A DNA stretch of 64,000 nucleotides from Spirochaetota bacterium. Its GTDB lineage: Bacteria; Spirochaetota; UBA4802; UBA5550. A program made the translations under genes and the position numbers. The stretch lies in assembly GCA_025457915.1 (NCBI GenBank), contig JALOTL010000014.1, positions 5,156 through 69,155 of the forward strand, in the 5' to 3' direction. Positions 1 through 64,000 of this stretch are shown piece after piece. The notes beneath the pieces are model-generated. The model was given only the letters and a program-made list of their open reading frames with translations. It made no database searches and was not told the origin of the DNA. How positions within the stretch are numbered: position 1 is the stretch's first letter; each line of letters opens with the position of its first letter.

Positions 1-150
1 TGCTCCGGGTCGGATGAAATGGTCTCGGGAAACGTGACCAGCCGCGCCGGGATCGGGTGGTTCATCATGAAGCCGTTTTTCATCGGCGAGCTCGCGAGGG
101 CCGTGCGCGCAGCCCTGGATGAAGATCCCGGGCTGCGGCCTTTCAAATAA
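1..150 (+). CDS. Partial CDS, C-terminal end of a response-regulator receiver domain (5' end lies outside the window)
   Basis: Frame 1 is open from the window start to TAA at 148-150. The translation ends ...FIMKPFFIGELARAVRAALDEDPGLRPFK, a receiver-domain C-terminal KPF motif. Confidence 0.35.
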   Translation, partial: CSGSDEMVSGNVTSRAGIGWFIMKPFFIGELARAVRAALDEDPGLRPFK

Positions 151-318
151 ATTTCATTTAAAAATTAAATTATATGTTTCCAGGCGCCGGCCGCGTAAAG
201 GCGCATCCCCGCCAAGCCCCGCCAAAATGCGTTCCCGGCGGCGTGCCCCGCAAAATTTGGATTGATTTTTGCCCGAAACGGGGGATACTGCAGGTGTTTT
301 CCGTAAAAGGAGGCAGGA

Positions 319-645
319 ATGGAAATCACCGTTACGAAGAAAGCAAACGCCGTAATCCTGAAGGTCGACGGACGCATGGACGCGTCCACCAGCCCGGAGT
401 TCGACCGTGAGTGCGGCGCGCTCATAGACGCGGGCGAGAGGTCGCTGGTCGTGGATTTCGGCGGCCTTGAATACATAAGCAGCGCCGGGCTGCGCTCCCT
501 TCTCTCGGCGGCGAAAAAATTGAAGGCCATGCAGGGACAGATCAGGCTCTGCCGCATGGGCGGTCTCGTGCAGGAGGTGTTCGCCCTGTCCGGTTTCGCC
601 TCCATGTTCAGCATCTATCCCGGCGTGGAGGAAGCGCTTGCCTGA
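319..645 (+). CDS. STAS-domain anti-sigma-factor antagonist (SpoIIAA/RsbV-like)
   Basis: The 108-aa product has an ...VDFGGLEYISSAGLRSLL... STAS signature with the phosphorylatable Ser region. An AAAGGAGG RBS precedes the ATG at 319. Confidence 0.8.
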   Translation: MEITVTKKANAVILKVDGRMDASTSPEFDRECGALIDAGERSLVVDFGGLEYISSAGLRSLLSAAKKLKAMQGQIRLCRMGGLVQEVFALSGFASMFSIYPGVEEALA

Positions 646-1108
646 ACCAGCGAGACATTCCGCGGGTCCCCTGAGGCTCCCGGCCAGGCGGGAATCCCTG
701 GCCCTGGTCAGGGAATATGTCGGGAAGAACCTCGAGGCGTGCGGCCTGCCAGGGGACCGGCGGCTCAGGTTGGAGCTGGCGGTTGAGGAGATCGCGGCCA
801 ATATCATAACCTACGCCTATTCCCCCGCCGGAAGCGGGGACCTGGAATGCGGATTCGCCGCCGACGGGAAAACGGCCGAGGTTTCACTGACCGACTGGGG
901 CGCGGCGTTCAACCCCCTTGAAAAAGAGGACCCGGACCTTGCGCCTGAACTCGACCGCAGGGAGCCGGGCGGCCTCGGCATATATCTCGCAAGAAACCTG
1001 GCCGGTTCATGCAGCTACAGGCGCGATGGAGGCAGAAACATCCTTACCATCTCGATGCCGCTCCAGCCTGAAGCCGGCAGCGCGCGTTCAAAGGAGGAAG
1101 GGGCATGA
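638..1108 (+). CDS. Anti-sigma regulatory factor, Ser/Thr kinase with GHKL ATPase fold (RsbW/SpoIIAB-like)
   Basis: The ...ELAVEEIAANIITYAY...EPGGLGIYLARNLAG... HATPase_c motifs are present. It overlaps the STAS stop by 8 nt, and the exact start is uncertain. Confidence 0.7.
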   Translation: MPEPARHSAGPLRLPARRESLALVREYVGKNLEACGLPGDRRLRLELAVEEIAANIITYAYSPAGSGDLECGFAADGKTAEVSLTDWGAAFNPLEKEDPDLAPELDRREPGGLGIYLARNLAGSCSYRRDGGRNILTISMPLQPEAGSARSKEEGA

Positions 1109-2613
1109 GCGACTTTCATTTCAGGCTGGTCAGCGGCACGCACCTCTCCGGCCGCGAGGTCGAGGAGGCCTGCCTCGTTCTCAGCGCGGGCTACTCCGCG
1201 TGGCAGAAAAACCCGAAAAACCTCCATCCCGCGGTCACCGACACCTCGCCGGAAGCGTACAGGAAGGTGATGTGCAGCGACAACCACGAGGCAGTGCTGT
1301 ACTACGAGGCCGGCACCCTCCGGGGCGTATTCCTGCACGCCCTCTCGCCCGAATACGACCGCTACCCCCTCAGGAAAATCTCCTACCTGGCCGTCCAGCC
1401 GGCCGAGAAGGGATACGAGCCGCTGAAACGGATCTTCTCGCGGTACGCGGATTTCGTGAGGTCGCAGGGCGAGGACATGGTAATCACGAGCGACCTCGAC
1501 CAGGCAACCCTCAACGGCCTGCTTGAGCACGCCGGCTTCCACGAGGTCGTGGACAGGAACGAGACGTTCTTCATCCTGTCCCACCTGCTGCAGAAAAAAA
1601 TATTCTCCTTCCAGAAGGTGAACGGGGATTTCGTCATAGACCAGATCATCAAGCTCGAAGGCAAGGCGGTGAGGCGCGACAAGAAGCTCCTGAAGCTCCA
1701 GACCACGGGATACGACTTCTATAGTCTTTACAGGGACCAGCAGTCAAAGAGGCTGCGCCGCTCGATCTCGCCCGCCAGGATGGACCTGCTCAGGGCGGCT
1801 TTCGCGCGGGCCGCGGAGGGGGTGCATTTCATCAGCGCCTTCGACGGCACGATCACGCTGGACCGCGAGGACGGGGGAGGATTCAATCCCACGCCCCTGC
1901 TCATCGGCGAAAACGCGGACGGCCTGCGGGGCGAGATCATCGACGAAAAGGCGGGCCTGATATATCTCCTTCCGGGCACCGACGGGGAGCTGGCGAGGAT
2001 CGCTTCGCGCATAAGGTTCCGGCCGGGATTCTTCGATTTCCTTTTCTTCTGCCTCAAGGCCCTCGGTTCGGTCTACGTCATCTCCGGGGCGCTTCCCGGA
2101 CTGGTGCAAGCCGCGCTCGAGCGGCCCCTCGCGCCCGGGCTCCCGCTCTGCTACAGGGACCTGATCGAGAGCGTCATAGCGCCGGACATCACCATGCTCG
2201 GCGGGACGACGAAGAGGCTTTCCGACGGTTCGCTTCGGACCGCGTACAGGGCGGGCGGCGGTTTCGCGGACCTCTCCGGGGGCGAATATTCGGCGCGCAA
2301 GGACCTCATGGTCGAGTCCGTGCTTTCGCTGAAGGGCGACACAGCAGCTCCGGTTGTATATCTCTGCAGCGACCTGAGGGACGCGCCCGCCCTGGCCAGG
2401 CTGTACGATGAGTCGCGCAGGCGGTCATTGCCGGTGATTGTTTTCGATTTTGGAAAAGAGGCCGCGCTCTGGGTCAACAGGGAGGCGGCGGGCATGGACC
2501 CGGAGGCCAATCCCTATTTCAGCGTTGTAGGCATACGCGATTTCTACCAGATCCCGGTCATGCTCGAGGAGGCGGGACTGACCCTCGGACTGGACGAGGA
2601 CTTCCTGGCATGA
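1105..2613 (+). CDS. Hypothetical 502-aa protein inside the partner-switching operon, with a possible GNAT-like N-terminal region
   Basis: The ORF is long with codon usage like its neighbours. It has an ATGA overlap with the upstream kinase stop and another with the downstream phosphatase start. The N-terminal region (YLAVQPAEKGYEPL...HAGFHEV) loosely resembles an acetyltransferase fold. Confidence 0.5.
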   Translation: MSDFHFRLVSGTHLSGREVEEACLVLSAGYSAWQKNPKNLHPAVTDTSPEAYRKVMCSDNHEAVLYYEAGTLRGVFLHALSPEYDRYPLRKISYLAVQPAEKGYEPLKRIFSRYADFVRSQGEDMVITSDLDQATLNGLLEHAGFHEVVDRNETFFILSHLLQKKIFSFQKVNGDFVIDQIIKLEGKAVRRDKKLLKLQTTGYDFYSLYRDQQSKRLRRSISPARMDLLRAAFARAAEGVHFISAFDGTITLDREDGGGFNPTPLLIGENADGLRGEIIDEKAGLIYLLPGTDGELARIASRIRFRPGFFDFLFFCLKALGSVYVISGALPGLVQAALERPLAPGLPLCYRDLIESVIAPDITMLGGTTKRLSDGSLRTAYRAGGGFADLSGGEYSARKDLMVESVLSLKGDTAAPVVYLCSDLRDAPALARLYDESRRRSLPVIVFDFGKEAALWVNREAAGMDPEANPYFSVVGIRDFYQIPVMLEEAGLTLGLDEDFLA

Positions 2614-4601
2614 AGACACCCGAAACACTGAAGCGCGCGATTACGGCCGCGGCCTCCCTCTGGAAGGGCCGCCTTTCGGTGAAGCTGACCGCCTCGGTGC
2701 TCCTCAGCACCGGGTTCATTTTCTGCTCCGTCATCCTGTATTATTACTATTCCTCCAAGGCCATCGTGCTCGACGACGCCCAGACGAACGCCAGGAACCT
2801 CGCGCAGTCCGTCATCAACAGGATGATGATCCTCTCCAACTCCATCGAGACGCTGACGGCGCACACGGCGCGCTCGCTCGAGGTCTATTCCTTCAGGCAG
2901 GACCGCATACGGCAGGAACTCGGCCAGTTCGTCGCGAACAACAGGGACATCTACGGATCGGCGGTCGCCTTCGAGCCCTGGTCCCACGCGCCGGACAGGA
3001 AATATTACGCCCCGTACTGCCACAGGCGCGGCGAGTCCGTCGAGTTCACCGTGCTCGGCGGGCCGGAATACGATTACTTCTCGATGGGCTGGTACTCGAG
3101 ACCGAAGGAGTCCGGGAAGGCGATGTGGAGCGAGCCATACTTCGACAGGGGCGGAGGCAACATCATCATGACCACCTACTCCGTCCCCTTCTACAGCGGG
3201 ACCGGGCCCGGCAGGAAGTTCCGCGGCGTCGTGACCGCGGACGTGTCCATAGAATGGATACACGGGTTCGTCTCCACCCTGAAGTTCTACGACACCGGCT
3301 ACGCGTTCCTTGTGTCCGGAGAAGGGACGGTGGTTTCGCACCCGAACGCCTCGTACATTTTTTCCATGAACATCAACGAATTCACGCGCAGGACCGGGGA
3401 CGGCAGGATGATCGAGCTGTGCCGCAAAATAACGAAAGGGGACGCCGGGTACGGTTTCGCGCGGGATTTCTTCACCAAAAAGGAATCCTTCATTTATTAT
3501 GCCCCAATAATAGCCTCCGGCGCATCCATGGCCTCGATGGTCATATTCGTCCCGGAAGAGGAGCTGTTCGGAGACATACGCAAGCTAGCGCGCAACGTCT
3601 TCGCGATCGGGATAGTCGGGGCCGCGGCCCTCGTGCTGGTGATATCGGCCATCTCGCGGAGGATCACCCGCCCCATCCACTCCCTGGCGGGGATCACTCG
3701 GGAAATTGCCCGCGGCAACCTGGACATCGAGGTGCCCTGCCAGGACTCAGGCGACGAGATCGGCACCCTCGCCCTCTCCTTCACCTCCATGAAGACGGCG
3801 CTCAGAGAATACATCGCGGACCTCAGGGAAACCACCGCGGCCAAGGAAAGGATCGAGAGCGAGCTCAGCCTCGCCCGCGCGATCCAGCAGAGCTTCCTGC
3901 CCCGCGGGCCGCTTCCGGCTGGACCGGTATGCGGCTGCGACGCCTTCGGGGCCATAGAAATGGCGAGGCAGGTGGGCGGAGACCTTTACGATTTCTTCAT
4001 GCTGGACGGGGAACGGCTTTTCTTCCTGATCGGGGACGTTTCCGACAAGGGAATGGCCGCGGCCCTGTTCATGGCCGTCACCAGGACCCTGTTCCGCGCG
4101 GCGGCTTCGCCGCTGATGGAGCCCTCTGCGATTCTGGAACGCGTCAACCCGGAGCTCTGCCGGGACAACGAGTCATCGATGTTCGTGACCCTCTTCTGCG
4201 CCGTGTACCACACCCGAACGGGCGAGCTGAGGTATTCCAACGCGGGGCACAACCCCCCGCTGATCCTGAAGACGGACCGCACGGTCGTCCGCCTGGCGTC
4301 CCCCTCGGGGATCGCGCTGGGAGCGAAGGACGGCGCGGGCTACGAAACCGGCAGCGCGGCCCTCGGCCCGGGAGACGTCTGCCTGGCCTACACGGACGGC
4401 ATCACGGAAGCGATGGACCCGTCCGGGGCCTTCTACACGGAACCACGCCTGGCCGGGACGCTGGCTTCAGCGGAGGATTTTTCCCCGAGGGGACTGGTGG
4501 AACGCGTCCTCGGGTCCGTGCGGGACTTCGCCGGTGGTGCGCCGCAGTCTGACGATATGACTCTTTTCTGCCTGAGGAACACCGGCAGGGGTAACCCGTA
4601 G
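2610..4601 (+). CDS. Sensor PP2C-family serine phosphatase (RsbU/SpoIIE-like) with periplasmic Cache-like domain, transmembrane segments and HAMP
   Basis: It has an N-terminal TM segment and a roughly 300-aa periplasmic domain, then a second TM followed by a HAMP region (...GNLDIEVPCQDSGDEIGTLALSF...). The C-terminal PP2C motifs are GGDLYDF...FLIGDVSDKGMAAALFM...YTDGITEA. Confidence 0.8.
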   Translation: MKTPETLKRAITAAASLWKGRLSVKLTASVLLSTGFIFCSVILYYYYSSKAIVLDDAQTNARNLAQSVINRMMILSNSIETLTAHTARSLEVYSFRQDRIRQELGQFVANNRDIYGSAVAFEPWSHAPDRKYYAPYCHRRGESVEFTVLGGPEYDYFSMGWYSRPKESGKAMWSEPYFDRGGGNIIMTTYSVPFYSGTGPGRKFRGVVTADVSIEWIHGFVSTLKFYDTGYAFLVSGEGTVVSHPNASYIFSMNINEFTRRTGDGRMIELCRKITKGDAGYGFARDFFTKKESFIYYAPIIASGASMASMVIFVPEEELFGDIRKLARNVFAIGIVGAAALVLVISAISRRITRPIHSLAGITREIARGNLDIEVPCQDSGDEIGTLALSFTSMKTALREYIADLRETTAAKERIESELSLARAIQQSFLPRGPLPAGPVCGCDAFGAIEMARQVGGDLYDFFMLDGERLFFLIGDVSDKGMAAALFMAVTRTLFRAAASPLMEPSAILERVNPELCRDNESSMFVTLFCAVYHTRTGELRYSNAGHNPPLILKTDRTVVRLASPSGIALGAKDGAGYETGSAALGPGDVCLAYTDGITEAMDPSGAFYTEPRLAGTLASAEDFSPRGLVERVLGSVRDFAGGAPQSDDMTLFCLRNTGRGNP

Positions 4602-4723
4602 CCGGGCAGGAAACCGGTGAAATCCTCCCCCATTCAACCAATAAATGTCAAAAAAAATCACCGGGATGTCACAAATCAGCATGATTTCAGTATAAGAAGC
4701 ATAAGGAAAGACGGGTAAGCGCC

Positions 4724-5605
4724 ATGTACAATCCATTCGCGGAAAAAGACGGCCGCGGCGCAAGCGACGCCGATTATATCGCCGGAGCGCTGAAGGGCGA
4801 CCCGGAAGCGCTGGAGGGCCTCGTGTTGAGGCACCAGGCATGGATATTCAACATCGCGGTCAACATGACCAACGACGTGGAGGCCTCCCAGGACATAACA
4901 CAGGAGGTCCTCATAAAGGTCATAACGAACCTGTCTTCATACGATCCGGGTAAGGCGGCTTTCAGGACCTGGCTCTACCGCATCGCGGCGAACCACATAC
5001 TCGACATGAAGCGCAGCCGGAAAGAAAGAACCATGTCGGATCTTTACAGGGTGAAAAATTTCAACGAATACATGGCGTCCATACCGGACACCCGCAAATC
5101 CTCCAGGCCCGGCTACCCGGTGATCGCGGAGGAGACCAAAAAAGCCTGCCTCCAGTGCGTACTGCTCTGCCTCGGCAGGAGGGACCGCCTCGTTTTCGTT
5201 CTGGGCGCAATGTTCGGTGCCGGAGACGGAACCGGGAGCGAGATCTGCGGAATCTCTCGCGTAAATTACCGCAAGATCCTTTCGCGCTCGAGGCAGAGGG
5301 TGAGGGACTTTTTCATGAAAAACTGCGGGCTCGTCAGCGACGATAATCCCTGCAGGTGCGGAGAAAGAACGGCCCCGCTCGCCGCGCTCGACATGATCAG
5401 CGAGCCGGGCGTGAAGGCCATGCGCGAGTCCGGACAGACAATAGGCGATACGATAGGCAGGTCGGTGGAAGAGCTGGAGGACTCGTACCACGAGTTCACC
5501 GCGCTTTTCAGGAGCCAGCCGTTTTACCGGGGGCCGGACATGACGGCCTGGCTCAGGGACCTGCTCGGGAGGAGCGACATCCGGGCCCTCCTGGGCACGG
5601 AATGA
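4724..5605 (+). CDS. ECF-type RNA polymerase sigma-70 family factor with a C-terminal extension containing a CRCG motif
   Basis: Sigma region 2 (...RHQAWIFNIAVNMTNDVEASQDITQEVLIKV...FRTWLYRIAANHILD...) and a region 4 HTH (GISRVNYRKILSRSRQRVRDF) are present. An extra C-terminal domain of about 90 aa carries NPCRCGERT. Confidence 0.75.
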   Translation: MYNPFAEKDGRGASDADYIAGALKGDPEALEGLVLRHQAWIFNIAVNMTNDVEASQDITQEVLIKVITNLSSYDPGKAAFRTWLYRIAANHILDMKRSRKERTMSDLYRVKNFNEYMASIPDTRKSSRPGYPVIAEETKKACLQCVLLCLGRRDRLVFVLGAMFGAGDGTGSEICGISRVNYRKILSRSRQRVRDFFMKNCGLVSDDNPCRCGERTAPLAALDMISEPGVKAMRESGQTIGDTIGRSVEELEDSYHEFTALFRSQPFYRGPDMTAWLRDLLGRSDIRALLGTE

Positions 5606-5623
5606 AAACAGAGGAGAACAAGC

Positions 5624-6703
5624 ATGGACATGTACGAAAGGTTCAGGGAAATGCTCGACGCACACCCGTCAGGCGCGCCGGCCAGCGCGGCCTTCACGGA
5701 GATTTTAAAGATATTATTCACCGGGGATGAAATCGAGGCCGCCATCCATCTGGGGTTCATCCCGAAGACAGCGGAGCAGGTCGCGCTCGCGTCCGGCCTC
5801 GAGGTCAGGGAAGCCGAGCGGAGGCTCGACTCCATGGCGGGAAGGCTGGTGATCAATTCGCGCGTGAAGGACGGCGCCACGCTCTACTCCATCCTGCCCA
5901 CGGTCCCGGGACTCTTCGAACTGCAGTTCATGAACGGCGGCGGGACGCCGGCGCACGAGAGGCTGGGCGGGCTCTGGACCGAGTACAACGGCGAGGCCAT
6001 GATCAGGTCCCTGGCGGGCGAGCCGACCCCGCAGATGAGGGTGGTGCCGGTGCAGAAGTCCCTTCTTCCCGAAAACCGCATCCATACACATGACGAAATC
6101 GAACAGATGATCCGCGGATCGGATTACATCGCGGTCGCCCACTGCGCCTGCCGCGTCAGCAAACGCTCGTGCGGTTCGCCGACCGAGGTGTGCCTGATCT
6201 TCGGCGCGCTCGCGAAGGCCGTCGTCAGCCGGGGCAGCGCCAGGCTGGTCTCCGCCGACGGGGCCATGGACGTGCTCCGAACGGCCGAGGAGGCCGGGCT
6301 GGTCCACACAAGCAACAACAGCGCGGAAAAGCCGGTCATAGTCTGCAGCTGCTGCAGGTGCTGCTGCCATTTCCTGCGGGGGCTCACGGAGCACGGTGAG
6401 CGCAATGCCGTTTCGCCGAGCGCCTTCGCCGCGAAAGTGAGGCCGGACGACTGCACCGCCTGCGGGATCTGCAGGGACAGGCGCTGCCCGGTGAAGGCCA
6501 TCGAAGAGCGGGACGGCGCGTATGCCGCGGACCCTGAAAAATGCATCGGCTGCGGACTGTGCGCGTCCGGATGCCCGGCTTCGGCGATAGACATGGTACC
6601 CAGGGAAAAAATCCCCGAAGTCCCCGCCACCCAGCAGGAGATGATACTCACAATGCTGAAGGAGAAGGGGAAGCTGGAGAGGTTCATGAAGCTTTTAAGG
6701 TGA
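5624..6703 (+). CDS. Cys-rich iron-sulfur protein with C-terminal 2x[4Fe-4S] ferredoxin motifs; N-terminal domain unknown
   Basis: The C-terminal CTACGICRDRRCP and CIGCGLCASGCP are CxxCxxCxxxCP motifs. Further Cys clusters HCACRVSKRSCG and CSCCRCCCHF are present. The gene sits 19 bp downstream of the ECF sigma gene. Confidence 0.6.
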   Translation: MDMYERFREMLDAHPSGAPASAAFTEILKILFTGDEIEAAIHLGFIPKTAEQVALASGLEVREAERRLDSMAGRLVINSRVKDGATLYSILPTVPGLFELQFMNGGGTPAHERLGGLWTEYNGEAMIRSLAGEPTPQMRVVPVQKSLLPENRIHTHDEIEQMIRGSDYIAVAHCACRVSKRSCGSPTEVCLIFGALAKAVVSRGSARLVSADGAMDVLRTAEEAGLVHTSNNSAEKPVIVCSCCRCCCHFLRGLTEHGERNAVSPSAFAAKVRPDDCTACGICRDRRCPVKAIEERDGAYAADPEKCIGCGLCASGCPASAIDMVPREKIPEVPATQQEMILTMLKEKGKLERFMKLLR

Positions 6704-6797
6704 GGGGATTGTCGAAGAAATACGGCGATTGTGTCTTTGAAAATGTGATCGTAAGCCCGGGCTGCTCTATGAAAAAATACAGAAGAATCCGGGATTA

Positions 6798-6922
6798 GCG
6801 GAGGATTATTCCCCGGGGCGCATGGTGGAACGCGTCCCGGGGTCCGTGCGGGTGGAGCGCCGCAGTCGGACGACATGACGCTTTTCTGCCTGAGGAACAC
6901 CGGCGGGGGGGGGGAACCCACA
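6798..6922 (+). pseudogene. Degenerate duplicate of the last ~130 bp of the PP2C phosphatase gene (coordinates 4470-4601), with a G10 homopolymer
   Basis: By-eye alignment of 6798-6922 against 4470-4601 gives roughly 85% identity with one ~10-bp deletion. The copy does not reside in an intact ORF in that frame. A G10 run lies at 6905-6914. Confidence 0.6.
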
Positions 6923-7081
6923 GGCCGGCTCCGGCGTTTTTCACAGTCAGCATTAGAGGAATAATACCCGGTTGAATCTCTGCCAATCCCCTGACCGCTT
7001 ATGGCGCAGGAAATAAATAATGTCTTAAGAAAAAAATACTTGATGACGGACCGCTATTTCCGCATATTTATACAAAACAAG

Positions 7082-7258
7082 GAGAAAATTTATGGCGGCT
7101 TTGCGTGAAAAATACATCGTCGACGGCAAGGGAAAAAAAAGTGAAGTCATACTTCCAATCGAGAAATACAATGAACTGCTTGAAGACATCCACGACCTGG
7201 GCATCATCGCTGAAAGAAAAAACGATAAAACCCTGTCATTCGACGAGTTAAAAAAAAG
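7082..7258 (+). CDS. Small antitoxin (58 aa) of a type II toxin-antitoxin pair
   Basis: The ATG at 7082 is preceded by AAGGAGAAAA. The product MAALREKYIVDGKGKKSEVILPIEKYNELLEDIHDLGIIAERKNDKTLSFDELKKRIK is a typical short antitoxin partner. It lies immediately upstream of the RelE/ParE-like gene. Confidence 0.55.
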
Positions 7259-7272
7259 GATCAAATAGCCGC

Positions 7273-7527
7273 TTGTACGATATATGCTTCAAACAACAGG
7301 TCAAAAAAGATTTTAAGCATATTGAACGCCAATATGCGGCCGCCATAGTCGATAAAATCAAAACTCTTGAAAAAAACCCATTTCCTAAAAATTCGCGAAA
7401 ACTGACCGGAACCGAGATGTCATACCGTCTCAGGGTGGGTGATTACAGGATAATATACCAGGTTGACGTCAGACAGAAACTCATAACCATTTTTTACGTC
7501 CGTCACAGAAAAGACGCTTATAAATAA
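7273..7527 (+). CDS. RelE/ParE-family type II toxin (mRNA interferase-like)
   Basis: The motifs ...KQQVKKDFKHI...NPFPKNSRKLTGTEMSYRLRVGDYRIIYQVD...ITIFYVRHRKDAY match the RelE/ParE signature. A TTG start is likely. Confidence 0.8.
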   Translation: MYDICFKQQVKKDFKHIERQYAAAIVDKIKTLEKNPFPKNSRKLTGTEMSYRLRVGDYRIIYQVDVRQKLITIFYVRHRKDAYK

Positions 7528-7933
7528 TTGCAATGATTTACGCTTTGAATTTCCTGCCATAATCCGCCGGATATTTTCTAGCTCCCCTGGAATAGAATCG
7601 CCGCGCGCGCTTCGCGCTGTCCGGCCCGCCGCTTTTTTCTTCTGTAAAACTCTCCCGTTTCATGCCATCCTGCCGCATTGTTTTATCGCTTTGTGCCAGG
7701 GAATTTTTCCCTGTATAAACGGTGCTGTTTTCGGAAAGCCGTCCGCCAATTCGTCCACATTTTATGGAGTTAATCTGGTTTTAATCTTTATTATTGACAA
7801 GCGGTACCGGCAATGATATATTTAATATACGCCTGACGGGCAAGCCATTGTAAATCGCACGTTTTGTATTATTGCGGAACAGTTAAATGCATTTAAGGGC
7901 CACCCGCAAACATTCATTGATCTGGTTCTGGCC

Positions 7934-9286
7934 ATGGAAAGGGAAACGATAGAGAAAAGCGCCATCCGGAAAAAGTACTTCATCAAATCCCAGGTCATTG
8001 TCATGTTCGGCTATGCCATGACCCAGGCCGGGACCCTCGTCGCCAGGCAGCTCGGTTTCTCTTCGATTTCCTACGGTGAAATTCTATTCGTCACCCTCTC
8101 CACAATGGGATTTACCCTGCTCGTTACAGTCGTCGTGAAGCCGAAAAAAATCATAAGCAATGCATTCATCCAGACGGTCGTAAAGATACAATTCGTCTTC
8201 TGGCTTATGATGTACATGTTCTGGATATATTTTCTCCAGGAGGCCAGGATACTGGGTCTGTTTTTCGCCTTCATGCCTCTCATATTTCTCGCGACGAATT
8301 CGAATTTCATCCAATCGCTGATTATTTCAATAGCCGTTGCGGTTATCCAGCTTGTCGCGTCATATTACGCCATCAATTTCGCCCACCAGGGCGGGTCCTT
8401 CAAAGATGTCGTGTTCTATACATCATGGTTTTTTCCTTCGGCGTTATATATCGCCTATGTTGCCGGACTCTTTCACAAAAAGAGAAAAGAAGTCAGGCAG
8501 TCGAAACAGGATGCCGAACTTGCGCGCGACGCCCTCTGGGGAGAGATGGAACTCGCGAAAAAAATACAGACCATACTGCTTCCCAAAAGACCCGACATAT
8601 TGGGATATGAAATTGCAAGCTACATGAGTCCGGCCAATGAGGTTGGAGGCGATTATTATGATATAATCGACTTCAACGGCTATCACTGGATCATCATCGG
8701 AGACGTTTCGGGTCATGGCGTTCCCGCCGGACTGGTCATGATGATGACGCAGACCGCAATTCATAACTCCCTGCAGGACGATCCGAGGATATCTCCGTCG
8801 GACCTCCTGATAAAAATCAATAAAACCATTACGGCCAACATCAAACTGATGGACGAAAGCACATATATGACCATTACGGTCTTTGCCGTAGTCGAAGACA
8901 ATCATCTGGTCTACTCGGGTCTTCACCAGGATATTTTCATTTACAGGGAAAGGGATGACAGGGTGGAGACGCTGCAGACGGAAGGCATGTGGATCGGATT
9001 GATCGATGACATAACTCCCATGGTAAACGACAAAAAGTTCCACCTGGACAGGGGCGACTGCATGCTTCTCTATACCGACGGCGTGACGGAATCATGGGAA
9101 GCCGGTCATGGCAATGATGCCGACAAAAGAGCGCCCCGTTATTTCGGCAAAGACAGGTTGAAGGCAATATTAAACGACGGCGGCAAAAGCAGCCCTGAAA
9201 TACTCAAACGAAAAATCCTCGACGAGCTCAATCACTACAGGAACAACGACGACGTTACGTTTTTAATCATCAAAAGGGTCAACTGA
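7934..9286 (+). CDS. Membrane-anchored PP2C/SpoIIE-family serine phosphatase (N-terminal multi-TM domain)
   Basis: The N-terminal ~190 aa form a hydrophobic multi-TM region. They are followed by the PP2C motifs ...EVGGDYYDIIDF...IIGDVSGHGVPAGLVMMM...YTDGVTE. Confidence 0.8.
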   Translation: MERETIEKSAIRKKYFIKSQVIVMFGYAMTQAGTLVARQLGFSSISYGEILFVTLSTMGFTLLVTVVVKPKKIISNAFIQTVVKIQFVFWLMMYMFWIYFLQEARILGLFFAFMPLIFLATNSNFIQSLIISIAVAVIQLVASYYAINFAHQGGSFKDVVFYTSWFFPSALYIAYVAGLFHKKRKEVRQSKQDAELARDALWGEMELAKKIQTILLPKRPDILGYEIASYMSPANEVGGDYYDIIDFNGYHWIIIGDVSGHGVPAGLVMMMTQTAIHNSLQDDPRISPSDLLIKINKTITANIKLMDESTYMTITVFAVVEDNHLVYSGLHQDIFIYRERDDRVETLQTEGMWIGLIDDITPMVNDKKFHLDRGDCMLLYTDGVTESWEAGHGNDADKRAPRYFGKDRLKAILNDGGKSSPEILKRKILDELNHYRNNDDVTFLIIKRVN

Positions 9287-9533
9287 ACCCTGTTTTTGAA
9301 TTTCATTTCTTTATGGATCCCTATCATGGATCAAACAGAGGTGGATTAAAAAGTTAAATTAAGCGGCCGGGGTATACTGGATGGAGCGTTCATGCCGCCC
9401 ATCCATCTCTTCACAAAGTTGTAATCCATGCCGGGACTGCCGCCGCTGACGCACTTTCCACCTCCCGGGGAACGAAACAGTCACTGGCCGGACGTTTTGG
9501 TGCGGCGATGCCGGGGATGACAATACGCCTCGC

Positions 9534-10727
9534 CTACTTCAGGATGAACTCAAGCGTCCTTACGGGCCTGCCGTCGACCAGTATCTCCGCCATCCATTTT
9601 CCCGGCCCGCCGCCGATATCACGGCCCTTCAACGAATAGGACGTATACCACCAGCTCTTCAATGTCTTCCAGTTCCCGATATGCGCCGGTCCATTTTTGC
9701 CCGGAGCGTACACGATGATTTTCATTGAATAGGCGCCGGGAATATCGATCGGGACATACACGTAGACCGCGTCGTCGAGTGAAAAAACGCCGCCAGCGTC
9801 GACCGGCTTGAGGTCTTTTATGCTCCCGCACAGGACGATGTCCCCTTCGGACACGGGCGCCGTTTTCTTCACCGCGAGGCCGTTGTCCGAGTAGACCCCG
9901 CCCTCCTCGGGAACCGTCCTTTCACCGTAATCCGTGACGAACACGAAGGGGATGGCGCGCTTCCTGAATCCGTCCGCGGGGCGGGTCACCTCGAAGTGAA
10001 GGTGCGGGACGTTGCTGTACCCGCTGTTGCCGGAAAGCCCGATAAGGTCGCCGGCCTTCACCCTCCGTCCGACGGCGACCCTCACGCCGTCCTTTACGAG
10101 GTGGTAATAATGCCCCACGCTCCCGTCATCATGCAGGATGATGACGTAATTGGCCCTGTTCCTGTATGACGGTTCAAACCTGCCCTCCTCCTGCCGGTGC
10201 TCCGTGAACAGAACGACCCCGTCCCGGGCCGCGTGTATCGGCGTTCCAACGGGCATGAGGAAGTCGACCGCGTAAGCGGTATCGCCAAAGTGGGTGATCT
10301 TTCCGTTGAACCCCTGTCCGACGCGGAATTTTTTCCCCTTCTCGAAAGGAAGGCGGCAGGCGATTTCCTTTCCCTTCCCGGCGCAAGGCTCCCCCGACTG
10401 CCAGTTAAAGTAAATATTGGCGTTCCAGCTTTTCGAGGGATCGACGACGGTAAACTCCGCGATCTCAACCGGTTCCGGGCCGCGCACGACCTTCGTCAGC
10501 GGGAACCGCTGCGGCGACTTCAGGTTCTCGAGCCGCGGTTTTACCGTGAAGGTGACCGTGGTCACCATGTTCTCCACCGGGAGCCTGTTCCGGAATGCGA
10601 CCCTGACCCGGCCGCCATCCTGCTCCATGATCATGCAGACCGCGTCTTCGGAGCAGTATTCCGCGGGACCGGCGTAAAGCGCGCATGCCGTCAGTACGAT
10701 GATCGCCGCTGCCGTTATTCTTTTCAT
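9534..10727 (-). CDS. Secreted M23-family (LytM-domain) metallopeptidase
   Basis: A signal peptide is present. The M23 motifs are ...YAVDFLMPVGTPIHAARDGVV... (HxxxD-like) and GNSGYSNVPHLHFEV (HxH). Confidence 0.8.
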   Translation of the reverse strand: MKRITAAAIIVLTACALYAGPAEYCSEDAVCMIMEQDGGRVRVAFRNRLPVENMVTTVTFTVKPRLENLKSPQRFPLTKVVRGPEPVEIAEFTVVDPSKSWNANIYFNWQSGEPCAGKGKEIACRLPFEKGKKFRVGQGFNGKITHFGDTAYAVDFLMPVGTPIHAARDGVVLFTEHRQEEGRFEPSYRNRANYVIILHDDGSVGHYYHLVKDGVRVAVGRRVKAGDLIGLSGNSGYSNVPHLHFEVTRPADGFRKRAIPFVFVTDYGERTVPEEGGVYSDNGLAVKKTAPVSEGDIVLCGSIKDLKPVDAGGVFSLDDAVYVYVPIDIPGAYSMKIIVYAPGKNGPAHIGNWKTLKSWWYTSYSLKGRDIGGGPGKWMAEILVDGRPVRTLEFILK

Positions 10728-10799
10728 GGACGCACTCCTTTCATCATTCCAGCCGTAAATAAAAACTTACTCCCGCCGTCCGGGAATACAGCGGACCCG

Positions 10800-12266
10800 T
10801 CAATAACTGCCGCCGGTCACAGAGTTGAGGGCCTTCCGCATGCCCGGATAGATGCGCAGGGCGTTTTTGTAGTAAATCTTCTCAAGCACGTCGGGCGGCA
10901 GGTTCAGGCCGCGGTAGACGTATATGTTCCCTCCCATGAGGAACGTAGAGCCTGTGACGTATTCATCCGTTTCGAGAATACGGAATGTGCGCTCGTACTG
11001 CGCGGCAAACGCATCGTAATTGTTTTTCGCGGTATACTTGCTCATCAGGTCGCTGCCGAAGAGGATGCGGTCGGAGTACTTGATCATGAAGGAGCGCAGC
11101 CTGTCGGAGTCGCCCAGACAGTACTCGGTCAGACCGTAGCAGATATCCAGATTCAGGTTCGGATACGCCTTGAGCATGCGCTCGAGGCGCGTCAAGCGGA
11201 CTTCGTCGATCATCAGGCAGCCCATATGCGCCATCACTGCCACGAGCTTCGGGTGTTTGATTAAAACGCGCTCCCAGCGGTCCATGGCCTCGGTCCAGCG
11301 GGCCTCGGTAAACTCCTTGTTGAAAAATGGCTGGGCGACATGGACCGAAGCCCCCGGCAGCCCGACTTCGGCCATGCGGGCGTAAGTCGGGTCATTGACG
11401 GGATCGTCTATTCCCTTCTGGAACCCCCACCATATCTTGTAGCCGACGACATCGCCGCGCTTCGTCCACATCGTGATTTCTTCCGGCTTGAAGATGAGGA
11501 CATCGCGATATCCGGTCTGGATCACGTACTGGATGCGCTCGCCGTACCGCTTCCTGCTTTCCGCTGGACAAGACTCGTTCCAGCCAGTGTAGAAATTGCT
11601 GTCCAGGTCGACCCAGATGTCTATCCGGGTATCGTATTTTTTTTCCAGGACGCCGCCTATGGCGATGAAGTCGGCGTTCTTTTCCATGTTCATGATATGG
11701 GTGTGGACGTCGATGATGGGCACGCGCGACAGCCCGGGACGTTTGCGCGGTTGCTGGAACGCCTCGGTGACTATGGGTCGGAAGACAAATGTCTGGACAA
11801 GGTTCGGATCGATATCGCGCAGCAGGCCGCGCCAGCTGTCAACGCAGGTGATGACCTTACCGCTCGCGGAGTTGACGATCCGCACGCCTCCCCCCGGCGC
11901 CGCAATGAACCGCCAGCGCTGGGATTTCTTTGCCGTCCCCGGGGTGACAATCACCATGCCGTCCTTGCCTTCGCCCAGGCAGTAGCCCGAGATCTCGGCC
12001 ACGATGTTGAAATCACTGAAAACCGGCGTCGACTGCAGGTAGAACCGCTGGCCGATCCTTCCGTGAAATTTATAAAGCTGCAGGTCCCTGCCAACCGCAT
12101 TGGTCGTGATGTCGAGTACACGGTCGCCCGGGGTGATGGCGAGAGAGAACCGCTGGCCGGGCTGAGGCAGCGCCGCAGCGTTTTCATCCGCGGACAGGAA
12201 ACCGCCGGGGTACGGGGCCGACAGTGAAAAGAAAAGAAGCATTAAAACAGGGGTCAATAATCTCAT
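10800..12266 (-). CDS. Secreted metal-dependent amidohydrolase-fold hydrolase with N-terminal ricin-B-like (QxW) lectin domain
   Basis: A signal peptide is present. Beta-trefoil motifs QLYKF...QRWRF occur in the N-terminal part. The amidohydrolase core has ...IIDVHTHI... (HxH metal ligands). Confidence 0.6.
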   Translation of the reverse strand: MRLLTPVLMLLFFSLSAPYPGGFLSADENAAALPQPGQRFSLAITPGDRVLDITTNAVGRDLQLYKFHGRIGQRFYLQSTPVFSDFNIVAEISGYCLGEGKDGMVIVTPGTAKKSQRWRFIAAPGGGVRIVNSASGKVITCVDSWRGLLRDIDPNLVQTFVFRPIVTEAFQQPRKRPGLSRVPIIDVHTHIMNMEKNADFIAIGGVLEKKYDTRIDIWVDLDSNFYTGWNESCPAESRKRYGERIQYVIQTGYRDVLIFKPEEITMWTKRGDVVGYKIWWGFQKGIDDPVNDPTYARMAEVGLPGASVHVAQPFFNKEFTEARWTEAMDRWERVLIKHPKLVAVMAHMGCLMIDEVRLTRLERMLKAYPNLNLDICYGLTEYCLGDSDRLRSFMIKYSDRILFGSDLMSKYTAKNNYDAFAAQYERTFRILETDEYVTGSTFLMGGNIYVYRGLNLPPDVLEKIYYKNALRIYPGMRKALNSVTGGSY

Positions 12267-12499
12267 GTGGATCTCCTTGTTATCCAGCCACTATTATGCA
12301 GCATGCAACGGAAAGAATGCTGACTGAAAACAATTTACCGGAACGGTACGGGACCGTGTCAATAGTAAAATGAAGGGGGGCCGATTGAAGATTGCCGTCA
12401 ATCTTCACCGTGACGCATGCGATCGCGCCGATCGTCGAAATCCGCGGGCCCGCCAGGCATATACCTCCCGGGGCCCGTAACCCGTGCGTGTTTTTCTTT

Positions 12500-13264
12500 T
12501 CACGATTCCCGTTTCCCCTGGCCCCGGGCAATGAGCTCCGCGAGGATGACCCCGCGCGACCGCTCTTTCAACCTGTCGAGCTGGTCCTCGCCGTAGCCGG
12601 CGGTCTCAATTGCGGGATGTATCGTCATGATCGCGGTGCCGGGGAACACGTTCCAGCCCCCGGGCGGGAGAATGCGCCGGGTGCCGGTGATAGTGACGGG
12701 AAGCACCGGCAGGTTGAGCTCCCGGGCGATTACGAACGCCCCGTTTTTGAACTCACCGAGCTCGCCGGTCAGTGTCCGGGTCCCCTCGGGGAGAATGATG
12801 ATCGACGTGCCATCTACGATTTTGGAGCGGGCGGCATTGAGCGTGATTCTGAGCGCCTCCGGGCTCGAACGGTCGATGTAGATATTGCCGCCTATCTCGC
12901 CCGCATAACCGAACACGGGGACCTTCCGCAACTCCGACTTTATCACCCACTTGATGTTGATGCCGAGCCAGCCGTAGAGCACCAGGATATCATAATGGCT
13001 CTGGTGGTTGGCAATGACCACGTAAGAGCGGCCCTTCACGATGTTCTCCCTTCCGGTTACCTTCACCCGGATCGGCGTAATGCAGGCTATGAACCGCGAC
13101 CACCAGACCCCGGTCGTACGGTGCGCTACCCGGTCATTGAACAGGAACACAACGACGACGCCCATGGCCACGAAAAAGCAGGTCGCGAGCAGGCTCAGGG
13201 GAATGAACACCAGGAGCTTGTACGGCTGATAGAGGAGCCGGATAAGTTTTCGCGTGAAACCCAT
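12500..13264 (-). CDS. plsC: 1-acyl-sn-glycerol-3-phosphate acyltransferase (PlsC family)
   Basis: An N-terminal TM segment is followed by the HX4D motif (NHQSHYDILVL) and the EGTR box (ILPEGTRT). Confidence 0.8.
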   Translation of the reverse strand: MGFTRKLIRLLYQPYKLLVFIPLSLLATCFFVAMGVVVVFLFNDRVAHRTTGVWWSRFIACITPIRVKVTGRENIVKGRSYVVIANHQSHYDILVLYGWLGINIKWVIKSELRKVPVFGYAGEIGGNIYIDRSSPEALRITLNAARSKIVDGTSIIILPEGTRTLTGELGEFKNGAFVIARELNLPVLPVTITGTRRILPPGGWNVFPGTAIMTIHPAIETAGYGEDQLDRLKERSRGVILAELIARGQGKRES

Positions 13265-13324
13265 ACCAACAATCCTTAATCATAAAAAATAGACGCTACA
13301 GGCAGAACGCCGGGCCGGCGGCCG

Positions 13325-13870
13325 CTATTCAGCCGGGAAATATGACGTCCATACAATGGCGTCGAGAACGGCGGTCTGCAAACAGAACGCCGCGCATCCG
13401 ATTACCGCGAGCCGGTGGGCCCAGACGAGCGCGGCCGGCTGAACCGTGATGAGCGCCCCCAGGAGCAGCAGCGACGCAATGCCGGCAATTCCCAACACGA
13501 CGCGGATGCCTGTCCAGGCAATATGCGACGGGTTTGCAATCATATAAAACGTAAGCGGCATCCATAGCGCCGAGGGCACGAGGACCAGGGCATAGAGCCA
13601 TGGAAACAGTCCGTATGAAAAATGACCGGCGATCACGGCCTCGTCGGGGTCCATGCAAAACAGGATAAAATACGTAAAGGCAAGGTATCCCGCCGCCGCG
13701 GTGAACATCGATACGGTGTATACCGGCATAATGGCGCGGGGGACCCCGCCCCAGAGGGCACCGCGCGTTTCAGGGTGATTAATGATGCCGATAGCGTAGC
13801 TGACGAGCACGGCTATGCCGCCTATCAGATTTATCAGCAAAAGGAAGAGCTTATGCGCATGCATGTTCAT
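13325..13870 (-). CDS. Hypothetical integral membrane protein
   Basis: The 181-aa ORF has 5-6 predicted hydrophobic helices. No family was recognised. Confidence 0.5.
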   Translation of the reverse strand: MNMHAHKLFLLLINLIGGIAVLVSYAIGIINHPETRGALWGGVPRAIMPVYTVSMFTAAAGYLAFTYFILFCMDPDEAVIAGHFSYGLFPWLYALVLVPSALWMPLTFYMIANPSHIAWTGIRVVLGIAGIASLLLLGALITVQPAALVWAHRLAVIGCAAFCLQTAVLDAIVWTSYFPAE

Positions 13871-14326
13871 GGTATTTCCCCTGGCCCGGCGCTAAACAAT
13901 CTAAAATTAAAATATTCCTCATGTAAATTAATATACAACAATATTGGCCCGGCGAGTATATATCAAAAAAAAATATTAGCTGTTAAATGGTACCCGAGAC
14001 CGCGGCAGGATAGACGTTTACATCCATAAATTGCTTGATGGGTGTATCGTCCTTGTGAAGATGATTGTCATTAAAACTTCATAACATCAGCAAGGCAGAT
14101 TTGCTTTACTCATCTTTTCCCCCTCTCGGGGCATATATCGCCCCAGTCAGGGGCCGGGTTCATTAAGGGGGGATTTATAACTAAATCCCCCCTTCCACCC
14201 CCCTTAGTTCCGCTCTGCCGCGGCGGCTTGATTTCATCTACCAAATATTATCCGATCGGGGCCTGCGGAACTCAAACAAAGTTGTGAAGACTCGGACAGT
14301 CCTCGGCCAACTTTTATGGACGGCTT

Positions 14327-17300
14327 CGGTTCATCCCCACATGCGTGGGGAATACTTAATCTGGCGAATGGTCTTTATGAATTTATCCGGTTCATCCCCA
14401 CATGCGTGGGGAATACTAGTAATGTAGAAATTTCTGGTTCACCCTTTACGGTTCATCCCCACATGCGTGGGGAATACACGAGATCGCCCTTTTTGATTCG
14501 ATTCCGGCCCGGTTCATCCCCACATGCGTGGGGAATACCGGAATAGCCGCGACAAGCGCGTCGACATAGTCGGTTCATCCCCACATGCGTGGGGAATACG
14601 GCACGCCAATAACAGATGGAATTAACGGAAGCGGTTCATCCCCACATGCGTGGGGAATACGGTCGGTTGATCCGAATTCTGCCGCATTCTGACGGTTCAT
14701 CCCCACATGCGTGGGGAATACCAATAGAAGATATATCATCTATCGTCCATGAACGGTTCATCCCCACATGCGTGGGGAATACGGTCGAACGATAAACGGA
14801 TGCAGAAGATCATCCGGTTCATCCCCACATGCGTGGGGAATACTCCGATGAAGATATCGCAAATTGTATTTATGGCGGTTCATCCCCACATGCGTGGGGA
14901 ATACCGTTATCGCAAGCGCGGCATCGGCAGTTAAGACGGTTCATCCCCACATGCGTGGGGAATACAGTAGACCATTTCCAGTCTTTATAATTAGACCCGG
15001 TTCATCCCCACATGCGTGGGGAATACTTTTATTTCCTCACTTACTATGGCGCAATACCCGGTTCATCCCCACATGCGTGGGGAATACTTTAACAATGGAC
15101 GCAAATAAAATTCTTGATACGGTTCATCCCCACATGCGTGGGGAATACTAGCTTTCCACTCATCCAGCATCCTCGAGTAACGGTTCATCCCCACATGCGT
15201 GGGGAATACATCGGATGCCTCGACCGGCGACGCGGCGGCGGTTCATCCCCACATGCGTGGGGAATACGTTTTCCTGTGTTTTAAACGGATCGTCTGATCC
15301 GGTTCATCCCCACATGCGTGGGGAATACGAAAAACACCGGGGGCGCGTGGACCTGTTCCGCGGTTCATCCCCACATGCGTGGGGAATACAAAAACAGAAA
15401 TGACAGTCCCGGTTGACCCATCGGTTCATCCCCACATGCGTGGGGAATACTTAGCCTTGTCCATAAGCGACGGAGCCGGGGCCGGTTCATCCCCACATGC
15501 GTGGGGAATACTCCATAAAAAATCCTTTTAAAATAATTTAGTCCGGTTCATCCCCACATGCGTGGGGAATACTCGGACCAAACTGAGGGTCCCCAAATTT
15601 TGTGCGGTTCATCCCCACATGCGTGGGGAATACTCCATAAAAAATCCTTTTAAAATAATTTAGTCCGGTTCATCCCCACATGCGTGGGGAATACTAAAAA
15701 ATTGTCGTTTTTCATTTTTTGGCCTCCGGTTCATCCCCACATGCGTGGGGAATACATGAGAAAACACGGTTGTTTAAAATAACATGACGGTTCATCCCCA
15801 CATGCGTGGGGAATACCTGATATGCTCTGACATTATGTTTATATTCTCCGGTTCATCCCCACATGCGTGGGGAATACTTAATCTGGCGAATGGTCTTTAT
15901 GAATTTATCCGGTTCATCCCCACATGCGTGGGGAATACGCTGCTGCCTGTGTATATACAGTCATGTATCCCGGTTCATCCCCACATGCGTGGGGAATACG
16001 AACAATGAAAGAGACTGTAAACTGGAAGGATGCGGTTCATCCCCACATGCGTGGGGAATACGTTGCGGTAATAATAATCATGATAATCAGTTTCGGTTCA
16101 TCCCCACATGCGTGGGGAATACAAACCCCTTCATTCCGGCTTTTTTTACTATCGCGGTTCATCCCCACATGCGTGGGGAATACGTCCTATGGCCGGGGCA
16201 AGACGAAAAATTGAACGGTTCATCCCCACATGCGTGGGGAATACTATAAAAACCTACTGTCCACAATCCCGGCTCACGGTTCATCCCCACATGCGTGGGG
16301 AATACTGCGCCCTCATTCATCGGTTCGCCCTGGTCATCGGTTCATCCCCACATGCGTGGGGAATACCTGGGGAGCCTGCAGAGCGTGGGCGGGTCCCTCG
16401 GTTCATCCCCACATGCGTGGGGAATACAAGCGGTGTCAGCATAACAACGGCGGCGAACACGGTTCATCCCCACATGCGTGGGGAATACTTAATACACCTG
16501 CCTAAAATAGCAGAGTCCACCGGTTCATCCCCACATGCGTGGGGAATACCAACTCTCTCTCTGTTTTGGCATCCTGTATTGCGGTTCATCCCCACATGCG
16601 TGGGGAATACACCATCAGCAGTTGATTTTTTGAGACCATTACCGGTTCATCCCCACATGCGTGGGGAATACTCCCAACATGGTCCGGAGGAGGCGGATTA
16701 TTCCGGTTCATCCCCACATGCGTGGGGAATACTTGCCCGATCCAGTCGTCATGTTGGTTATTGCCGGTTCATCCCCACATGCGTGGGGAATACTTTTTTA
16801 CCTATCACCTGCCCCATTACTCTACCGGTTCATCCCCACATGCGTGGGGAATACAGCGTTACATTTTTTGTCGGGTTCGTTACATTCGGTTCATCCCCAC
16901 ATGCGTGGGGAATACTACTACATGATGGGGAATGCATCAGGGGATTGCGGTTCATCCCCACATGCGTGGGGAATACAGATGAACGAAAAAGAATTGAATC
17001 AGGACAAACGGTTCATCCCCACATGCGTGGGGAATACCCGGGAGCCTTTTCGATGACCGAGACATCCGGCGGTTCATCCCCACATGCGTGGGGAATACGG
17101 GCAATGCCCTGACTAATCTTGAAATCATAGCGGTTCATCCCCACATGCGTGGGGAATACAACATCCTGATTTGATCAAATAGACACTTTTTCGGTTCATC
17201 CCCACATGCGTGGGGAATACTATCACGTTTGACGTCACGGTGATAGTATCGCCGGTTCATCCCCACATGCGTGGGGAATACGAATTTGAACTGACTGGAG

Positions 17301-17830
17301 AAAAAGATTATAACGGTTCATCCCCACATGCGTGGGGAATACTCAGCCTTCCGGATGCGTCATATTCGCCCCCCCGGTTCATCCCCACATGCGTGGGGAA
17401 TACGTTCCCACCGCTATATCGGCAAACAAGCGCGACGGTTCATCCCCACATGCGTGGGGAATACTTCAATTGCAAACCGAGTTCATCGATTCGACGCGGT
17501 TCATCCCCACATGCGTGGGGAATACTGCATCAGCGTCGTTTGAAGTATTCGCGCTTTCGGTTCATCCCCACATGCGTGGGGAATACTCTCAAAGCGTCTA
17601 CATAGTGATTATGTTTATCGGTTCATCCCCACATGCGTGGGGAATACTGCCTTGCCTGCCTCGCCTTGCCTAGCCCCGCCGGTTCATCCCCACATGCGTG
17701 GGGAATACTTAAGTTTCGATTGGTTCGCCGTCCCGCTTTTAGGTTCATCCCCACATGCGTGGGGAATACTTAACCCACGTTTTCAACATCTCGGGGTCAT
17801 CCGGTTCATCCCCACATGCGTGGGGAATAC
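14327..17830 (-). CRISPR. Type I-E CRISPR array of 58 repeats (29 bp) and 57 spacers (mostly 32 bp, 61-bp period), transcribed on the minus strand
   Basis: On the plus strand the repeat reads CGGTTCATCCCCACATGCGTGGGGAATAC. Its reverse complement GTATTCCCCACGCATGTGGGGATGAACCG aligns 21/29 with the E. coli I-E repeat, including the 3' ...GGGGATGAACCG handle, and the plus orientation matches only about 11/29. It contains a 6-7-bp stem (CCCCAC/GTGGGG) with a 4-nt loop. All ORFs called inside this interval (HPHMRGEY, SSPHAWGI, FIPTCVGNT repeats) are artefacts of repeat translation. Confidence 0.97.
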
Positions 17831-17871
17831 TCTAAAACGATGTATAGTAGTTTTCAAGGAACTATGCTGAA

Positions 17872-18174
17872 TTATTCAGCCACATCATTACTCTTTTTCT
17901 TTTTTACCGGTTTACTCAGTAACGAAATTCCGTCAAAATCTATAACGTTTCTATCGGGATCACCATTCACCCTTATACCATACGACTGTTCAGTATTAGT
18001 TGTGAATATCATAATCGCATTCAAGTTCCACTCGGATACGATACGCTCCCACAGCTTATCCTTCACCCGTGCCCCGACATCGGCGACGAAAACGCCGCTT
18101 TTAACCTCAATAGCTAACCGCGACATCTCGCCCCTCTGCGAAGGGGTCGATTTCTCCAACATAATCACTACCAT
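17872..18174 (-). CDS. cas2: Cas2 (type I-E)
   Basis: MVVIMLEKSTPSQRGEMSRLAIEVKSGVFVADVGARVKDKLWERI... aligns with E. coli Cas2 ([47 protein letters not shown]...). Confidence 0.9.
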   Translation of the reverse strand: MVVIMLEKSTPSQRGEMSRLAIEVKSGVFVADVGARVKDKLWERIVSEWNLNAIMIFTTNTEQSYGIRVNGDPDRNVIDFDGISLLSKPVKKKKSNDVAE

Positions 18175-18991
18175 AAATCAAATCCTTCAAATCCGGTATG
18201 ATTCTCTTCATTATCCTTACCTGACGGAATCTATCCCGCAGCGAATATCTTACCCTGCGTTCTACGTCTTCTGCTGATTCTTTGACAATTTCGAAGGCGA
18301 CAGGAATTGTTATATCAGTTTTATACAGGTCGGCTATATCATAAACTAAAGAAAGTTGTTTGCCGGTGTGAACGAACCCGATCGCCGTTGAGAACCCGCA
18401 AGCCAGAATCGCGGCTTGAACCACGCCATATAAACACGCATTAGCTGAAGACAAAGCTCGGTTCAGCGGATCTCCATAATTCCAGTTCTCCTGATCATAA
18501 CTCCGTCCTTTCCAGTCCACACCATGTTCTTCCGATAAATCCTTATACGCCTTGCGCATACGGGCGCCTTCCATCCCTCGTATCTGTTCTATGGAGGCTT
18601 CCTTCTTTATTATTTCATTGAATCTTTTTTGATACATGGCCCTGATGACATTATCGCGCGACACAGGATCGCTGTAAATCTCAACCTGTTTCAATAAATT
18701 CCTCGATGAATATGTCCCAGAATAACCTGATGAATAAAAGCGCACTCCCATCTCGCCCGTCCATGCCACAAGACACCGGCTGTCAGAAATGCGTTTGATG
18801 GCCTCGTGAGTTATCGATGTGCCGGGACCGAGCATAAGCAGACAAAGGGTCTCGATCGGCACCGGTATTACCTTGTCGAGATAATGAAAACCGATAGATT
18901 TTTGATGCTGGTCTATAATGCCTTTCTCAAAATAGAGATAGGACCAGGTATCTTCGAACTTCGGAATTTCCTGAAGGTCGCGGTTGGTCAT
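18107..18991 (-). CDS. cas1: Cas1 (type I-E integrase)
   Basis: The 294-aa product shares ...PVPIETLCLLMLGPGTSITHEAIKRIS...GMEGARMRKAYK...LYGVVQAAILACGFSTAIGFVHTGKQLSLVYDIADLYK... with E. coli Cas1e. It overlaps the cas2 start by 68 nt. Confidence 0.92.
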   Translation of the reverse strand: MTNRDLQEIPKFEDTWSYLYFEKGIIDQHQKSIGFHYLDKVIPVPIETLCLLMLGPGTSITHEAIKRISDSRCLVAWTGEMGVRFYSSGYSGTYSSRNLLKQVEIYSDPVSRDNVIRAMYQKRFNEIIKKEASIEQIRGMEGARMRKAYKDLSEEHGVDWKGRSYDQENWNYGDPLNRALSSANACLYGVVQAAILACGFSTAIGFVHTGKQLSLVYDIADLYKTDITIPVAFEIVKESAEDVERRVRYSLRDRFRQVRIMKRIIPDLKDLIYGSDYVGEIDPFAEGRDVAVSY

Positions 18992-18993
18992 GG

Positions 18994-19671
18994 TTAACCT
19001 TTCTCCGCCTCAATTTTGTTTATTCTATGCGGAACAAATTGTCTTTTTCTGCTATCGAAGCTTATTGCATTGTCCAGCAAAGAATCTATTCCTTGTTTGA
19101 AATCATCGACATCCATTTGCCGTGTGAAACTTGAAATAGATTTTTCTCCAACGAGGGATTTAACTGCATCGGCTTCTGTTTCAAATAATCCCGCACATAC
19201 TGGTGCCGTTGGTATACAGCTTTTTCTGCCGAGCCAGATACCCCATGCAGGGTCCTTTAATGCTTGTGCGGCATTATCAAGTAAGTGTTTATCACCGGAT
19301 AATATCACACCGAATGCGGCATCATTCAGATATTGGCGGTAAGTGATCACGGCATTGGGATTGGAAGCACCGCTGGCTTTGATCGTTCCTTCAACGGTGT
19401 GATAATCAATCAACCTTCGTACTTCAAATACCCGTTTACCTTCAATGCGGGGTATTGAAATCGCAAGCATCTTAAGGGAAAGGAATTTTTCAAGAAAAGC
19501 TTTTTCATCATCCGATCCCCGCGAATAGCCGAGAGCTGCACAACACATGCCAGCAACAGCACTCTTGGTAGGCATGAGACCGGTGTTGCGCCGGTTAAAC
19601 TGGCTGTCGTATCCCCATGACTGCATGGGGCCTTCCAATCGCAAGGCAAGGTATCCGGTCTTATTTGACAT
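18994..19671 (-). CDS. cas5: Cas5e (CasD), Cascade subunit
   Basis: MSNKTGYLALRLEGPMQSWGYDSQF...LIDYHTV...QYLNDAAFGV...WLGRKSC matches the E. coli CasD N-terminus (YLILRLAGPMQAWGQPTFE...LRDYHTV...LGRRSC). Confidence 0.9.
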   Translation of the reverse strand: MSNKTGYLALRLEGPMQSWGYDSQFNRRNTGLMPTKSAVAGMCCAALGYSRGSDDEKAFLEKFLSLKMLAISIPRIEGKRVFEVRRLIDYHTVEGTIKASGASNPNAVITYRQYLNDAAFGVILSGDKHLLDNAAQALKDPAWGIWLGRKSCIPTAPVCAGLFETEADAVKSLVGEKSISSFTRQMDVDDFKQGIDSLLDNAISFDSRKRQFVPHRINKIEAEKG

Positions 19672-20695
19672 ATTTATCCACCTTCTTTAATAATTCATCA
19701 AGAGTAATATCAGGTATGGATTCACAGAGGGACTCATTCAGCCCCCATGTTTTTTTGTTATTATCATATTCGTTGTTTAACGCCTCCTTGGATAATTCAA
19801 AAATGCTTTTCCCATCCTTAGGACGTATCGGTTTTTCAAAAGCATTTACAAGCTGTATTGGATGACCTTCATCACGAACAACGCATTTTACATATCCTGG
19901 AAGCGTATTCCCATTCATCGAATTTCTTCGCGCAGAAGGCATTGCCATGAGAGTGGATTTTATAAAAGTTTTTACTACTTCTTTGCGTTCATTCAATGCA
20001 ACGGCTTCAAGATGGGATTCATCTGCAAGCATATCAAGGTTAAGGGCTGAAAATCTGTAATAGGTGGCTGAATTATATTCCAGTGTGCCCATCATACCAG
20101 CACCTACTTCTTCATTCTTTTGTCTGTCATCAACAGCAGTAAAAAAATCAATCTCGTTATCGGCTTTATGAGTTGAAATAGCATGAGAAAACATTGCTGC
20201 TCCTTCTATTTTAAGATCTGGAGCATCAGCCACCATTCTACCGAATAAACATAAATCCGCAGCATCCTTCAGTAAATCTTTTGATCCACCAGCTTTAATC
20301 GCCTTTTTCACATCTTTAGTAGCTGCATACTCCTTGGCCATTGACTCCAATTCCCTTTGTGTAGTAAAAAACATGGTCTTCACGCGGGTTTCTGTATCGA
20401 CTTTGTTCATCGCACCAGCAATGACTTTTGCACCCTCAATCGAATCATTCTTGTTTAGGCCTGCCTTTTGTAGTTGTTCAGTTAATGGTTCAATTATTAG
20501 TTTAGTTCTCTCCCCCCTAAACCCCTGAGGATATAATTCCTTGGCCATATCTCTTATCGCTCTCTTCCAGCACTGGCTGGACACTCGTGCCCGTTGTACA
20601 CCACCAAAAATCGCGGTCTTGGGCGAATTAAGATCATCGCGATTTAAACAGGAAACCGGTACTGATTGCAGAATATGTAATTCAAGATGTTTCAT
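19661..20695 (-). CDS. cas7: Cas7e (CasC), Cascade backbone subunit
   Basis: MKHLELHILQSVPVSCLNRDDLNSPKTAIFGGVQRARVSSQCWKRAIR... matches the conserved Cas7e N-terminus (…HILQ..P.SNLNRDD.G.PKTA..GGV.RARVSS..WKRA.R). Confidence 0.9.
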   Translation of the reverse strand: MKHLELHILQSVPVSCLNRDDLNSPKTAIFGGVQRARVSSQCWKRAIRDMAKELYPQGFRGERTKLIIEPLTEQLQKAGLNKNDSIEGAKVIAGAMNKVDTETRVKTMFFTTQRELESMAKEYAATKDVKKAIKAGGSKDLLKDAADLCLFGRMVADAPDLKIEGAAMFSHAISTHKADNEIDFFTAVDDRQKNEEVGAGMMGTLEYNSATYYRFSALNLDMLADESHLEAVALNERKEVVKTFIKSTLMAMPSARRNSMNGNTLPGYVKCVVRDEGHPIQLVNAFEKPIRPKDGKSIFELSKEALNNEYDNNKKTWGLNESLCESIPDITLDELLKKVDKYVK

Positions 20696-20706
20696 TGTGT
20701 TACTCC

Positions 20707-21348
20707 TTATTGTAATTTTAACGGTTGTATGACCATCATGCCGAACCCGAAGCCCTTGGCGCTGCCTATACCCATCATAAATGCCTTTTTAAAGGCTTCT
20801 CGATCTATAACTTCGAGGACTCCCTGAAATCTGATGCCTACGTGAAGCCCAGGGTCACTTTTAATCTGATTTTTTATAAACCGATAATTTTGCGCAGGCT
20901 CAATAAAAAGCGGGGGATCATCCAAAACTGAAAAGCCACTCTCTTGTGCCTTTCTGTTAAACCAGTTGATCTGATCTTCCAATATTGTAAGCGCTTTTCT
21001 CATTCCATTTTTAGTACGTTTACCCTTATCATCTGTTTTGGGAATCTTTTTCGTTGGATTTGCTTTTATATCGAAACGATAAAAATTATGATCAAGAAAA
21101 TCATTTTTTAATTCCCTTACCGCCCAACAATCTTCAGGACACCATTCGGGACGCATAGGCTCTTGTAATGCCAGAATAAAAAGCCGAAAACCTCTCTCAA
21201 CCGTATCGACCCTGAACAGAAAATCCCTAGTTTTATCAGGCTCACCGGGAAATGCCTTCCATGCGGCTTTATGCCATGCATAAACGTCAAAAAGCCTGTA
21301 ACGTGCCGCGGTTTTACAGTCTATTACAGCTTTACTCAGGTATTTCAT
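20707..21348 (-). CDS. cas6e: Cas6e (CasE), crRNA endoribonuclease; located upstream of cas7e/cas5e (non-canonical order)
   Basis: From the internal Met the product reads MKYLSKAVIDCKTAARYRLFDVYAWHKAAWKAFPGEPDKTRDFLFRVD..., aligning to E. coli CasE (MYLSKVII...LYQLHQGLWHLFPNRPDAARDFLFHVE). It has a Gly-rich C-terminal loop (GSAKGFGFG). The ORF extends to 21408 but the start at 21348 is preferred. Confidence 0.88.
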   Translation of the reverse strand: MKYLSKAVIDCKTAARYRLFDVYAWHKAAWKAFPGEPDKTRDFLFRVDTVERGFRLFILALQEPMRPEWCPEDCWAVRELKNDFLDHNFYRFDIKANPTKKIPKTDDKGKRTKNGMRKALTILEDQINWFNRKAQESGFSVLDDPPLFIEPAQNYRFIKNQIKSDPGLHVGIRFQGVLEVIDREAFKKAFMMGIGSAKGFGFGMMVIQPLKLQ

Positions 21349-21835
21349 CGACCACCTCCGCCCCAGACGCCCAGAAGGAAGTCGCCCAACGGGTTTTAAC
21401 ATTATCACCCCAATAGATCAGATCACTTTCCAGTAGGACGTAATTAACCGGTAATCCTTCCGCTTTTGCTCTCAGTACAATCCTTTTCACCCGTTCGCAA
21501 ATCTCATCTCGATTTGAGGCAATAAGGTATTGCAATCGCTTGGCCATTGTGCCAGGTTTAGAGTCAACTTTTCTTAATTCATTCCTTTCATCATCGCTGC
21601 ATAATTGAAAACACAATGAACCGATATTTCCTTTTAAAGTAGGCTCTGGATGGCTTGCGAATAATCCAGCAACGGTTTGTTTTACCCGAGCCTCATGTTC
21701 ATCTCCTATTCCGCCAAAATAGCCAAGATGCGGATATGCCCGAAAACGTTTGCTTTCAACCAGTGCGCATCGAAGATCGGCCATTAAACCCCGGTCATCC
21801 TTTTTCTTAACCAAATAATCAAGTAAAGCGCTCAT
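21332..21835 (-). CDS. cse2: Cse2 (CasB), Cascade small subunit
   Basis: The 167-aa alpha-helical protein sits between cse1 and cas6e. The motif ...DRGLMADLRCAL... is typical of Cse2. Confidence 0.75.
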   Translation of the reverse strand: MSALLDYLVKKKDDRGLMADLRCALVESKRFRAYPHLGYFGGIGDEHEARVKQTVAGLFASHPEPTLKGNIGSLCFQLCSDDERNELRKVDSKPGTMAKRLQYLIASNRDEICERVKRIVLRAKAEGLPVNYVLLESDLIYWGDNVKTRWATSFWASGAEVVDEIPE

Positions 21836-23469
21836 AGGTTTTCCTCCTCTTGATTTGTTTTTACCTGAATCGAATTAGTATCTTGTTCTTTTTTATTTAA
21901 AACCCTCCAGCCAAGCACAAAGGCCCTTATCTGACGCGGGGTTTCTCTGCCGCATACAAGCTTATACGATTCACGGGCTGCAGCAAAAAGTGTTTTCTGC
22001 CAAACTTTACGTGTTGCTTCGACTTTTTCAGCTGATGTACCTATTGCTTCAATATACAACATCAACAGCGGAAGTGATTTTTCGATAGTAGTCCAGTAGT
22101 GGGTGGTGGCTTTGGAATGTATTTGTACACGCAATAAATAAGATGAGCTGCTGCTCTTCAATCTCCCCTCCCAACCACCATCAAAAGCTTTTCTATATTC
22201 TTCTATCGCCCAGCCTAACTTCTTCGATATTATTTCTGCGAACTGGACTTCATTTTCATAAGCTGCTCGTCCTGCATTACTAAACATTTTTTCATTCACA
22301 TGATATACACTATCTACCATATCAATAATTGAAGCTTGGTCTCGTGCTAAAGCGAGTATATGAAAATCAACGGATTCATTCTGATCAATATTCATCAGGC
22401 ATAGTGGGCCTCCTGCTTGTTGTGCTTTTCTTTTAACAACCATAGATGGAAGCTCTCGCCACGTTGCCGTTTCAGGATTGAATCTTAACAACGAAAAAAT
22501 TTGTTTTTTTGTGTTTCTTGACAAAATTACGGTTGCAGTAACTTCTGGCGGGAAAGGTATTTTTGAATTAAATGATCGATACATTAATCCTTCACCAATG
22601 ATCATGCAATCACATGATGGAAGAATTCTTATAAGACGACTTAGCGGCACCAATCTTCCTAGATACGTCTCTGTGGCATTATTGATGAAATCTACATCTG
22701 ACCGTTTTGATGGAAATTTTTCCCATATTGGGTTGCCCCAATAGTTTTCTCCCAGTGGTGAGTAATGCATTCGTAGTTCTTTTTTTGTTATTAGATTCTT
22801 ATTAATCGTCTTAGCGATATTTGAAGATCTGATGAAACAATGATACATACTGCCTGGTGAACAGGGACCATCCGATGGATTTGGAGGTTTTTTTTCTGGT
22901 GGAATACCGCCCCATATTACTGCTGCTGTTTTACCACCTGCAAGGAAAAAATTCTGAAATGATAAAAGTTGCACAGCAATTTCAGAAGGGCTGAACTCCC
23001 GGAGAATTTGAGATGATGCTTCATGATCGAATAAGGTCGGATTGACACCTGATGCTAGCGTATGATCTAGTTTGCTTAATGATATCTGTCCGCCCTCATC
23101 ATCATTGTCTTGGTTTTTATCCATTTGTGACTTTGTTAAATTTGCTATCTGCAAAAAAGGCTTCTTGGGATGAAACAAATCGAAGGAATCACGCCATTTA
23201 TCCAGATAGTTTCGTGCAGCTCCGGGAAGTATTTCTTTCGCATTGAGCCAATCATCGTAATCTTCTGGCCCATCAAGCGAGGCATGTGCAATGCAGAGCA
23301 ATAAACGCATGAGAGATACTCGCTCGTGCGGTCTGACTGCAAGATCAGCATAATTTTCACCATCGGCAAAAACATCCATCAAGCCGATCAATCTATATTC
23401 ACCTTTCAAATTAGTGACAGGTATCCACTTTTCATCGACAAGATTGAATCCCTTATTCTGACGATTCAT
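21832..23469 (-). CDS. cse1: Cse1 (CasA / Cas8e), Cascade large subunit
   Basis: From the internal Met the product reads MNRQNKGFNLVDEKWIPVTNLKG..., matching the Cse1 N-terminus (MNLLIDNWIPVR...). It is about 545 aa. The ORF as called extends to 23487 and overlaps cas3. Confidence 0.85.
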   Translation of the reverse strand: MNRQNKGFNLVDEKWIPVTNLKGEYRLIGLMDVFADGENYADLAVRPHERVSLMRLLLCIAHASLDGPEDYDDWLNAKEILPGAARNYLDKWRDSFDLFHPKKPFLQIANLTKSQMDKNQDNDDEGGQISLSKLDHTLASGVNPTLFDHEASSQILREFSPSEIAVQLLSFQNFFLAGGKTAAVIWGGIPPEKKPPNPSDGPCSPGSMYHCFIRSSNIAKTINKNLITKKELRMHYSPLGENYWGNPIWEKFPSKRSDVDFINNATETYLGRLVPLSRLIRILPSCDCMIIGEGLMYRSFNSKIPFPPEVTATVILSRNTKKQIFSLLRFNPETATWRELPSMVVKRKAQQAGGPLCLMNIDQNESVDFHILALARDQASIIDMVDSVYHVNEKMFSNAGRAAYENEVQFAEIISKKLGWAIEEYRKAFDGGWEGRLKSSSSSYLLRVQIHSKATTHYWTTIEKSLPLLMLYIEAIGTSAEKVEATRKVWQKTLFAAARESYKLVCGRETPRQIRAFVLGWRVLNKKEQDTNSIQVKTNQEEENL

Positions 23470-26020
23470 CAGACACCCCCTGGGCACGTATTATTTCCAA
23501 ACCTTTATCAATAGTCCATTTAAGTCTTATTCCTTTTTTCAAATTAGCGACATCGAGAAAGCCTCCATCACCAGGCACTGATAAAATCACACAGCCTGAA
23601 ACATATTTCGGAAGATAAGCTAAAGATATTTTTTTTTCGAAAACCCATGCGGGCACTTTAACAAGATTTTTTTGAATCGCTTTTCCAGTATCCTTGCTTT
23701 TCTTCCCGGTTTTTTCTTCTTTTCGGGGTATTTGAGAACCGTTTAATAGAATAATAAAATTATCTAATCGCTCTCTGGCAAGTATTATGGACACCGTCGA
23801 CTGGGTATTATAGCGAGTCATTACTTCTTCTTCATCGTCAAGTGATGGCATTTTTAAAATCGCTGTGGCAATTAGAGCTTTCTGCATGAGACCGTTCTTT
23901 TTTTCATGCAAGTCAGCTTTAAGCTCTTTCCATGATTCTGATGGTTCAACATTTTCGGAATAAGTATATTCTATAATTGAACGGATATCAAAGGGAATTA
24001 AGATGGTTTTGGTGTCACGCTTTTTCCACTCCATATAGGTTCGAAGCAAAACATAAGGATCGTATACATATGCTTTATTTCCTAATGCTTTACGAATTTC
24101 GCTCGATGTCATTTCAATGGATTGCTGAATATTAAAACTCTCCTTAAGAATCCAGAGTTCCGGCTTTTCAATTGGCCGTAAATGCCGATTGTGTCTCCAC
24201 AATCTCCCGATACGTTGGAGAAGCATATCAGTCGGTGCAAGTTCGGTTATAATCAAGTCGGCATCGATATCCACGCTCTGTTCTACAACCTGAGTAGCTA
24301 CCAGAATACATGAACCGCGCCCATTCCCATTTTTTCCAAGTTTTTCTAGCCATTTTTGCTCAATCTCCTCTCTTCTAAAAAACGGAAATCGAGAATGTAA
24401 AAGGCCGATCTCGACTGATCCTCGGTTTTCTTTATGTTTAAAAGAGTCGTATATTTCCTGTGAACGGGCAATAGTATCGCATATCCAAACTATCGAAGCT
24501 CCATTTTGCGCTTTTCCCCATGCATTAGAAATTGCTTTATTTTCATCAATAAAGCGTATGGCTATTTCTTTATTTTCTGGAGAATCAAGCGTAACGTCTG
24601 GTAGTATTTGTCCATCTGCGGTTTTTCCGCTGAGAAGAGGGTACCCGTTTGAGGAAGTCTTTTCATCATTATCAATGTCAAGCAATTCTATTCGCCGCGT
24701 TGCAGTAAGCGTGGCAGAGAGTATAATTACTGTGGCGCCAAGTTGTACGAGAGATCGACATAAATTATTTATGAGTGTTCCAGTATATATATCATAGGAA
24801 TGCACTTCATCAAGAATCACCACTTTGCCAGCCAGCGCAAACAGGCGAACAAAGAAATGCTTAACAGCTATAACACCCATGAGCGCCTGGTCTACAGTTC
24901 CTACACCAAATGGTGAAAGCAATGCGCGTTTTGGAGATGAAAACCAATCATATGCTGAGTCTCTTTCTTGGCTATCTCCATCAGGGTTGTTATTAATCTC
25001 CGGGATTTCAATTTTGTCATCTAATAACCAAGAGTTGCCGTGTATTAATTGTATAGATAGTGTTTTTTCGCAGATTCTATTGATAAAATCGACAACCCTT
25101 AGATGGATACGATTACTTGTAGTTTGGGTGGGGAGCGCAAAATAAATACCCGAAGCCTTTCCACTATTACAAAGCTGATAAGCAACGGAAAGTGCGGCTT
25201 CTGTTTTCCCTATACCCATAGGTGCTTCAATGACATAAATACCAGGCTCTTTTATAAATGCATTAACTGCAGTCTGTAGAGCATTTGCCTCGAATTCGAA
25301 GTAATCATAGAAATGCTTGCCGTTAATAATTGAAGGACGCACAAAACCAATATTATATAATGCTTCTTGGGTCCGTATTCTCGATTCTTCTGGGGGGATA
25401 TTACTCCCGGCAGGAAAAAACCGCTCATCGGACCCGATCCAATCGGACACCGTTGTCAAACCTGCAACAAACCAAAGGAGTGGATTGTCCGGTTTAACCG
25501 GGGAACTAATCAATTTGCCGTTGTTTTCAATAAAACTCTTTGCTACTTGACGACGCTTTTCTTCCCAGTAATCGTCACTCATTCCGAATCCCGGCAATAA
25601 TCCTCTCTCTCCATTATAGGTTATCCGACCGTGATGAGCGCCGATGGCCGCAGCCCAAAGCGTTGATGACATGCGGTCAAGTCCTGTATCCATTAATAAG
25701 TGCTCAATAGTATATTGGCTTACTTGAGAATGATTATATGGTGAGTTATCCCATCCATTTCGAATATCTTCCTTTTCCAAATTATACTTATGAAGCCACC
25801 CATGGCATTTCCTTTGAAATTGTGGAGAGATTTTACCTAAATCATGAAGGCCCGAGAGTATGGAAATATCAGTATTGGTAATATCAATACTGATTCTGGG
25901 ATAAAATATCGAAAAAATGCATTTTGCTACTGATGCAACATTTTGCATGTGGTGGTAAACATCTATCCCTGGGTTTTTATCTTCTGTTGTTTTTGCCCAA
26001 AATTCAATGTTATTCTGCAT
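23453..26020 (-). CDS. cas3: Cas3, HD nuclease fused to a superfamily-2 DEAH helicase
   Basis: The N-terminal HD domain has ...VYHHMQNVASV...LHDLGKISPQFQ.... The helicase has Walker A (APMGIGKTEAAL), a DEVH box (VILDEVHSYD) and motif VI (QRIGRLWR). The product is 855 aa. Confidence 0.93.
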   Translation of the reverse strand: MQNNIEFWAKTTEDKNPGIDVYHHMQNVASVAKCIFSIFYPRISIDITNTDISILSGLHDLGKISPQFQRKCHGWLHKYNLEKEDIRNGWDNSPYNHSQVSQYTIEHLLMDTGLDRMSSTLWAAAIGAHHGRITYNGERGLLPGFGMSDDYWEEKRRQVAKSFIENNGKLISSPVKPDNPLLWFVAGLTTVSDWIGSDERFFPAGSNIPPEESRIRTQEALYNIGFVRPSIINGKHFYDYFEFEANALQTAVNAFIKEPGIYVIEAPMGIGKTEAALSVAYQLCNSGKASGIYFALPTQTTSNRIHLRVVDFINRICEKTLSIQLIHGNSWLLDDKIEIPEINNNPDGDSQERDSAYDWFSSPKRALLSPFGVGTVDQALMGVIAVKHFFVRLFALAGKVVILDEVHSYDIYTGTLINNLCRSLVQLGATVIILSATLTATRRIELLDIDNDEKTSSNGYPLLSGKTADGQILPDVTLDSPENKEIAIRFIDENKAISNAWGKAQNGASIVWICDTIARSQEIYDSFKHKENRGSVEIGLLHSRFPFFRREEIEQKWLEKLGKNGNGRGSCILVATQVVEQSVDIDADLIITELAPTDMLLQRIGRLWRHNRHLRPIEKPELWILKESFNIQQSIEMTSSEIRKALGNKAYVYDPYVLLRTYMEWKKRDTKTILIPFDIRSIIEYTYSENVEPSESWKELKADLHEKKNGLMQKALIATAILKMPSLDDEEEVMTRYNTQSTVSIILARERLDNFIILLNGSQIPRKEEKTGKKSKDTGKAIQKNLVKVPAWVFEKKISLAYLPKYVSGCVILSVPGDGGFLDVANLKKGIRLKWTIDKGLEIIRAQGVSDESSE

Positions 26021-26290
26021 TATTTATAAAACCAATATCTAATATTAATAATTGCTTAATAATTATTTTCATCTCCCCGTCTTTACAACATACAATCTCC
26101 TCCCTGACAGAAAGTGACATATACATCCGTTTGGCACCCAAAAAGAGTTGAAACTTTTTAAAATATATATAATAATATTATTATATGCAAACTGTTTTTT
26201 ATAGTTTTAACTTTTCATTTTGAAGTAATTTAATTATGCGTTAAAAAACATCTTTGATCTTAGTATTAATATTTTTTAGGAGCTATTCCA
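26021..26290. promoter_or_regulatory. AT-rich divergent promoter region between cas3 and the WYL regulator gene, containing a 20-bp perfect palindrome
   Basis: The 270-bp intergenic region is very AT-rich. A perfect palindrome ATATAATAATATTATTATAT lies at 26167-26186. The RBS AGGAGCTATTCC precedes the WYL gene ATG at 26291. Confidence 0.5.
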
Positions 26291-27262
26291 ATGAAATATG
26301 GCAAACCTCTCCTCTCAAGGATACAATTTATTGATGCCCGTATCCGTGATGGTAAATATCCCAATTCACGTAAACTTGCAGAAGAGTATGAGGTTAGTGA
26401 ACGAACTATTCACCGTGATATTGATTATATGAGGGACATGCTTGGTTGCCCAATAGAATATAATAAAAATAAACGTGGCTATTATTACGCAGAGCCCTTC
26501 TTTTCACTCCCTTCCGTACAAATAACCGAAAAAGAACTATTTGCATTTTGTGTAGCAGAAAAAGCATTAGAAGAATACCGTGCTACCCCTCTATATGACA
26601 CTTTAGCTAAAGTCTATAAAAAACTTACCGAAAATTTAACAGATGAAATTACAGCCAATTTTTCATGGTTAAATCCTGATATATCATTCATTCAACAAAG
26701 CACAACAATAATCACACCTTCAATCTGGGAAACAATATCTACTGCACTTTATACTCATTCTGTTTTAGATGCCAGTCATCGTAAAGCCGGCGCCACCAAA
26801 TCAACTAAACGCTTGATAGAGCCATATCATATGGCAATCTATGAAGGAGAATGGTATTTAATAGGCTACTGTAGATTAAAAAAAGAAACATTAATATTCG
26901 CAATATCACGATTTGAAAGTGTGAAACGTTTAAACGAAACATTTGTAAAACCAGAAACATTTAACATTAATGAATATTTAGGTTCTCATTTCGGTATAAC
27001 AAGAGAAAATGAGAATTATCAGGTCAAAGTGAAATTCAACTCCACAGCTGCACCTTATATCTTGGAACGTAATTGGTCTTGCGACCAAACAATAGATAAA
27101 AATAAAGATGGAAGTATTATTTTAACTTTTAAATCAAATTCTATCAAAGAAGTAAAGCGCTGGGTCTTAAGTTGGGGTTCAACAGTTGAGGTTATTTCCC
27201 CAAATGAGTTAGTACTGGATATTTATAATGAATTAAAATTGATGATAGAAAATTACAAATAA
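26291..27262 (+). CDS. HTH-WYL-domain transcriptional regulator (DeoR-type HTH N-terminus, central WYL domain, C-terminal WCX-like extension)
   Basis: The N-terminus carries the HTH ...YPNSRKLAEEYEVSERTIHRDIDYM.... The WYL motif reads ...RLIEPYHMAIYEGEWYLIGYCRLKKETLIFAISRF.... The gene is divergent from cas3. Confidence 0.8.
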   Translation: MKYGKPLLSRIQFIDARIRDGKYPNSRKLAEEYEVSERTIHRDIDYMRDMLGCPIEYNKNKRGYYYAEPFFSLPSVQITEKELFAFCVAEKALEEYRATPLYDTLAKVYKKLTENLTDEITANFSWLNPDISFIQQSTTIITPSIWETISTALYTHSVLDASHRKAGATKSTKRLIEPYHMAIYEGEWYLIGYCRLKKETLIFAISRFESVKRLNETFVKPETFNINEYLGSHFGITRENENYQVKVKFNSTAAPYILERNWSCDQTIDKNKDGSIILTFKSNSIKEVKRWVLSWGSTVEVISPNELVLDIYNELKLMIENYK

Positions 27263-27604
27263 ATTGTTTTTTAACGAATGGCATCACCTTTTTATTATAA
27301 ATTTTTTTCGTTCCTTGATTCAAATTCCCGTCTCATAATTCATCTCTTCCTCCTTTCTTCCTCCTATGTTGCTCCTATCTAGCTCCTATGTTGCTCCAGT
27401 ATATTTTTTTTTAATTTTTAAAGAAGATCTCTACGTTTCAATAATTGGTAAAAATTTTAAAAAATTTCCTCAAAAATTTTCATAAACCCCTCCCCTGCTC
27501 GTCAATTTATTAAAAGCACATAAGGAGGTATGGCATGTAGAACAAAAAATTCGTAATCAATCTCAAAAGTTCAAAAATTATTTAAAGCCATAGGAGGTAT
27601 AATC

Positions 27605-28228
27605 ATGGCAAAAGTAGATTTAAATCCCGTCTTCGAGGGATTCAGTAAAAAAATCGGAGAACTCGTTTTTTACACGAAAGGTGGCATGGCCTTCGTAAGA
27701 AGGCTGGGGTCATTTAAAAATCCCAACAGCCCGAAACAGCTTGAAGTGAGAAACCGTTTCATGCAGGCAACCGGTCTCTGGAAAACAGTCGGCGGCATCA
27801 TGCACCGCGGCTGGTACGAATACGCAAAAAAGAAAAGGCTTTACGGTTACCCGGCCTTTATAGGTGAAAACACTAAAAGGTTTGCTAACCAACTTGCGCC
27901 GGACCTCTTCAAGGAACACGGTGAGGCCCCTCTTTCATCTTTCACCTGCGAACCTTCTGCGTCATCAGGTGAAATTATGTGTTCATTCACAAATCCATCT
28001 TCAAATGCTGAAAAACATGTTACTCTCTTCGCACATGAAAAGTTAAATGGTCAGCCTATTGTTGAGGTCAGAAGAATCGATCTTGGTCTCTCTCCTGCAT
28101 CGCCACATGCAGTGTCTGGTTTTGAACCCGGAAAAACTTATACCATTCATGCGGTTGTAACAGACAGGATGTATCCTGAAGCGGAATCATCTTCAGCGTC
28201 TCTTTCGCACGAATCATTGGTTAACTGA
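27605..28228 (+). CDS. Hypothetical 207-aa protein of unknown function at the edge of the cas island
   Basis: The ATG at 27605 has a strong RBS (AGGAGGTATAATC). No family was recognised. The gene is followed by a bidirectional hairpin terminator. Confidence 0.5.
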   Translation: MAKVDLNPVFEGFSKKIGELVFYTKGGMAFVRRLGSFKNPNSPKQLEVRNRFMQATGLWKTVGGIMHRGWYEYAKKKRLYGYPAFIGENTKRFANQLAPDLFKEHGEAPLSSFTCEPSASSGEIMCSFTNPSSNAEKHVTLFAHEKLNGQPIVEVRRIDLGLSPASPHAVSGFEPGKTYTIHAVVTDRMYPEAESSSASLSHESLVN

Positions 28229-28595
28229 GACTTTAATTTTACAACAGAGTTAAAGATGAAAGGGCCCCGTGCTAGCCGGGGCCCTTCTTATGTTTAGCGA
28301 CGGTATTCGCCTGACGGTCGCCTGAAAAAAAATATTTTATCATAAAAAACTTCACCGGCCATCCGGGCCAGGGCAGCGTGATATCCGATGTAGATGACAA
28401 TGAGCGGGAGCACACCGAAAACTTCTGACGCGCACGGATGCGACAGGCAGGAAGCCTTAGTGCTGCCGATGCCAAGCTGACGACCGGAGGGAAGGAAGTC
28501 CTGTAAGGAGACGGCAAGGAGGCAGCCCCCTGATGCCGACGCCGACAGGATGTCGAAAAGGCGTCGGCCGTTAATAATCTCTTCCTGAGGGAATT

Positions 28596-28640
28596 CCTAA
28601 AAAGCAAACAAAAAAGCCGTTCCATCGGAGCGGCTTTTTT
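28596..28640. terminator. Bidirectional Rho-independent terminator between convergent genes
   Basis: CAAAAAAGCCGTTCCATCGGAGCGGCTTTTTTT forms a GC-rich stem (AGCCGTTCC/GGAGCGGCT) flanked by an A-run and a T-run. Confidence 0.7.
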
Positions 28641-28663
28641 TATTAAATATACCGATACGCGGA

Positions 28664-29332
28664 TTATTCGATGGATTCAACCGTACCGCCGATTCTATAG
28701 TCCACGCTGTCGGCTTTAAATTTCACTTTTACCTTGTCGTTTGGTTTCAGCTTGTCTGCTTTCGATGCCAGGTTATCGGCATAGGCCAGTGTAACCTGCT
28801 TCGAGTATGGGTCGTCGCTATGGCAATCCATGATTTTTTTGCCCCCCTCCGTCCTTTTACCGGTGAAGACGACGGTTAAGGCAAAAGATTTACCAAGGGA
28901 CTCTTTACCGTCGAGAATAATGGAGCAGGCGGAAACGGCCGGATCTTTAAGAGTGCCGCTTACGGGCTTCCCGTCGAGACCGGCGACTTCGATGAGCTCG
29001 CCGCTGAGCGTGCTGTATTTGTCGTTTTTCGTTATCTTGAATTTATAGATGAATTTCTGGCCGTACGTCAGATTCAGGATTTTATTTTTCATGGTCTTGG
29101 GAACATAAACAAAAATTGTCGCGGTATTGCCGGTGCCGAATAACCGGACGTAAGGACCGGTGTCGTCGCTTTCAATGTTAACCTGCTGGAGCGTCAGGGT
29201 ATAGGTTTTCCCCATGGAATCCTTGGCGGCGATTATCGGATCAAGGCTTTCCCCTTCCGATTTTAGGTTGGATGAACAGGCTGTGACTGTGAACAATAAA
29301 CCCGCAAAAAGAAGCAATAAATACTTTCTCAT
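28664..29332 (-). CDS. Hypothetical lipoprotein
   Basis: A signal peptide with lipobox (LLFTVTAC|S) is present. The 222-aa product matches no recognised family. Confidence 0.6.
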   Translation of the reverse strand: MRKYLLLLFAGLLFTVTACSSNLKSEGESLDPIIAAKDSMGKTYTLTLQQVNIESDDTGPYVRLFGTGNTATIFVYVPKTMKNKILNLTYGQKFIYKFKITKNDKYSTLSGELIEVAGLDGKPVSGTLKDPAVSACSIILDGKESLGKSFALTVVFTGKRTEGGKKIMDCHSDDPYSKQVTLAYADNLASKADKLKPNDKVKVKFKADSVDYRIGGTVESIE

Positions 29333-29701
29333 ATAAATCTCCTTCTTTGAATATTAGTTTGTGTCTGGCTGCATGATGCATTAAACATATAAAGCGCACA
29401 ATCCGATTTTTTCAATACAAATATTTTCGGCTCTCTCCTGAATACCGGGAAAATACGATAGAAAGAAAAAAAATTCAAGCGGCTTTAACTGCGCGTGAGA
29501 CTTATCGCCGGGGATCAGGAACCGATAATGAGCGGCATCTCGCCCGGAAAGCGGTTTTATTAAATACTTTTTCACGGTTTGAATGATTTTTTCCGTTGCC
29601 GGCATCCCCCCGGCGCGGAGAGTTGTCCCCGATACGCTGTATTCATACGAAGATGAAGAAGAGAACCGGCCCGGATGCTTCTCCGTTTCCTACGTCATTT
29701 T

Positions 29702-31648
29702 TCATGCAATCGCTTCCTGCAATATCTCGACGACCCGTATCGGGTTCGCCTTTCCGCGGATTCTCACCAGCCCGATCATTCGATGCGGGTATTTGTCCCT
29801 GTCGGCGGCTTTATCGAAGCTTTCCATGCTCAACAGAATTTTTGTATTCAGTTTTTTGTTCAAGCCTTCGAGCCTCGATGCGGTGTTTACGGCATCGGAA
29901 ATAACGGTGGTATCCATCCTGTTCTCTTCGCCTATGGTCCCGAGGACGAGCGTTCCGGTGTGTATTCCCACCCCGATGTTGATGTCCGTTTCTCCGCAGA
30001 GCCTGTAGCAGTCGTTCAGTTCCCGGAGCGCCCGGTGCATCTGGATTGCGGCATTGATCGCATCGTCGACGGATTCCGGAAAGAGCGCCATGATCGCGTC
30101 CCCGATATACTTGTCTATGAACCCGTTGTTGCTTCTTATTATCGGGGCGATTTTTTGCAGGTATGAATTCAGGAAGTCGATGTTTTCCTTGGGCGACATC
30201 CGCTCCGAGATTTTGGTGAAGGAACGTATATCCGAAAAGAGCACCGTCATCTCCCTTATGCTCTGGTCCCCGAGTTTGATCTCCGCGATGTTCTCGCGGT
30301 CGAGGTACCGCAGAAACTCTTTCGGCACGAACCGCGAAAAAGATTCCGCCGTCTCTTTCTGCCGCTCGAACGCCTCCCTCTGCACCGACTCTTTTTCACG
30401 CTGCATGATCCTCATCCTGTCCGCGAGGGCGAGGGACATCAATATGATCTCGAACGCGGACCCCATGAGTATGGAATAATCGGTGAAGAGATTATGCGGC
30501 AGCAGACCGAAGTTTTTCATGGGCAGAATTATGAAGCCGCTGATTATGCCGATCCATGCGACGAGGTACAGACGCGCGGGCCGGTATCCCGTCATGAAGC
30601 TTTTAACGGCCGTGAAAAGCAATATGATCGAACCGGCGATCGAAAGGAAAGAAACGATCTGGACGGCGATGCGGTATTCCAGGAACCACGCGGCCGGGAT
30701 GTTGCATATGAAGAGGACGACCATGCCGAGGACCGCTTTATTCAGATACGGGGCGTTTTTGCGGGACTGGAGAAACAACCGGCCGAAGGTGTTCATGAAA
30801 ATGGCGAGTACAGATCCGGACATCGGGGTCGACATCATATGGGCCCAGATGCTTTCCTTCGGGAAATAAACTCCAGTCAGACCGTTAAGTGAAAGCTGGA
30901 AAACGGCGGCCGATAAAATGTAGAGGACATATACCAGGTAGTCCCTGGAACGGATCGTGATGAAAATGAACAGGTTGAGGAGCGCCATTACCAGCAGGAG
31001 GCCGAAGTAAAGCCCGAATACGTACTGCTCGTTCATGGCGGACTGGACGAAGGCCCGCGATTCCCACACTATGAGCGGGATGTTCATCGACCCCTCTGTT
31101 TTGATCCGCAGGTATACCTCATGGGTGCGGCCCGGTTCCGACGGTATCTGGACCACCGCGTTCCGGTAAGGCGTCTCGCGGTCATTGTAAGCGACCACGG
31201 TCCCGGCCTCTTTCTTCACCACGGTAGAACCGTCCTTTATATAGTATTGCACATCGTCGATGAGGGGATATCCCACCTCGAGGAGCAGCTTTTTTGTCTC
31301 CCTGATGTTTTTGACCGGTGCACAGGCATATTTGAAATAAATCCAGTATGCCGATCCGGTGAAACCGAAATTCAACGTTTTCTTTGTCAATGGCCTGAAC
31401 GGATCTTTTGTTTCCGAAAGCTCGAGCAGTTGCCTGAACGTCAGGTTCCCGGTTTTATCCTCATAATACGACACGCTCCTGTCGATCCGTTGCGACTGGA
31501 ACGGGCCGCTGAATTTTATCGTGCCCTTTTTTACGGTCTTTGAATCCGCTGCTGAAAGAGGGAACGAGAGGAGGACAATAAAAAACACGAATAAGGCGGT
31601 AAATACTCCCCTGTATCCCGATGCAGCGATGTTAATTCGCATGTTCAT
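29702..31648 (-). CDS. Sensor class-III adenylate/guanylate cyclase with 7TMR-DISM extracellular and 7TM receptor domains
   Basis: A signal peptide and a roughly 170-aa extracellular domain are followed by 7 TM helices. The cyclase catalytic core has ...VLFSDIRSFTKISE...FIDKYIGDAIMALF...GIHTGTLVLGTIGEENRMDTTVISDAVNTASRLE.... Confidence 0.8.
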   Translation of the reverse strand: MNMRINIAASGYRGVFTALFVFFIVLLSFPLSAADSKTVKKGTIKFSGPFQSQRIDRSVSYYEDKTGNLTFRQLLELSETKDPFRPLTKKTLNFGFTGSAYWIYFKYACAPVKNIRETKKLLLEVGYPLIDDVQYYIKDGSTVVKKEAGTVVAYNDRETPYRNAVVQIPSEPGRTHEVYLRIKTEGSMNIPLIVWESRAFVQSAMNEQYVFGLYFGLLLVMALLNLFIFITIRSRDYLVYVLYILSAAVFQLSLNGLTGVYFPKESIWAHMMSTPMSGSVLAIFMNTFGRLFLQSRKNAPYLNKAVLGMVVLFICNIPAAWFLEYRIAVQIVSFLSIAGSIILLFTAVKSFMTGYRPARLYLVAWIGIISGFIILPMKNFGLLPHNLFTDYSILMGSAFEIILMSLALADRMRIMQREKESVQREAFERQKETAESFSRFVPKEFLRYLDRENIAEIKLGDQSIREMTVLFSDIRSFTKISERMSPKENIDFLNSYLQKIAPIIRSNNGFIDKYIGDAIMALFPESVDDAINAAIQMHRALRELNDCYRLCGETDINIGVGIHTGTLVLGTIGEENRMDTTVISDAVNTASRLEGLNKKLNTKILLSMESFDKAADRDKYPHRMIGLVRIRGKANPIRVVEILQEAIA

Positions 31649-31873
31649 TGATCTCCATTGTAATTATCCGACATATATCCGTCATCCGGAGATTTCCGGT
31701 ACATAATGGACAGTATCCTATCTTCGATCCGCAAGCAAGCCGGATTTTACCCGCATCACCGGACCGGTTAAAAAACATGACAGCTCCCGAAAATTTTTTT
31801 CCGTTAAATTAATCTCATGCCGGCGCTGCTATCAGTTCCGCCCGGCGTCCGCAATCCATGATCTTCATAATAT

Positions 31874-32608
31874 TCATCCCTGCTTCACGGGCCCCTTGTA
31901 TGGTATCAGCATGGGGACCCGTTTTTGATAGTCTCGATATCCATCCCCGAAATCGGCGACCAGGTCCCGTTCCTCAAGAATCGTCCCGATGATGATCCAG
32001 CCTGTCCACATGATGTTAAACAGGAGCCTGTCTTGGCTGAGGTGAGGATTCGCCCATATCATGATCAGACTGAAAAAATAAAGAGGATGGCGGACCCATA
32101 GATAGGGGCCCTTCGCCGTGAGGGGCGGTATTTTTCGCGGCTTGCCGCTGATGAGACGGCGTATATTCAGGGTGCCGAATGGATCGAAAAACCCGAGCGA
32201 TTTGATGCCCCAGTAGAATCCGGCCATGCCGAGAATGAACATGAACCGGAGGGCCCAGTACCACGCGCCTTCCGCGGACAAAAACGCGTCCGCTGTCTGC
32301 CAGAAGATTATCATAAGGGCAAGGGGTATGCTCGAAGTTATGGAATAGAAAGCACCGTAATAATCGGCCGGTACAAGGTCCCGGAGCTTTCCGCGCATGC
32401 CTTTTCGCACAATTATGCTGTGCTGTAAAAAGAACAGCAGGCAGAGTGCGGCATCAACAACAAGCGCCTGGTCCTTTTGCAGCCCCAGGTCCACGAGGTT
32501 GAACGGCCCGAAGAACAGAAACGCATAAAAAGGAATCAAGGAGCCCGCCCCCAGGATGAGTGTTGTATACAGGAGTATATAGTTTTTTGCCTTGTTCATT
32601 TTTTTCAC
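31874..32608 (-). CDS. Membrane methyltransferase-family protein (isoprenylcysteine carboxyl methyltransferase / NnrU-like fold)
   Basis: It is a multi-TM protein with a ...LWVRHPLYFFSLIMIW...ILEERDLVADFGDGYRDYQKRVPMLIP C-terminal signature typical of the ICMT/PEMT family. Confidence 0.6.
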   Translation of the reverse strand: MKKMNKAKNYILLYTTLILGAGSLIPFYAFLFFGPFNLVDLGLQKDQALVVDAALCLLFFLQHSIIVRKGMRGKLRDLVPADYYGAFYSITSSIPLALMIIFWQTADAFLSAEGAWYWALRFMFILGMAGFYWGIKSLGFFDPFGTLNIRRLISGKPRKIPPLTAKGPYLWVRHPLYFFSLIMIWANPHLSQDRLLFNIMWTGWIIIGTILEERDLVADFGDGYRDYQKRVPMLIPYKGPVKQG

Positions 32609-32667
32609 CTCTTTTGCTGTAAATCATCAGGGCCACCCGCTTTTTTAAAAGCGGGGAGCGGCCGATT

Positions 32668-33480
32668 TTATTTTTTTCGCGCGTATACTTTGATGCTGGC
32701 GATGGAATCAAACAGGCTTTTGCCGGCCCCCCTGGTCATGCCGGTTTCTTCCCTTATCTTCTCCGCTATCGGATCATTGGCCCACAATTCCGCCGGTATT
32801 CTGTTTTCTTCGATGATCTGTACATCGCTGAAACCGGCATCGGCGATCATTTGAAGATAGCTTTCTTTCTTCACGGCCCCCGCAATGCAGCCGACGTAGG
32901 CGCTTACGGATTTTGCGACACTTTCCGGAAGATCCCCGGTAAGAACGACATCGGATATCATTATCCTGCCCCCTTCTTTGAGGACGCGATGGGATTCCCG
33001 AAAAACACGTTCTTTTCTAGTCGATAGATTGATCACGCAATTGGAGATGATCAGATCGACCGAGGAATCCGCCACCGGAAGGTTCTCGATTTCTCCAAGT
33101 CTGAATTCGACATTGCCGTGTCCGATCTTTACGGCGTTTTGCCTCGCCCTGTCAATCATTTCCGCCGTCATGTCGACCCCTATGACCTTTCCAGACGGAC
33201 CCACCTTTTGTGCGGCCAGGAAGCAGTCGATCCCGCCGCCGGAACCGAGGTCGAGAACGGTTTCGCCTTCCGAGATTGAAGCGAGCGCCGTCGGGTTGCC
33301 GCACCCCAGACCCATGTTCGCGTTTTCAGGGATGGATTTGAGTTCATCCTCTGAATATCCGACCTTGATGCTCGTCGCGCGGGCATTCGACTTTGCGGCT
33401 CCGCAGCAGGATGATGAGACATTTTGCGCGATTTTCGCGTATTCCCCGCGGACGATTTTTTGTTGACCGTTATTTTCCAT
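32668..33480 (-). CDS. arsM: Arsenite S-adenosylmethionine methyltransferase
   Basis: The product has the ArsM-specific motifs ...MGLGCGNPTALAS..., a SAM-binding VLDLGSGGGID and conserved Cys in ...YVGCIAGA.... Confidence 0.8.
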   Translation of the reverse strand: MENNGQQKIVRGEYAKIAQNVSSSCCGAAKSNARATSIKVGYSEDELKSIPENANMGLGCGNPTALASISEGETVLDLGSGGGIDCFLAAQKVGPSGKVIGVDMTAEMIDRARQNAVKIGHGNVEFRLGEIENLPVADSSVDLIISNCVINLSTRKERVFRESHRVLKEGGRIMISDVVLTGDLPESVAKSVSAYVGCIAGAVKKESYLQMIADAGFSDVQIIEENRIPAELWANDPIAEKIREETGMTRGAGKSLFDSIASIKVYARKK

Positions 33481-33506
33481 TGCAGCTCTCCTTGAATATA
33501 TTATTT

Positions 33507-33523
33507 AGTTGTATATTACAACT
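33507..33523. promoter_or_regulatory. Putative MarR operator 1 (GTTGTA-N3-TACAAC inverted repeat) upstream of arsM
   Basis: AGTTGTATATTACAACT has perfect 7-bp arms. It lies 27 bp upstream of the arsM start and shares GTTGTA-N3-TACAAC(C/T)ATAATG with the second site. Confidence 0.5.
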
Positions 33524-33536
33524 ATAATGCAGAAAA

Positions 33537-33998
33537 TTATTGCTTTTTGCAGCATTCGCCCGGATTGCAGCATCTATCCATTGATCTGATGAAAATTTCA
33601 AGGGATTGAATAACATCCTCCCTTTTGTTTTCCGGGATGGAATTACCCATATCAACCATGAAATCCGATATGCAATCCTGTACATTTTTAAAAACCGCCT
33701 TGCCCCTGCCCGTAAGATGCAGTTCAACCGCGCGCGAGTCGTGGGCGGATTGGGTTTTTTTAAGGTACCCCATTTTAACCAGAGGATCGACAAGCCTGGT
33801 TGTCGTGCTTTTCTCAACGGAAAGAAGGGTATGGAGAGCGGACATTTCCAGCGAACCGGTCCGCGCCACATAGCTGAGAATTGAATACTGCGTAAACGTC
33901 AAATCCTCGCAGAATTTCGATTCGGTCTGAAACACCCGCAGGGATATTATGAGGCGCCTGATAACCGATAAAAGCTGTTTGTCGTATGCAGTTTCCAT
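33537..33998 (-). CDS. MarR-family transcriptional regulator
   Basis: The winged-HTH region is ...LTFTQYSILSYVARTGSLEMSALHTLLSVEKSTTTRLVDPLVKMGYLKK...DSRAVELHLTGRG.... The start is chosen at METAYDK (33998) because a palindromic operator overlaps it. Confidence 0.75.
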   Translation of the reverse strand: METAYDKQLLSVIRRLIISLRVFQTESKFCEDLTFTQYSILSYVARTGSLEMSALHTLLSVEKSTTTRLVDPLVKMGYLKKTQSAHDSRAVELHLTGRGKAVFKNVQDCISDFMVDMGNSIPENKREDVIQSLEIFIRSMDRCCNPGECCKKQ

Positions 33999-34024
33999 TA
34001 TGGTTGTAATATACAACCATAATG
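33996..34024. promoter_or_regulatory. Putative MarR operator 2 (29-bp interrupted palindrome) overlapping the marR start codon
   Basis: CATTATGGTTGTAATATACAACCATAATG has 13-bp perfect arms around an ATA spacer, and it overlaps the marR ATG. This arrangement suggests autoregulation. Confidence 0.5.
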
Positions 34025-34389
34025 TCCGGACGTCAACTGTTTTTTAAGTTTTTTTTTACGGCGCATATTTTTATTAAACCGGCGGGAATACCGCGCGTCA
34101 CGATGCATGACCCGTCAATACTTCCAGCATCCGTGTGGTTAATTATTAATATTGGATCAAGTAAAAAACAATTAACATTCCCTGCCGGCATCCTGGCTGA
34201 GCCATGCCGCTCATTACAATATTATGGATTGAAAAATCTTATCAACAGCTGCGAATTTCCCCGGTAGCATTCAATAAAAAAACCGTAATACCAGCATATC
34301 GGCATGCGGATTTTCCCTCGATGTGCGGCACATAAAATGGGGGCCGGTCACACCGACCAGGGGGCGGTATATAGTTTCCGGTAAATTTT

Positions 34390-34417
34390 ATAGGCGCCGA
34401 TTCGAATCGGCGCCTAT
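34390..34417. repeat. 28-bp perfect palindrome (core GGCGCCGATTCGAATCGGCGCC), copy 1, downstream of paralog 1
   Basis: ATAGGCGCCGATTCGAATCGGCGCCTAT is self-complementary over 28 bp. It is followed at 34428-34500 by three degenerate 19-bp units (CCGATGCYTGTRTRTAACC). Confidence 0.7.
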
Positions 34418-34521
34418 GGATAAATCTCGATGCTTGTGTGTAACCCCGATGCCTGTATATAACCCGGCGCCTGTATGAAACGGGGCCCGTACAGGCAGGC
34501 ATCATCCCCGGCATCCCTTCC

Positions 34522-35415
34522 TCAGTTCTCCTTCCCTCCGCCGAAGCCTATGAAGTACGACGCAGCGAGGGTTACGCCGTAGAAATGGTCGTCCCGCAGG
34601 TGCTGTTTATTCGGGAAGTTATGCACGTACTGGTACCTGAACCCGGCTGATATGGTGGTTGAAATCGGCTCTATCAAGTACGCCAGGGAAGGAGTAAGGT
34701 TTACGCCCAGGCCGCCGATGTACCTGCGGGTGTTGTAATTCGGCCATACCATCCATATGGTAAATTTCGAGAGAACCACTAAAGCCGAGGTGTCGTAATC
34801 GGAAGCGATCGTGGACGTCTGGACTATTGAAATGTTGGAAATGAAATAAAGCCCGGCCGCGATATGGACATTCAGGTTTACGCCGAGTCCGGGCGAATAG
34901 GAGCCTATCGAGGTCTTCTTTGGCATGTACCCTACGCCGTCCTTTGCCCCGATGTCCACGATAGGGGTCTTGTATTTATAAGACTGGTATTTGAACCCGA
35001 TGTAGAGCTTCAGGTAATCCGTGACCTGGTATCCCACCGTGGAATCCATGTCGTATTTGACCGTCTTGCTCTTCATGTAAACCGGGTTCCAATACGGTAA
35101 TTGCGTCATATCGGTTATAAATTCCGTCATCAAGGACCTGTAGCGCCCCATCAGGAACGTGCCTGACAGGTATAATTTTCCGATCTTTAATGATGCAATC
35201 GGACCGTAGAGGAACTCCGGATCGATTTTGATGTTTTCCTTCGCGTGAATAAATACGATTTTTTTATCGGGCCTTGGATTGAAATAACCGGGCGACCACC
35301 ACGCGTACCAGGTCATGGCGCCGACGCTCAATCCGTCTTCAGCGGATGCGCTGGAAAAAAGTCCGAAACACACGGTTATAAGGAAAAGAAATATTGCCGT
35401 GATAGTGTTTTTCAT
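34522..35415 (-). CDS. Secreted / outer-membrane hypothetical protein, paralog 1 of a three-member family (YAWWSP motif)
   Basis: The signal peptide is MKNTITAIFLFLITVCFGLFSSASA. The mature part is near-identical to the product of 38838..39740, and the C-terminal ~110 aa are identical. Its composition resembles a beta-strand-rich OMP. Confidence 0.6.
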   Translation of the reverse strand: MKNTITAIFLFLITVCFGLFSSASAEDGLSVGAMTWYAWWSPGYFNPRPDKKIVFIHAKENIKIDPEFLYGPIASLKIGKLYLSGTFLMGRYRSLMTEFITDMTQLPYWNPVYMKSKTVKYDMDSTVGYQVTDYLKLYIGFKYQSYKYKTPIVDIGAKDGVGYMPKKTSIGSYSPGLGVNLNVHIAAGLYFISNISIVQTSTIASDYDTSALVVLSKFTIWMVWPNYNTRRYIGGLGVNLTPSLAYLIEPISTTISAGFRYQYVHNFPNKQHLRDDHFYGVTLAASYFIGFGGGKEN

Positions 35416-35797
35416 ATATTCACCTGCTTTATGATTTCCTTGAGCTGTAAAAAATCCTTTAATCGCCCTCTCTAACCCATAGGGCATAATTTTAAAGTTA
35501 TGAAAATAAAATTATTGTTATAACATGGTTTTTTTAAAATTTTCCATTAATTATTTCGTCATTTTAATCATCTGCAGGTTATAATCCTGGCCACATCTTA
35601 TTTCAATAATGTTTTCAATTAAAACTTAATATTAAAATTTGTCCGAGGACCGGTTATTTTAATTTATTATTGACAATAAACAATTTTTTCTAAAACTTGT
35701 TTGAATAAATAACCGGCATCTATTCACATTTATAAAGCGCAGGCAAGAACTGTTATGTCAATGACACCATGTGGAATTCCCATAAGGGTTTGATCAG

Positions 35798-37267
35798 ATG
35801 CTTTTTAATTCAATTGAATTTATTGTCTTTTTTCCTATAGTTACTTTTCTTTATTTTTTTCTCCCACATAAATACAGATGGTCCATGCTTCTTGCGGCAA
35901 GCTGCATTTTTTACATGGCCTTCATACCTGTCTATATTTTCATCCTTGGAATAACAATTCTAATAGATTATACAGCTGCATTATGGATAGCATCTTCCGA
36001 GGGTAGGAAAAAAAAATTATATTTAATCATTAGTATTATTTCAACTTGTCTTGTTTTATTTGTTTTCAAGTATTTTAATTTCTTTAACAGTAATTTTGCG
36101 AGAATTGCATCTTTCTTCCACTGGAAGTATCCGATAGAGATCATAAATATTATCCTTCCCATAGGGCTTTCTTTTCACACGTTTCAAAGCCTGAGCTATG
36201 TTATTGAGGTATACAGGGGAAACCAGAAACCGGAACGGCATTTCGGCGTATACGCGCTATATGTAATGTTTTATCCCCAGCTTGTTGCCGGACCTATCGA
36301 GAGGCCCCAAAATTTACTTCATCAATTCCATGAAGAGCATTTCATCAATTATTCGAGAATAACAGATGGACTCAAGCTGATGGCCTGGGGGATGTTCAAG
36401 AAGGTCGTAATTGCTGACAGATTGGCTATTCTTGTCAATCAGGTGTATAATGATCCGACAGTATATTCCGGCTTTCCATTGATTCTTGCGACTGTATTTT
36501 TTTCTTTTCAGATATATTGTGATTTTTCGGGATATTCGGATATAGCCATCGGTTCCGCCCAGGTTATGGGTTTTAGATTGATGGACAACTTCAACAGGCC
36601 CTATTTTTCCAAATCCGTAGCCGAATTCTGGAAGAGATGGCATATATCGCTGTCGAGCTGGTTCAGGGATTATCTCTATATTTCACTCGGGGGCAAAAAA
36701 GTCGGCAATAGCAGGTGGCAGTTTAATCTTTTTTTCACTTTCCTTGTAAGCGGATTATGGCACGGCGCCAATTGGACATTTGTCGCCTGGGGGGCGATTA
36801 ATGGGCTGTTTCTTTTATGCTCAATCTGGACTAAGAAATTAAGGGAAAAAATTGTCGCTGTCTCCGGAATTTACAGGTTCCCTAGGTTTTATAAATACAT
36901 GAGGGTATTGTTTGTTTTTTCATTAATCAGCTTCGCCTGGATTTTTTTCAGGGCAAAAAATATTTCGGATGCATATTACATAATAACCCACATGTTTAAA
37001 AATCTGATTAATGTGAATGTTATCTCCAAGAATCTGCTGATAATATCGCATGGATGGCTGAAATTGACCGGTTATGAAATAATTATTTCAATACTTATGA
37101 TATTGTTCATGGAAGCGGTTCACTTGATTCAAAGACACGGGAGCATCAGGCGCATGCTTTCCGAGAAGCCGGTATGGGTAAGATGGTCCATATATTTTAT
37201 AATTACATACAGTATCATATTTTTCGGCGTGTTCGATAATACTCAATTTATTTATTTTCAGTTTTAA
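35798..37267 (+). CDS. MBOAT-family membrane-bound O-acyltransferase (AlgI/DltB-like)
   Basis: Multi-TM helices are present with the conserved MBOAT His region (...FWKRWHISLSSWFRDYLYISLGG...). The gene is low-GC relative to its surroundings. Confidence 0.8.
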   Translation: MLFNSIEFIVFFPIVTFLYFFLPHKYRWSMLLAASCIFYMAFIPVYIFILGITILIDYTAALWIASSEGRKKKLYLIISIISTCLVLFVFKYFNFFNSNFARIASFFHWKYPIEIINIILPIGLSFHTFQSLSYVIEVYRGNQKPERHFGVYALYVMFYPQLVAGPIERPQNLLHQFHEEHFINYSRITDGLKLMAWGMFKKVVIADRLAILVNQVYNDPTVYSGFPLILATVFFSFQIYCDFSGYSDIAIGSAQVMGFRLMDNFNRPYFSKSVAEFWKRWHISLSSWFRDYLYISLGGKKVGNSRWQFNLFFTFLVSGLWHGANWTFVAWGAINGLFLLCSIWTKKLREKIVAVSGIYRFPRFYKYMRVLFVFSLISFAWIFFRAKNISDAYYIITHMFKNLINVNVISKNLLIISHGWLKLTGYEIIISILMILFMEAVHLIQRHGSIRRMLSEKPVWVRWSIYFIITYSIIFFGVFDNTQFIYFQF

Positions 37268-37276
37268 AATAAAAAC

Positions 37277-38314
37277 ATGGAAATTAAAAAAGTTAAAAAT
37301 TTACCGGTAATAAAAAAGCTCTTCATCAAGTTTTTTATATTGTCCGTTCCATTTTTAATGATATTGCTTTCATATGTAATACTTGACCCATTTAAAGTTA
37401 TTTACCATTATGATAATTATTTTAAGGATACGTTTTCTTATCTTAACAGAGATTTCATATCAACAGAAATTTTTTTAATGAATCGAGAAAAACACCGTTA
37501 TGATTCTTTCATATTTGGGAGTTCAAGGACACTTGCGTATGATCCGGCCGACTGGAAGCCTCACCTTGACGCTAATGATTCAATATTTTGCTTCGATGCA
37601 TCGGGTGAAACAATTTTTGGCATTGATAAAAAAATTCAATATATAGATGCCCTGGGTGATTCCGTAAAGAATGTTCTTATCATCATTTGTCCAGATGTTA
37701 GTTTCAACAAGGTGCAGAATATTAAGCAGCACCTTTTCATCAAGCACCCGCTCCTTTCCGGTGAATCATATTCCGGGTTTCATTTTATCTATTTAAAATC
37801 CTACCTGTCAAATGGCTTTTTCATCAGATACCTTGATTATTTAATATTCAGAAATTTTCGTCAATACATGATCGGTTATATAGATAATAAAAAATTTATG
37901 CATGACACAACCACTAATTTTATCACCATACTCGATTGGGAAGAGGAATTGAATGAAGATGAATCAAAATATTATTCATCAAGGAAGGATGTTTTTTTCA
38001 TAAGGCCTTCATTTAACCCTGAAGAAAAGAAAGGCATCAATGAGGGGATTGAAAAAATGCTTATAAATATCCGAAAAATATTCAATAAACACAAAACAAA
38101 TTATAAAATAATCATCAGCCCTCTATATTATCAAAAAAAAATAAATTTTTCCGACCTGGAAAAACTAAAAAATATTTTTGGCCAGAAAAATGTTTTCGAT
38201 TATTCAGGAAAAAATAAAATCACTGAAAATGTTTACAACTATTATGAACCATCCCACTACCGCACAAAAGCAGGAAAACAAATAATCAATGAGATTTATA
38301 GATACCGTCAATAA
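37277..38314 (+). CDS. Hypothetical membrane-anchored protein, likely the O-acyltransferase partner of the MBOAT (AlgJ/AlgX/DltD-like role)
   Basis: It has an N-terminal TM anchor and is located immediately downstream of the MBOAT gene. It is low-GC and no catalytic motif could be assigned. Confidence 0.45.
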   Translation: MEIKKVKNLPVIKKLFIKFFILSVPFLMILLSYVILDPFKVIYHYDNYFKDTFSYLNRDFISTEIFLMNREKHRYDSFIFGSSRTLAYDPADWKPHLDANDSIFCFDASGETIFGIDKKIQYIDALGDSVKNVLIIICPDVSFNKVQNIKQHLFIKHPLLSGESYSGFHFIYLKSYLSNGFFIRYLDYLIFRNFRQYMIGYIDNKKFMHDTTTNFITILDWEEELNEDESKYYSSRKDVFFIRPSFNPEEKKGINEGIEKMLINIRKIFNKHKTNYKIIISPLYYQKKINFSDLEKLKNIFGQKNVFDYSGKNKITENVYNYYEPSHYRTKAGKQIINEIYRYRQ

Positions 38315-38722
38315 TCTTTCGCTTTTTTTCATCAATCTGAATCAAGAAACCATGCAGTCTCCCGATCGCTTTTAATATGCAAATCCCCAGTCAGCAAACC
38401 ATAGATGTTTAGACAAAGATAGGATTATGCGGTGAACTGAAGACCGGGAAGAAAGAGCAGAACGAGTTTCAATTTTGCATTACAGTTCATGATGCATTAT
38501 TGATTCGAACACCAATTGAATTAATTGAAACATCAATAAAGGCTACAAAACAGGAAATGGTGAAAGCAAGTAATGATGATTTTCTGAATGCAGCTTCAAC
38601 ACAGGCCACCACTCCGGGGGATGTGGTATTGTTCTCCGGGTACCGTCGCGGCAGGCGCGTTGTTCGCGGATATAAACTTCACCGACCAGGGATCGGTATA
38701 TATTTTCCGGTAAATTTTATAT

Positions 38723-38741
38723 GCGCCGATTAAAATCGGCG
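38723..38741. repeat. Palindrome copy 2 (variant GCGCCGATTAAAATCGGCG) downstream of paralog 2, with the same flanking TTCCGGTAAATTTTATA and 19-bp tandem units
   Basis: The stem is CGCCGAT/ATCGGCG with loop TAAA. Downstream are CCCGACGCTTGTGCATAACC, CGATGCTTGCGTGTAACC and CGGGGCCTGTATGGGCC. Confidence 0.6.
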
Positions 38742-38837
38742 TCCGTGTGCAGAGCCCGACGCTTGTGCATAACCCGATGCTTGCGTGTAACCCGGGGCCT
38801 GTATGGGCCGGCATCATCCCCGGTAATATCCCCCCCA

Positions 38838-39740
38838 TCAGTTCTCCTTCCCTCCCCCGAAGCCTATAAAATATGACGCCGCGAGGGTTACGCCGTAGAA
38901 ATGGTCGTCGCGCAGGTGCTGCTTGTTCGGGAAGTTATGCACGTACTGGTACCTGAACCCGGCCGATATGGTGGTTGAAATCGGTTCTATCAAGTACGCC
39001 AGGGAAGGCGTAAGGTTTACGCCCAGCCCGCCGATGTACCTGCGGGTGTTGTAATTCGGCCATATCATCGGGATGTTGTTTCCCGGGGTGAAAGGGAGAA
39101 GCACGAAGGCCGAGGTGCCGTAATCGGAAGCGATCGTGGACGTCTGGACTATTGAAATGTTGGAAATGAAATAAAGCCCGGCCGCGATATGTACGTTCAG
39201 GTTTACGCCCAGCCCGGGCGAATAGGAGCCTATCGAGGTCTTCTTGGGTATGTACCCTCCCCCGCCCCTTGCCCCGATATCCACGAAAGGGGTCTTGTAT
39301 TTATAAGACTGGTATTTGAACCCGATATAGAGCTTCAGGTAATCCGTGACAGGGTATCCCACGGTGGAATCCATGTCGTATTTTATCGTATTGTTCTTCA
39401 TGTAAACCGGGTTCCAGAACGGCATAAGGATCGGATCGGTGATGAATTCAGTCGTCACTGATTTGTAGCGCCCCATCAGGAACGTGCCTGACAGGTATAA
39501 TTTTCCGATCTTTAACGATGCGACCGGTCCGTAGAGGAACTCCGGGTCGATTTTGATGTTTTCCTTCGCGTGAATAAATACGATTTTTTTATCGAACCTT
39601 GGTGTGAAATAACTGGGCGACCACCACGCGTACCAGGTCATGGCGCCGACGCTCAATCCGTCTTCAGCGGACGCGCTGGAAAGAAGGCCTCCGAAGACAA
39701 AAAACAGCGCGAGACATATGACGTTCACGGTCGTTTTCAT
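38838..39740 (-). CDS. Secreted / outer-membrane hypothetical protein, paralog 2 (near-identical to paralog 1)
   Basis: The signal peptide is MKTTVNVICLALFFVFGGLLSSASA. The mature sequence differs from paralog 1 only in the central region, and the C-terminal halves are identical. Confidence 0.6.
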   Translation of the reverse strand: MKTTVNVICLALFFVFGGLLSSASAEDGLSVGAMTWYAWWSPSYFTPRFDKKIVFIHAKENIKIDPEFLYGPVASLKIGKLYLSGTFLMGRYKSVTTEFITDPILMPFWNPVYMKNNTIKYDMDSTVGYPVTDYLKLYIGFKYQSYKYKTPFVDIGARGGGGYIPKKTSIGSYSPGLGVNLNVHIAAGLYFISNISIVQTSTIASDYGTSAFVLLPFTPGNNIPMIWPNYNTRRYIGGLGVNLTPSLAYLIEPISTTISAGFRYQYVHNFPNKQHLRDDHFYGVTLAASYFIGFGGGKEN

Positions 39741-39806
39741 TTATTTCTCCTTGCTTTCCGGAAACCTTGCCGCTTCCGCCCCATAAACAAATATCGGCTT
39801 CCTATA

Positions 39807-39828
39807 GGCGCCGATTCGAATCGGCGCC
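39807..39828. repeat. Palindrome copy 3 (GGCGCCGATTCGAATCGGCGCC), upstream of paralog 2
   Basis: The core is identical to copy 1. It is again preceded by TATA and followed by the related units CGTGTATTGTAACTCGGCGCCTGTGCGTAACCC. Confidence 0.7.
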
Positions 39829-40073
39829 CGTGTATTGTAACTCGGCGCCTGTGCGTAACCCTGTGCGGGGCCGTCATAATCACAATACAGCATTCTGCAG
39901 GATATCAATATTTGATGACAAAAATAAACATATGTCAATTATTATTTATCCCCGGGCGGCCCCCCCTTCAATAAACCGTTTTAATTTCAATTCTCTTCCA
40001 TAATAAATATAAGTCTTGAAAATTAAGCGCGCCTGTGCAATAAAAGACTCTGTCCAATGAGAGGTGTTCTGAA

Positions 40074-41903
40074 ATGGAAAACATTGAAGCCGTACGCAAG
40101 GACCTTAAAAATTTCAAAAACCTGTTCATCCTGTACACCGAGGGCGTGAGCTACCTCATACTGGTGCCCCTCGTGGTGCTCTACATCTGGGTCGACCTCG
40201 ACCTCAGGTACGACCAGGGAATGAACATGCTCAAGTTCACGGTCATTGCTGTGGTCATATCCGTGATCACCACGAACATCAACGACATGATAGTGCTTTC
40301 GCCGATAATAAAATACTTCAAGAAGCTCCTTGCCGGCGAACCGGCCCCCGAAGATGAATACGCCGCGGCGCAGAAAAGGTTTTTCTCCCTGCCCTACATA
40401 CACGGCATCGGGTCGTACCTCCGCTGGGTGTTCGGCCTCCTCCTGGCCATACCGCCCTTCATCCTCACAACCGACCTTACGAACATGCAGGTGGTGAACA
40501 CCCTTTTCATATTCATGGCCATCCCGCCGCTCGGGGGGATACTCTTCTTCTTCCTCACGGAGATATACATCCAGAAGCTCCTGAACAGGGGGATATTCAC
40601 CCGCCTCGTCATAAAGGGGTTCACGAAAAGCATGAGCTTCAGGCGGAGGCTGTTCCTGTCCATACTCACGATCGTCACGATCCCGGTCATCGGGATAAGC
40701 GGGTACTACACCATCCTCCTCGAGTCCGCGAACGCGCTCGACAGGGTTTCCTTCCTCAAGTTCGGGGCAGTCGTTCTTTTCGGCGTGGTGGTGGCCGCGA
40801 GCGTCACGCTCACAATGTGGCGATCGATCAAGGACAAGATCGGCCTGATATCCGCGTTCCTCACGCGCATCGGCGCGGGCGACCTTTCCGCGCCCAAGGG
40901 GGTCATCGCGGTCATGGACGAGCTCACGAAGATCAACCAGACCGTCTATCTGATGAAGAAGAACATCACGGAGATGATAGCTGACATAAATTCAATTTCC
41001 TCGAAGCTCGACGACTCGACGCACGAGATATCCAGCATCACGCAGTCCTTCACCGACGTGACGCAGAACCAGGCGGCCACGGTCGAGGAGGTCACCGCCA
41101 CCATCGAGGAGATCTCCGCCGGGATGGACGGGATCACCTCCGGCGCCCAGGTCCAGCTCAAGAGCCTGCTGGCCCTTCTCGCCAGGATGGGCGAGCTCTC
41201 GGGCACCATCCGGGAGATGTCGCAGGAGATCACCAGCGCCACCCAGCTCGCGTCGTCCATGAACACCGACGTGGCGAGCGGCGAACTGTCGCTCCGCGGG
41301 ATGAACGGGAGCATGCTGAAGATCAGCGAGAGCTCCCAGCAGATGACAGGCATCGTGAACATCATCAACGACATATCCGACAAGATCAACCTCCTGTCGC
41401 TGAACGCCTCCATCGAGGCGGCCCGCGCCGGCGACTCCGGCAGGGGCTTCGCGGTCGTCGCGGACGAGATATCCAAGCTCGCCGAGAACACCGCGTCGAG
41501 CGTCAAGGACATAGACTCCCTCATCAAGGCCATGGACGCGGAGATCCGCAAGGGGATCTCCGACGTGTCCGACGTCGTCGAGAGGATGGGCAGGATAACT
41601 TCCGGCATCAACTCGATGGGAGGCATGGTCGGGAAGATATCGGGCATCATGCAGAAGCAGGTCGAGACGAACGAGATGGTCGACAGGGAGGCCACCAGCG
41701 TCAAGGCCAGGTCCGAAGAGATCGAGACCGCGACCATGGAGCAGAAGATCGCCATCGGAGAGGTCGTCAGGTCGGTCACGAAAATCAACGAGCTCACCCA
41801 GACCATATCAGCCGGTTCCGAGGAGATCACGGCCAACACAATGGAGAACGCGAAGATAGCCGACATACTGAAGAAAAAGGTCGACCAGTTCAAGCTCACG
41901 TGA
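40074..41903 (+). CDS. Methyl-accepting chemotaxis protein with multi-TM N-terminal sensor, HAMP and MCP signalling domains
   Basis: A hydrophobic N-terminal half is present. The highly conserved MCP signalling motif is ...NLLSLNASIEAARAGDSGRGFAVVADEISKLAENTASS.... Confidence 0.85.
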   Translation: MENIEAVRKDLKNFKNLFILYTEGVSYLILVPLVVLYIWVDLDLRYDQGMNMLKFTVIAVVISVITTNINDMIVLSPIIKYFKKLLAGEPAPEDEYAAAQKRFFSLPYIHGIGSYLRWVFGLLLAIPPFILTTDLTNMQVVNTLFIFMAIPPLGGILFFFLTEIYIQKLLNRGIFTRLVIKGFTKSMSFRRRLFLSILTIVTIPVIGISGYYTILLESANALDRVSFLKFGAVVLFGVVVAASVTLTMWRSIKDKIGLISAFLTRIGAGDLSAPKGVIAVMDELTKINQTVYLMKKNITEMIADINSISSKLDDSTHEISSITQSFTDVTQNQAATVEEVTATIEEISAGMDGITSGAQVQLKSLLALLARMGELSGTIREMSQEITSATQLASSMNTDVASGELSLRGMNGSMLKISESSQQMTGIVNIINDISDKINLLSLNASIEAARAGDSGRGFAVVADEISKLAENTASSVKDIDSLIKAMDAEIRKGISDVSDVVERMGRITSGINSMGGMVGKISGIMQKQVETNEMVDREATSVKARSEEIETATMEQKIAIGEVVRSVTKINELTQTISAGSEEITANTMENAKIADILKKKVDQFKLT

Positions 41904-42337
41904 CGCGGGGACGGCACATGAAACGCATACACGGCAGGCTCCTCATCGCGACGGGCGTAATACATTTAATCTGCACTTTCCTGCCGGGCGTATTCGGCAG
42001 GCAGTTCGCCGCTTTTTCCAGGACCGCCTTTTTCTCGATAAGCGAAGGGATACTCTCCTTCCCGATGTTCGGGGGATCAATCGATTACGAGGCCTTCGCC
42101 GCTTTCTGGTTCTTTTACGCGGGGCCGTTCATCATCGGGTGCGGGCTCCTCGTCGACAGGATCGAAAAGCTTGAGGGCCGCCTGCCCCTGTACCTTTCCG
42201 CGTTCATCACCGCGGTCACGCTGATCGGGTCCTACATGATACCCGCGTCCGGCATGACCGTCATCATGATTCCCCAGTGCGTTTACATGTTAGCGAGGAG
42301 CCGGAAGCCCGGGAATTTCCGGGGGAATGGGTCGTAG
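41900..42337 (+). CDS. Hypothetical small membrane protein
   Basis: It has 3-4 hydrophobic helices and overlaps the MCP stop. The alternative start MKRIHG lies at 41918. Confidence 0.45.
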   Translation: MTRGRHMKRIHGRLLIATGVIHLICTFLPGVFGRQFAAFSRTAFFSISEGILSFPMFGGSIDYEAFAAFWFFYAGPFIIGCGLLVDRIEKLEGRLPLYLSAFITAVTLIGSYMIPASGMTVIMIPQCVYMLARSRKPGNFRGNGS

Positions 42338-42348
42338 ACTCCGCCGGT

Positions 42349-42873
42349 CTACTTCATCTTCACCTGCACTATGCCTGATATCGGAATGGTAACGACCCCG
42401 CTGGAGGTATTCATCTTCACGTTCTTACTGTCCTGCAGATAAATCACGCCCAGGAGCCTGGTACCGTCGTCCAGCGTGACCTCCTCGAGCTTGTGGTAAT
42501 ATTCCTTGATCTCCCTGTCGGTCTCCAGGATCGGCGCCTTCTCCACGTCCGGGACGTATAAATATACCGGCAGGCCCCTGGCCATCTTACCCAGATACTT
42601 GCCGTTCCCAGGGATGAGCCTGCACTTCGCCACTGTCTGCATTGGAAACGTCGCGGTCATTATCACGACCCTGTCGCCGATCCGCACGTACAGCCTGCTG
42701 CCCATGAAAATTTTCTGGCCGGCATTGGGGGACTGCACGATGATCTCTCCCGTGGATTGATTCACGCTGCCGATTTTGCCTAAAAGCTCCCCGTCAACTG
42801 ATAATAGCGGCGCTTCCAGAAGCATTATTGAAATGAACGCCGTTCCCATATGGAAAAATAAAAAATTTTTCAT
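42349..42873 (-). CDS. Secreted hypothetical protein, paralog A of a two-member family
   Basis: A signal peptide is present. The N-terminal domain LDGELLGKIGSVNQSTGEIIVQ...LYVRIGDRVVIMTATFPMQTVAKCRLIP is about 60% identical to the product of 44375..45127. Confidence 0.55.
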   Translation of the reverse strand: MKNFLFFHMGTAFISIMLLEAPLLSVDGELLGKIGSVNQSTGEIIVQSPNAGQKIFMGSRLYVRIGDRVVIMTATFPMQTVAKCRLIPGNGKYLGKMARGLPVYLYVPDVEKAPILETDREIKEYYHKLEEVTLDDGTRLLGVIYLQDSKNVKMNTSSGVVTIPISGIVQVKMK

Positions 42874-43218
42874 GCAGTCCGTCCCTGTATAAAATCGATA
42901 AGATGGTCCATGAATTGCGCTGTTTTTAACGTATATCGTTTTCATATTCCGCGGGCTGAAATAATCAAGAAGGATTTATTCCCGGGAAAATAAAAACACA
43001 TTTATTGCTTCTTTCAATACGGAAGAGGCCGGATGCGGACAGTCATCCGCCTTATATCCGGCGTACAGACTGCTGGAAATAAGGTATCGGGAATCTTTCC
43101 AATGCGTGCAGGATCATCGGAATATCCAATAATATCATCTCACCCTGCCCTGGCCCCTCCCATCCAGGGAGCGGGATAAGGATATCCGGCAAAAGTCCCG
43201 CCATAAGCCAACGCGCCC

Positions 43219-44205
43219 TTATATCTTGAAATTATACGTAACCGACAGCACGACCCCGTAGAAATAGTCAGTAGTGCCGTTGAAAACATCCCTGCCTGAA
43301 TACCCTAAAATTTTATTCTGAATCAGCATGGTAAACACGTTATATGTGCTGTCGTAGTAGCTGTGCACCAGCCTGCTGCAGTACATCTTCAGCATCTGGA
43401 AGCGGAACCCCGCGGACACGGTGACCGATGCGGCCGTAATATAATACGCGAGGGAAAGGCTCCCGTTCATTCCGGCGGCGTTGAATTTCTGGTTCTGCCT
43501 GTTCATGAATGCGTTCAACGACAGGGGGCTGAACGCCTTTTCGTTCCAGTCGACGTACGACCTCATGTAAACGCCTGAAAGGTTTCCCAGCAGGTACAGG
43601 TCCTCCGCGACCGGCAGGACCGTGCCCAGCCCCAGTCCCGCGCCGTATCCGTCTGATTCGGCCGTGTAGTTGTACAGCCAGAAATCCGCGGCCGTCGGGG
43701 CGCTGGTCAAAAACGTTTTCAACGGCCTGCTGCTGTAAGAGTAGCCCTGGTACTTGAACCCGCAGAAAATCTTCAGGTACGGCAGGGGGGAATAATTGAC
43801 CGTGGTGTCCGAATCGTATTTTTTCATCCGGAGCGAGACGTTCTGGGAGATAATGTCCGGGCCGGGATATAATTTCATGCTTCCCCCGGTTTGGCCGTAG
43901 GGAGAGCCCATGGTGAACACGGAGGAGAAGCTCCATTCGTCCGAGACCTTCACTGACACCGCGGGCCCGTATAAAAACGAACCGGACTCCTTCCATCTGG
44001 ACCGCAAGTAGATTTCACCGTATTCCATATAGTGCAGGGCCTTGATCCTGTTCGAGTACCTGTTCTGGAAATAATTCTTGAAATACGGCGACCACCACGC
44101 GTACCAGGCCATCGGTCCCGCGCTGATTTCCAGCGCACGTGCGGGTCCCATAAAAGAGTTTAGCAGAAACAACGAAAACAGGGCAAGCAGGGTGATCTTC
44201 TTCAT
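43219..44205 (-). CDS. Secreted / outer-membrane hypothetical protein, divergent paralog 3 of the YAWWSP family
   Basis: The signal peptide is MKKITLLALFSLFLLNSFMGPARA. The motifs MAWYAWWSPYF and LKIFCGFKYQGYSY are shared with paralogs 1 and 2. Confidence 0.55.
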   Translation of the reverse strand: MKKITLLALFSLFLLNSFMGPARALEISAGPMAWYAWWSPYFKNYFQNRYSNRIKALHYMEYGEIYLRSRWKESGSFLYGPAVSVKVSDEWSFSSVFTMGSPYGQTGGSMKLYPGPDIISQNVSLRMKKYDSDTTVNYSPLPYLKIFCGFKYQGYSYSSRPLKTFLTSAPTAADFWLYNYTAESDGYGAGLGLGTVLPVAEDLYLLGNLSGVYMRSYVDWNEKAFSPLSLNAFMNRQNQKFNAAGMNGSLSLAYYITAASVTVSAGFRFQMLKMYCSRLVHSYYDSTYNVFTMLIQNKILGYSGRDVFNGTTDYFYGVVLSVTYNFKI

Positions 44206-44374
44206 ATGACCGCGCATCCAGTCACGCTTCCGGAGCGTTTTTTTTTACGGTCTAATGATTTTCCGGAGCTTGTATTTGTCAATTTGTAAATTTCCGGGGC
44301 TGAACGCCGCGCCCGTTTTTACGCGCCGCAAGATTTCCGGAAGGCTTTTTTTAATTGCCGTGAAAATCCGGCGC

Positions 44375-45127
44375 CTAGTTGGGAGTCCTCACGTACTGGT
44401 AGCGGACGCTTTCCGGGTCCGGAACCCTTGCCTTGAATCCATTATACGCCTCCGGGACCATCCCGGTCCACAGGTACAGCAAGCCCCACACCTCCACGGT
44501 TTTGCCGTCTGCGCTTATTTTTCCCTGCACGTCCCCTACCTGCACGCTGCTGTAGTTTTCCCTGTTCGGGTACGGATTGTAGCGGGCCGTAAAGGTCCTG
44601 CCTGTAAGTCTTCCCTTGAAAAGCACCCACTTGATATAAGCGGAATGTCCCGGGCCCGCGGCAGGGCAGTTATGGTACGCCGTGATGTCGTCCCCCGCTA
44701 TCTCGAAGGTGATCCTGTTGCACGAGGTATCGCCCTTGATCATCCACAATCCGCCGAGATCAACCCCTCTTTTCGAAACGGCCGGGGCCGCGGGGGTCTC
44801 GACTCCCTTCACGTAGGCATACACCCTCATTTCCCTCGTTATGCTCCTGAGTCTTGCGGCGTGTTCCGGAAGGAGCCTGCATTTCGCCGTGGCCTGCATC
44901 GGGAACACAGCGGTCATAACGACCGGCTCGCCGTTCAGCCTGACGTAAAGCTTCATTCCCATGCGTATCTTCTCCCCGGCCTCGCCCGCCTGGACGATGA
45001 TCTCGCCCGTGGCAGCGTTAACGGAGCTCACCTTGCCGATAAGCTCCCCGTCAAGTGAATGGAGATCCGGATGCGTGAAAATCAAACTGAAAAGGATTAC
45101 TGACGCGGGAATGATCATTTTTTTCAT
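44375..45127 (-). CDS. Secreted hypothetical protein, paralog B (longer C-terminus)
   Basis: The signal peptide is MKKMIIPASVILFSLIFT. The N-terminal domain is shared with paralog A. Confidence 0.55.
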   Translation of the reverse strand: MKKMIIPASVILFSLIFTHPDLHSLDGELIGKVSSVNAATGEIIVQAGEAGEKIRMGMKLYVRLNGEPVVMTAVFPMQATAKCRLLPEHAARLRSITREMRVYAYVKGVETPAAPAVSKRGVDLGGLWMIKGDTSCNRITFEIAGDDITAYHNCPAAGPGHSAYIKWVLFKGRLTGRTFTARYNPYPNRENYSSVQVGDVQGKISADGKTVEVWGLLYLWTGMVPEAYNGFKARVPDPESVRYQYVRTPN

Positions 45128-45268
45128 GATAATTCTCCATGGGGAAATGATTTGGATATTTATCCGGTAGCACAACCGGCGGGGATGTCAAGATTTATAT
45201 TGCGGAAAATATTCCGGGCGCGCGCATCCGTTAATGGAAAATTATTTCATGACGCGTGAAATATCAAA

Positions 45269-45463
45269 CTATTTCTTCCCCGGTTTTCCCAGGGCTAAAA
45301 AGACCGTCACGCTGATGACGGCCAGGATCACCATGCAAGCGGTCATGCCCGTCTTGAAGTGCCGAGGGACCCCGGGCCTCGCCAGTAGCTGGTACCACCA
45401 CCCTGCAAAAACAATATTGACCAGGGCAATTATGGCCGCAAGCAGCACCCTGTCGCGATTCAT
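45269..45463 (-). CDS. Possible small (64 aa) two-TM membrane protein
   Basis: It is an ORF with two hydrophobic segments and no recognisable family. Support is weak. Confidence 0.3.
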   Translation of the reverse strand: MNRDRVLLAAIIALVNIVFAGWWYQLLARPGVPRHFKTGMTACMVILAVISVTVFLALGKPGKK

Positions 45464-45521
45464 TTTCCGACCTCCTTCATTTCCCTCCGGAAAGCCGGCC
45501 GCGGTCGGGAATTCATTCCTC

Positions 45522-46094
45522 TCACGCGCTTTTTATAACGACCGCGCGGCTGAAAAAGACCCCCGGTTCTTCGATGATTTCAAATCCGGTCCGCCTGATC
45601 ATGTCCTTGACTTTTACGAAATCGTTTTTTGAAACATGGAATTTCGGCTCGACGATCAAGGCTTTCCCGTCCCGCTTCAGCAGGGTCCTGATTTCCCTTA
45701 AAAAGGCCTCCTGGTCCGGCACCTCGTGGAGCATGTAAAACACCAGTATGAAATCGTTTTCCACGGACAGGCCGGTCCCGTCGCTTCCGCATTTGTGGAG
45801 CCTGACCGTATCCGCGAGACCGGCGCCGTCTATTTTTTTCCTCAATATCTTGAGCATATCCTCCTGGAGATCGGCCGCGGTCACTTTCCCCGATTTACCT
45901 GCCAGCCTCGCCATTTCCATCGTGAAAAACCCCGGGCCGCAGCCCAGGTCGAGAACAGTCATCCCTTCCCTGATATAAGGCTTCAGCATCTTTCCCGGGT
46001 CATGGAACAGCCTGCGTATATTCAAATCCAGCGCACCGGCATGCTCGGCCGGGCATACTCTGTTTTTCCTGTCCGGTTCCATATTTTTCTCCAT
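45522..46094 (-). CDS. Class I SAM-dependent methyltransferase
   Basis: Motif I is VLDLGCGPGFF, with downstream acidic and motif II/III spacing. The start is chosen at MEKNMEPDRK. Confidence 0.7.
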   Translation of the reverse strand: MEKNMEPDRKNRVCPAEHAGALDLNIRRLFHDPGKMLKPYIREGMTVLDLGCGPGFFTMEMARLAGKSGKVTAADLQEDMLKILRKKIDGAGLADTVRLHKCGSDGTGLSVENDFILVFYMLHEVPDQEAFLREIRTLLKRDGKALIVEPKFHVSKNDFVKVKDMIRRTGFEIIEEPGVFFSRAVVIKSA

Positions 46095-46255
46095 GATATT
46101 TTTATCCCGGGTATTAAACCCCCGTTCAATGGAACTGTCAAGCGCCAAAATCCACATATGTATATGATACTTGATTTTTGGTTTGACTCCGGCGCCTTTC
46201 GGGTCAATGCTAACGGCATAACGGCTTTCCATATCAACCGAAAGGAGCAACGTTT

Positions 46256-46903
46256 ATGCATTATTCGCCCGGGTATTATTTAATGATTTTAGCGCTGTTA
46301 TTTTCCGTGTTCACGGGGTGCAAGAAGGAAACCGCCGTGGTCGATTCTCCGGGCGGACTGGTGTTCAGGGACGCGCCCTCTGCGAATTCGAAGCGCATCT
46401 ATTCTCTCATCAACAATACCGGCGTGGTCGTCCTGGAAAACGGGCCGAGGGAAACCATCGGCGGGAAAACCGGCATCTGGCAGAAGGTCAGGGTCGGCTC
46501 CGACGAGGGATGGGTCTTCGGCGGGTACCTTTCAGGCAAAGTTCCCGAGGGCCGCAGGACGGAGTACCTGTTCTCCGCCGAGGGCAACAGCACGGCGGTC
46601 ATCTACCTCTCGTTATACAAAAACAAGTCGTTCGACCTGTATTTTGAAAGCATGCTGGACGGCGGGGAAAAATATACGGTCATCAAGGGGAAATGGAACA
46701 AACAGGGGAACGATATAGTCCTGAAATTCGACGCGGCCCAGCCTGGCTGTCCGGAATGCGCGGTAAAATATTTTTTCGTCAATTCGGACGGGAGGAAATG
46801 GGACAGCGCGGTCAGGATCATCGACGACAATACCTATTCCTTCGACAAATCCGTCGGCGGAATCGCCCTGTGGGGCGTAACCTGCATGAAATACGAATTC
46901 TAG
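46256..46903 (+). CDS. Lipoprotein with bacterial SH3-like domain
   Basis: The lipobox is LLFSVFTGC. The SH3b-like motifs are ...VFRDAPSANSKRIYSLINNTGVVVLE...GIWQKVRVGSDEGWVFGGYL. The RBS GAAAGGAGC precedes the start. Confidence 0.7.
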   Translation: MHYSPGYYLMILALLFSVFTGCKKETAVVDSPGGLVFRDAPSANSKRIYSLINNTGVVVLENGPRETIGGKTGIWQKVRVGSDEGWVFGGYLSGKVPEGRRTEYLFSAEGNSTAVIYLSLYKNKSFDLYFESMLDGGEKYTVIKGKWNKQGNDIVLKFDAAQPGCPECAVKYFFVNSDGRKWDSAVRIIDDNTYSFDKSVGGIALWGVTCMKYEF

Positions 46904-47147
46904 ACGATACGGCGGAACATGTCGGACCGCATTAATAAAAAAGGCGCCGGGCAAAGACTTTGAAATCCGTTATTTAAAAAATCCTTGTAATTCATCAGGT
47001 ATTGAATAATCATTGATAAAACCCGGTTCGGTAATGTCAGAGACATTAATAAAATCAGAAAATCTGATATCCGGATCCATGCGGTTAATAAGGATAAATT
47101 TAACATCAACTTTTATCAACAAATCAAATATCGGGGACAATGACTAC

Positions 47148-47414
47148 ATGAGCATGAATAAATTAAAAAAACATCTCGAGGAACTTAAATCGGAAGCAAA
47201 TAAACTCAAGGCCGGCGATAATGAAACGAGAGAGAAAATGACCGTCCTTATTTCCGAGATTGAGCATTTGCTGGAAAATCCGGACGATTCCGCTCACAGG
47301 AGCCTGGTAATCAATAACCTGCAGGACCATGTTGAGAATTTCGAAATCAAGCATCCCGATTTAACAGGGGTATTAAACCAGATTATGGTGATGCTCGGCA
47401 ATATGGGAATCTAG
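47148..47414 (+). CDS. Small coiled-coil protein (DUF4404-like)
   Basis: MSMNKLKKHLEELKSEANKLKAGDNETREKMTVLISEIEHLLENPDD... is 89 aa and low-GC. Confidence 0.5.
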   Translation: MSMNKLKKHLEELKSEANKLKAGDNETREKMTVLISEIEHLLENPDDSAHRSLVINNLQDHVENFEIKHPDLTGVLNQIMVMLGNMGI

Positions 47415-47734
47415 CGTCCGATTCATCAATCCGGGGCGGGCCGGGACCGCTATAATTCAGCCCCTTAGACGGTTGGCAATAAAATCCGCGATTCTTGCTT
47501 AAAGTTTGCTATTCTCTCCGATCCTGGTTACATTATATATGAAACTAGCGGGATGACCCCATATATAGATGGGAAAAAGCAGAAAAAAGAAGTTTGTATA
47601 TCATCCCCAAACAGAATTAAATATGTTAATGCTGTTTTGATGAAGGCCAGACCGTAAGAAAGTGTGGCCTTCTAATTTATAGATTGGGTATTTTATCCTT
47701 TTGATTCTGAATAAAGTATAAAAGAGGCGGCAAT

Positions 47735-48064
47735 ATGAAATATTACGATATTTTGTGGGATGAAAATCCAGGTATCAATCAAAAATTAGCTGTTGCTTTT
47801 GACCAGATAATTTCAACAAATAAAATATTCCCTCAATATGGGAAATACGGCAACTTCAATAGTTCACTTGCCAACAGAAGACCCCTCGGTTTTAAATTCT
47901 CGAATGAGCTGGAAGATAAGATCAAAAAAATTTTGAAAAAATTAAAGGTCATCGAGTATTTTAAAGAAAGAACGGCAGGGGAAGAGGAGTTAAAAAAAAC
48001 TACAACAAAAGCGGACATTCAGGGAGCTGGATCATGTGTTGCAGATATAACGGCAGCAACATGA
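47735..48064 (+). CDS. Hypothetical 109-aa protein (low-GC insert)
   Basis: The RBS AAAGAGGCGGCAATATG is present. No family was recognised. Confidence 0.45.
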   Translation: MKYYDILWDENPGINQKLAVAFDQIISTNKIFPQYGKYGNFNSSLANRRPLGFKFSNELEDKIKKILKKLKVIEYFKERTAGEEELKKTTTKADIQGAGSCVADITAAT

Positions 48065-48187
48065 TGCTGAGCCGAATGCATTTTAAAAGTCTTATGCTTG
48101 GATTCATTGTGTAAATACCCGTCTGATATTTCAGCATTGGCATCAACTGCAAGCGATCAAACATCGGAATGATTTTGTCGTCCAATC

Positions 48188-48246
48188 CCTCGCCGGAATC
48201 GCCCCGCGGGGCATCGCCTGCATGAAATACGAATTCCAGTCGATGA
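48188..48246 (+). repeat. Degenerate direct repeat of the 3' end of the SH3b lipoprotein gene (46852-46909)
   Basis: CCTCGCCGGAATCGCCCCGCGGGGCATCGCCTGCATGAAATACGAATTCCAGTCGATGA aligns with CGTCGGCGGAATCGCCCTGTGGGGCGTAACCTGCATGAAATACGAATTCTAGACGATA at roughly 85% identity. The stop TAG has become CAG. Confidence 0.65.
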
Positions 48247-48609
48247 CAAATTCATCGACCTCGCCTATTCAGACCCGCCTGGCCCGAAGGTATACCGGCA
48301 GGACATGTATCCGGTAAAAACATCGGGTCCCCCGATGTCGCGTCCCGCGGGCAACACCTGGTGATGCGGTTCTCCGAAATTAATGACCGCCCAGATGTTG
48401 AACCCGATACCGTTCCTGCCCCAGCCTTCGATCCGGGCCATGTAAAAAAGCTCCGCGCCTGCCGCTACCGATCCCGTCAATTTCCGCTGGACATGCCCCG
48501 CCGGGCGGGCATAAAATTAATTATTTTACAAAAAAATCACAACAAAAAACGCCCCCGGATCGTATATAATACAGGTACCTGAAACGGAAGGGAGCGGGAC
48601 AAAGCCTGA

Positions 48610-49167
48610 ATGATGAAATCGCTAATCGAACGGATCCGCGTCGCGCTGGACGGCGGCGACCCGGATAAAAGGGAGTCCCTGATGGAATACATCTGGTCGG
48701 AATACGGGCACAGGGTCTCGTATTATATCTCGACGATCGTTTCCAGGGACACGGCCCATTTCGACGACATCTTCCAGGACGCGATGATAAGAATTTTTGA
48801 AAACATCGGCTCTTACGATCCCGCCTATTCCTTCAACACGTGGATATACAGCATCGCCAGGAACCTTTGCTTCGACTACCTGAAAAGGCCGCAAAACGCG
48901 GCCGAAGGAATGCTGATGGATGATTTCCCCGACCCGGGAAGCGGCCCGCAGGAGGCGGCGCTAAGGGACGAGGTGATGCACAGGATCGACGCCTCGATCA
49001 GGGGGCTTTCTGCCGGGGACAGGGAAATCGCCTACCTCAGATTTTTTGAAAACCTGAGGTACAGGGAGATCAGCGCGCTCACGGGCGTGAAGCTTAATAC
49101 CGTGAAGGCGAAGCTCAGGCTGATAAAGGACAGACTGCGCGCCGGGCTCGGGGACATTTATTACTAG
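48610..49167 (+). CDS. ECF-type RNA polymerase sigma factor
   Basis: Region 2 is ...FQDAMIRIFENIGSYDPAYSFNTWIYSIARNLCFDYL.... Region 4 is ...YLRFFENLRYREISALTGVKLNTVKAKL.... Confidence 0.8.
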   Translation: MMKSLIERIRVALDGGDPDKRESLMEYIWSEYGHRVSYYISTIVSRDTAHFDDIFQDAMIRIFENIGSYDPAYSFNTWIYSIARNLCFDYLKRPQNAAEGMLMDDFPDPGSGPQEAALRDEVMHRIDASIRGLSAGDREIAYLRFFENLRYREISALTGVKLNTVKAKLRLIKDRLRAGLGDIYY

Positions 49168-49180
49168 GCGGAGGCTTGCC

Positions 49181-49513
49181 ATGGATATCGAAAAACGGCT
49201 GAAAAAGTACTACGGCATCAAGACGCGGGAAAGCGGAACGCCCGCTGATTTCAGCGCGGTAAAGCGCATGTGCCGTTTCGAGGCGCCGGCGCCGTTTTCC
49301 GGTTTAACCGTCAGCCTCCGTTTTTACGGCGCCGTGTGCCTTGTCCTGGCGGCGCTCGCGGTGTCCGGCTCGCTCTACACATCGCCCATACACGGGGTGA
49401 TGGACGGGGTCTTCCGGCCTTTCAATTCCGGGGACGCGGTATTCGCGGGCCTTAACGGCTTCAGGGTGCTTGTCCGGAAGGACCTGGAAAAAAATCAGGG
49501 AGAAAGAATATGA
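49181..49513 (+). CDS. Putative membrane-anchored anti-sigma factor
   Basis: It lies immediately downstream of the ECF sigma gene. It has a short cytoplasmic N-terminus, a single TM segment (AVCLVLAALAVSGSLY) and a short periplasmic tail. Confidence 0.45.
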   Translation: MDIEKRLKKYYGIKTRESGTPADFSAVKRMCRFEAPAPFSGLTVSLRFYGAVCLVLAALAVSGSLYTSPIHGVMDGVFRPFNSGDAVFAGLNGFRVLVRKDLEKNQGERI

Positions 49514-49959
49514 CTAAAATGTATTTCGTATGCGTGGCAATCATAGCCGGGATTTTCACAGGGGTCATGGCGCTCATCGGCGGGCTCGGGTATTTCTTCG
49601 ACCCGGCATCGGTCGCTTTCCTGTTCACGCCGGTGCTGTTCGTCCTCCTGACGAACTTCAGCCCGGGCGAAATTTTGAGGTCTTTCAGGGCGGCGATGTC
49701 CGGCTGCGACGCCGGCGCGGCTGAGCTCAGGAATTCGCTCCTCTTCTTCCGGACGGCGCAGAAGGCGCTGCTGGTGGTGGCGGTGCTCGGCTTCCTCACG
49801 GGCTTCATAACGATGGCGGCCGGCGAGAACGATTTGGGCAGGTTCAAGGTGGGGTTCGGCGTGGCGATCCTGGTCCTCTATTACGCGCTTGCCGGCATCA
49901 TGCTCGTCACGCTTCCCTTCACAAGCGCGCTGAAGAAGAAGCTGAACCGGCTCGGATAA
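49510..49959 (+). CDS. Hypothetical 4-TM membrane protein co-transcribed with the sigma/anti-sigma pair
   Basis: It overlaps the upstream stop (ATGA) and has four hydrophobic helices. Confidence 0.5.
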   Translation: MTKMYFVCVAIIAGIFTGVMALIGGLGYFFDPASVAFLFTPVLFVLLTNFSPGEILRSFRAAMSGCDAGAAELRNSLLFFRTAQKALLVVAVLGFLTGFITMAAGENDLGRFKVGFGVAILVLYYALAGIMLVTLPFTSALKKKLNRLG

Positions 49960-50660
49960 AACCGGTTATCCCGGTACGGCAGCCAGCGCCGGCTGCCGTA
50001 CCTTTTATCGAATTCCCCGCACTTCTCCGCGGATCATGTTACGGATGAATTCTTTTAAACTTGACGTGCCCGTAAAAAACCCGAAATAATAAAACACCGG
50101 GAATCCAGGCAGGAAAAGAAGCACGACAGGGACGAGAAAAGTCGTCAGAGGGAGATCGAACAGAGCCGCAGGACAACATCAGAATGGCAAGCTATAGAAA
50201 TTACAAGTACTGACCTGCGGTTTCACCGGGACGATTTTCCCAGCATCCTGAATATAACGATATCCATAATCGCCAGCAGGAACGCAACAGAACCGGATAC
50301 CAGCCTGACCTTTCCGGACTGCTCGGATGTCGGAAATAGTTCCATGCTCCCTGTGACCGCATATACTGCCGACAATACGCAGGCAGCCGAGCAGACCACA
50401 AGGACTGTGACTAAAATAATTCTTTTCATGTATTTAAGTTTTTCCCGTGAAATCCCCCGACGGCCAGTTACCCGCGCATCATTAAAAAAAACCGGGCCAT
50501 GGTTCAGGAGAATGCAGATAAGGCGATCCCGGCGGCTATCAACAGCATCGCGAACAACGATTTTTTAAACTGGGTATCCGTCACGGACATGATTCTTAAA
50601 ATATCCCTCACCTTTTCCCCCGGCTGCAATTATTCATGAAAAATACCTCCCGGTAATAAT

Positions 50661-51617
50661 TCAGTCGGCGAGCTCTTCCGGTTCCGCGATCTCGATATTG
50701 TTCCTCCTCAGGAATTCCCGGAACCCGTAGACCTTCCTGCCCAGGAATGTCATGGCGACCGCGTCCGCCGGGCAGTTGTTGACGCAGCCCATGCAGAGTA
50801 TGCATTTTTTCCTCTCGACCGAGCCCTCGCCCGGATGGATCGCCTGCACCGGGCAGCCTTTCTCGCACCTGAGGCACTGTATGCACCTCGTCCTGTCGAC
50901 CCGGTGCTCCCCAATGAGGAACCTGGTACCGGCTATCTGCGGGAGGTGCCTGAATATCGTGCCGGCCTCGAACCTCATTTCGGCCGGGAAAGGCGTGCCG
51001 CGCCGCACGGTCCCGAGAATGTCAGCCGCGCAGGCGCGGGCCCTGGCGTACGTTTCACCGTCCGGCAGGTTCCTGAATTTTAGTATCCGCGATTCGTTGC
51101 CCATGGACCAGGTGGGCGCGTAGGTCGACATGTTCCCGAAGAGGCCCATGCCCGCCGGAACGCCTCCCTTCCCCGCGAGGGCCTCGAGGATGGCGCAGGC
51201 CGTGTTGTGCTGGTTGTCGCCCTTGCCGCCGAAGGTCACGAAGGCGGCGACCGGGATGCCGTCGATCGCCGGAACCGAAGATATCCATTCCATGAGGTTG
51301 CCCGGCACGTCGAGGTAATAAACCGGCGAGCCCACCGCAATGATATCGTACGACGGCGCCGCGGCCGCGTCGATCTCACGGTAATCCGCGGTGGTGACCT
51401 TGAGTCCCTTCCTTTCCCATGCCCGAGCGATGATCCTTCCGATACGCCTCGTGTGGCCGGTCTGGCTGTACCAGACGACAAGCGCCTTTTTCGGTTTCCC
51501 GAATTTCATCGCGGGACGCGGCTTTTCCTCCGAAAAGAGGCCCGCGCCCGGAATGGAAAGGGCCGCTGCGGCCGCGGCTGTTTTAATTATGAATGATTTC
51601 CTTGTTTCCCTGGACAT
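50661..51617 (-). CDS. Tat-exported flavodoxin-fold plus 2x[4Fe-4S] ferredoxin-domain protein
   Basis: A twin-arginine-like signal (SRETRKSFIIKTAAAAAALS) is present. The flavodoxin-like part (VVWYSQTGHTRRI) is followed by C-terminal CIQCLRCEKGCP and CILCMGCVNNCP motifs. Confidence 0.7.
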   Translation of the reverse strand: MSRETRKSFIIKTAAAAAALSIPGAGLFSEEKPRPAMKFGKPKKALVVWYSQTGHTRRIGRIIARAWERKGLKVTTADYREIDAAAAPSYDIIAVGSPVYYLDVPGNLMEWISSVPAIDGIPVAAFVTFGGKGDNQHNTACAILEALAGKGGVPAGMGLFGNMSTYAPTWSMGNESRILKFRNLPDGETYARARACAADILGTVRRGTPFPAEMRFEAGTIFRHLPQIAGTRFLIGEHRVDRTRCIQCLRCEKGCPVQAIHPGEGSVERKKCILCMGCVNNCPADAVAMTFLGRKVYGFREFLRRNNIEIAEPEELAD

Positions 51618-52739
51618 GCCGTCTATCCCCCTTATTCAACTATTTCAACCGGTATACCGGCATCAATCATTGTAGATGCCATCGATGATTCCGCTGAATT
51701 TTTTTCTATGGCCTTTCTTTATATCTTCATGGTCGGGGTCAGGTCCCCTGGCATCATGTACATGAGGGTTTTTCCCCTTTCACGGTGTTCCGCGAGCACT
51801 TTTGCATAATCCCTATCCATCGTTCCCCTTCCAGGAATTAAATTTTTCATGAACTCGCTATCGCTGAAGCGGCCGGAAAGCCCGTCTGCACTATGGATAA
51901 TAAGGGAATTGGATAAATGAAGGCAACAACAAATTCACGTGCCCCGCCGCCGCTCACGGATCATCAGTATAAATATATATTGAAATATCCGTCCGATCAG
52001 GTCACCATGAGCCATACCGCTGCATGATCCAGAGCGATATGCAGACATTAATTAAAATACGGTGACAGGAAATGAAACGTAAGGGCCCCAGAGACCGGCT
52101 GGCAGGGGACGGAAAAAAAATTCGTGAATAGCGCCCTCTCCGGGCGCACTGCTGATGCCGGCGAAGCGCACCCCGGCCGACGGAGAGCGCTTCGAGGTTT
52201 TCAACATGCCCTTTCCTTTCCGAATGACGCTGCCACGGAAGCCTGAACACGCGCGTGGCCCGCCATCTGTTCGACAGGCTCAACGGAAACATGGTCCTTC
52301 CCCGCGCGCCGCTCGGGCGCAATCAAAGCTGTCGTGATTGAATGCGAAGAAATGTATTTCGAAGTGGCGCCTTCTATCTCCACCAGTAAGGAGACATGAT
52401 CCGGTATTGACCGCCATATCCTCGGCGCGCCGTTTCAGAATTTAAAAAAGCAGATCCGCCCCATGGCAATGGGCGGGTATTCATGGCATACCCATCACAC
52501 GGGTTTTCGATTTGAATCAATCGAACACGATAAACGCAGGCCGTCCCGCGCAATAAATAAACACCACGGGAAAAATCCGGCGGCGGCATACGGATTCAAA
52601 TCCCGGCATGCGGGTGCATGCCGGCCTTGGCCGGATTCCCGTGAATGACATTCCCGAATGTGTTATTCTACGGCATTACGGATGCCGTTCCGGAAAACAA
52701 TAAATTTCCAGGAAACGATAACGGCAGGAATACAGTTTA

Positions 52740-53012
52740 TTAATATCGCTGGGTTCTGCGAGGTCTATCTTCCTTGGGTTTTGCTACGTTTACCTTGATG
52801 TTTCTTCCTTCGATTTCTTTGCCATCGAGCTCTTTGATAGCTTCGTCGCCTTCCGACTGGTTCGGCATTTCAACGAATCCGAAGCCTTTTGAACGACCGG
52901 TTTCCCTGTCGATGACGATTTTGCTTTCCGATACGGAACCGAAAGCCTTGAACAACTTCTCCAGATCTTCATCCGTCATTTTATAAGACAGATTTCCCAC
53001 ATAAATATTCAT
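52740..53012 (-). CDS. RRM-domain RNA-binding protein
   Basis: RNP2 is MNIYVGNLSY and RNP1 is KGFGFVEM. The product is 90 aa with a C-terminal basic tail. Confidence 0.85.
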   Translation of the reverse strand: MNIYVGNLSYKMTDEDLEKLFKAFGSVSESKIVIDRETGRSKGFGFVEMPNQSEGDEAIKELDGKEIEGRNIKVNVAKPKEDRPRRTQRY

Positions 53013-53253
53013 CTTCACCTTTCTCCTTAGAATGCAGAATGCTTGATAATTGATTATTACCAAATTTAACAATCAATTACACATATGGTATTAATTGTCA
53101 AGAATGAATCGTTTTTAATGCATCTTTACACGGCAATTTCCTTAATCATCCAGGGCGTTATTTCATCGAAAAATCTTGCGAGTTACCCTTAATTTGAAGA
53201 ATATGGCCGGTTTTAGGAATTAACCGGATGATGAATCGGATTCATCCTGCCCT

Positions 53254-54450
53254 TTAAAACAGTGCCGATGGGCCGATTTTAAGCATGCCGTAAATGCTCC
53301 TTGCGTTCATCATTTTCCTGAACAGGGAATTTACTGAAATATTGACTTCATCGCCAAGGGCCCACAGGACCTTTTCCAGCAAAAAATGGGTTTTAAAGGT
53401 AAAATTTGAGCTGTTTAGAGTCATTGTGCAGCCGTAGCAATAGGTCAGCAGGTCTTTTTTCCCGGCCGCCCTTATATCCTTCCTTTTAATAATGCCGGCG
53501 TCCAGGACATCCTTTATCTTCCCCTTCCTGTACAGCGCGTTGATCCCGCAGCATGCCGCGTCTTTCCCGCCGTGCGCGAGCGGGGTTATTTTAATGCCGA
53601 TATGCCCGCACAGCCTGCCGATCGATTCCGCGAAATTTTCGTCAAATACGCCGCCGAAGCATGAATCCGAGACCGCGGCATCGATATTCAATTTCCTCAT
53701 GACCGGGATCTTTCCCAGGGTTATCTGCTCTTCAAGGTATTCATAAATAGAAATGGTTTGAAAAGGGAAATCCATTCCCAGGTAATCCGGGTAATAAGAA
53801 ACGAAGGTTTCCTGGCAAGATCCGCATAATACTATTATGCGGCTGAATTTCGACTTCGAGAGTGTTTTGATCAAGTCGGAGGCAATGACTTTCGCTTCAT
53901 CGAACAGGCCGCTTTTCACGGCTATGTTCCCGCAGCAGTCGTTTCCGCCGCCGAATTTCGGGATATCCGCTAAAATTTTTGAATTCTCGATATAATCCGG
54001 GAACATCCGGCTCACGCATCCGCACCATATGATGTCGCCGGATTCCTTCGGCTTTCCCCATTTTTCAAGGATATCCTTCTGTTTTTTATTGTGGGATTTG
54101 TAGACGTCCAGGTAAAAATTGCTTCCCCGGTCACTCCCGCTCATCCCGTTTATCATGTACTCGATCGGGAGCGGGAGGCTTTTTTCATTTTTTCTTCTAT
54201 CGTTAAAGCGCTGAAGCAGCAGGGCCATGGGATTCGCTCCGGCCGGGCACAGGCGGTTGCACCTCGAGCACATGACGCAATGATCCAGGTAATAATCGCA
54301 GTCGGTGCCGTCCATCAGATCATTTATGCCGCGCTTCGCTTCGGCCGGATCAAGGTCCTGGTAAAAGCAGTCCCGGAGGCATATTCCGCATTTCCTGCAT
54401 TTGTCCGGCCTGAAGGAATCAATGAATGATTTATTCCCGTTAATTTTCAT
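53254..54450 (-). CDS. (Fe-S)-binding protein with N-terminal 4Fe-4S clusters and CCG domains (HdrD/GlcF-like)
   Basis: The clusters CRKCGICLRDC and CVMCSRCNRLCP are followed by Cys-rich CCG-type motifs (IIWCGCV, NDCCGN, LCGSCQ, ACCGINA). Confidence 0.65.
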   Translation of the reverse strand: MKINGNKSFIDSFRPDKCRKCGICLRDCFYQDLDPAEAKRGINDLMDGTDCDYYLDHCVMCSRCNRLCPAGANPMALLLQRFNDRRKNEKSLPLPIEYMINGMSGSDRGSNFYLDVYKSHNKKQKDILEKWGKPKESGDIIWCGCVSRMFPDYIENSKILADIPKFGGGNDCCGNIAVKSGLFDEAKVIASDLIKTLSKSKFSRIIVLCGSCQETFVSYYPDYLGMDFPFQTISIYEYLEEQITLGKIPVMRKLNIDAAVSDSCFGGVFDENFAESIGRLCGHIGIKITPLAHGGKDAACCGINALYRKGKIKDVLDAGIIKRKDIRAAGKKDLLTYCYGCTMTLNSSNFTFKTHFLLEKVLWALGDEVNISVNSLFRKMMNARSIYGMLKIGPSALF

Positions 54451-54722
54451 TTCAAGGCTGCCGCGGCTTCATTATCGATTGACGGTTCAAAGAAAACTTT
54501 ATTATATGCGTTTTTATTCACCTGGATGATGCCCTGTTGTTTTCATTCCCGTGACTATTGAACATCCTGGTTGTAAAATGAATCCATAAAAAATGATGAC
54601 GGCATAGCGAGGGCGCCGGTACAATTGATTTGAAATTCCTGATGCCGCACCCCCATGTCACTTCGTAAAAAAAGTTCCAGCAAAAAATTGATGCTTGAGG
54701 ATTCCGTACACGAAGTGAAAGG

Positions 54723-56237
54723 TCATATAATGTCCATGCATATCAGGCATATATCATCATCAAAAGTATCCGCCTTTCTGTAAGCGACAAGCTCCTCCAT
54801 CAGTTTATCAAGAAATTTATCGCAGGGAAGACCGTGATTGTCGATAAAGACCTGCCCCATGTGCGCGTATTCAAACAGTGTATCATCGTCGACCGGCCTT
54901 GCTTCGACAAGACCGTCGGTGTAAAGAAGCAGTTTGCTACCGGCCTGGAAAAATTCCATGTGGTTTTCAAATTTTTTATTGGCCCGGGCAAGCATGTTGT
55001 TCGAAAACATGGCAATGGCCGTGTTCTTTCCGCCCTGGAGCTGTTTCACATCTTTATCGGTAATTATATAGGGCTGGTTATGCCCCGCGTTTGCGTACAG
55101 GAAGGATTTTTCACACGGATCATAGATCCCGCAGAATGCCGTCACGAAATTTCCAGCGGTCTGGCTCTGCAGGACCTCGTTCATATGATAAAGCAGGGAT
55201 GCCGGGTCGTATATAAGGTCCCCCGCCTGGAGGATGATGGTTTTAATCATCGATGTTATAAAGGCGGCCGGGACCCCGTGACCCGAGACGTCACTGAGAA
55301 ATATTCCGATGTTGTCCGAATCCTTGAATGATATGAAATTATAAAAATCGCCCCCGAGCTGTTCCATGGGTTTATACACGGATGATATGAACGGCACGGG
55401 CGTAGTATCCGGTATTAATTTTTTCTGGATTTTTCTCGCCAGTATTATTTCATGCTCCATTATCTGGTTTCTGGACTGCAGTTTGTTTCTTTCGATTTCC
55501 AGCTCGAGGGTCCTTTCCCTGACTATATTTTCAAGCATGGTGCTGTATGTTTTCAGCATGTTGAAATTATTATTGTCCTCCTGTATAAAATCCATGAACA
55601 TATAAAGGACGTAAATAAAAAACAGGAATTCAATTATCATCGGGAATTGATATATTTTATGCGCGACCGAGAAGTCATTGATCCCCCCGACTATGCCGAC
55701 AAGGCTGAATATTAAAGATGCGACCCTGTTTTTTAAGTTCTTTTCATGGAAAATACTCCTGTAAATCGTAAACAGGAAAATCATTATATAGCCGAAAGAA
55801 TATATCGTATAGGCCAGGTTGGTTTTAGCAAACCGGTAATCAAAAGTCATGAAATACGCATTGATCTGCAGATGCGTAATCGGATACGAGGTGAAGATAT
55901 CAAACGGGATGATGAATAGATACGCAAAAGAGAAATATAGATAAAAATTGACGATTTTATTTCTTTTCAGGTAGGCGGTATAAATCGTCAATAATGTCGA
56001 CGACGAACAAATCAGCGCCCCGACCATTTTCAGCTTGTGAAGTATCAGTATGGTTGAATCAGAATAATCATTCGACAGCAGCAATTCGAACAATATAAAA
56101 ATAGCGGCCCCGAGGCTTGACAGGCTGAAATAAAAATATTTATCGATGGCCTTATATATTTTCAAGACCCTGATAAAATAATAAACGGCGATAAATATTA
56201 AGATAGAAGAAAGAGATATTAAAATTAATTTATACAT
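54723..56237 (-). CDS. 7TM-sensor PP2C/SpoIIE-family serine phosphatase
   Basis: A roughly 230-aa N-terminal domain with 7 hydrophobic helices is followed by a coiled coil. The PP2C motifs are ...QLGGDFYNFISF...IFLSDVSGHGVPAAFITSM...YTDGLVEA. Confidence 0.8.
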   Translation of the reverse strand: MYKLILISLSSILIFIAVYYFIRVLKIYKAIDKYFYFSLSSLGAAIFILFELLLSNDYSDSTILILHKLKMVGALICSSSTLLTIYTAYLKRNKIVNFYLYFSFAYLFIIPFDIFTSYPITHLQINAYFMTFDYRFAKTNLAYTIYSFGYIMIFLFTIYRSIFHEKNLKNRVASLIFSLVGIVGGINDFSVAHKIYQFPMIIEFLFFIYVLYMFMDFIQEDNNNFNMLKTYSTMLENIVRERTLELEIERNKLQSRNQIMEHEIILARKIQKKLIPDTTPVPFISSVYKPMEQLGGDFYNFISFKDSDNIGIFLSDVSGHGVPAAFITSMIKTIILQAGDLIYDPASLLYHMNEVLQSQTAGNFVTAFCGIYDPCEKSFLYANAGHNQPYIITDKDVKQLQGGKNTAIAMFSNNMLARANKKFENHMEFFQAGSKLLLYTDGLVEARPVDDDTLFEYAHMGQVFIDNHGLPCDKFLDKLMEELVAYRKADTFDDDICLICMDII

Positions 56238-56519
56238 AAAAATTAAATCAATAAACGCAAATACACAGTATCAAATCCAAATAAAGGGCGCACCAGGATA
56301 CAGCGCCCGTTCCATCAGATCATTTATTACGGTAATTCATCTATGCATCCCAAAAGAGTTGATGGATGAAGTGTGTATATTAACCGGCTGGTTTTACAAA
56401 AAGTCAATCTCTATTTAAATCGTTCAAGGCTTTTCAAGAAGTTCAAAAGCGGGACGCTTTGGTGAAAATAAAAAAAAACGGACGCCTGGGCGTCCGTCAT
56501 TTACCGGAGAGAATCGGTT

Positions 56520-56726
56520 TCAGTCCTTGTCGTTTTCGATTTCCTTCATGAGGCTGTCGGCCGTGGACTTGGCGTTCCCCGCGTTGATCAGCTTTTCAGC
56601 CATCTTTGCGGCCTCGAGGACCGATATGGCCTTGTCTATAGTCACGCCGCTTTCTTCCATCTTCTTGCACCCGAAGGCGCCCATGACGGCTGCGGCAAGG
56701 ATTATAAGTGCAAATCTTTTCAGCAT
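56520..56726 (-). CDS. Small lipoprotein (68 aa)
   Basis: The lipobox is MGAFGC. The region is low-complexity and Lys/Ala-rich. Confidence 0.4.
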   Translation of the reverse strand: MLKRFALIILAAAVMGAFGCKKMEESGVTIDKAISVLEAAKMAEKLINAGNAKSTADSLMKEIENDKD

Positions 56727-56738
56727 CGTTTTTCCTCC

Positions 56739-57125
56739 TTATTTTTTCTCTTCAGGCTTGTTGATGCGCTCAAGCGCCTTATTGTGGCGTGTAAGCTCCT
56801 TTTGCCTCAGCATGATTGCTTTCGCGGTGAGGTCCTTGTCCTTCTTTTCCGCGCCCAGTTTCGTTATCCTGTCTATCTTTGCCATGCGCTGCGCGTGCTT
56901 GTTGTTTTCCTTGACCAGCTTGGCCTGCTTTGCATCGGCTTTTTTGTCCTCTTTCTTGTCGCCCTTGGCCTCTTTGGCGTCTTTCTTGCTTTCCTTGTCA
57001 GCCTTCTCTATCTCCTTCTTGAGCATCTCCTTGGCCTTCTCGTTTTTTGCGCCCGCGGGAGCGCTGAAGGCGAGGGCCAGGCAGCCTGCCAGAATGACGG
57101 TCATGAAAATTTTAAAATGCTTCAT
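56739..57125 (-). CDS. Secreted Lys/Glu-rich low-complexity protein
   Basis: The signal peptide is MKHFKIFMTVILAGCLALAFSAPAGA. It is followed by KEAK/KKDK repeats. Confidence 0.45.
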   Translation of the reverse strand: MKHFKIFMTVILAGCLALAFSAPAGAKNEKAKEMLKKEIEKADKESKKDAKEAKGDKKEDKKADAKQAKLVKENNKHAQRMAKIDRITKLGAEKKDKDLTAKAIMLRQKELTRHNKALERINKPEEKK

Positions 57126-57241
57126 TGACTTCTTCTTCCTCCTATAAAAAAATTTTTTAATGCCTAAATGGAACAGGAAAAGAAACTTATCATCCGGATT
57201 CCCGGATGTCAAGTTATTTAATTATCATTTTCCGCGGCCTT

Positions 57242-57976
57242 TTAAACCGCTATTTTAACGACTAAAAAGGCCGTGATATTTACGGCAAATAGAATGTAAA
57301 ACCACTTCAGGTCCGGGACGAAAACATTTTCCTCTATAATGCGGTTTACCGTCCTCTTGGCCGCTCCGGAAACAGTCTCCATCTCAAGCTCGCCGCTTCC
57401 CGCGCCCAGCTCCTCGACGACGTCGGTCAGTATGCCGCCGAAGTCGATCCTGTCCATGAGTTTCCCCGCCAGGAGCCTCATGGGCCACGGCAAGTTCTCG
57501 AGGCCGGCGATGAACCGCGGCAGGACCTCGAGGATCCTGGACCCGGTCACGGCCTTCTTCATCCCGCCGGCCGTCCCCTTTTCAGCCGCGTAATCGAAAA
57601 GCCTGTCTATCATGTAGTCGGTCACGAAGTCCCTGTTGTCGTTTATCACGTAATGGACCGCCTTCGTCACCCCGTGCTTTTTACCGAGTACAAGGTACAC
57701 GGCGGGAAAGCCGATCCCGAAGCCCAGGATCATCAGGGTCACCGGCCAGCACGCGATCATGAGCGTGACAAGAGCGATGACCGCTCCCGCGGGACCGGCG
57801 CCAGCAATCGGCATGCCCGGCACCCCTTTAAGGACGGCTCCCATCTCCGGTGCAAGGATGACCAGGAATATTATATTCAGCAGGACGGCAAACAGGAAGA
57901 AGCCGGCGGCCCTGCTTAAAATATAAAACGAGCACCTGGATACCGTTTTAAGGATTTTTAAAGCATCCAATTTCAT
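57242..57976 (-). CDS. Hypothetical membrane protein
   Basis: The 244-aa product has several hydrophobic helices. No family was recognised. Confidence 0.5.
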   Translation of the reverse strand: MKLDALKILKTVSRCSFYILSRAAGFFLFAVLLNIIFLVILAPEMGAVLKGVPGMPIAGAGPAGAVIALVTLMIACWPVTLMILGFGIGFPAVYLVLGKKHGVTKAVHYVINDNRDFVTDYMIDRLFDYAAEKGTAGGMKKAVTGSRILEVLPRFIAGLENLPWPMRLLAGKLMDRIDFGGILTDVVEELGAGSGELEMETVSGAAKRTVNRIIEENVFVPDLKWFYILFAVNITAFLVVKIAV

Positions 57977-58059
57977 ACTCTGCCCCCTGAAAATTTTTCA
58001 TTAATTATCATCATACCGGATATAATATATATCAAGCGGAATACCGCAGGAGCGGCATT

Positions 58060-58512
58060 TCATCCTTTTTCGGCCCGTTCCTTCAGGATCAGGCAGTAGG
58101 CATCAAAGGCCGTTTTCAGCTTTTTTGCATAGAGCAGGTAAACAAGGGGCGCCAGCGGACCGTGGAACTCCTCGTAATTTACAAATAACGTCGCCCCGCC
58201 GGGATGGTCCCCGCATATCTGCCACCTGAAGCTTTTTATCCCCGGCCGGCCCCTGGTGCGCGAGGTGCCCATGCAGAATGAATTCTCCCCGGGCCTTATC
58301 TCGAGTATCATTTCATGTTCGTTTCTGAGGAGCTTCCTGTCGGTCATCCGGCAGTCCAGGTCGAATTCGGCCCCGGTACTGAAATCCTCGTTCCGCAGGG
58401 TGATCCGCGGTGTGAAGCTGTTCCACTCCGGATACCTGTCGAAATCCGTAATTATCGAATAGACCCTTGACGGGCCCGCGTTTATGATTATTTCCGACAA
58501 AACCCGTTTCAT
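58060..58512 (-). CDS. SRPBCC (START/Bet v1-like, polyketide-cyclase fold) domain protein
   Basis: The motifs ...SEIIINAGPSRVYSIITDFDRYPEWN... are typical of the SRPBCC superfamily. The start is chosen at MKRVLSE. Confidence 0.55.
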   Translation of the reverse strand: MKRVLSEIIINAGPSRVYSIITDFDRYPEWNSFTPRITLRNEDFSTGAEFDLDCRMTDRKLLRNEHEMILEIRPGENSFCMGTSRTRGRPGIKSFRWQICGDHPGGATLFVNYEEFHGPLAPLVYLLYAKKLKTAFDAYCLILKERAEKG

Positions 58513-58540
58513 GTTTTTCGTCCCTCCCCCCGTATTTTCG

Positions 58541-59428
58541 TCACGGCGCATCCGTCCGGCCGCAGTATCCGCCCAGGAGAAATCCCTCCACAAGGTCGGC
58601 AGCCATACCCGCCCCCCTTTCATTCAGGTGTATGAAATCGGTCAGCAGGATGAAGCCGTATTTGTCCGAAATCTCCGTGTAGTCCATGCGCAGTATGTGC
58701 CGCCTGATCAGGCCCATGTACATTGCCGCCGGGTAGTCCCTCTCGTACCTGCCGCGCGCCCTTGCGCCCGATCCGGCAACCGTCTCCCTCATCCTCTCGT
58801 TCAGCGGCAGATAGGCTGCGCCGAATTTCCGCGCCGTTTCCCTCGCGACAGCGGCATAGCGTGCGGACCCGGTGAAGCCCGCTGAACCCGGGTCCTCGCC
58901 GATGACCGGTATCGACATGACTGCGATCCTGGCGCGGGTCTTTCCCCGGAGACCGGAACAGATTTTTTCCATGTTTTCCCTGTACCACCCTATATCGGGC
59001 CTTTTCGGAAGGGCCATGTTCCTGATGTAGTGCTTCATGCCGGACTGGCTCAGCGTCGCGTTCAGGTCGTTGGTCCCTATGAGGACCACGACGAAGTCAG
59101 GCCTGCACCCGGCGACCTCCCCGATCCTCAGGGAGGCGTTGTACGCGAGCTCGGTGTTGACTCCCGCGTTCACGAATTCATATCCCTTACCCATCATCCT
59201 TGACGAGAGCATGTCAACGAAATTGGCGCTTACCGAGCCGCGGGTAACGCTGTCCCCGAGACAGACCACCGTCCTGCTCCCGGGCGCGGCCCGCTTTGCA
59301 AGAAAGGCTGCCGGGCTGTTGGGAGCGGGCTCATGCAATTTTTTATTCATGTAAAAATAGGACGCCGCAAGGAACCCCGCGGGAAATATAAGGACTGCCG
59401 CGGCGGCGGCTATGATCTTTTTTTTCAT
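58541..59428 (-). CDS. Secreted SGNH/GDSL-family hydrolase
   Basis: A signal peptide or anchor is present. Block I is VVCLGDSVTRG, block III is LIGTNDL, and block V is DFIHLNERG (DxxH). Confidence 0.7.
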   Translation of the reverse strand: MKKKIIAAAAAVLIFPAGFLAASYFYMNKKLHEPAPNSPAAFLAKRAAPGSRTVVCLGDSVTRGSVSANFVDMLSSRMMGKGYEFVNAGVNTELAYNASLRIGEVAGCRPDFVVVLIGTNDLNATLSQSGMKHYIRNMALPKRPDIGWYRENMEKICSGLRGKTRARIAVMSIPVIGEDPGSAGFTGSARYAAVARETARKFGAAYLPLNERMRETVAGSGARARGRYERDYPAAMYMGLIRRHILRMDYTEISDKYGFILLTDFIHLNERGAGMAADLVEGFLLGGYCGRTDAP

Positions 59429-59560
59429 TATCTGTCGCCTTCTTGAACGGTTGCGTCTGAGTATTTCACGGCCCTGACGGGAGGTCAATACATTTAACGC
59501 GCCCGGACATGCATCCCGGCCAATATTTATTCTTGACGAAATATCCTTTGATTGTAATCT

Positions 59561-60568
59561 TTGATACAGGCAATATACTGTCCATACACGAGGTCTACAA
59601 TGATCCTTATCACCGGAAGCGGCTCACTCACTGGAAAAACCCTTTTAAACAAACTCATCCAACAGGGGCAGAAGGTCAGGTGCCTTGATTTCGAAAAGCC
59701 GAAGGTCCTGCCGAAAGGCGTGGATTTCATCGCGGGAGACGTGCTGGACGAGGCGCTCTTGAAAAAGGCGTGCCATGGCGTCACGGACGTCTTCCATTTC
59801 ATGGACATAAAGGACGCAAAGCATTACGGCCGCAGGAACATGAAAAAAATCAACGTAAGGGGGACCGAGAACCTTCTCTTCGCGGCCGGAAGGGCCGGGG
59901 TAAAAAAATTCATGTTCCTCTCCAGCTATGAAATCTACGGGAGGAGCAAAAAAATACCGATACGCCAGGATGACAGGAAAAAGCCGGTCACAAGGTACGG
60001 GAAGGACAAGCTCAGGGCCGAAAAAATATGCAATGAATACATCAAAAAGGGCGACATGGCGATCACCATCATCAGGCCGGCCCTTACGATCGGGCCCGGC
60101 ACTGACAACCCGATAATACTGATCACCCTGCTCATGGCCCTCGGGATGGCGGATGCGAACAGGATGTACATCTCCGGAAACGGCGACAACAGGTTCCAGC
60201 TCATACACCCGGACGACGTGGTCGAGGCCGTCCTTCTGGCCCACGGATCCGAAAAGGCCGCGGGAAAGGTTTACAATCTTGGTTCCGACAACGTGCCCAC
60301 GCAGATGGAGCAGGTAGTGAAGATGATGGAGCTGGCCAAGCTCGACTGCACGATCAGGCACCTTTCCCCGGGATACACCAGGTTCCTGTCGTTCGTCATG
60401 AAGCCGTTCAAGGTGAGCTACCTGAACAAGGAGCACCTGGTACTGCTTCTCAACACGATACTCATGGATTGCCAGGTTGCGAAGGACGACCTGGGATGGG
60501 AGCCGGTGAAGACGAACCTGGATATTCTTCTCGAAACGATAAAATGGTACAAGGAGGAGAAGCTCTAG
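59561..60568 (+). CDS. NAD-dependent epimerase/dehydratase (extended SDR family)
   Basis: A Rossmann GxxGxxG (ITGSGSLTG) is followed by the catalytic YxxxK (YGKDK). Confidence 0.8.
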   Translation: MIQAIYCPYTRSTMILITGSGSLTGKTLLNKLIQQGQKVRCLDFEKPKVLPKGVDFIAGDVLDEALLKKACHGVTDVFHFMDIKDAKHYGRRNMKKINVRGTENLLFAAGRAGVKKFMFLSSYEIYGRSKKIPIRQDDRKKPVTRYGKDKLRAEKICNEYIKKGDMAITIIRPALTIGPGTDNPIILITLLMALGMADANRMYISGNGDNRFQLIHPDDVVEAVLLAHGSEKAAGKVYNLGSDNVPTQMEQVVKMMELAKLDCTIRHLSPGYTRFLSFVMKPFKVSYLNKEHLVLLLNTILMDCQVAKDDLGWEPVKTNLDILLETIKWYKEEKL

Positions 60569-60580
60569 GACCGGGGCCGG

Positions 60581-62242
60581 TCAGCGCTTCTTCTTTTTGC
60601 CGTCGTCCGGATCACCTTCCTGCTTTCCGCGGGCAAGGGCGGCGAACGGCATCGTTACAATCTTCTTTATAAAATCATATATCTTTATGAATATCAGCAT
60701 GAGGAACTGTCCCATGCTCCCCTTGCCCACGTCCATTGTAAAAAGAAGCTGGCCCGCCCTCATCTCCTTCGAGGAAAGTTTCCTGCTGTCCAGCTGCATC
60801 TGCTTGAGGAGCTGCTTCGCCTGTTTCTTGGCGAGCTTCATCATCTCCCTGTCCTCCTTGAACTCCTTAACCTCCATGAAGGTCCAGAGCAGCTCGGGGT
60901 CTTTCAGGAGCTGCTGCTTCAGCTGTGCCACCCGTTCGGACGCGTTCACGAGACGCTGGTTTTCCGCGTTGCCGTTTTCGAGGAGCATCTGGATGTACTG
61001 CGAAAGAAAGTGGGTCTGCTTGAAGAGCCTGTCCTTCTCCTCGGGGTGAAGACCTGACATGTCGACGGAGTAAAACCTGTCGATGGCCTCGTTTATGTAT
61101 TTGAGGGTCGTGTCATCCACCTGGAAGAGGCCGTCCATTTCCAGGTCCTTAATTTCTATGTACTTGTCCGAGATCTCCTTGAGGTCCTTGAACATCTTGT
61201 CCGATATGTCGAAGATCAGCCTGAAGACCCTTTTCTCGGTGGTCGACATGCCGCTGTCGTCGCCGCTCTGGATCCTGTTGACCTGCTTCTTGATGTCCCT
61301 GATGTTTATCATGGTGGGATCGAAATCGAGCCTTTCGCCCTTGAGGTAGCCCTCGAGTTCGAAGAAGTCCGGCTCCGGTATCTCGTCCCCTATCTTCAGG
61401 ACGTTGAGCTTGATGTCGCCGAGTTTGAACTTCATGAGGTTCTTGTCGATCTTGCTTATGCCGTCGGTCACCACCAGTATCTCGGTCTTCATCATCTCCT
61501 TGTCGAACTTGATGTCGCTTATGGCCTGGTTCACGGCTATTTCGATATTGGTGCTGGTGCCGCCCGTCGTGGTGAGGAGAACCTCCTCTATCAGACGCGG
61601 GAAGTCCTCCCTCTTCTCGATTTTGAACAGTTTGCCCGCCTTCGAATCAAACGGCCTGTAGAAGAGCTTCGCCTTGCTTTCCAGCTTCCGCCTGAGAAAC
61701 TCGGCCACTATGCACTTGGCGTAGAAGGTCCTCATCTTAACCTCCATCGACTTCGAGCGGTCGAGAAGTATATAGCACTTCTGCTCGAAGCGCGTGGCGT
61801 CCTTCCCCTTCTGGTCGCGCGACGTGGTGATGGGCCTGAAGCTGTCGGCCTCGGTTTCGAAAAACCTCTGCACAAGAAGTGACTTCGTGAAGATCTTTAC
61901 ATCTAGGAGTTCGTCAAGGGCCAGTTCCCTGGGAAGTGCCCTCTTCAGGTCGTTGATGTTTTTGTAGGTCTCGATTTCCATCCGGTCGCCGATCGGCGCG
62001 ATCTTCTCGAGCCTGTTGATCTGTATGCTCTCCTTCCTGTCGGGCTCAAAGACCTTTTCCTCTTTCGTCATTTCCTGGAGGGCTTCGTATGCCTCGGTGG
62101 TTTTGTCCTCGGAGAATATTATCCTTGCGATCTCGAAGAGCATGAAAAATTTCGGCGGGAGCATGTGCTTCATGCTGTCAAAAAATCCCATCGATTCCCA
62201 GTATTGAAAAAAATCGACCTCCCTTCTTTCCCCGTCAAGCAT
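60581..62242 (-). CDS. VWA-domain protein (ViaA-like partner of an AAA+ ATPase)
   Basis: The central VWA/MIDAS region is ...CYILLDRSKSM...TGGTSTNIEIAVNQAI...ILVVTDG.... The gene is directly downstream of the RavA-like ATPase gene. Confidence 0.6.
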   Translation of the reverse strand: MLDGERREVDFFQYWESMGFFDSMKHMLPPKFFMLFEIARIIFSEDKTTEAYEALQEMTKEEKVFEPDRKESIQINRLEKIAPIGDRMEIETYKNINDLKRALPRELALDELLDVKIFTKSLLVQRFFETEADSFRPITTSRDQKGKDATRFEQKCYILLDRSKSMEVKMRTFYAKCIVAEFLRRKLESKAKLFYRPFDSKAGKLFKIEKREDFPRLIEEVLLTTTGGTSTNIEIAVNQAISDIKFDKEMMKTEILVVTDGISKIDKNLMKFKLGDIKLNVLKIGDEIPEPDFFELEGYLKGERLDFDPTMINIRDIKKQVNRIQSGDDSGMSTTEKRVFRLIFDISDKMFKDLKEISDKYIEIKDLEMDGLFQVDDTTLKYINEAIDRFYSVDMSGLHPEEKDRLFKQTHFLSQYIQMLLENGNAENQRLVNASERVAQLKQQLLKDPELLWTFMEVKEFKEDREMMKLAKKQAKQLLKQMQLDSRKLSSKEMRAGQLLFTMDVGKGSMGQFLMLIFIKIYDFIKKIVTMPFAALARGKQEGDPDDGKKKKR

Positions 62243-62254
62243 GGCCGTATTCCG

Positions 62255-63757
62255 TCAGTAGATGTCCCGGTAATCCCTCAGGATGCCCTCTTTAAGCTCC
62301 CTCGCCTCCTCCACTGCCGGGTTCAGCTCGACGACGCTGTTCTTGAGGGCCTCTATCGTCATCTTATCCTTCGACTCTTCATCCGCTCTTCTCCTCTGCG
62401 GGAATATCTTTTTAAGAATATCCCTGAGGCCCTGGACAAGGCCCTTCTTCTCAAGGATCATGTCCCTCTTCTCCGGTGTCTCCCTGATTTCCTGTAAAAG
62501 CCTCCTGACGTTAAGCAGAAACTCCAGCTGCGGGATCGCACCGGTCGCGTTGAAGTGGACCATGGTCTGCTGGTATGCGTCCAGGTACACGTCAACCTCC
62601 GATTTGTCCTTGGCCTTCACGGAAACGTAGCTGTTGAGCGTGCAGAGCGCGAGATAAAGCTCCTTGAGGTCCTCCTCGTTCGCGCTGAACCTGTTGTTGA
62701 TCAGGGCGGAGGCGCGCATGAAGTCGGCGAGCTTCGCCCTCTTCCTGGGGCTGACGAAGTAATTGTAGTCGCTCTTCCTCATTTCGCTGACGAACCTGTT
62801 TATCACCGTGTTCTTCATGAAGTACAGGAAGTCGGAAATCTCGACCTTGATCGCCTTGTTGTTGTTCTTGATGATGTCGTGGAGGTAGAGTATCTGGTTG
62901 AAGTACATTTTCTTTTCAGGATCCATGGGCTTCCCGCCGCTGAAGGCGTAGGTGTGGTCTATCAGGAGCTGGGAGTAGACGTTGTTGTCCTCCGGAATGA
63001 TCGACTTGTATGTAAACCTGTCGAGGACGGCCTCGGTGACCTCGTTCATCCTCATGTAGTTGGCCGTGGCTATGGCGGAGTGCACCGCCACGTCGATCTG
63101 CTCCGAGCCGTTGATGAACTTCCTCTCGTTCAGCACGGAGAGAAGCGAGCGGAGCACCACGTCACTGGCGTCGAAGAACTCGTCGAGGAACACGAGGTTT
63201 GCCTCTATTATTGACCCCTTGATGTTGTGCCTTATCCTGCCTTTTTTAAACTCGTCTATGTTGTACGGCCCGAAGTAGTTGTCCGGAGTCTGGTCCTTGC
63301 TGGCCTGGCTGGAAAAAATCCTCGCTCCCTCGAAGGTGTTGAAGATATAGTTGGTGAGATAAGACTTCGCCATGCCGGTCCGGGACAGGAGGAGCATGTG
63401 CTCGCCCGTGAGGATCGCGTATATGGCCTGCCTTATGATCTCGTCCCTGCCTATGACGTTCTCGGATATCCTCTTCATGTGCCAGTTCAGGTACTCGATG
63501 ATCGTGGGAATATGGTACTCTCCAGAGGACACCGCTGCCAGGGACGATATCTCGGACTTCTTGTCCGGGACCTTCTCCGTCGACGAGGTTATCACGTGCG
63601 GCATGTCCGTCTTCCTCGACGGCGCGGACTGGTCGAAATCCCCCTGGTCCATTGTCACCTGCGGTTCCGGGATGCCTCCCCCGAAGCTGTAGGCGCCGAT
63701 TACCTCGTAGCCCTCGTCCTTGTATCTGCTTTTGATTTCGCTGGGTATGTTGATCAT
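62255..63757 (-). CDS. RavA/MoxR-like AAA+ ATPase (about 500 aa)
   Basis: Walker A is HMLLLSRTGMAKS (GxAKS, as in RavA). Walker B is LVFLDEF. An additional C-terminal helical region gives a length of about 500 aa, as in RavA. Confidence 0.65.
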   Translation of the reverse strand: MINIPSEIKSRYKDEGYEVIGAYSFGGGIPEPQVTMDQGDFDQSAPSRKTDMPHVITSSTEKVPDKKSEISSLAAVSSGEYHIPTIIEYLNWHMKRISENVIGRDEIIRQAIYAILTGEHMLLLSRTGMAKSYLTNYIFNTFEGARIFSSQASKDQTPDNYFGPYNIDEFKKGRIRHNIKGSIIEANLVFLDEFFDASDVVLRSLLSVLNERKFINGSEQIDVAVHSAIATANYMRMNEVTEAVLDRFTYKSIIPEDNNVYSQLLIDHTYAFSGGKPMDPEKKMYFNQILYLHDIIKNNNKAIKVEISDFLYFMKNTVINRFVSEMRKSDYNYFVSPRKRAKLADFMRASALINNRFSANEEDLKELYLALCTLNSYVSVKAKDKSEVDVYLDAYQQTMVHFNATGAIPQLEFLLNVRRLLQEIRETPEKRDMILEKKGLVQGLRDILKKIFPQRRRADEESKDKMTIEALKNSVVELNPAVEEARELKEGILRDYRDIY

Positions 63758-63769
63758 ACTGAACCCCCT

Positions 63770-64000
63770 TCAGACGACAACCGGGAGGGCGATCTTGATC
63801 GAGGTGCCCTCGCCCGGTTTGCTCTTTATCCCTATCGAGCCGCCCAGATTTTCGATGATCGTTGACACGATCATCAGCCCGAGGCCCGTGGCCTTTTTGC
63901 CCTTCGTGGTGAAGAACGGCTGGAATATCCTCTTGAGGTTTTCCTCGGATATCCCCATGCCGTGGTCGGTGATGGTAAGAAAAACGAACATGCCTTTTTC
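63770..64000 (-). CDS. Partial histidine kinase (C-terminal HATPase_c domain; N-terminus beyond the window end)
   Basis: The G1/G2 boxes are ...ITDHGMGISEENLKRIFQPFFTTKGKKATGLGLMIVSTIIENLGGSIGIKSKPGEGTSIKIALP. Confidence 0.6.
   Translation of the reverse strand, partial: EKGMFVFLTITDHGMGISEENLKRIFQPFFTTKGKKATGLGLMIVSTIIENLGGSIGIKSKPGEGTSIKIALPVVV

Follow-up and report, generated by a model that had tools for sequence, protein, structure and literature searches.

The locus lies at positions 319 to 4,601 of a 64,000-nucleotide stretch of DNA (the window) and comprises four co-directional genes. The first (319..645, + strand) encodes a STAS-domain-only antagonist of 108 aa, with an AGGAGG 8 nt upstream of its ATG start, and the second (638..1108, +) a RsbW/SpoIIAB-type serine kinase of 156 aa. 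The third gene (1105..2613, +) codes for a 502-aa member of an orphan family, here called X, which combines a GNAT-fold domain with a pseudo-HAD-fold domain, while the fourth (2610..4601, +) codes for a 663-aa membrane sensor phosphatase with the architecture TM, periplasmic PDC/dCache, TM, HAMP and PP2C (SpoIIE). Successive genes overlap by 8, 4 and 4 nt, the kinase/X and X/phosphatase junctions both being ATGA overlaps; this is the arrangement described in an earlier note on this DNA, and the open reading frames were recovered exactly where it had placed them. The kinase starts with TTG, which is the sole canonical start codon 5' of a conserved LRLPA motif and has a GGAGGA 5 nt upstream, and the 8-nt STAS/kinase overlap is also seen in an 88%-identical relative (L004), where the kinase homologue (P0052) has 157 aa. 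The four genes are translationally coupled.

Profile searches bear out the identities proposed earlier for the antagonist, the RsbW-like kinase and the Cache/HAMP-PP2C phosphatase. The antagonist matches the STAS models PF01740 (4.4e-20) and TIGR00377 (1e-21), and its phosphorylatable serine lies within the sequence EYISSAGL; in our alignment this serine motif is kept in all STAS proteins linked to X. The kinase matches HATPase_c_2 (PF13581, 6.5e-25), and its N-box (EEIAAN), G1 box (DWGAAF) and G2 box (GGLGIY) are conserved across the aligned X-linked kinases. In the phosphatase (2610-4601) the SpoIIE match (PF07228, 7e-53) spans profile positions 2-190 of 192, and the sensor part is recognized by the Pfam models MCP-like_PDC_1 (1.5e-29), dCache_1 and HAMP. 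With the STAS serine, the N, G1 and G2 boxes of the kinase and a full-length SpoIIE match all present, the module is, to judge from its sequence, competent as a phospho-switch. Further downstream in the window a second PP2C gene (7934..9286, +; SpoIIE 3e-31) encodes a polytopic membrane protein of 450 aa; its counterpart in L004 is divergent and lies directly upstream of the STAS gene, and it is possibly a second input phosphatase. None of the five proteins searched against the PADLOC component models for anti-phage defence gave a match.

It had been noted previously that the operon encodes no sigma factor. This holds for the four coupled genes; however, in this window alone, a gene for an ECF-type sigma factor of 293 aa with a C-terminal extension (4724..5605, +; Sigma70_r2 4e-18, TIGR02937 7e-18) lies 122 nt beyond the phosphatase stop codon in the same orientation. 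It is possibly a downstream, non-conserved member of the operon, and its proximity raises the question of whether this is an anti-sigma switch of the conventional type that targets the sigma factor, with X being a co-transcribed passenger or an enzyme of the regulon. The co-orientation, the short distance and the failure of terminator prediction to find any terminator-like site in the 122-nt gap all favor such a reading. Nevertheless, RsbW/SpoIIAB-type kinases are known as partners of group-3 sigmas, an ECF sigma usually has an anti-sigma factor dedicated to it, and in some ECF groups the C-terminal extension is self-regulatory. Moreover, the gene is preceded by its own AT-rich upstream region, and no sigma gene adjoins X at any other locus examined, including L043, which shares the same operon architecture. 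We accordingly consider it improbable that the ECF-type sigma factor is the target.

We then come to X itself. Searches recovered about 40 homologues in 38 clusters, nearly all of them 498-527 aa in length and alignable end to end; the conserved length and collinear alignment rule out an artefactual fusion of two genes and establish X as a genuine single gene, as had been supposed. When relatives with about 25% identity were included in a second profile search, the 38 clusters were recovered again, with no further distant relatives, and among 1.84 billion proteins (1.84e9) only 15 representatives were detected. Comparisons with Pfam, NCBIfam, PADLOC and the sequences of the PDB yielded no named family, the only signal being a sub-threshold match to MtnX/HAD-IB; with neither a Pfam nor an NCBIfam family above cut-off, the earlier description of this component as unrecognized stands. 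In the AF2 model of X (pLDDT 82.6, pTM 0.83) two domains are predicted, a GNAT domain and a HAD fold whose active site is being eroded, and this combination defines an unannotated family. The family has very few members, and none is known outside uncultured Desulfobacterota and Chloroflexota; its general relevance is limited accordingly.

The N-terminal domain (residues 1-163; 1105..1593, +) displays the complete GNAT topology in the AF2 model, in agreement with the GNAT-like N-terminus suspected in the earlier note, although none of the acetyltransferase families of Pfam or NCBIfam matches it at E-values up to 0.01. Conservation in X peaks in this domain, where 21% of the columns are invariant, among them TDTSP (45-49), E62, H78, P88/R90/K91, P99, G103, E123/D124 and T135-L136-N137; such constraint is as expected of an active or binding site. 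The full topology is shared with NatD/Naa40 (4u9w), Gcn5/PCAF and HP0935 (8iym). Unlike these acyltransferases, X, whose catalysis is putative, lacks a GNAT HMM match and keeps the motif A glycines only in part: the loop before helix 3 that corresponds to the pyrophosphate site (Q/R-x-x-G-x-G/A) reads QPAEKG-YEPL, with P99 and G103 invariant and the middle glycine absent. Because the loop departs from the consensus, the use of acyl-CoA by X is uncertain. We also considered TDTSP as a substrate of the kinase and regard this as unlikely, since it is the STAS fold that such kinases recognize and since neither T45 nor T47 is constant among distant relatives. The GNAT domain is followed by a basic (RRxKK) segment (residues 164-192; 1594..1680, +) that is modelled with low confidence (pLDDT 31-42) yet is strongly conserved, with 7 of its 29 columns invariant. 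A precedent for the overall organization is the mycobacterial Pat, a cAMP-dependent, domain-regulated GNAT in which, as in X, the GNAT fold is fused to a second domain of a regulatory type.

The C-terminal region (residues 193-495; 1681..2589, +) is predicted to adopt an HAD-IB-like fold of the MtnX/SerB/cN-III type with degenerate catalytic motifs. The Rossmannoid core and the cap, both present in the predicted structure, are common to MtnX (2fea), SerB/PSP (3p96, 1f5s, 1l7o) and cN-III (4nv0), and X further shares with the HAD-IB phosphatases the FDGTIT context of motif I, the motif II serine, the motif III lysine and a RPGxxDFL...GS block. It differs from them in the absence of the nucleophilic aspartate of motif I and of the first aspartate of motif IV. 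In the register given by profile alignment to MtnX, residues 245-249 read A-F-D-G-T, placing Ala245 (1837-1839) at the nucleophile position; among 34 relatives this column holds G in 12, S in 11, D in 8, A in 2 and N in 1. By comparison, the motif II serine (S327) is found in 31 of the 34 and is threonine in the remaining 3, and the motif III lysine (K399) is present in 33, though it is not kept in the relatives with about 25% identity. Neither the GDxxxD nor the DD form of motif IV is present: its first aspartate position is occupied by S, N or G, D426 is kept in 29 of 34, and D423 occurs in 19 of 34 at a spacing non-canonical for this motif. Among curated HAD models the best score was 18.3 bits with TIGR01489 (cut-off 81.55), and no Pfam HAD family was matched. 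On account of the lost nucleophile we read this unit as a regulatory, ligand-binding or docking domain rather than a phosphatase. The retention of phosphate-contacting residues after this loss also makes it conceivable that the domain is a non-hydrolysing reader of the STAS phosphoserine, or of another phospho-ligand, that toggles the fused GNAT domain. This more specific proposal is a long shot; if true, X would turn a signal of serine phosphorylation into one of acylation, an output of a new kind for a partner switch and a novel role for a pseudo-phosphatase. By inspection, the state of the HAD active site shows no tie to linkage with switch genes, linked members carrying A, S, G or D at the nucleophile position.

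Gene neighborhoods were compared at 32 non-redundant loci, of which 21 have informative flanks. Ten of these loci, all among the 21, carry partner-switching genes no more than 3 kb from X, against about 1.9 of the 32 expected (binomial P ~1e-5). The density of such genes is 0.21 per kb in this interval and 0.017 per kb farther away, a 12.6-fold enrichment. The linked genes are always on the same strand as X, with overlaps or gaps of at most 170 nt, and come from two phyla, Desulfobacterota and Chloroflexota, in shuffled orders. The arrangement STAS-KIN-X-PP2C is found in the window and L004, and STAS-KIN-X in L011, L033 and L035; the other orders are X-STAS-KIN (L014), PP2C-KIN-X-STAS (L009, from Chloroflexi), X-PP2C-KIN-STAS (L037), X-PP2C (L029), STAS-X (L030) and STAS-KIN-hydrolase-X-NMT1-dCache/HAMP/PP2C (L043), the last gene of which has the same architecture as the window phosphatase. 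Across the 10 linked lineages X is associated with STAS in 9, the kinase in 8 and PP2C in 5. Since roughly one in three of the loci examined places X next to switch genes, we regard X as a probable new component of the switch, other than a sigma factor.

The conservation of linkage that the earlier note had asked about is therefore real in that STAS, RsbW-like and PP2C genes recur beside X in independent lineages, but it extends to only 10 of 32 loci, and in roughly half of the informative loci the 3-10 kb around X are free of partner-switch genes. Moreover, between lineage groups the kinases linked to X share only 26-58% identity with one another, and so do the STAS proteins. The possibility that the linked kinases form one exclusive clade was rejected, as every one of them has nearer relatives among about 1000 generic RsbW-like kinases; for the same reason the idea of a single co-inherited module is not supported. 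Many X genes are solitary or have unrelated neighbors, such as genes for an amidohydrolase, Memo, a histidine phosphatase or a small hydrolase. The second recurrent neighbor of X is a small alpha/beta (serine) hydrolase, which is present in four lineages and once inside a switch operon, and which hints at a metabolic role. One could view X as an independent enzyme or pseudoenzyme of metabolism whose gene was repeatedly inserted, with no functional consequence, beside abundant partner-switch paralogues, in genomes that have many of these; the many X genes that stand alone or by such unrelated genes, together with the polyphyly of the linked kinases at this resolution, would be in line with it. 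We hold this to be improbable in light of the strong excess of linkage over both flanking DNA and expectation, the co-directional and closely spaced or overlapping arrangement throughout, and the spread of the linkage over two phyla.

If X belongs to the switch, it could act on either side of it. One precedent for an upstream role is RsbQ, an alpha/beta hydrolase that serves the PAS-PP2C protein RsbP as the energy-stress input of B. subtilis and whose gene is directly upstream of, and co-expressed with, that of the phosphatase, much as X lies beside PP2C. By analogy, X might be an accessory of the input, which makes, modifies or senses a small molecule, or covalently modifies the STAS protein, the kinase or the PP2C, so as to tune the balance between phosphatase and kinase; the pseudo-HAD domain would then supply a pocket for a phospho-ligand and the GNAT domain an acyl-transferase. 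Consistent with this are the translational coupling of X to PP2C in the window, its position directly upstream of PP2C in L029 and L037, the company of the small serine hydrolase in the four lineages mentioned above, and the motif II serine, motif III lysine and D426 kept without a nucleophile, which fits binding without hydrolysis. Conversely, X consists of GNAT and HAD folds, unlike RsbQ, and is linked more often to STAS and the kinase than to PP2C. The linked PP2Cs also have unrelated input architectures, being either soluble proteins of 288-310 aa or dCache-HAMP proteins of 645-663 aa, and the module would be left with no encoded output, as neither a sigma factor nor another candidate output is conserved at X loci. 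An input role thus strikes us as rather unlikely, if less so than a chance association.

As the best explanation we tentatively favor, at somewhat less than even confidence, X as an effector gated by the partner switch. The window resembles the RsbV-RsbW-sigmaB and SpoIIAA-SpoIIAB-sigmaF systems of Bacillus in having a single-domain STAS protein with its serine, a HATPase_c_2 serine kinase and a PP2C, and in the order STAS-kinase-third gene with stop/start overlaps. The third gene in rsbV-rsbW-sigB and spoIIAA-AB-AC is that of sigB or sigF, and in the STAS-KIN-X loci this slot is filled by X. The differences are that the third gene of the window encodes GNAT and pseudo-HAD domains rather than a group-3 sigma, that no sigma is conserved with the module, and that its phosphatase, unlike RsbU, RsbP and SpoIIE, is a periplasmic dCache-HAMP sensor. 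In the scheme that follows, the protein-protein contacts, any acyl transfer and the direction of signalling are all inferred: the dCache-HAMP-PP2C would sense a periplasmic ligand and switch on dephosphorylation of the STAS serine, with the membrane PP2C at 7934-9286 offering a possible second input. The dephosphorylated STAS protein would bind the RsbW-type kinase, and the resulting exchange of partners by X would alter the activity of its GNAT domain. We prefer the canonical geometry, in which the kinase would hold X inactive in the usual place of sigma until dephosphorylated STAS displaces it; nearly as likely is a Sia-type geometry, in which dephosphorylated STAS would bind X directly.

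Enzymes as outputs of partner switches have been described in SiaC-SiaD (PMC7278518, PMC8457831) and for an EPS biosynthetic enzyme of Anabaena (10.64898/2026.04.08.717354). The SiaABCD system of Pseudomonas aeruginosa, in which an enzyme output is controlled through direct protein binding, likewise consists of four genes in one operon, with a membrane PP2C, a kinase and a phospho-switch protein among their products (PMC7278518, PMC8457831, PMC7647112). It differs in gene order and in its output, a GGDEF diguanylate cyclase, there being no GGDEF domain in X, and the window phosphatase scores only 54.5 bits with the SiaA model NF038263 (cut-off 700). A further parallel is furnished by SypE/SypA, BtrUVW, RbaVWY, HmpWUV, HcyA-D and HenR/All4160, which like the X module are STAS/kinase/PP2C sets without a cognate sigma gene; some further protein is presumed to be their output, and a GNAT or HAD protein is absent from the accounts of these systems (PMC8256260, PMC9127174, PMC3999984, 10.64898/2026.04.08.717354). 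In most of them the target lies outside the operon and is still unknown, whereas in the window the candidate is within the operon and recurs across lineages.

Partner-switching modules are widespread, and many of the non-canonical ones are without a known target; those of SypA, RbaV, HmpV and BtrV are listed as unknown in a review (PMC8256260). The present operon itself encodes a candidate non-sigma partner, which recurs in two phyla. This offers a concrete, testable pair or triple of proteins, and the candidate represents a two-domain family that was missed by every curated domain library tested. If its GNAT domain is active, the switch would link Ser/Thr phospho-signalling to acylation.

On the forward strand, a STAS antagonist gene (319-645; Pfam STAS 4e-20, anti-sigma antagonist superfamily 1e-21), an RsbW-type kinase gene (638-1108; HATPase_c_2 6.5e-25), the gene for the 502-aa protein X (1105-2613), which matches nothing in Pfam or NCBIfam, and a phosphatase gene (2610-4601) are linked by overlaps of 8 nt, ATGA and ATGA; both the list of ORFs and the sequence itself bear out this arrangement, which the earlier note had claimed. 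The phosphatase is of the periplasmic-sensor type, combining an MCP-like PDC/dCache region, HAMP and a full-length SpoIIE PP2C domain (7e-53). The kinase begins at a TTG with GGAGGA 5 nt upstream, the sole canonical start 5' of the N-terminal LRLPA motif common to homologous kinases. Because this motif is conserved, the 156-aa product from 638 is favoured over the public call P0053 (112 aa) for the same kinase on a 91-kb JGI contig, whose start lies 44 codons further on and appears to be set too late; a 77%-identical homologue has the same start call as ours. Judged from its sequence the switch is competent, with the serine of the STAS protein, the ATP-binding boxes of the kinase and an intact PP2C all present, and the module has every feature that defines partner switching except an identified target. 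Upstream, window 1-150 contains the 3' part of a gene; by eye, the C-terminus that it encodes resembles a response-regulator receiver domain (IMKPFFIGELARAVRAAL), and an AT-rich spacer of 168 nt lies between this gene and that for STAS.

Among 5.8 billion proteins, a word-indexed search recovered X homologues in 38 clusters, nearly all of 498-527 aa and aligning along their full length with 38-95% identity; no Pfam domains occur among these matches, and their source names read "hypothetical". Such conservation of length and end-to-end alignment indicate that X is a real, conserved two-domain gene and rule out a fusion artefact of two genes. The family is very small: when 1.84 billion cluster representatives were searched exhaustively with a profile, just 15 matched, three of them being full-length relatives at ~25% identity, and a further profile search added nothing. 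The operon is real and non-artefactual, with a previously unannotated component.

An AlphaFold2 model of X from a 34-sequence alignment is confident (pLDDT 82.6, pTM 0.83), with the GNAT order of elements in residues 1-163 and a Rossmannoid domain plus cap in residues 193-495. Foldseek agrees with both folds and found no solved chain bearing the two together. By structure X thus belongs to the GNAT and HAD superfamilies, yet it is recognized by neither the curated GNAT nor the curated HAD sequence models. The intervening residues 164-192 (window 1594-1680; DFVIDQII...GKAVRRxKK) are basic and highly conserved, 7 of 29 columns being invariant, yet poorly modelled (pLDDT 31-42); they might form a docking element and fold upon binding.

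Invariant columns make up 21% of the GNAT half vs 10% of the HAD half. Conserved positions of the GNAT half are, among others, TDTSP 45-49 (the loop between helices 1 and 2), E62, H78, P88/R90/K91 (strand 4), P99 and G103 (ahead of helix 3), E123/D124 and T135-L136-N137; D46, E62, P88, R90 and K91 are kept even in the relatives at ~25% identity. As the classical Q/R-x-x-G-x-G/A loop is kept only in part, use of acyl-CoA by X is plausible, if unproven. Among the 34 family members, the HAD motif I nucleophile column (245) holds G in 12, S in 11, D in 8, A in 2 and N in 1 (the window protein has Ala245, in A-F-D-G-T), and the second motif I position (247) holds D in 19, E in 9 and other residues in 6. 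Better kept are the motif II Ser327 (31/34, T in the other three), the motif III Lys399 (33/34) and D426 (29/34); the first Asp of motif IV is missing, and X itself departs from both motifs I and IV. These degenerate columns, together with the distant relatives that likewise lack the motif I aspartates, argue that phosphatase chemistry is not the conserved function. The HAD domain thus looks like a pseudo-phosphatase, which may still bind a protein, or a ligand that carries phosphate.

We examined 47 loci around X homologues, annotating neighbours with window-protein profiles and Pfam. Ten non-redundant lineages carry partner-switch genes co-directional with X, spaced no more than 170 nt from X or from one another. 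The order is STAS-kinase-X-PP2C in the window and in L004, an 88%-identical relative, STAS-kinase-X in three loci (L011, L033, L035), X-STAS-kinase in L014, PP2C-kinase-X-STAS in L009 from Chloroflexi, X-PP2C-kinase-STAS in L037, X-PP2C at a contig end in L029, STAS-X in L030, and STAS-kinase-small hydrolase-X-NMT1-dCache/HAMP/PP2C in L043. Within 3 kb of X, matches to STAS, kinase or PP2C number 0.21 per kb, vs 0.017 per kb beyond, and linked loci 10/32 vs ~1.9 expected (P ~1e-5). These figures are to be read with three points in mind: X-linked sequences served to train the profiles, some of the linked lineages are kin, and of the three "far" matches two lie in linked loci. This enrichment makes a non-functional co-location unlikely. 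Gene order that is shuffled while proximity is kept, here across two phyla, is the classical mark of a functional association. The linkage is partial: eleven lineages with several kb of flank have no partner-switch genes near X, its neighbours being, for example, an amidohydrolase (upstream) in Anaerolineae, a histidine-phosphatase-like gene and a small hydrolase in Desulfovibrionaceae, a small hydrolase in Desulfobulbaceae, and Memo at one locus. A single co-inherited cassette is not supported, since X is ~55% identical across linked loci whereas between lineage groups the kinases share only 26-37% and the STAS proteins 28-58%, and each linked kinase has closer relatives among ~1000 generic RsbW-like kinases.

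Besides the switch genes, X has another recurrent neighbour, shared by four lineages: a small alpha/beta-hydrolase (156-173 aa, GSSxGG elbow, UPF0227/Hydrolase_4-like; L043 1913-2383, L007 7431-7901, L002 11530-12051 and L022 9619-10122, the last two on the minus strand), absent from the window and lying within the switch operon, between kinase and X, only in L043. There, too, an NMT1/THI5-like periplasmic-binding-type gene overlaps the dCache-HAMP-PP2C start by 8 nt (3908-6830) and could encode a ligand-delivery partner of the sensor phosphatase. Divergent from the STAS-kinase-X operon, L011 (4336-5658, minus) and L035 (4084-5460, minus) encode a 440-458-aa protein with an N-terminal STAS domain followed by ~300 residues without a Pfam match.

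The earlier statement that the operon encodes no sigma factor needs qualification: an ECF-type sigma gene (293 aa, 4724-5605, forward strand) starts 122 nt after the phosphatase stop, and no terminator-like site was found in between. That this sigma is the true output and X a passenger is nevertheless unlikely, as no sigma gene was found beside X at any of the other loci. The sigma has a cysteine-containing C-terminal extension of ~95 aa, and 19 nt beyond its gene comes that of a Cys-rich protein of 359 aa, which ends with a pair of [4Fe-4S] motifs; the two (4724-6703), which are not conserved beside X at other loci, possibly form a redox-linked pair of sigma and regulator. The window has a second PP2C gene at 7934-9286 (450 aa, with a polytopic membrane N-terminus), which sits in a lower-GC patch (39-49%; 7000-9500) adjoining a RelE/ParE-like ORF (7273-7527). 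The L004 copy of this gene (2938-4290) stands immediately 5' of the STAS gene and is transcribed away from it; since the gene has been rearranged yet kept near the operon, its product may provide a second phosphatase input. At 54723-56237, on the minus strand, the window encodes one more SpoIIE-type PP2C (504 aa), its third.

On the reading we favour, X would be the protein whose activity the switch gates. In rsbV-rsbW-sigB-type operons the slot after the kinase is occupied by sigB or sigF. As STAS-kinase-X is the commonest order and kinase-X the tightest junction, we favour a canonical geometry, in which X would be sequestered by the kinase in that slot and displaced from it by dephosphorylated STAS. 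Nearly as likely, dephosphorylated STAS would itself bind and activate X, as dephosphorylated SiaC does SiaD (PMC7278518, PMC8457831): wherever a linked locus has adequate flanks, a STAS gene is present along with X, and one lineage has STAS-X alone. A rival to both is that X is an RsbQ-like accessory or input of the switch. The module would work in the manner of SiaABCD and of the non-canonical STAS systems (review PMC8256260); membership of the Sia family was rejected, as the phosphatase scores 54.5 bits against the SiaA model cut-off of 700 and the module has no GGDEF domain.

Partner switches whose partner is something other than a sigma factor have been described before. What is new here is X, a previously unannotated component within a partner-switch operon; full-text searches found no publication in which a partner switch involves a GNAT or HAD protein. 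The reach of the finding is bounded by a tiny family, a partial linkage and an inferred mechanism. The pseudo-HAD/GNAT architecture of X is unusual, and with the candidate target encoded within the operon its place in the switch is directly testable.

Follow-up and report, generated by a model that had tools for sequence, protein, structure and literature searches.

An ECF sigma factor with a conserved cysteine-bearing extension and a candidate cargo gene for an Fe-S protein in a Spirochaetota bacterium

We describe a locus in which the control of an ECF sigma factor appears to be built into the sigma protein itself. It lies in a 64-kb stretch of Spirochaetota DNA (the window), where the sigma gene is followed directly by the gene for a cysteine-rich Fe-S protein. 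Judged from sequence, the pair most likely forms a two-gene operon. Taken whole, our reading is that a self-gated ECF sigma factor drives its own operon and carries the Fe-S gene along as co-transcribed cargo; we consider this moderately probable.

An earlier note on this DNA had placed two alternatives side by side: a redox- or Fe-S-based partner that takes the place of a classical anti-sigma factor, or self-inhibition through the C-terminal extension of the sigma factor. Of these, self-inhibition is the better supported, although the support is indirect and comes by analogy with ECF41. The note also called the arrangement unusual. It is not very much so, since C-terminal extensions rank second among the modes of ECF regulation (PMC7826278). 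An ECF sigma factor with a regulatory extension is a known design, and the present form is an uncharacterised variant of it.

Both reading frames and their coordinates agreed exactly with the earlier note on an ORF check (Table 1). Each protein belongs to a large, strongly conserved family, so the features of the locus are not the product of chance.

Table 1. Features of the locus and its surroundings (positions in the window)
Feature	Position	Strand	Description
STAS protein gene	319-645		partner-switching module
RsbW-like kinase gene	638-1108		partner-switching module
Gene for 502-aa protein			partner-switching module
Cache-HAMP-SpoIIE phosphatase gene	2610-4601		partner-switching module
Direct repeat, copy 1	4469..4591	+	3' end of the phosphatase gene
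Candidate ECF-type autoregulatory promoter	4667..4696	+	-35 TGTCACA 4667-4673; 16-nt spacer; -10 GTATAAG 4690-4696
ECF sigma factor gene	4724..5605	+	293 aa; sigma2 at about residues 33-100, sigma4 at about 131-200
Cys142 codon	5147..5149	+	first helix of sigma4; candidate fourth ligand of a Cys4 site
C201-x8-C210-x-C212 motif (CGLVSDDNPCRC)	5324..5359	+	immediately past the last sigma4 helix
C-terminal extension, residues 201-293	5324..5602	+	acidic, predicted largely helical, family-specific
Ribosome-binding site GAGGAG of the Fe-S gene	5611..5616	+	within the intergenic gap; read from sequence
Fe-S protein gene	5624..6703	+	359 aa; starts 18 nt past the sigma stop codon
Weak terminator-like hairpin	6707..6740	+	directly past the Fe-S stop codon; possible operon end
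Direct repeat, copy 2	6797..6909	+	orphan SpoIIE-type 3'-end fragment, no ORF; 3' of the Fe-S gene

The sigma factor and its extension

The first gene of the pair encodes an ECF sigma factor, as had been recognised from its letters. The protein scores 65 bits against Pfam Sigma70_r2 and 64.8 bits against the NCBIfam model of the ECF superfamily (TIGR02937, cut-off 42.9), and sigma2 and sigma4 are its only domains, as in group 4 of the sigma-70 proteins. None of the specific NCBIfam sub-family models reaches its cut-off. More than 2000 database matches, from Spirochaetota, Desulfobacterota and soil metagenomes, belong to the same abundant family, in which 110 clusters are conserved over the full length, extension included, at 43-66% identity. 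Neither the literature that we searched nor the NCBIfam models contain a specific description of it.

Past region 4 the earlier note saw some 90 further residues; we count about 93, because alignments to ECF sigma factors of known structure end near residue 197. The sequence NPCRCGERT is present in the extension, beginning at residue 208. The extension holds three cysteines within 12 residues, followed by 81 residues that contain none. Among 110 homologues C210 and C212 never vary, and C201 reaches at least 90% conservation; the AF2 model assigns residues 201 and 210 to beta-bridges. The linker from sigma2 reads ...MASIPDTRKSSRPGYPVIAEE... and the region between sigma2 and sigma4.2 has three cysteines of its own (C142, C145 and C149, spaced CxxCxxxC). 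Only C142 is invariant there, in all of 32 homologues, and it is at least 90% conserved in 110. It lies inside a predicted helix spanning residues 131-148.

The whole length of the extension is conserved and shows the motif E(D)SY..F..L...QPF..GPDM..WL, and its pI is 4.7 against 9.4 for the sigma core. It stands outside Pfam, which returned no match even at E<=1. Among 1.84 billion representative proteins searched, 47 matched the extension; those inspected were members of the sigma family or fragments of them, as were matches at about residues 200-290 of proteins of about 290-300 amino acids. An independent domain of this kind in other proteins is rejected, there being none among the inspected matches. 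AF2 confidence for the extension is moderate (pLDDT of about 58-84), and the compact arrangement of sigma2 and sigma4 in the model may arise for any ECF sigma factor through the training data.

How might such a protein be controlled? By analogy with ECF41, CorE and OrbS, the sigma protein itself most likely gates its own activity, so that no separate anti-sigma factor would be required. In the mechanism that we propose, C142 in sigma4 would join C201, C210 and C212 in a Cys4 site, which would tether the acidic helical domain of about 80 residues to the surfaces that bind DNA and the core. The helical domain would come free once the metal occupancy or the redox state of the thiols changed. Four findings argue for control by the extension: the extension and its cysteine motif are conserved across the whole family; the extension is acidic and confined to the family; no anti-sigma gene was found among the examined neighbours of family members; and both the logic of the locus and its -35 element match those of ECF41, for which such a mechanism has been demonstrated experimentally (PMC3426412). 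A bolder version, which we regard as a long shot, has the Cys4 site hold an Fe-S cluster or a redox-labile metal and makes the family a widespread group of one-component ECF factors that sense oxygen or redox state in anaerobes, with cysteine-rich companions that feed back on them. Were it true, the locus would be a soluble metal-cluster regulatory module that works without a classical anti-sigma factor, and the 18-Cys protein described below, like the DUF3795 proteins found beside related sigma factors, would be more than cargo; they might, for instance, exchange clusters or metal with the sigma factor or signal their status to it.

The Fe-S protein and its linkage to the sigma family

The downstream protein has exactly 18 cysteines, fewer than the 20 or more first claimed, and all 18 are invariant across 121 homologues. 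CSCCRCCCHF is present from residue 241. Two ferredoxin-type CxxCxxCxxxCP motifs had also been reported; the second (residues 307-318) is canonical, but the first (277-289) reads CxxCxxCxxxxCP. Pfam recognises a dicluster domain (Fer4, 35.9 bits, cut-off 21.1; Fer4_10, 31.2 bits, cut-off 25.5), and with two cysteine motifs in a Fer4 fold the C-terminal part, at about residues 270-325, is a 2x[4Fe-4S] ferredoxin domain. Before it come an acidic winged-helix domain (about residues 1-92), which we would not expect to bind DNA, and an alpha/beta centre with 10 of the invariant cysteines (174, 176, 183, 190, 241, 243, 244 and 246-248). For residues 1-269, Pfam and the PDB offered nothing beyond a generic winged-helix fold, and the PDB holds single-domain matches to the protein but no structural match to the whole. 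The family is very conserved, constant in length at about 360 residues, and occurs in both Bacteria and Archaea.

These N-terminal 269 residues, with their winged helix and 10 invariant cysteines (CxCCxCCC among them), set the protein apart from RnfB, HdrA, PorD, the polyferredoxins and other proteins with clostridial-type 2x[4Fe-4S] ferredoxin domains. The names 'RnfB' and 'PreA' that annotation pipelines give to homologues come from the ferredoxin domain alone. RnfB, the JGI annotation, is rejected as an identity: TIGR01944 reaches 31.4 bits where its cut-off asks for 68.7, and it covers residues 266-332 only.

Is this protein the regulator of the sigma factor? On such a view this soluble protein would sense redox state through its clusters and would sequester or activate the sigma factor in place of a classical anti-sigma factor. 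Its gene sits in the usual anti-sigma position, and a winged-helix domain with up to 18 cysteine ligands makes a plausible sensor architecture. The protein itself, however, has no anti-sigma domain or fold among those tested (class I anti-sigma, ZAS, RskA, FecR and RsbW-type). The earlier note saw no membrane anti-sigma factor, and no anti-sigma gene is detected at the locus: the Fe-S gene is the sole ORF in the downstream position of the operon, and its matches are restricted to Fer4-type families.

Linkage was examined from both sides, in answer to the question raised in the earlier note of whether the Fe-S protein and the ECF group co-occur across genomes. Seen from the Fe-S family they do not: among 80 loci drawn from GTDB species representatives, some of them archaeal, a sigma-70 homologue was found within 6 kb in none, even at E<=10. 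Archaea lack sigma factors. Seen from the sigma family the association holds in part, for about 6 of 13 close sigma lineages have an adjacent Fe-S gene, and these genes fall into two subclades only 30% identical to each other. A functional partner would show such repeated linkage too. Three sigma factors 48-63% identical to that in the window (L163, L166 and L168) nevertheless have no Fe-S gene within 5 kb, and in the genome of L168 and L169 the Fe-S gene lies about 80 kb from the sigma gene, in an apparent TetR operon. The earlier note had named a lack of linkage to ECF genes elsewhere as what would count against a partnership; at the family level that is largely what we find.

The gene 3' of the sigma gene varies, moreover, among the 63 loci at which a downstream ORF could be read. 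The slot is taken by DUF3795, the Fe-S family, rubrerythrin, peroxiredoxin, SDR, quinone-reductase-like and SnoaL genes, the last a common choice in the soil clade. No anti-sigma family appeared among the genes adjoining sigma factors of the family when cluster representatives and singletons were scanned. For DUF3795, the literature search gave no relevant paper, and tblastn found no overlooked DUF3795 gene in the window (best E-value 0.36). In P0261, a member of the family, a SnoaL/DUF4440 domain is fused C-terminal to the extension, so a type of gene found downstream can join the sigma factor itself. In ECF41 and ECF56, SnoaL domains serve in regulation, and some downstream genes could thus act in signalling. 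Even so, the conserved extension already accounts for regulation of the sigma factor, and in ECF41 a like role for the adjoining genes was rejected by experiment (PMC3426412). We judge a regulatory partnership improbable. As an anti-sigma factor the Fe-S protein is rejected on the pattern of linkage as seen from both families, the lack of an anti-sigma domain or fold and the apparent TetR regulation of its relatives.

The opposite view, that the pairing means nothing and an unrelated metabolic gene, separately regulated, happens to stand beside the sigma gene, is also unlikely. Most members of the Fe-S family are indeed unlinked to a sigma gene, and their neighbours are heterogeneous; the commonest, TetR, accounts for 5 of 132. 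Against this view, the 18-nt gap between the genes contains a ribosome-binding site and, in a consensus scan, no promoter-like or terminator-like site on the + strand. The order of the two genes is kept in a relative about 90% identical (L171), and the two genes are also neighbours in several lineages, with Fe-S genes of both subclades. The adjacency is not accidental, and its recurrence fits a gene that has been repeatedly recruited and co-regulated. The hairpin past the Fe-S gene comes from a consensus scan only, and such sites are no more frequent in the region than in shuffled sequence.

We therefore return to the Fe-S protein as cargo. The variable downstream gene and the 80 Fe-S loci with no sigma gene nearby indicate that it is most likely a co-transcribed effector and not an anti-sigma factor; its expression would be set by the sigma factor, and it would be one option in a variable slot. 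Elsewhere, members of the family appear to answer to a different local regulator, TetR. At L172 a TetR gene lies 3' of the Fe-S gene, whose 5' side has a sigma70-like promoter and a palindrome, read from sequence. Apparent control by dedicated local regulators, the sigma factor in the window and TetR elsewhere, points to a stress-inducible redox role. The genes that fill the downstream slot likewise suggest that anaerobes respond in this way to oxidative, redox or electrophile stress.

The promoter motif and the upstream module

A candidate promoter, TGTCACA-N16-GTATAAG, precedes the sigma gene, with 27 nt from the end of its -10 element to the start codon. From it the sigma factor most likely transcribes its own operon, as far as conservation of the motif can tell. 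When the upstream regions of 12 close-clade sigma genes are aligned, GTCACA is invariant, GTATAAG is the consensus of the -10 element and TAT is invariant within it. The strict pattern TGTCACA-N15-17-GTAT is present at 9 of these 12 loci and in variant form at the other three. It occurs once in the 64-kb window, where 0.03 occurrences are expected, so that further regulon members in the window are rejected. A one-mismatch copy near 26600 on the - strand is antisense within an ORF and probably due to chance. No second copy was found before the downstream genes at other sigma loci, and a sigma-type motif precedes none of 76 unlinked Fe-S genes. With one predicted promoter per locus, these sigma factors would be candidate orthogonal genetic switches.

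Might control come instead from the partner-switching module upstream, with its RsbW-like protein as the anti-sigma factor? The four genes of the module overlap end to end and finish only 122 nt before the sigma gene, and RsbW- and SpoIIAB-type proteins are established anti-sigma factors. To our knowledge, however, RsbW-type factors target group-3 sigma factors and not ECF sigma factors. The sigma gene has a conserved promoter motif of its own, which argues against control by the module. STAS, HATPase_c_2 and SpoIIE genes adjoin no homologous sigma gene at loci with called genes listed, and on this ground the module is rejected as the regulator; we give it very little credence. Its closeness may have another origin. 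A repeat search found copies of the 3' end of the phosphatase gene (families D1 and D2, 88-90% identity) on either side of the sigma/Fe-S pair, the second of which is absent from L171; this suggests that the adjacency arose by local rearrangement.

Comparison with known ECF systems

Two other groups of ECF sigma factors, ECF41 and the CorE-like factors, resemble the scheme proposed here, and the sigma factor in the window belongs to neither, since the defining motifs of both fail. The CorE-like factors (ECF44, now in ECF238; CorE, CorE2 and SigZ) also lack an anti-sigma factor and have conserved cysteines upstream of sigma4.2 and directly after sigma4. The two sets are proposed to bind metal jointly and act as a conformational switch (PMC4937300, PMC8999054). 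Their CxC lies between sigma2 and sigma4.2, whereas here the CxC (C210, C212) lies past sigma4; their terminal cysteine-rich domain has about 6 cysteines in some 20-38 residues, in contrast to three cysteines and a long Cys-free stretch. NCBIfam SigZ models match in part, as far as residue 207, at 43-46 bits where the cut-offs are 169-212.

OrbS of Burkholderia cenocepacia is likewise an ECF sigma factor with a cysteine-bearing C-terminal extension. This Cys-rich part is reported to be the direct sensor of the signal (PMC9023288). The likeness is one of description, and OrbS is an iron-starvation sigma factor of a different clade.

The closest parallel is ECF41, represented by Ecf41Bli, Ecf41Rsp and SigJ of M. 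tuberculosis. There too the protein has about 290 residues, of which about 100 form a C-terminal extension, with no anti-sigma gene nearby; in our case the extension has 93 residues, and no such gene was found in the window or among the examined neighbours of homologous sigma genes. ECF41 genes also adjoin, and are often co-transcribed with, a variable oxidoreductase-type gene, for which experiment established the role of sole target, as opposed to that of an anti-sigma factor (PMC3426412). The ECF41 target promoter, TGTCACA-N16-CGTC, has the -35 element of ours, published as the signature of the group (PMC3426412), and the same 16-nt spacer; it differs in the -10 element, CGTC instead of GTAT(AAG). 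The proteins differ more. The ECF41 linker contains WLPEP (PMC3426412), which is found in neither our sigma factor nor its family consensus; the C...C-x8-CxC motif conserved in this family is missing from ECF41; and with the SigJ-type NCBIfam model our protein reaches 50 bits, the cut-off being 240. SigJ and ECF41 are reported to carry a SnoaL_2-type extension (PMC5766207); the present extension has no SnoaL match and is predicted to be largely helical. The family thus keeps the ECF41 design and -35 element and has a cysteine motif and an acidic helical domain in place of SnoaL. A comparison with ECF41 would bring out the different ways in which fused domains can gate a sigma factor that has no anti-sigma factor.

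The sigma factor and its C-terminal extension

The sigma factor of the window passes TIGR02937, the NCBIfam model of the ECF superfamily, and falls far under the cut-off of every specific NCBIfam equivalog model. It is 100% identical to MCU0848424.1, a Spirochaetota MAG protein. In a profile search against PDB sequences its alignment to ECF sigma factors ends near residue 197, so that about 93 residues are extra. These open with C201-x8-C210-R-C212 and carry NPCRCGERT at residue 208; the earlier note, which described an extension of about 90 residues beyond region 4 with this motif, was right here, and it placed both reading frames exactly. The extension is acidic (pI 4.7), whereas the core is basic (pI 9.4). 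The AF2 model (pLDDT 77.9, pTM 0.81) weakly suggests a largely helical extension, with residues 201 and 210 marked as beta-bridge residues. AF2 may prefer a compact state whatever the ECF sigma factor, which tempers this structural evidence.

Judged from sequence comparison, the extension is family-wide rather than peculiar to this protein. The best 120 database matches cover 81-100% of the query (mostly 99%) at 44-66% identity. An alignment of 110 sequences shows C210 and C212 to be invariant, with at least 90% conservation of C201 and of C142, which lies in the first helix of sigma4; the distal extension shares the motif E(D)SY..F..L...QPF..GPDM..WL. Searched alone against 1.84 billion representative proteins, the extension (residues 199-293) gave 47 matches. 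Long matches fall at about positions 200-290 of proteins of about 290-300 residues; every short match inspected holds part of sigma4 and is therefore a fragment of the same family. Two long matches are repeat-rich proteins, one of which, P0256, was inspected and judged spurious.

Features of the window and of homologous sigma loci
Feature	Position	Strand	Remarks
ECF sigma factor ORF	4724-5605	+	293 aa; Pfam Sigma70_r2, 65 bits
Fe-S protein ORF	5624-6703	+	359 aa; begins 18 nt past sigma stop codon
Ribosome-binding site GAGGAG	ahead of Fe-S ORF	+	from sequence
Candidate promoter TGTCACA-N16-GTATAAG	4667-4696	+	ends 27 nt 5' of sigma start codon
Direct repeat, ~120 nt	4469-4591 and 6797-6909		88-90% identity; brackets sigma/Fe-S pair
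Four-gene cluster	319-4601		STAS anti-anti-sigma-like; RsbW-like HATPase_c_2 kinase; 502-aa protein (1105-2613); Cache-HAMP-SpoIIE phosphatase
ParE-family toxin gene	7273-7527		within low-GC island
Second membrane-bound SpoIIE phosphatase	7934-9286		within low-GC island
DUF3795 genes	L081 5555-5995; L163 5904-6344; L165 6042-6482; L166 5948-6385; L168 5910-6362; L083 1759-2199; L086 5944-6384		directly after sigma

The Fe-S protein and its linkage to sigma

The protein encoded downstream has 18 cysteines, short of the 20 or more once counted. Two CxxCxxCxxxCP motifs had been reported: that at residues 307-318 is canonical, but that at residues 277-289 has a four-residue last spacing. A C-terminal dicluster ferredoxin domain is the sole Pfam match, the first 269 residues having none, and the pipeline names 'RnfB' and 'PreA' reflect only this domain of the family. 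In a confident AF2 model (pLDDT 92.7, pTM 0.90) a winged helix lies within the first 95 residues; this stretch is acidic (pI 5.1), which argues against DNA binding. Between it and the ferredoxin domain is an alpha/beta region with ten invariant cysteines (CxC-x6-C-x6-C and CxCCxCCC) and conserved motifs that include GLVHTSNNS. The family is nearly constant in length (about 360 residues) and about 50% identical across phyla, with all 18 cysteines invariant in 121 sequences. Relatives are encoded at no fewer than 471 loci among GTDB species representatives, Asgard and Bathyarchaeia archaea included; L001, L010, L012, L026, L034, L042 and L060 hold two or three paralogues each, within a single locus of up to about 13 kb.

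Is this protein a partner of the sigma factor or its target? The earlier note had it replace an anti-sigma factor and looked to co-occurrence as a check. No sigma-like ORF lies within 6 kb of the Fe-S gene at any of 80 loci retrieved, even at E<=10, and no sigma-type promoter motif stands upstream of it at 76 loci. Its immediate neighbours are heterogeneous (TetR 5/132, OYE 3/132, radical SAM 3/132). In the genome of L168/L169, DUF3795 follows sigma; the Fe-S gene is found some 80 kb off, with TetR, HypA and CobW genes downstream of it, and in its upstream sequence a sigma70-like promoter overlapped by a palindrome can be read. The dedicated regulator of this effector family thus appears to change from genome to genome, which is how a regulated gene behaves, not a regulator.

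At L172 (4001-8188) an Fe-S family gene precedes TetR, HypA and CobW genes, and nearby a second Fer4-domain protein (371 aa) adjoins another HypA gene. With this Ni/Zn metallochaperone link, it is a possibility that the ten central cysteines hold something other than plain [4Fe-4S] clusters.

From the sigma side (80 metagenomic loci, plus close homologues looked up individually), the gene 3' of sigma is variable. At seven loci of the close anaerobe clade it encodes a well-conserved DUF3795 protein of 145-150 residues with about 20 cysteines, which is absent from the window and whose linkage to sigma is no less frequent than that of the Fe-S protein. The Fe-S gene comes directly after sigma in the window, L082 and L084/L170; DUF3795 stands between the two in L081, in L165 and on the contig that carries P0002. 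The Fe-S gene occurs in about 6 of the 13 close lineages with enough downstream sequence to judge, and is absent within 5 kb of L163, L166 and L168, whose sigma factors are 63, 52 and 48% identical. Rubrerythrin follows sigma in L087-L089. In a more distant soil clade the commonest follower is SnoaL/DUF4440; SDR, AhpC-type peroxiredoxin, EamA transporter, Zn-ADH, F420/NADP oxidoreductase and flavodoxin-like reductase are among the others. Anti-sigma families were absent from the scanned cluster representatives and singletons downstream of sigma.

The Fe-S proteins of L170/L084 and the window are 30% identical, against 52% for their sigma factors; two diverged Fe-S subclades therefore fill the same slot. 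On these sequence comparisons the linkage is real and the recurrence supports functional co-regulation, so that a meaningless adjacency is quite improbable, for all the mixed company that Fe-S genes keep elsewhere. Recurrence by itself does not tell target from partner. Among the 47 matches to the extension, P0261 (444 aa) has a further DUF4440/SnoaL domain fused C-terminally to sigma and extension; as a Rosetta stone, it hints at possible joint action of sigma and some downstream genes. With no sigma at the 80 Fe-S loci and a variable gene in the slot, a regulatory Fe-S partner is nonetheless unlikely. The first observation was largely correct; its headline interpretation is unsupported.

Candidate promoter and surroundings of the gene pair

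Aligned regions upstream of 12 close-clade sigma genes yield the consensus TGTCACA-N16-GTATAAG, with GTCACA invariant. The strict pattern TGTCACA-N15-17-GTAT is present at nine, and variants at the remaining three. The 64-kb window holds a single match (0.03 expected). No second copy was found before downstream genes at other sigma loci, and these are therefore presumably co-transcribed with sigma; the + strand has no terminator-like site between the sigma and Fe-S genes. At L168 the sigma gene and a divergent Rrf2 regulator gene lie about 1.6 kb apart, with no called genes between them (3385-5000); this gap holds, at 3576 (+) and far 5' of the sigma start, a site that departs from the strict pattern by no more than one mismatch.

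Upstream of the pair, four genes overlapping end to end form a partner-switching module with an uncharacterised extra component, the 502-aa protein, which has no Pfam match. Its cognate sigma is not obvious, and it might control the sigma factor next door; however, the module is missing from all homologous sigma loci whose genes were listed, and such control is highly improbable. The first repeat copy is the 3' end of the phosphatase gene; the second is an orphan fragment without an ORF, absent from the approximately 90%-identical relative L171. Either a rearrangement specific to the strain or a second phosphatase gene since lost is suggested by this pattern. Further downstream lies a low-GC island (about 7000-9300; 0.42-0.48 against about 0.6 around it). 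The short ORF upstream of its ParE gene is probably the antitoxin; a RelB-like gene holds the equivalent position in L171.

Proposed mechanism and known ECF families

We favour, as the probable reading, a one-component design like that of ECF41. The sigma factor would transcribe its own two-gene operon from TGTCACA-N16-GTATAAG, with the Fe-S protein as co-transcribed cargo, and its activity would be gated by its own extension, anchored to sigma4 via the conserved cysteines and answering to metal occupancy or thiol redox state. Control through the extension had been the alternative suggestion of the earlier note, and family-wide conservation makes it the likelier of the two. Cargo of this range (rubrerythrin, peroxiredoxin, quinone-reductase-like, SDR and Cys-rich metalloproteins) suggests a role in responding to stress of an oxidative, redox or electrophile kind.

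Experiments on ECF41 weighed the same three hypotheses, in which the neighbouring gene is the target, it acts as an anti-sigma factor, or the extension regulates; they identified the neighbour as the target and gave the regulatory role to the extension (PMC3426412). By analogy, the window family may work alike. The ECF41 signature is TGTCACA-N16-CGTC, and its -35 element is stated to be ECF41-specific (Wecke et al., PMC3426412). The window family differs in its -10 element (GTATAAG versus CGTC), in having no WLPEP motif, which defines ECF41, and in lacking the defining SnoaL-type extension. Like the CorE-like groups (ECF44/ECF238), it has cysteines before and after sigma4, but both the CxC of the CorE linker and the short terminal Cys-rich domain are missing (PMC4937300). 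The extension type appears undescribed so far; C-terminal extensions as such, present in 19 groups, rank second in frequency among modes of ECF regulation (PMC7826278), and the design is therefore already known.

Follow-up and report, generated by a model that had tools for sequence, protein, structure and literature searches.

The window, by which we mean the whole 64,000-nucleotide stretch of DNA analysed, very probably carries a complete, functional-looking CRISPR-Cas system of type I-E in the cas6e-first arrangement seen in Vibrio cholerae O395. This phage-defence locus is real but ordinary, and its cas6e-first order is the published norm for a large I-E branch. Eight cas genes lie on the minus strand between 26020 and 17872, in the order cas3-cse1-cse2-cas6e-cas7e-cas5e-cas1-cas2, and an array follows them (17830 to 14327). 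Read from left to right, the window therefore presents the array first and then cas2 through cas3. The host is uncultured and probably related to spirochaetes; it comes from JGI metagenome 3300037461, and five spacers match phages of that same metagenome.

Gene content of the locus

The I-E subunits were judged by subtype-specific NCBIfam profile cut-offs, with the PADLOC best match as a second assignment (Table 1). The initial annotation had listed all eight I-E genes as present and apparently intact, and the profiles agree. The I-E cut-offs are passed (by Cas3 through the core and HD models), and the best PADLOC assignments are Cas3e, Cas8e, Cas11e, Cas6e, Cas7e, Cas5e, Cas1e and Cas2e. No gene is reassigned to another subtype, all eight ORFs are intact, and the sequence contains 0 frameshifts. 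The profile search thus recovered the type I-E signature subunits Cse1/Cas8e and Cse2/Cas11e, and the backbone and endoribonuclease set of Cas7e, Cas5e and Cas6e is above cut-off throughout. Cas3 is a single chain in which an HD nuclease at the N terminus is fused to an SF2 helicase, and Cas1e and Cas2e form the adaptation module.

Alignment of Cas3 with a solved Cas3 structure (PDB 4Q2C) places the HD, GAHHG, Walker A (PMGIGKT), DEVH and motif VI elements. The E. coli-specific full-length Cas3 model NF007248 scores 361 where its cut-off is 569; this shortfall is a matter of divergence of Cas3, not of its absence. In Cas6e the catalytic His corresponds to H20 in the alignment to E. coli CasE. 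The cas1 product hits E. coli Cas1 (PDB 3NKD) at E 2.8e-65 and aligns collinearly with its best structure match, 6KDV, over residues 3-286. The closest homologue of Cas7e among 5.8 billion proteins has 74% identity.

For two genes the longest ORF, used earlier as the gene model, probably begins too far upstream. The longest ORF of cas6e starts at 21408, but the profile alignment, like each of two independent gene calls, begins at 21348. For cse1 the gene calls give 23469 in place of 23487.

Table 1. Features of the CRISPR-Cas locus and its surroundings, in window coordinates.
Feature	Coordinates	Strand	Evidence
CRISPR array, 58 repeats of 29 nt and 57 spacers	14327..17830	-	61-nt period
Spacer 3 (old)	14478..14509	-	30/32 in phage baseplate gene, AAG PAM; same phage contig as spacer 56
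Spacers 50 (17343-17374) and 52 (17465-17496)	17343..17496	-	each 32/32, AAG PAM; IMGVR_UViG_3300037461_000610
Spacer 56 with variant last base of preceding repeat	17709..17741	-	31/32, phage tail gene; IMGVR_UViG_3300037461_000560
Spacer 57 (newest)	17770..17801	-	32/32 in phage terminase-large gene, AAG PAM; IMGVR_UViG_3300037461_000715
Leader-proximal intergenic stretch, 41 nt	17831..17871	-	cas2 stop codon to first repeat
cas2 (Cas2e), 100 aa	17872..18174	-	TIGR01873 57 bits vs cut-off 33; PADLOC Cas2e 142 bits
cas1 (Cas1e), 294 aa	18107..18991	-	TIGR03638 349 bits vs cut-off 216
cas5e (CasD), 225 aa	18994..19671	-	TIGR01868 133 bits vs cut-off 69; PADLOC Cas5e
cas7e (CasC/Cse4), 344 aa	19661..20695	-	TIGR01869 262 bits vs cut-off 178
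cas6e (CasE/Cse3), 213 aa	20707..21348	-	TIGR01907 129 bits vs cut-off 45
cse2 (Cas11e/CasB), 167 aa	21332..21835	-	TIGR02548 46 bits vs cut-off 28.5; PADLOC Cas11e 58 bits
cse1 (Cas8e/CasA), 545 aa	21832..23469	-	TIGR02547 127 bits vs cut-off 70; PADLOC Cas8e 223 bits
cas3 (HD nuclease and SF2 helicase fused), 855 aa	23453..26020	-	cas3_core and cas3_HD models pass; PADLOC Cas3e 545 bits
HTH-WYL-WCX transcription regulator	26291..27262	+	Pfam HTH_11, WYL, WCX; PADLOC CRISPR-associated WYL model 132 bits
ORF207, 207 aa, without family assignment	27605..28228	+	low GC like cas block

Order of the cas genes

The gene order reported earlier is borne out by the order of the ORFs, including the cas6e-first stretch cse2-cas6e-cas7e-cas5e-cas1. 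It had been singled out as noteworthy, and it does differ from E. coli K-12 and from Thermus (the latter by annotation), where cse2 adjoins cas7e. A recent local rearrangement that produced a structurally novel I-E variant would fit that difference. We rejected this reading and give it practically no chance, because the related loci uniformly carry cas6e-cas7-cas5. Of the related species-representative loci, 78 reach across the cas6e-cas7-cas5 junction, and all 78 have this order. They come from many phyla; examples are Desulfovibrio piger ATCC 29098, Geobacter argillaceus and Pelotalea chapellei. The order has been published as a known variant I-E arrangement in V. cholerae O395/Man9 (PMC9893581), and in Klebsiella it is the majority form, with 39 cas6e-first strains against 18 of the E. 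coli type (PMC8847753). A V. campbellii plasmid has the same order in its PGAP annotation.

CRISPR array and spacer targets

The repeat, in the transcribed sense, is GTATTCCCCACGCATGTGGGGATGAACCG. It is palindromic and ends in the I-E form ...GGGGAT(G/A)AACCG, and its 58 copies (0 expected by chance) are identical apart from one PAM-derived base. Fifty-five spacers are 32 nt long, one is 29 and one is 33. We assign the array to the minus strand because the I-E-type 5' handle AUGAACCG and an AAG PAM 5' of the protospacers are both obtained in that sense. The most recent spacer occupies the array end at 17.8 kb. The gap between cas2 and the array is in the normal range, since the distance in relatives is usually about 40-120 nt (extremes 18 and 713), and a functional leader probably reaches into the 3' end of cas2.

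The five matching spacers, which include both of the newest, hit three phage contigs of the window's own metagenome (3300037461). These contigs encode terminase, portal, sheath and baseplate genes and have a GC content of 42-47%. AAG occupies positions -3 to -1 in four of the five protospacers and -4 to -2 in the fifth. The repeat before spacer 56 ends in T, not G, and the flank in the phage is AAG-T. This flank and the T taken up as the last repeat base indicate that the acquisition of spacer 56 slipped by +1. The targets of spacers 50 and 52 lie in one phage portal gene, on the same strand and 199 bp apart, a pairing that looks like priming. The spacer matches, the AAG PAMs and the transfer of the slipped base to the repeat provide strong evidence for recent canonical I-E adaptation. 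The suggestion in the initial annotation that the system is active gains support from these matches to co-occurring phages.

The locus could instead be an inactive relic that inherited its array and has lost adaptation or interference. Spacer 3 has mismatches to its target at seed positions 4 and 7, the duplicated spacers (1=26, 20=22) could stem from recombination and not from acquisition, and the function of the locus is itself predicted from sequence. We nevertheless regard a relic as distinctly unlikely: every ORF and all checked catalytic motifs are intact, the repeats have stayed uniform, and the two newest and two further leader-near spacers have perfect or near-perfect matches, each with the right PAM, in phages from this very sample.

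Predicted mechanism

A working scheme can be taken over from homology to E. coli I-E. The operon and the array downstream of it would be transcribed from the minus strand, probably under the control of the divergent WYL regulator described below. Cas6e is predicted to cleave 3' of each repeat hairpin, yielding 61-nt crRNAs that begin with the 5' handle. Cse1, Cse2, Cas7e, Cas5e and Cas6e may form a Cascade that targets AAG-flanked protospacers, and the HD nuclease and helicase of Cas3 would destroy the target. At the array end nearest cas2, Cas1-Cas2 would add further 33-bp units, with the protospacer flank supplying the last repeat base on insertion.

Regulator and upstream region

The WYL gene is upstream of cas3 and divergent from it. 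Its product is a probable regulator of the cas operon, and 14 of 80 relatives have a WYL homologue upstream of cas3. ORF207 has no match in Pfam, NCBIfam, PADLOC or PHROGs and was not found in the related loci; that it is part of the I-E system is doubtful. A terminator-like hairpin is present at 28260-28286, and sigma-70-like promoter matches are no more frequent than chance. Low GC is common to the cas block, the WYL gene and ORF207. The latter two could be read as an undescribed sensing or accessory module on the I-E system, in which ORF207 might, for instance, act as effector or modulator under joint control with cas3. We think such a module very unlikely.

Composition and origin of the locus

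The GC content of the cas block is 0.413 and that of the 26.0-28.2 kb stretch is 0.351, so windowed GC upholds the low GC that the initial annotation saw across 17.9-28.2 kb. The surroundings had been given as 60-68% GC on either side, within a high-GC chromosome. This was overstated: GC is 0.58-0.63 in the flank on the left but just 0.47-0.53 in the one on the right, and the window is a mosaic that averages 0.499. The contrast is less clean than first described because of that right flank and of further low-GC patches in the window (7-9, 35-38, 47-48 and 53-57 kb). At third codon positions the block does deviate from neighbouring genes, with GC3 of 0.32-0.52 in the cas genes and 0.24-0.52 in the whole block against 0.59-0.88 in genes outside it.

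Synteny with the nearest relatives ends at about 13971 and about 29698. Relatives that have the flank genes at 79-88% amino-acid identity carry no cas genes beside them, and no contig joins both flanks. The hallmarks of mobility were not found: no tRNA turned up, the block borders share no k-mer of 13 nt or more and thus no flanking direct repeats, and integrase and transposase genes are absent among the scanned flank ORFs, several of which have no family match. Horizontal acquisition of the block at about 14.0-28.3 kb (array, cas genes, WYL gene and ORF207) is likely. The earlier proposal of such a transfer has the foreign GC3 and the two synteny breaks in its favour and gets no help from a tRNA, an integrase, flanking repeats or an empty site.

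Low GC could also arise without transfer, if the host genome is a mosaic and the cas block is one of its long-resident AT-rich regions. The other low-GC patches, the modest GC of the right flank and the missing mobility genes, tRNA and att repeats would suit this explanation, which we hold to be unlikely. Long residence should have ameliorated the GC3 of the cas genes, yet nearly all flank genes have a far higher GC3. In relatives, cas GC normally tracks the flank (median difference -0.02), which makes a fall of 18 points relative to the left flank atypical. The relatives that share the flank genes without adjacent cas genes also speak against it, as do the named Cas7 relatives, which are scattered across many phyla at about 60% identity. 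An assembly chimera, in which higher-GC flanks were spliced to a low-GC CRISPR-cas segment of a different organism, is highly improbable. The window does come from a metagenome assembly, in GC the matching phages resemble the cas block more than they do the left flank (58-63%), and the sole independent assembly, a Logan contig that covers the WYL gene to cas1 only, spans neither junction of the block. A chimera would, however, take two independent misjoins in one 91-kb contig. The two flanks are alike in GC3 and in gene content, with SpoIIE phosphatases and signalling proteins on each side, and there is no misjoin-prone repeat at the right border. A phage GC a few points under that of a host at about 50% is normal.

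Comparison with known systems

The I-E locus of V. cholerae O395/Man9 (classical biotype) has the identical order from cas3 to cas2, followed by the array, and its spacers are also aimed at phages of the host (PMC9893581). It differs in host lineage and in its repeat, reported as 28-bp (PMC9893581) against 29 nt here. The WYL regulator adjoining cas3 sets the present locus apart from it. At the protein level the Vibrio comparison was made through V. campbellii and not through a V. cholerae protein; Cas7e has 39% identity to the Cas7e of the V. campbellii plasmid. Box and colleagues reportedly demonstrated function of the V. cholerae system by experiment in 2016, whereas function at the present locus is deduced from homology.

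With E. coli K-12 the locus shares the eight protein families, the position of the array downstream of cas2, the AAG PAM, a 29-nt hairpin repeat and 32-nt spacers. In E. coli the last repeat base is drawn from the protospacer flank, and the same behaviour is observed here at spacer 56. Unlike the present locus, E. coli K-12 has cas6e after cas5e. Its cas genes are regulated by H-NS and LeuO, where the present locus has an adjacent WYL regulator. The divergence from E. coli is large, and the E. coli-type full-length NCBIfam models of both Cas3 and Cse1 stay under cut-off.

I-E loci of Desulfovibrionaceae, Geobacteraceae and environmental MAGs have the same order, the same repeat family and a short gap between cas2 and the array. 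The repeat of D. piger ATCC 29098, GTATTCCCCACGCACGTGGGGATGAACCG, is one base off the present repeat. The Cas proteins of these loci have just 43-51% mean identity to those described here. In most of these relatives cas GC is near flank GC, whereas at the present locus it is 9-18 points lower.

Gene content and order of the cas operon

The locus is a complete CRISPR-Cas system of type I-E that is likely active and was likely acquired. Start positions of the cas genes come from an ORF scan, refined by profile matches and gene calls. Adjacent genes abut or overlap by a few bases, a spacing like that in a translationally coupled operon. Cse1, Cse2, Cas6e, Cas7e, Cas5e, Cas1e, and Cas2e each score above the curated cut-off of an I-E-specific NCBIfam model, and Cas3 is above cut-off for the NCBIfam models of its core and HD domain. 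Independently, the best PADLOC matches are Cas3e, Cas8e, Cas11e, Cas6e, Cas7e, Cas5e, Cas1e, and Cas2e. With eight intact ORFs and I-E models matched in both collections, the system is complete, as the initial annotation had claimed, and the Cas profile searches revealed neither another subtype nor a hidden frameshift.

Cas1 matches solved I-E Cas1 structures, including that of E. coli, and aligns over its whole length with the best match. A search of solved structures aligned a Cas6e histidine with His20 of E. coli CasE, and the HD motif, GAHHG, Walker A, DEVH, and motif VI of Cas3 all align with a solved Cas3. The Cas7e of the locus shares 74% identity with its closest counterpart in public data. 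Neither Rfam nor a tRNA scan gave any match in the window. Promoter-like matches were no commoner than in shuffled sequence, and we therefore claim no promoter.

Coordinates and composition of features in the window
Feature	Position	Strand	GC	GC3	Remark
cas block			0.413	0.32-0.52	
cas3	26020..23453	minus			intact ORF
cse1	23469..21832	minus			intact ORF
cse2	21835..21332	minus			intact ORF
cas6e	21348..20707	minus			intact ORF
cas7e	20695..19661	minus			intact ORF
cas5e	19671..18994	minus			intact ORF
cas1	18991..18107	minus			intact ORF
cas2	18174..17872	minus			intact ORF
Repeat cores of the array	14328-17830	minus			58 copies
WYL gene	26291-27262	plus	0.333	0.24	HTH_11-WYL-WCX protein
Tandem repeat	27345-27397				between WYL gene and ORF207
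ORF207	27605-28228	plus		0.42	207 amino acids
Terminator-like hairpin	28260-28286				downstream of ORF207
Second AT-rich patch	35798-38314		0.30-0.37		
Signalling genes	2610-4601, 7934-9286, 54723-56237, 29702-31648				four proteins
MoxR-type ATPase and next gene	60581-63757				

The gene order cas3-cse1-cse2-cas6e-cas7e-cas5e-cas1-cas2 is confirmed. It differs from that of E. coli, in which cas6e comes after cas5e, and is identical to that of V. cholerae O395 and Man9, where it is treated as a variant I-E arrangement (PMC9893581). Among Klebsiella, the cas6e-first order is found in 39 strains and the E. coli-type order in 18 (PMC8847753). The PGAP annotation of a V. campbellii plasmid gives casA, a gap, and then cas6e-cas7e-cas5e.

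A scan of GTDB, with one genome per species and by alignment of Cas7e relatives, gave 80 loci in which the eight proteins were placed by tblastn. These loci are from Desulfobacterota, Fibrobacterota, Planctomycetota, Verrucomicrobiota, Nitrospirota, Omnitrophota, Spirochaetota, and others. All loci that span the junction (78/80) have cas6e-cas7-cas5, and the E. coli order occurs in none of the 78. Cultured strains with cas6e-cas7-cas5 include Desulfovibrio piger ATCC 29098, Geobacter argillaceus, and Pelotalea chapellei. The order first noted as non-canonical is real but not unusual, being alike in every spanning locus and published in Vibrio and Klebsiella; a very large I-E clade has it as its standard arrangement.

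The CRISPR array

The 28-nt repeat core recurs with a period of 61 nt (none expected in shuffled sequence). The full repeat is 29 nt, including the preceding base, and reads GTATTCCCCACGCATGTGGGGATGAACCG in the transcribed sense. Of the 57 spacers, 55 are 32 nt long, while one has 29 nt and another 33 nt; they are numbered here from 1 to 57 (newest, at the leader end). Array and cas operon both lie on the minus strand, with the cas genes directly upstream of the array in the sense of transcription. The crRNAs would be 61 nt long, with a 5′ start of AUGAACCG and the repeat hairpin as 3′ end, which would reflect processing by Cas6e.

The cas2 stop codon and the first repeat are 41 nt apart. We rejected this distance as an abnormality, since those of relatives are mostly about 40-120 nt. 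Two pairs of spacers are identical, 1 and 26 (14356-14387 and 15878-15909) and 20 and 22 (15512-15543 and 15634-15665). Spacers 7 and 9 appear to be variants of a single protospacer site; spacer 9 also matches the baseplate gene of L164, a phage contig, with 8 mismatches. With up to 7 mismatches allowed, no self-targeting spacer was found within the window.

Spacer matches to phages of the same metagenome

Comparison of the array with cultured phages and plasmids gave no protospacers; the only matches were periodic ones of its repeats to those of other I-E arrays. The window sequence is part of contig Ga0392394_0000090 (91 kb) of JGI metagenome 3300037461. Eight spacers were tried against IMG/VR; four had no match and four matched, all in contigs of this same metagenome. 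The matches of spacers 50 and 3 were found by local matching in L167 and L164.

Spacer matches in IMG/VR phage contigs L163, L164, and L167 (IMGVR_UViG_3300037461_000715, _000560, and _000610)
Spacer	Protospacer	Identity	5′ flank	Remark
57	L163 terminase large subunit	32/32	AAG	nearest leader
56	tail gene of L164 (myovirus-like contig)	31/32	AAG-T	mismatch at position 18
52	L167 portal gene	32/32	AAG	
50	L167 portal gene	32/32	AAG	local matching
3	L164 baseplate gene	30/32	AAG	old spacer; mismatches at seed positions 4 and 7; local matching

AAG is directly adjacent in four of the five protospacers, far beyond the 1-in-64 expectation, and chance would not be expected to produce a specified pattern of 27 bases in the collection. 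The phage matches with their PAM also settle the direction of transcription and which end is the leader end, and they show canonical AAG-dependent adaptation. Activity, suggested earlier from the long array and full adaptation module, is likely given five spacers that match phage contigs of the same metagenome, four with an adjacent AAG.

The repeat base before spacer 56 (position 17741) is T, not G, in the transcribed sense, the sole variant among the 58 repeats, and T is the base flanking the spacer 56 protospacer in L164. In the E. coli I-E system the protospacer flank supplies the final base of the repeat. If that applies here, the T would be the record of a +1 slipped acquisition. The protospacers of spacers 50 and 52 are on the same strand and 199 bp apart, a pattern typical of primed adaptation, and adaptation was probably primed. 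Spacer 3 is old, and its mismatches are consistent with escape of the phage from it.

The phage contigs carry a lambda-like head module (L163), a myovirus-like tail module (L164), and TerL/portal genes (L167), and predicted targeting by the array assigns a host to these fragments. The locus, from an uncultured, probably spirochaete-like lineage, adds one intact I-E system with the common cas6e-first arrangement and has little significance beyond cataloguing. Its main value is a clean natural host-phage link within one sample, from the window contig to three phage contigs, which could aid their host assignment or studies of CRISPR dynamics there.

Composition and possible acquisition

Regional GC and GC3 confirm the AT-rich cas block. 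Left-flank genes have a GC of 0.58-0.63 (GC3 0.71-0.85) and right-flank genes only 0.47-0.53 (GC3 0.59-0.71), so the 60-68% initially given for either side was overstated. The description of a high-GC chromosome also went too far, as the whole window has a GC of 0.499, with further low-GC patches at 7-9, 35-38, 47-48, and 53-57 kb.

The nearest relative of the right flank, contig L082, is collinear from 34045 down to 29698 at about 80% nucleotide identity and then diverges. Relatives of the left flank (L085, L086, and L088) have only 12468-13971 in common. The cas genes are absent beside the shared flank genes in all four contigs, and no relative joins both flanks. A search of these four for an empty site found only the genes adjoining the block shared, followed by divergence, with no junction seen. 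In 55 related loci with enough upstream sequence, the median difference between cas and flank GC is -0.02. The cas GC is more than 10 points below the flank in 6 of the 55, and low-GC cas islands therefore recur, as a minority. Horizontal acquisition, which the initial annotation had proposed, is the most likely reading and quite a probable one. Its composition argument stands, as the block appears foreign, but there is no tRNA in the window, no mobility gene among flank ORFs with a family match, no direct or inverted repeat of at least 13 nt between the block borders, and no empty site found.

The second strongly AT-rich patch carries the genes for an O-acyltransferase of the MBOAT family and for a neighbouring protein without a family match, and it may be another acquired cassette.

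The WYL gene and adjoining DNA

The WYL gene is divergent from cas3, and its product matches the PADLOC model for CRISPR-associated WYL proteins. Of the 80 relatives, 14 have a WYL homologue just upstream of cas3, which makes a role in regulation a reasonable prediction. Searches of Pfam, NCBIfam, PADLOC, and PHROGs gave no match for ORF207, and none of the 80 related I-E loci has a homologue of it. Its GC3 is like that of the cas block, and the hairpin downstream is strong. The tandem repeat has an 11-nt unit, TCTTCCTCCTA, in about 4.8 copies; L001, an independent Logan contig that extends from the WYL gene to cas1, ends near it.

Host and other genes of the window

Most named homologues of the 7TMR-DISM cyclase in the flank come from Leptospira and other Spirochaetota (35-41% identity), and genes for SpoIIE phosphatases and for chemotaxis or signalling abound in the window. 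Together these are a weak pointer to a spirochaete-like host. The density of signalling proteins is unusual, with three SpoIIE/PP2C-type phosphatases (one with dCache and HAMP sensor domains) and one 7TMR-DISM adenylate cyclase. The window also encodes a MoxR-type AAA ATPase with a bpMoxR domain, and the protein encoded next has no more than a weak match to VWA, below the threshold; these genes may be part of a MoxR-vWA-beta-propeller ternary system.

Follow-up and report, generated by a model that had tools for sequence, protein, structure and literature searches.

The window, a stretch of 64,000 nucleotides from an uncultured Spirochaetota bacterium, carries a complete type I-E cas operon on its minus strand, co-directional with a long CRISPR array (Table 1). 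All eight type I-E Cas proteins gave Pfam matches above the gathering score, the Cse1/Cas8e and Cse2/Cas11 signatures included. The cas1 and cas2 genes overlap by 68 nt, and the cas2 stop codon, at 17872-17874, faces the array. The real start of cas6e may lie further downstream than listed, the JGI call being 213 aa.

Table 1. Features of the type I-E locus, in positions of the window
Feature	Position	Strand	Details
CRISPR array	14327..17830	-	S1 (17770-17801, adjoins cas2) to S57 (14356-14387)
Spacer S55	14478..14509	-	30/32, baseplate wedge gene on the contig that S2 also matches, IMGVR_UViG_3300037461_000560; 5' flank AAG
Spacer S8	17343..17374	-	32/32 in the portal gene targeted by S6; 5' flank AAG
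Spacer S6	17465..17496	-	32/32 in portal gene, IMGVR_UViG_3300037461_000610; 5' flank AAG
Spacer S2	17709..17740	-	31/32, tail/baseplate-like gene, IMGVR_UViG_3300037461_000560; 5' flank AAGT
Last base of repeat 2	17741	-	T for G (plus strand A)
Spacer S1	17770..17801	-	32/32 in large terminase gene, IMGVR_UViG_3300037461_000715; 5' flank AAG
Conserved leader core	17831..17857	-	positions -1 to -27, TTGAAAACTACTATACATCGTTTTAGA
Gap between cas2 and repeat 1	17831..17871	-	41 nt, 31.7% GC, TTCAGCATAGTTCCTTGAAAACTACTATACATCGTTTTAGA
cas2 stop and last 14 codons	17872..17916	-	tail ...KPVKKKKSNDVAE then stop, including ..SNDVAE then stop; past the Pfam Cas2 domain
cas2 (I-E type)	17872-18174	-	PF09707, E = 4.7e-23, domain aa 1-85 of 100
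cas1	18107..18991	-	PF01867
cas5e	18994..19671	-	PF09704
cas7e	19661..20695	-	PF09344
cas6e	20707..21408	-	PF08798
cse2/cas11	21332..21835	-	PF09485
cse1/cas8e	21832..23487	-	PF09481
cas3 (HD nuclease and helicase)	23453..26020	-	PF18019/PF22590

The array consists of 58 repeats of 29 nt, CGGTTCATCCCCACATGCGTGGGGAATAC on the plus strand, and 57 spacers, 55 of which are 32 nt long (the other two are 29 and 33 nt). The repeats are identical in 57 of the 58 copies, and the sole variant (17741-17769) differs in its last base. There are 55 unique spacers, two being duplicated inside the array; the last spacer, S57, is a duplicate of S32. The repeat has no further copy in the rest of the window and no degenerate one past either end of the array, nor did any spacer have a target within the window at up to 6 mismatches. 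The repeat farthest from cas2 (14327-14355) is perfect, without degeneration. A perfect terminal repeat and a duplicated last spacer are atypical of a trailer end, though in five arrays elsewhere with near-identical repeats the cas2-distal repeat is degenerate, which speaks for a trailer on the side away from cas2.

Read on the minus strand, the repeat GTATTCCCCACGCATGTGGGGATGAACCG is identical to the E. coli K-12 repeat GAGTTCCCCGCGCCAGCGGGGATAAACCG at 22 of 29 positions, and at 7 of the 8 positions of the 3' handle, in agreement with the alignment proposed in a preliminary description of this DNA. Both repeats fold alike, into 4 nt, a 7-bp stem, a 4-nt loop and 7 nt. The length of about 29 nt, the stem-loop, the 8-nt 3' handle ending in ACCG and the spacers of about 32 nt are those of type I-E.

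Protospacers and the orientation of the array

Five spacers closely match phage contigs in IMG/VR. All of these contigs come from sample 3300037461, the one from which the window itself derives. The scan covered eight spacers, five of them cas2-proximal and three distal, and the matches to S8 and S55 came as by-catch. The targets of S6 and S8 are on the same strand of the same portal gene, separated by 200 nt. S2 differs from its protospacer by a single mismatch at position 18, while S55, at the old end of the array, has mismatches at positions 4 and 7, both in the seed. Matches to S4 (7 mismatches, in another sample) and S49 (8 mismatches) were rejected as protospacers, and a BLAST search of the 55 unique spacers against 50,697 GenBank phage records gave no match. 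Against the idea that the phage matches are assembly chimeras of host array reads, the protospacer flanks are not repeats and fall within terminase and portal open reading frames.

The preliminary description had taken the array to be transcribed from the minus strand, and had named the side on which the PAM falls as a check. The trinucleotide AAG, expected by chance at a given site with a frequency of 1/64, stands directly 5' of the minus-strand spacer in four of the five protospacers, and the fifth, that of S2, has AAGT. Read the other way round, the protospacers have 3' flanks without a consensus (TAC, AGA, TTA, AAT and AAG). The 5' AAG in four of five protospacers shows the array to be oriented on the minus strand, with transcription predicted in the same sense as that of the cas genes.

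The same flanks bear on the one repeat variant, a G to T change at 17741 that the preliminary description had already recorded. The variant T is also the base at -1 in the S2 protospacer, whereas the other four protospacers have at -1 the G with which the consensus repeat ends; the PAM-proximal prespacer base is thus the last repeat nucleotide, as in type I-E systems. In E. coli the last nucleotide of the I-E repeat derives from the PAM (PMC3338789), and a +1 slip yields an AGN PAM (PMC3338789; bioRxiv 10.1101/2020.02.10.942821). Judging from the flanks, the T at 17741 is a PAM-derived base that was brought in with S2 by a +1 slipped acquisition. Both the PAM-derived repeat end and the slip are known biology.

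The cas2-array gap and the leader

Is a gap of 41 nt between cas2 and the array unusual? The preliminary description placed the leader there, with which position and orientation agree, and correctly gave the gap as 41 nt of AT-rich DNA, but regarded this length as anomalous. In a set of 70 type I-E loci whose Cas1 proteins are related (the window and 69 relatives), the median gap from cas2 to the repeat is 35.5 nt, and it is 41 nt or less in 46 of the 69 relatives, so that the gap is short in comparison with E. coli K-12, where the cas2 stop lies 105 nt from repeat 1, but not in comparison with its own relatives. Indeed, arrays of 47, 91, 26 and 37 repeats lie 5, 18, 1 and 18 nt from cas2, respectively. 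In 24 related loci from several phyla, just 29-39 nt separate the conserved Cas2 core from repeat 1, and the stop codon is 1-19 nt from the repeat. A helical phasing of this core-to-repeat distance was considered and dropped; the distances form only clusters at 29-39 and 57-60 nt, the latter small and made up of related loci. The best explanation of the short gap would seem to be a compaction typical of the lineage and not a defect, and we put at about 0.8 the probability that the locus is a canonical type I-E system, active at present and equipped with a compact leader.

Leader conservation was measured in an alignment of the 10 nearest loci (Cas1 56-74% identical). Mean pairwise identity is 0.51 at positions -27 to -1, 0.31 at -41 to -28 and 0.23 at -70 to -42. 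Conservation is confined to about 27 nt beside the repeat, and this core, common to relatives from the Leptospirales clade, fits wholly within the 41-nt gap. Its junction with the repeat, TATAC..TTTTAGA/G (the slash marks the boundary), resembles the end of the E. coli K-12 leader. A motif TC(T)TTGA(A/C)AA recurs in several leaders, at -27 to about -90 in distant loci; in the nearest relatives it is phased and bounds the conserved core on the 5' side. It may be a -35 box or else an integration motif in fixed phase. In type II-A leader-anchoring, the integration site is marked by a short conserved block right beside the first repeat; the likeness is an analogy of mechanism only, drawn from another subtype and another Cas1-Cas2 lineage.

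Upstream of repeat 1, an AT-rich stretch about 86 nt long reaches into the non-conserved tail of cas2. This tail (17872..17916), with 31.1% GC where the cas2 core has 46.5%, varies in sequence among relatives; it is a candidate for the upstream part of the leader. The earlier proposal that leader signals overlap the 3' end of cas2 is thus possible, given the AT-rich tail, but such an overlap is not required, the sole conserved block being inside the gap.

In E. coli about 60 bp of leader are required, which include an IHF site (-9 to -35) and an integrase-anchoring site (IAS, -44 to -59) (PMC5224486). A leader of this kind could be present here as well, IHF-dependent, about 60 bp long and with the Cas1-contacting motif at -44 to -59 inside cas2 codons. 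Such a leader would be a sub-variant of the explanation by compaction and would not contradict it. The E. coli requirement itself (PMC5224486), the E. coli-like junction and the extension of AT-richness over about 86 nt into the cas2 tail are all in keeping with it, as is a reverse match with 2 mismatches to the IHF consensus WATCAANNNNTTR at -34 to -22, where the E. coli site sits; E. coli's own IHF site, at -35 to -23, is also just a 2-mismatch match. However, a search of 17831-17930, the interval singled out earlier for an IHF-like site, yielded no match with 1 mismatch or fewer, and 2-mismatch matches are as frequent as chance. Moreover, the sequence upstream of about -28 is unconserved in the ten nearest loci (0.23-0.33). 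No conserved integrase-anchoring motif was found at -44 to -59 in these loci, the identity of 0.23 for -70 to -42 being background. This interval comprises the last cas2 codons and the stop in the window, and in the 24 loci with 29-39 nt between Cas2 core and repeat an element placed there would fall in constrained coding sequence. Altogether, we consider an E. coli-style leader unlikely. No IHF or HU genes were seen in the window, a 64-kb piece that is uninformative on the host in this respect.

Perhaps the leader of this lineage is instead a junction-proximal core of at most about 27 bp, with the promoter and a second integrase contact inside the cas2 coding sequence, a possibility that we hold only tentatively. 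If it were true, this would be dual-use DNA, with the C-terminus of Cas2 and leader signals written in the same bases; alternatively, polarised integration would depart from the E. coli paradigm and proceed without IHF on a minimal leader.

The only sigma-70-like match in the gap, TTGAAA-17-TAGAGT at 17857-17829, is weak and is not relied on here, since transcription from it would begin within repeat 1; the count of promoter-like matches across the region does not exceed that in shuffles (6 found, 9.7 expected). A second weak promoter candidate lies at 18006-17977. A scan for terminator-like sites between cas2 and repeat 1 found none, and Rfam returned nothing at the gathering score; sub-threshold hits to Chlorobi-1 on the repeats and to a tRNA-like element at E = 0.09 are irrelevant.

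These features can be assembled into a proposed mechanism. The conserved core of about 27 nt, TTGAAAACTACTATACATCGTTTTAGA/G, would mark the integration junction from entirely inside the gap, and the counterpart of the E. coli integrase-anchoring site at -44 to -59 would lie in the AT-rich, unconserved last codons of cas2. Because there is no terminator between cas2 and the array, the pre-crRNA may start inside or upstream of cas2, driven by an internal promoter or formed as transcription of the cas operon reads through. Cas6e would then cleave at the repeat hairpin and leave the 8-nt AUGAACCG handle.

Spacer acquisition

The perfect phage matches, those of S1, S6 and S8, cluster near cas2, among only eight spacers scanned. 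Three of the five cas2-proximal spacers scanned have a match with 0-1 mismatch (S8 is an extra), against none of the three distal ones, where the by-catch S55 has its two seed mismatches; the numbers at both ends are small. The perfect match of S1, S6 and S8 to co-occurring phages suggests that new spacers enter at the cas2 end, and we infer that Cas1-Cas2 integrates them at the junction of repeat 1 with the 41-nt gap. The close spacing of the S6 and S8 targets on a single strand of one gene is characteristic of primed acquisition.

The preliminary description had also suggested that the array might be badly placed for acquisition. Could it be a fossil, or an array with so little leader that acquisition has stopped or is unpolarised? 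The gap of 41 nt is indeed below the 60-bp minimal leader of E. coli, and two spacers are duplicated in the array. However, the 58 repeats are identical save for one PAM-derived base, three spacers perfectly match phages of the same sample, and the S6 and S8 targets cluster in the primed manner. Furthermore, related loci with still shorter gaps bear very long arrays, of up to 91 repeats. A defunct array is therefore very improbable. Transcription from the plus strand, with the leader at 14.0-14.3 kb, has next to no chance of being right and is refuted by the PAM analysis: while the palindromic repeat folds equally well both ways and the 14.3-kb end of the array has the kind of perfect repeat that is usual next to a leader, plus-strand flanks lack the consensus that the minus strand has, the -1 base of the protospacers tracks the repeat-end variant in the minus orientation, the flank at 14.1-14.3 kb is 52% GC and strongly structured, and the repeat with its handle resembles that of E. 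coli solely in the minus-strand sense.

A look-up of the exact Cas1 protein found it in two contigs only, the source contig itself (identical, JGI 3300037461) and one from Logan that is broken off within repeat 1, and the exact Cas2 protein, with either of two alternative starts, is not on record; these look-ups gave no sister array for comparison. No near-identical strain with a differing array was found, and hence there is no direct view of spacer gain. The leader-repeat junction had no match in a metagenome scan, and a scan for the repeat gave 18 loci, whose Cas2 proteins are only 35-49% identical and which are thus not closer relatives.

Comparison with known type I-E systems

The locus is a textbook type I-E system in an uncultured bacterium and of little importance by itself. 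Its orientation, AAG PAM, slip-derived repeat end and primed-type clustering are nevertheless legible from one metagenome and its own phages.

The closest Cas1 proteins (56-74% identity) belong to I-E loci of Leptospirales metagenome-assembled genomes and Leptospira borgpetersenii (L001-L009). These loci share with the window the 68-nt cas1/cas2 overlap, near-identical repeats and the leader core of about 27 nt, and their gaps are short, 23-65 nt in most. Their Cas2 C-terminal tails, of 10 to about 70 residues, are completely different in both sequence and length. The GC content of the window's flanks is 55-62% and that of the cas operon about 40%, and therefore the host may not be a relative of Leptospira.

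The window has the same set of cas genes as E. coli K-12, with the array likewise downstream of cas2 and co-directional. The two systems also share the 29-nt repeat with its 7-bp stem, 4-nt loop and 8-nt A-U-rich handle ending in ACCG, the 32-nt spacers, the 5' AAG PAM, the end of the leader, and a PAM-derived last repeat base with +1 slips (PMC3338789). They differ in gene order (cas6e-cas7-cas5 in the window, cas7-cas5-cas6e in E. coli), and in that cas1 and cas2 are separate genes in E. coli. The Cas2 of the window has about 9 extra C-terminal residues, its terminal repeat is not degenerate, and its leader, unlike that of the E. coli type, is without a convincing IHF consensus site. In this branch of type I-E, the gap between cas2 and the array is usually less than 40 nt and often less than 20 nt, and leader-finding tools that are confined to non-coding DNA miss part of the signal at such loci. 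Type I-E systems in general are not built around the 60-bp IHF-dependent leader known from E. coli.

Transcription strand of the array and the base at 17741

The array (14327-17830) consists of 58 copies of a 29-nt repeat, CGGTTCATCCCCACATGCGTGGGGAATAC on the plus strand, and 57 spacers, numbered here on the minus strand from S1 next to cas2 to S57 at the far end. Fifty-five spacers are 32 nt long; the other two (S30 and S43, see table) have non-canonical lengths, which in E. coli are often tied to slipping (bioRxiv 10.1101/2020.02.10.942821). No extra repeat copy, intact or degenerate, lies past either array end or elsewhere in the window. The reverse-complement repeat, GTATTCCCCACGCATGTGGGGATGAACCG, agrees with the E. 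coli K-12 repeat at 22 of 29 positions, and at 7 of the 8 in the handle, and has the same predicted fold. Because the repeat hairpin is palindromic, folding by itself cannot set the strand.

The preliminary description had placed transcription on the minus strand, with the leader between cas2 and repeat 1, and had proposed the PAM side of protospacers as a check. GenBank phages gave no spacer match. IMG/VR was scanned with seeds from cas2-proximal S1, S2, S4, S5 and S6 and from distal S54, S56 and S57/S32, and protospacers were found on three viral contigs, all from sample 3300037461, the window's own (its sequence recurs unchanged within JGI metagenome contig 3300037461 Ga0392394_0000090). 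Four of the five protospacers have AAG immediately 5' on the spacer-identical strand, the chance expectation being 1/64 per site, and the five 3' flanks share no common sequence. Such an arrangement is canonical for I-E PAMs; it fixes the predicted direction of transcription as the minus strand, as proposed, and refutes plus-strand transcription; the leader placement was likewise right.

The sole repeat variant, as described earlier, closes the second repeat: base 17741 is T instead of G on the minus strand. All repeats are otherwise identical. Spacer S2 directly follows this repeat end. Its protospacer, with a single mismatch at position 18 (where, as at every sixth position, I-E crRNAs do not pair), has T at -1 and AAG at -4 to -2; the other four have G at -1, the usual last repeat base. 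In the E. coli I-E system, the last repeat base is PAM-derived and arrives with the spacer (Swarts et al., PMC3338789). The variant is thus an imported by-product of spacer acquisition, not a mutation, and it independently confirms the minus-strand orientation. The AAGT arrangement is a "+1 slip", the commonest non-AAG acquisition class in E. coli, and gives an AGN PAM; since AGT is among the few such PAMs reported without interference or priming there (bioRxiv 10.1101/2020.02.10.942821), S2 may be a weak spacer.

Features of the locus and of the matched phage contigs (L084, L086; IMG/VR)
Feature	Position	Strand	Remarks
cas3	23453-26020	-	
cse1	21832-23487	-	
cse2	21332-21835	-	
cas6e	20707-21408	-	
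cas7e	19661-20695	-	
cas5e	18994-19671	-	
cas1	18107-18991	-	
cas2	17872-18174	-	stop 17872-17874
HTH_11-WYL-WCX gene	26291-27262	+	
S30	16000-16032		33 nt
S43	15210-15238		29 nt
S57 = S32	14356-14387 = 15878-15909		duplicate
S38 = S36	15512-15543 = 15634-15665		duplicate
Trailer hairpin	14165-14194		
(G/A)TC(T/C)TTGA(A/C)AA motif	17852-17860		also in related loci L006, L007, L008, L010, L013, L017, L031, L070
S1 protospacer			32/32; AAG; large terminase gene
S55 and S2 protospacers	L084, 848-879 and 4984-5015	+ and -	S55: 30/32; AAG; baseplate wedge gene. S2: 31/32; AAGT; tail/baseplate-like gene
S8 and S6 protospacers	L086, 4482-4513 and 4681-4712	+	32/32 and AAG in each; portal gene

The gap between cas2 and the array

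The gap from the cas2 stop to the end of repeat 1 at 17830 has exactly the length and sequence first given (41 nt, 31.7% GC), compared with 105 nt in E. coli K-12, where acquisition depends on about 60 bp of leader that includes an IHF site (-9 to -35) and an integrase-anchoring site (-44 to -59; PMC5224486). A search by Cas1, with each species represented by a single genome, yielded 80 loci; closest to the window are those from Leptospirales MAGs and Leptospira borgpetersenii (56-74% Cas1 identity), and the remainder come from many phyla at about 50%. The cas2 stop and first repeat were located in 70 loci, the window counted, and an independent first pass was made. The median gap is 35.5 nt; in 46 of the 69 relatives it does not exceed 41 nt, and only 17 of them have 60 nt or more. 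Arrays of 47, 91, 26 and 37 repeats go with gaps of 5, 18, 1 and 18 nt, respectively. If the distance is instead taken from where the conserved Cas2 core ends, the repeat is 92 nt away in the window, the exact median of the loci. A tight cluster of 24 loci among L010-L080 (from Planctomycetota, Chloroflexota, Acidobacteriota, Armatimonadota and other bins) has only 29-39 nt from the core (..DFEGLxLV) to the first repeat; their cas2 stops lie 1-19 nt from it, essentially without a non-coding leader. Past the core, Cas2 tails vary freely in length and sequence. Judged by these sequences, the gap is not unusual for this lineage, and the anomaly seen in its shortness falls away.

In an alignment of the 70 nt preceding repeat 1, made for the window and the nine loci closest to it, conservation is confined to roughly -27 to -1 (mean pairwise identity 0.51; 0.63 at -18 to -10), dropping to 0.31 for -41 to -28 and to background, 0.23, for -70 to -42. 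T-16 and A-13 are invariant, and C-17, T-6 and T-4 are common to nine of the ten leaders. The window core, TTGAAAACTACTATACATCGTTTTAGA running into GTATTCC, ends like the E. coli leader, ...AAGAACAAATGTATACTTTTAGA running into GAGTTCC; the 70 loci as a whole share no more than a T-rich run with AG(T/G/A) after it at the junction. So limited, the conserved core fits inside the 41-nt gap. It had been suggested that leader signals overlap the cas2 3' end. Leader-like composition does overlap it, extending over about 86 nt (31.1% GC in the cas2 tail codons, 46.5% in the cas2 core); the ten-locus alignment has no conserved sequence in the AT-rich tail. Overlapping signals are possible, but the conserved core does not need them.

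The IHF consensus WATCAANNNNTTR has no match with one mismatch or fewer in 17831-17930. One reverse-oriented two-mismatch match lies at -34 to -22; such matches occur at chance frequency, and the functional E. coli site (-35 to -23) is itself just a two-mismatch match. Sigma-70-like matches are no commoner than in shuffles. A candidate promoter in the gap (TTGAAA-17-TAGAGT, 17857-17829) is doubted because its predicted start falls inside repeat 1, destroying the first Cas6e hairpin; another lies inside cas2 (18006-17977). No terminator-like site was found between cas2 and the array, which makes read-through from the cas operon plausible; relatives with 1-19 nt gaps must use read-through or else a promoter inside cas2. 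Perhaps this I-E branch has a minimal, IHF-independent leader, or signals embedded in cas2, a tentative idea with the odds against it. Separately, the motif (G/A)TC(T/C)TTGA(A/C)AA occurs upstream of the first repeat, from -27 to about -90, in several phyla, where it may act as a -35 element or bind a protein.

Acquisition and the far end of the array

Three of the five cas2-proximal spacers scanned match same-sample phages with 0-1 mismatch, S8 being found as by-catch; none of the three distal ones (S54, S56, S57/S32) matched phages in IMG/VR. Distal S55, also by-catch, has two mismatches within the seed (positions 4 and 7). The numbers are small, and they point in the expected direction. The targets of S6 and S8 lie within 200 nt on the same strand of a single gene, the clustering expected of primed acquisition, and the targets of S55 (old, seed-mismatched) and S2 (new) on opposite strands of one phage contig look like primed adaptation. 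Considering the uniform repeats, these matches, the S6/S8 pattern and the relatives with shorter gaps, the array is well placed for acquisition; the suggestion that it is poorly placed was wrong.

Two spacers are present twice. The last spacer, S57, is one of these duplicates, and a perfect, non-degenerate terminal repeat (14327-14355) follows it; in five arrays with near-identical repeats, the far-end repeat carries five mismatches. This suggests that the array, after segmental duplication or recombination (S32 to S56, then S32 again), lost its original trailer end. Alternatively, the protospacer of the S57/S32 duplicate may have been acquired twice, or the assembly path may have run through a repeated node. 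A perfect hairpin, AAGGGGGGATTTA-TAAC-TAAATCCCCCCTT, lies 130 nt past the last repeat, and the predicted fold of the 207-nt trailer (14120-14326) beats those of shuffles by a wide margin (z = -4.07). The hairpin, which has no clean U-tract, may terminate the array transcript or a convergent upstream gene.

The cas operon and its standing within type I-E

The type I-E cas operon directly right of the array is complete, and every gene product matches its Pfam family above the gathering score. The Cas2 domain covers residues 1-85 of 100, and the tail, ending ...KPVKKKKSNDVAE, exceeds its E. coli counterpart by about nine residues. The cas1 and cas2 genes overlap by 68 nt (18107-18174) in different reading frames, as they do in L001 and L003-L009 of the Leptospirales clade; the overlap is 1-188 nt in other relatives and absent in E. 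coli. Divergently upstream of cas3 is the HTH_11-WYL-WCX gene (families from Pfam precomputed for the identical JGI contig); regulators of this kind often neighbour cas operons. The 26-28 kb stretch is the most AT-rich of the neighbourhood (34% GC). The operon (18000-28000) has 39-44% GC versus 56-62% in flanking genes (1-6000, 10000-14000), a contrast that, with the closest Cas1 in low-GC Leptospirales, would fit a horizontally acquired CRISPR-Cas module.

The repeats, cas2 stop, gap and variant of the preliminary description are borne out in full, and the locus has all of the defining type I-E features tested: gene set, repeat/spacer geometry, AAG PAM and PAM-derived repeat end. It differs from E. 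coli in its gene order (cas6e-cas7-cas5), the cas1/cas2 overlap conserved in its clade, the compact gap, the lack of a detectable conserved motif at -44 to -59 and the non-degenerate terminal repeat, and these five differences leave it within known type I-E.
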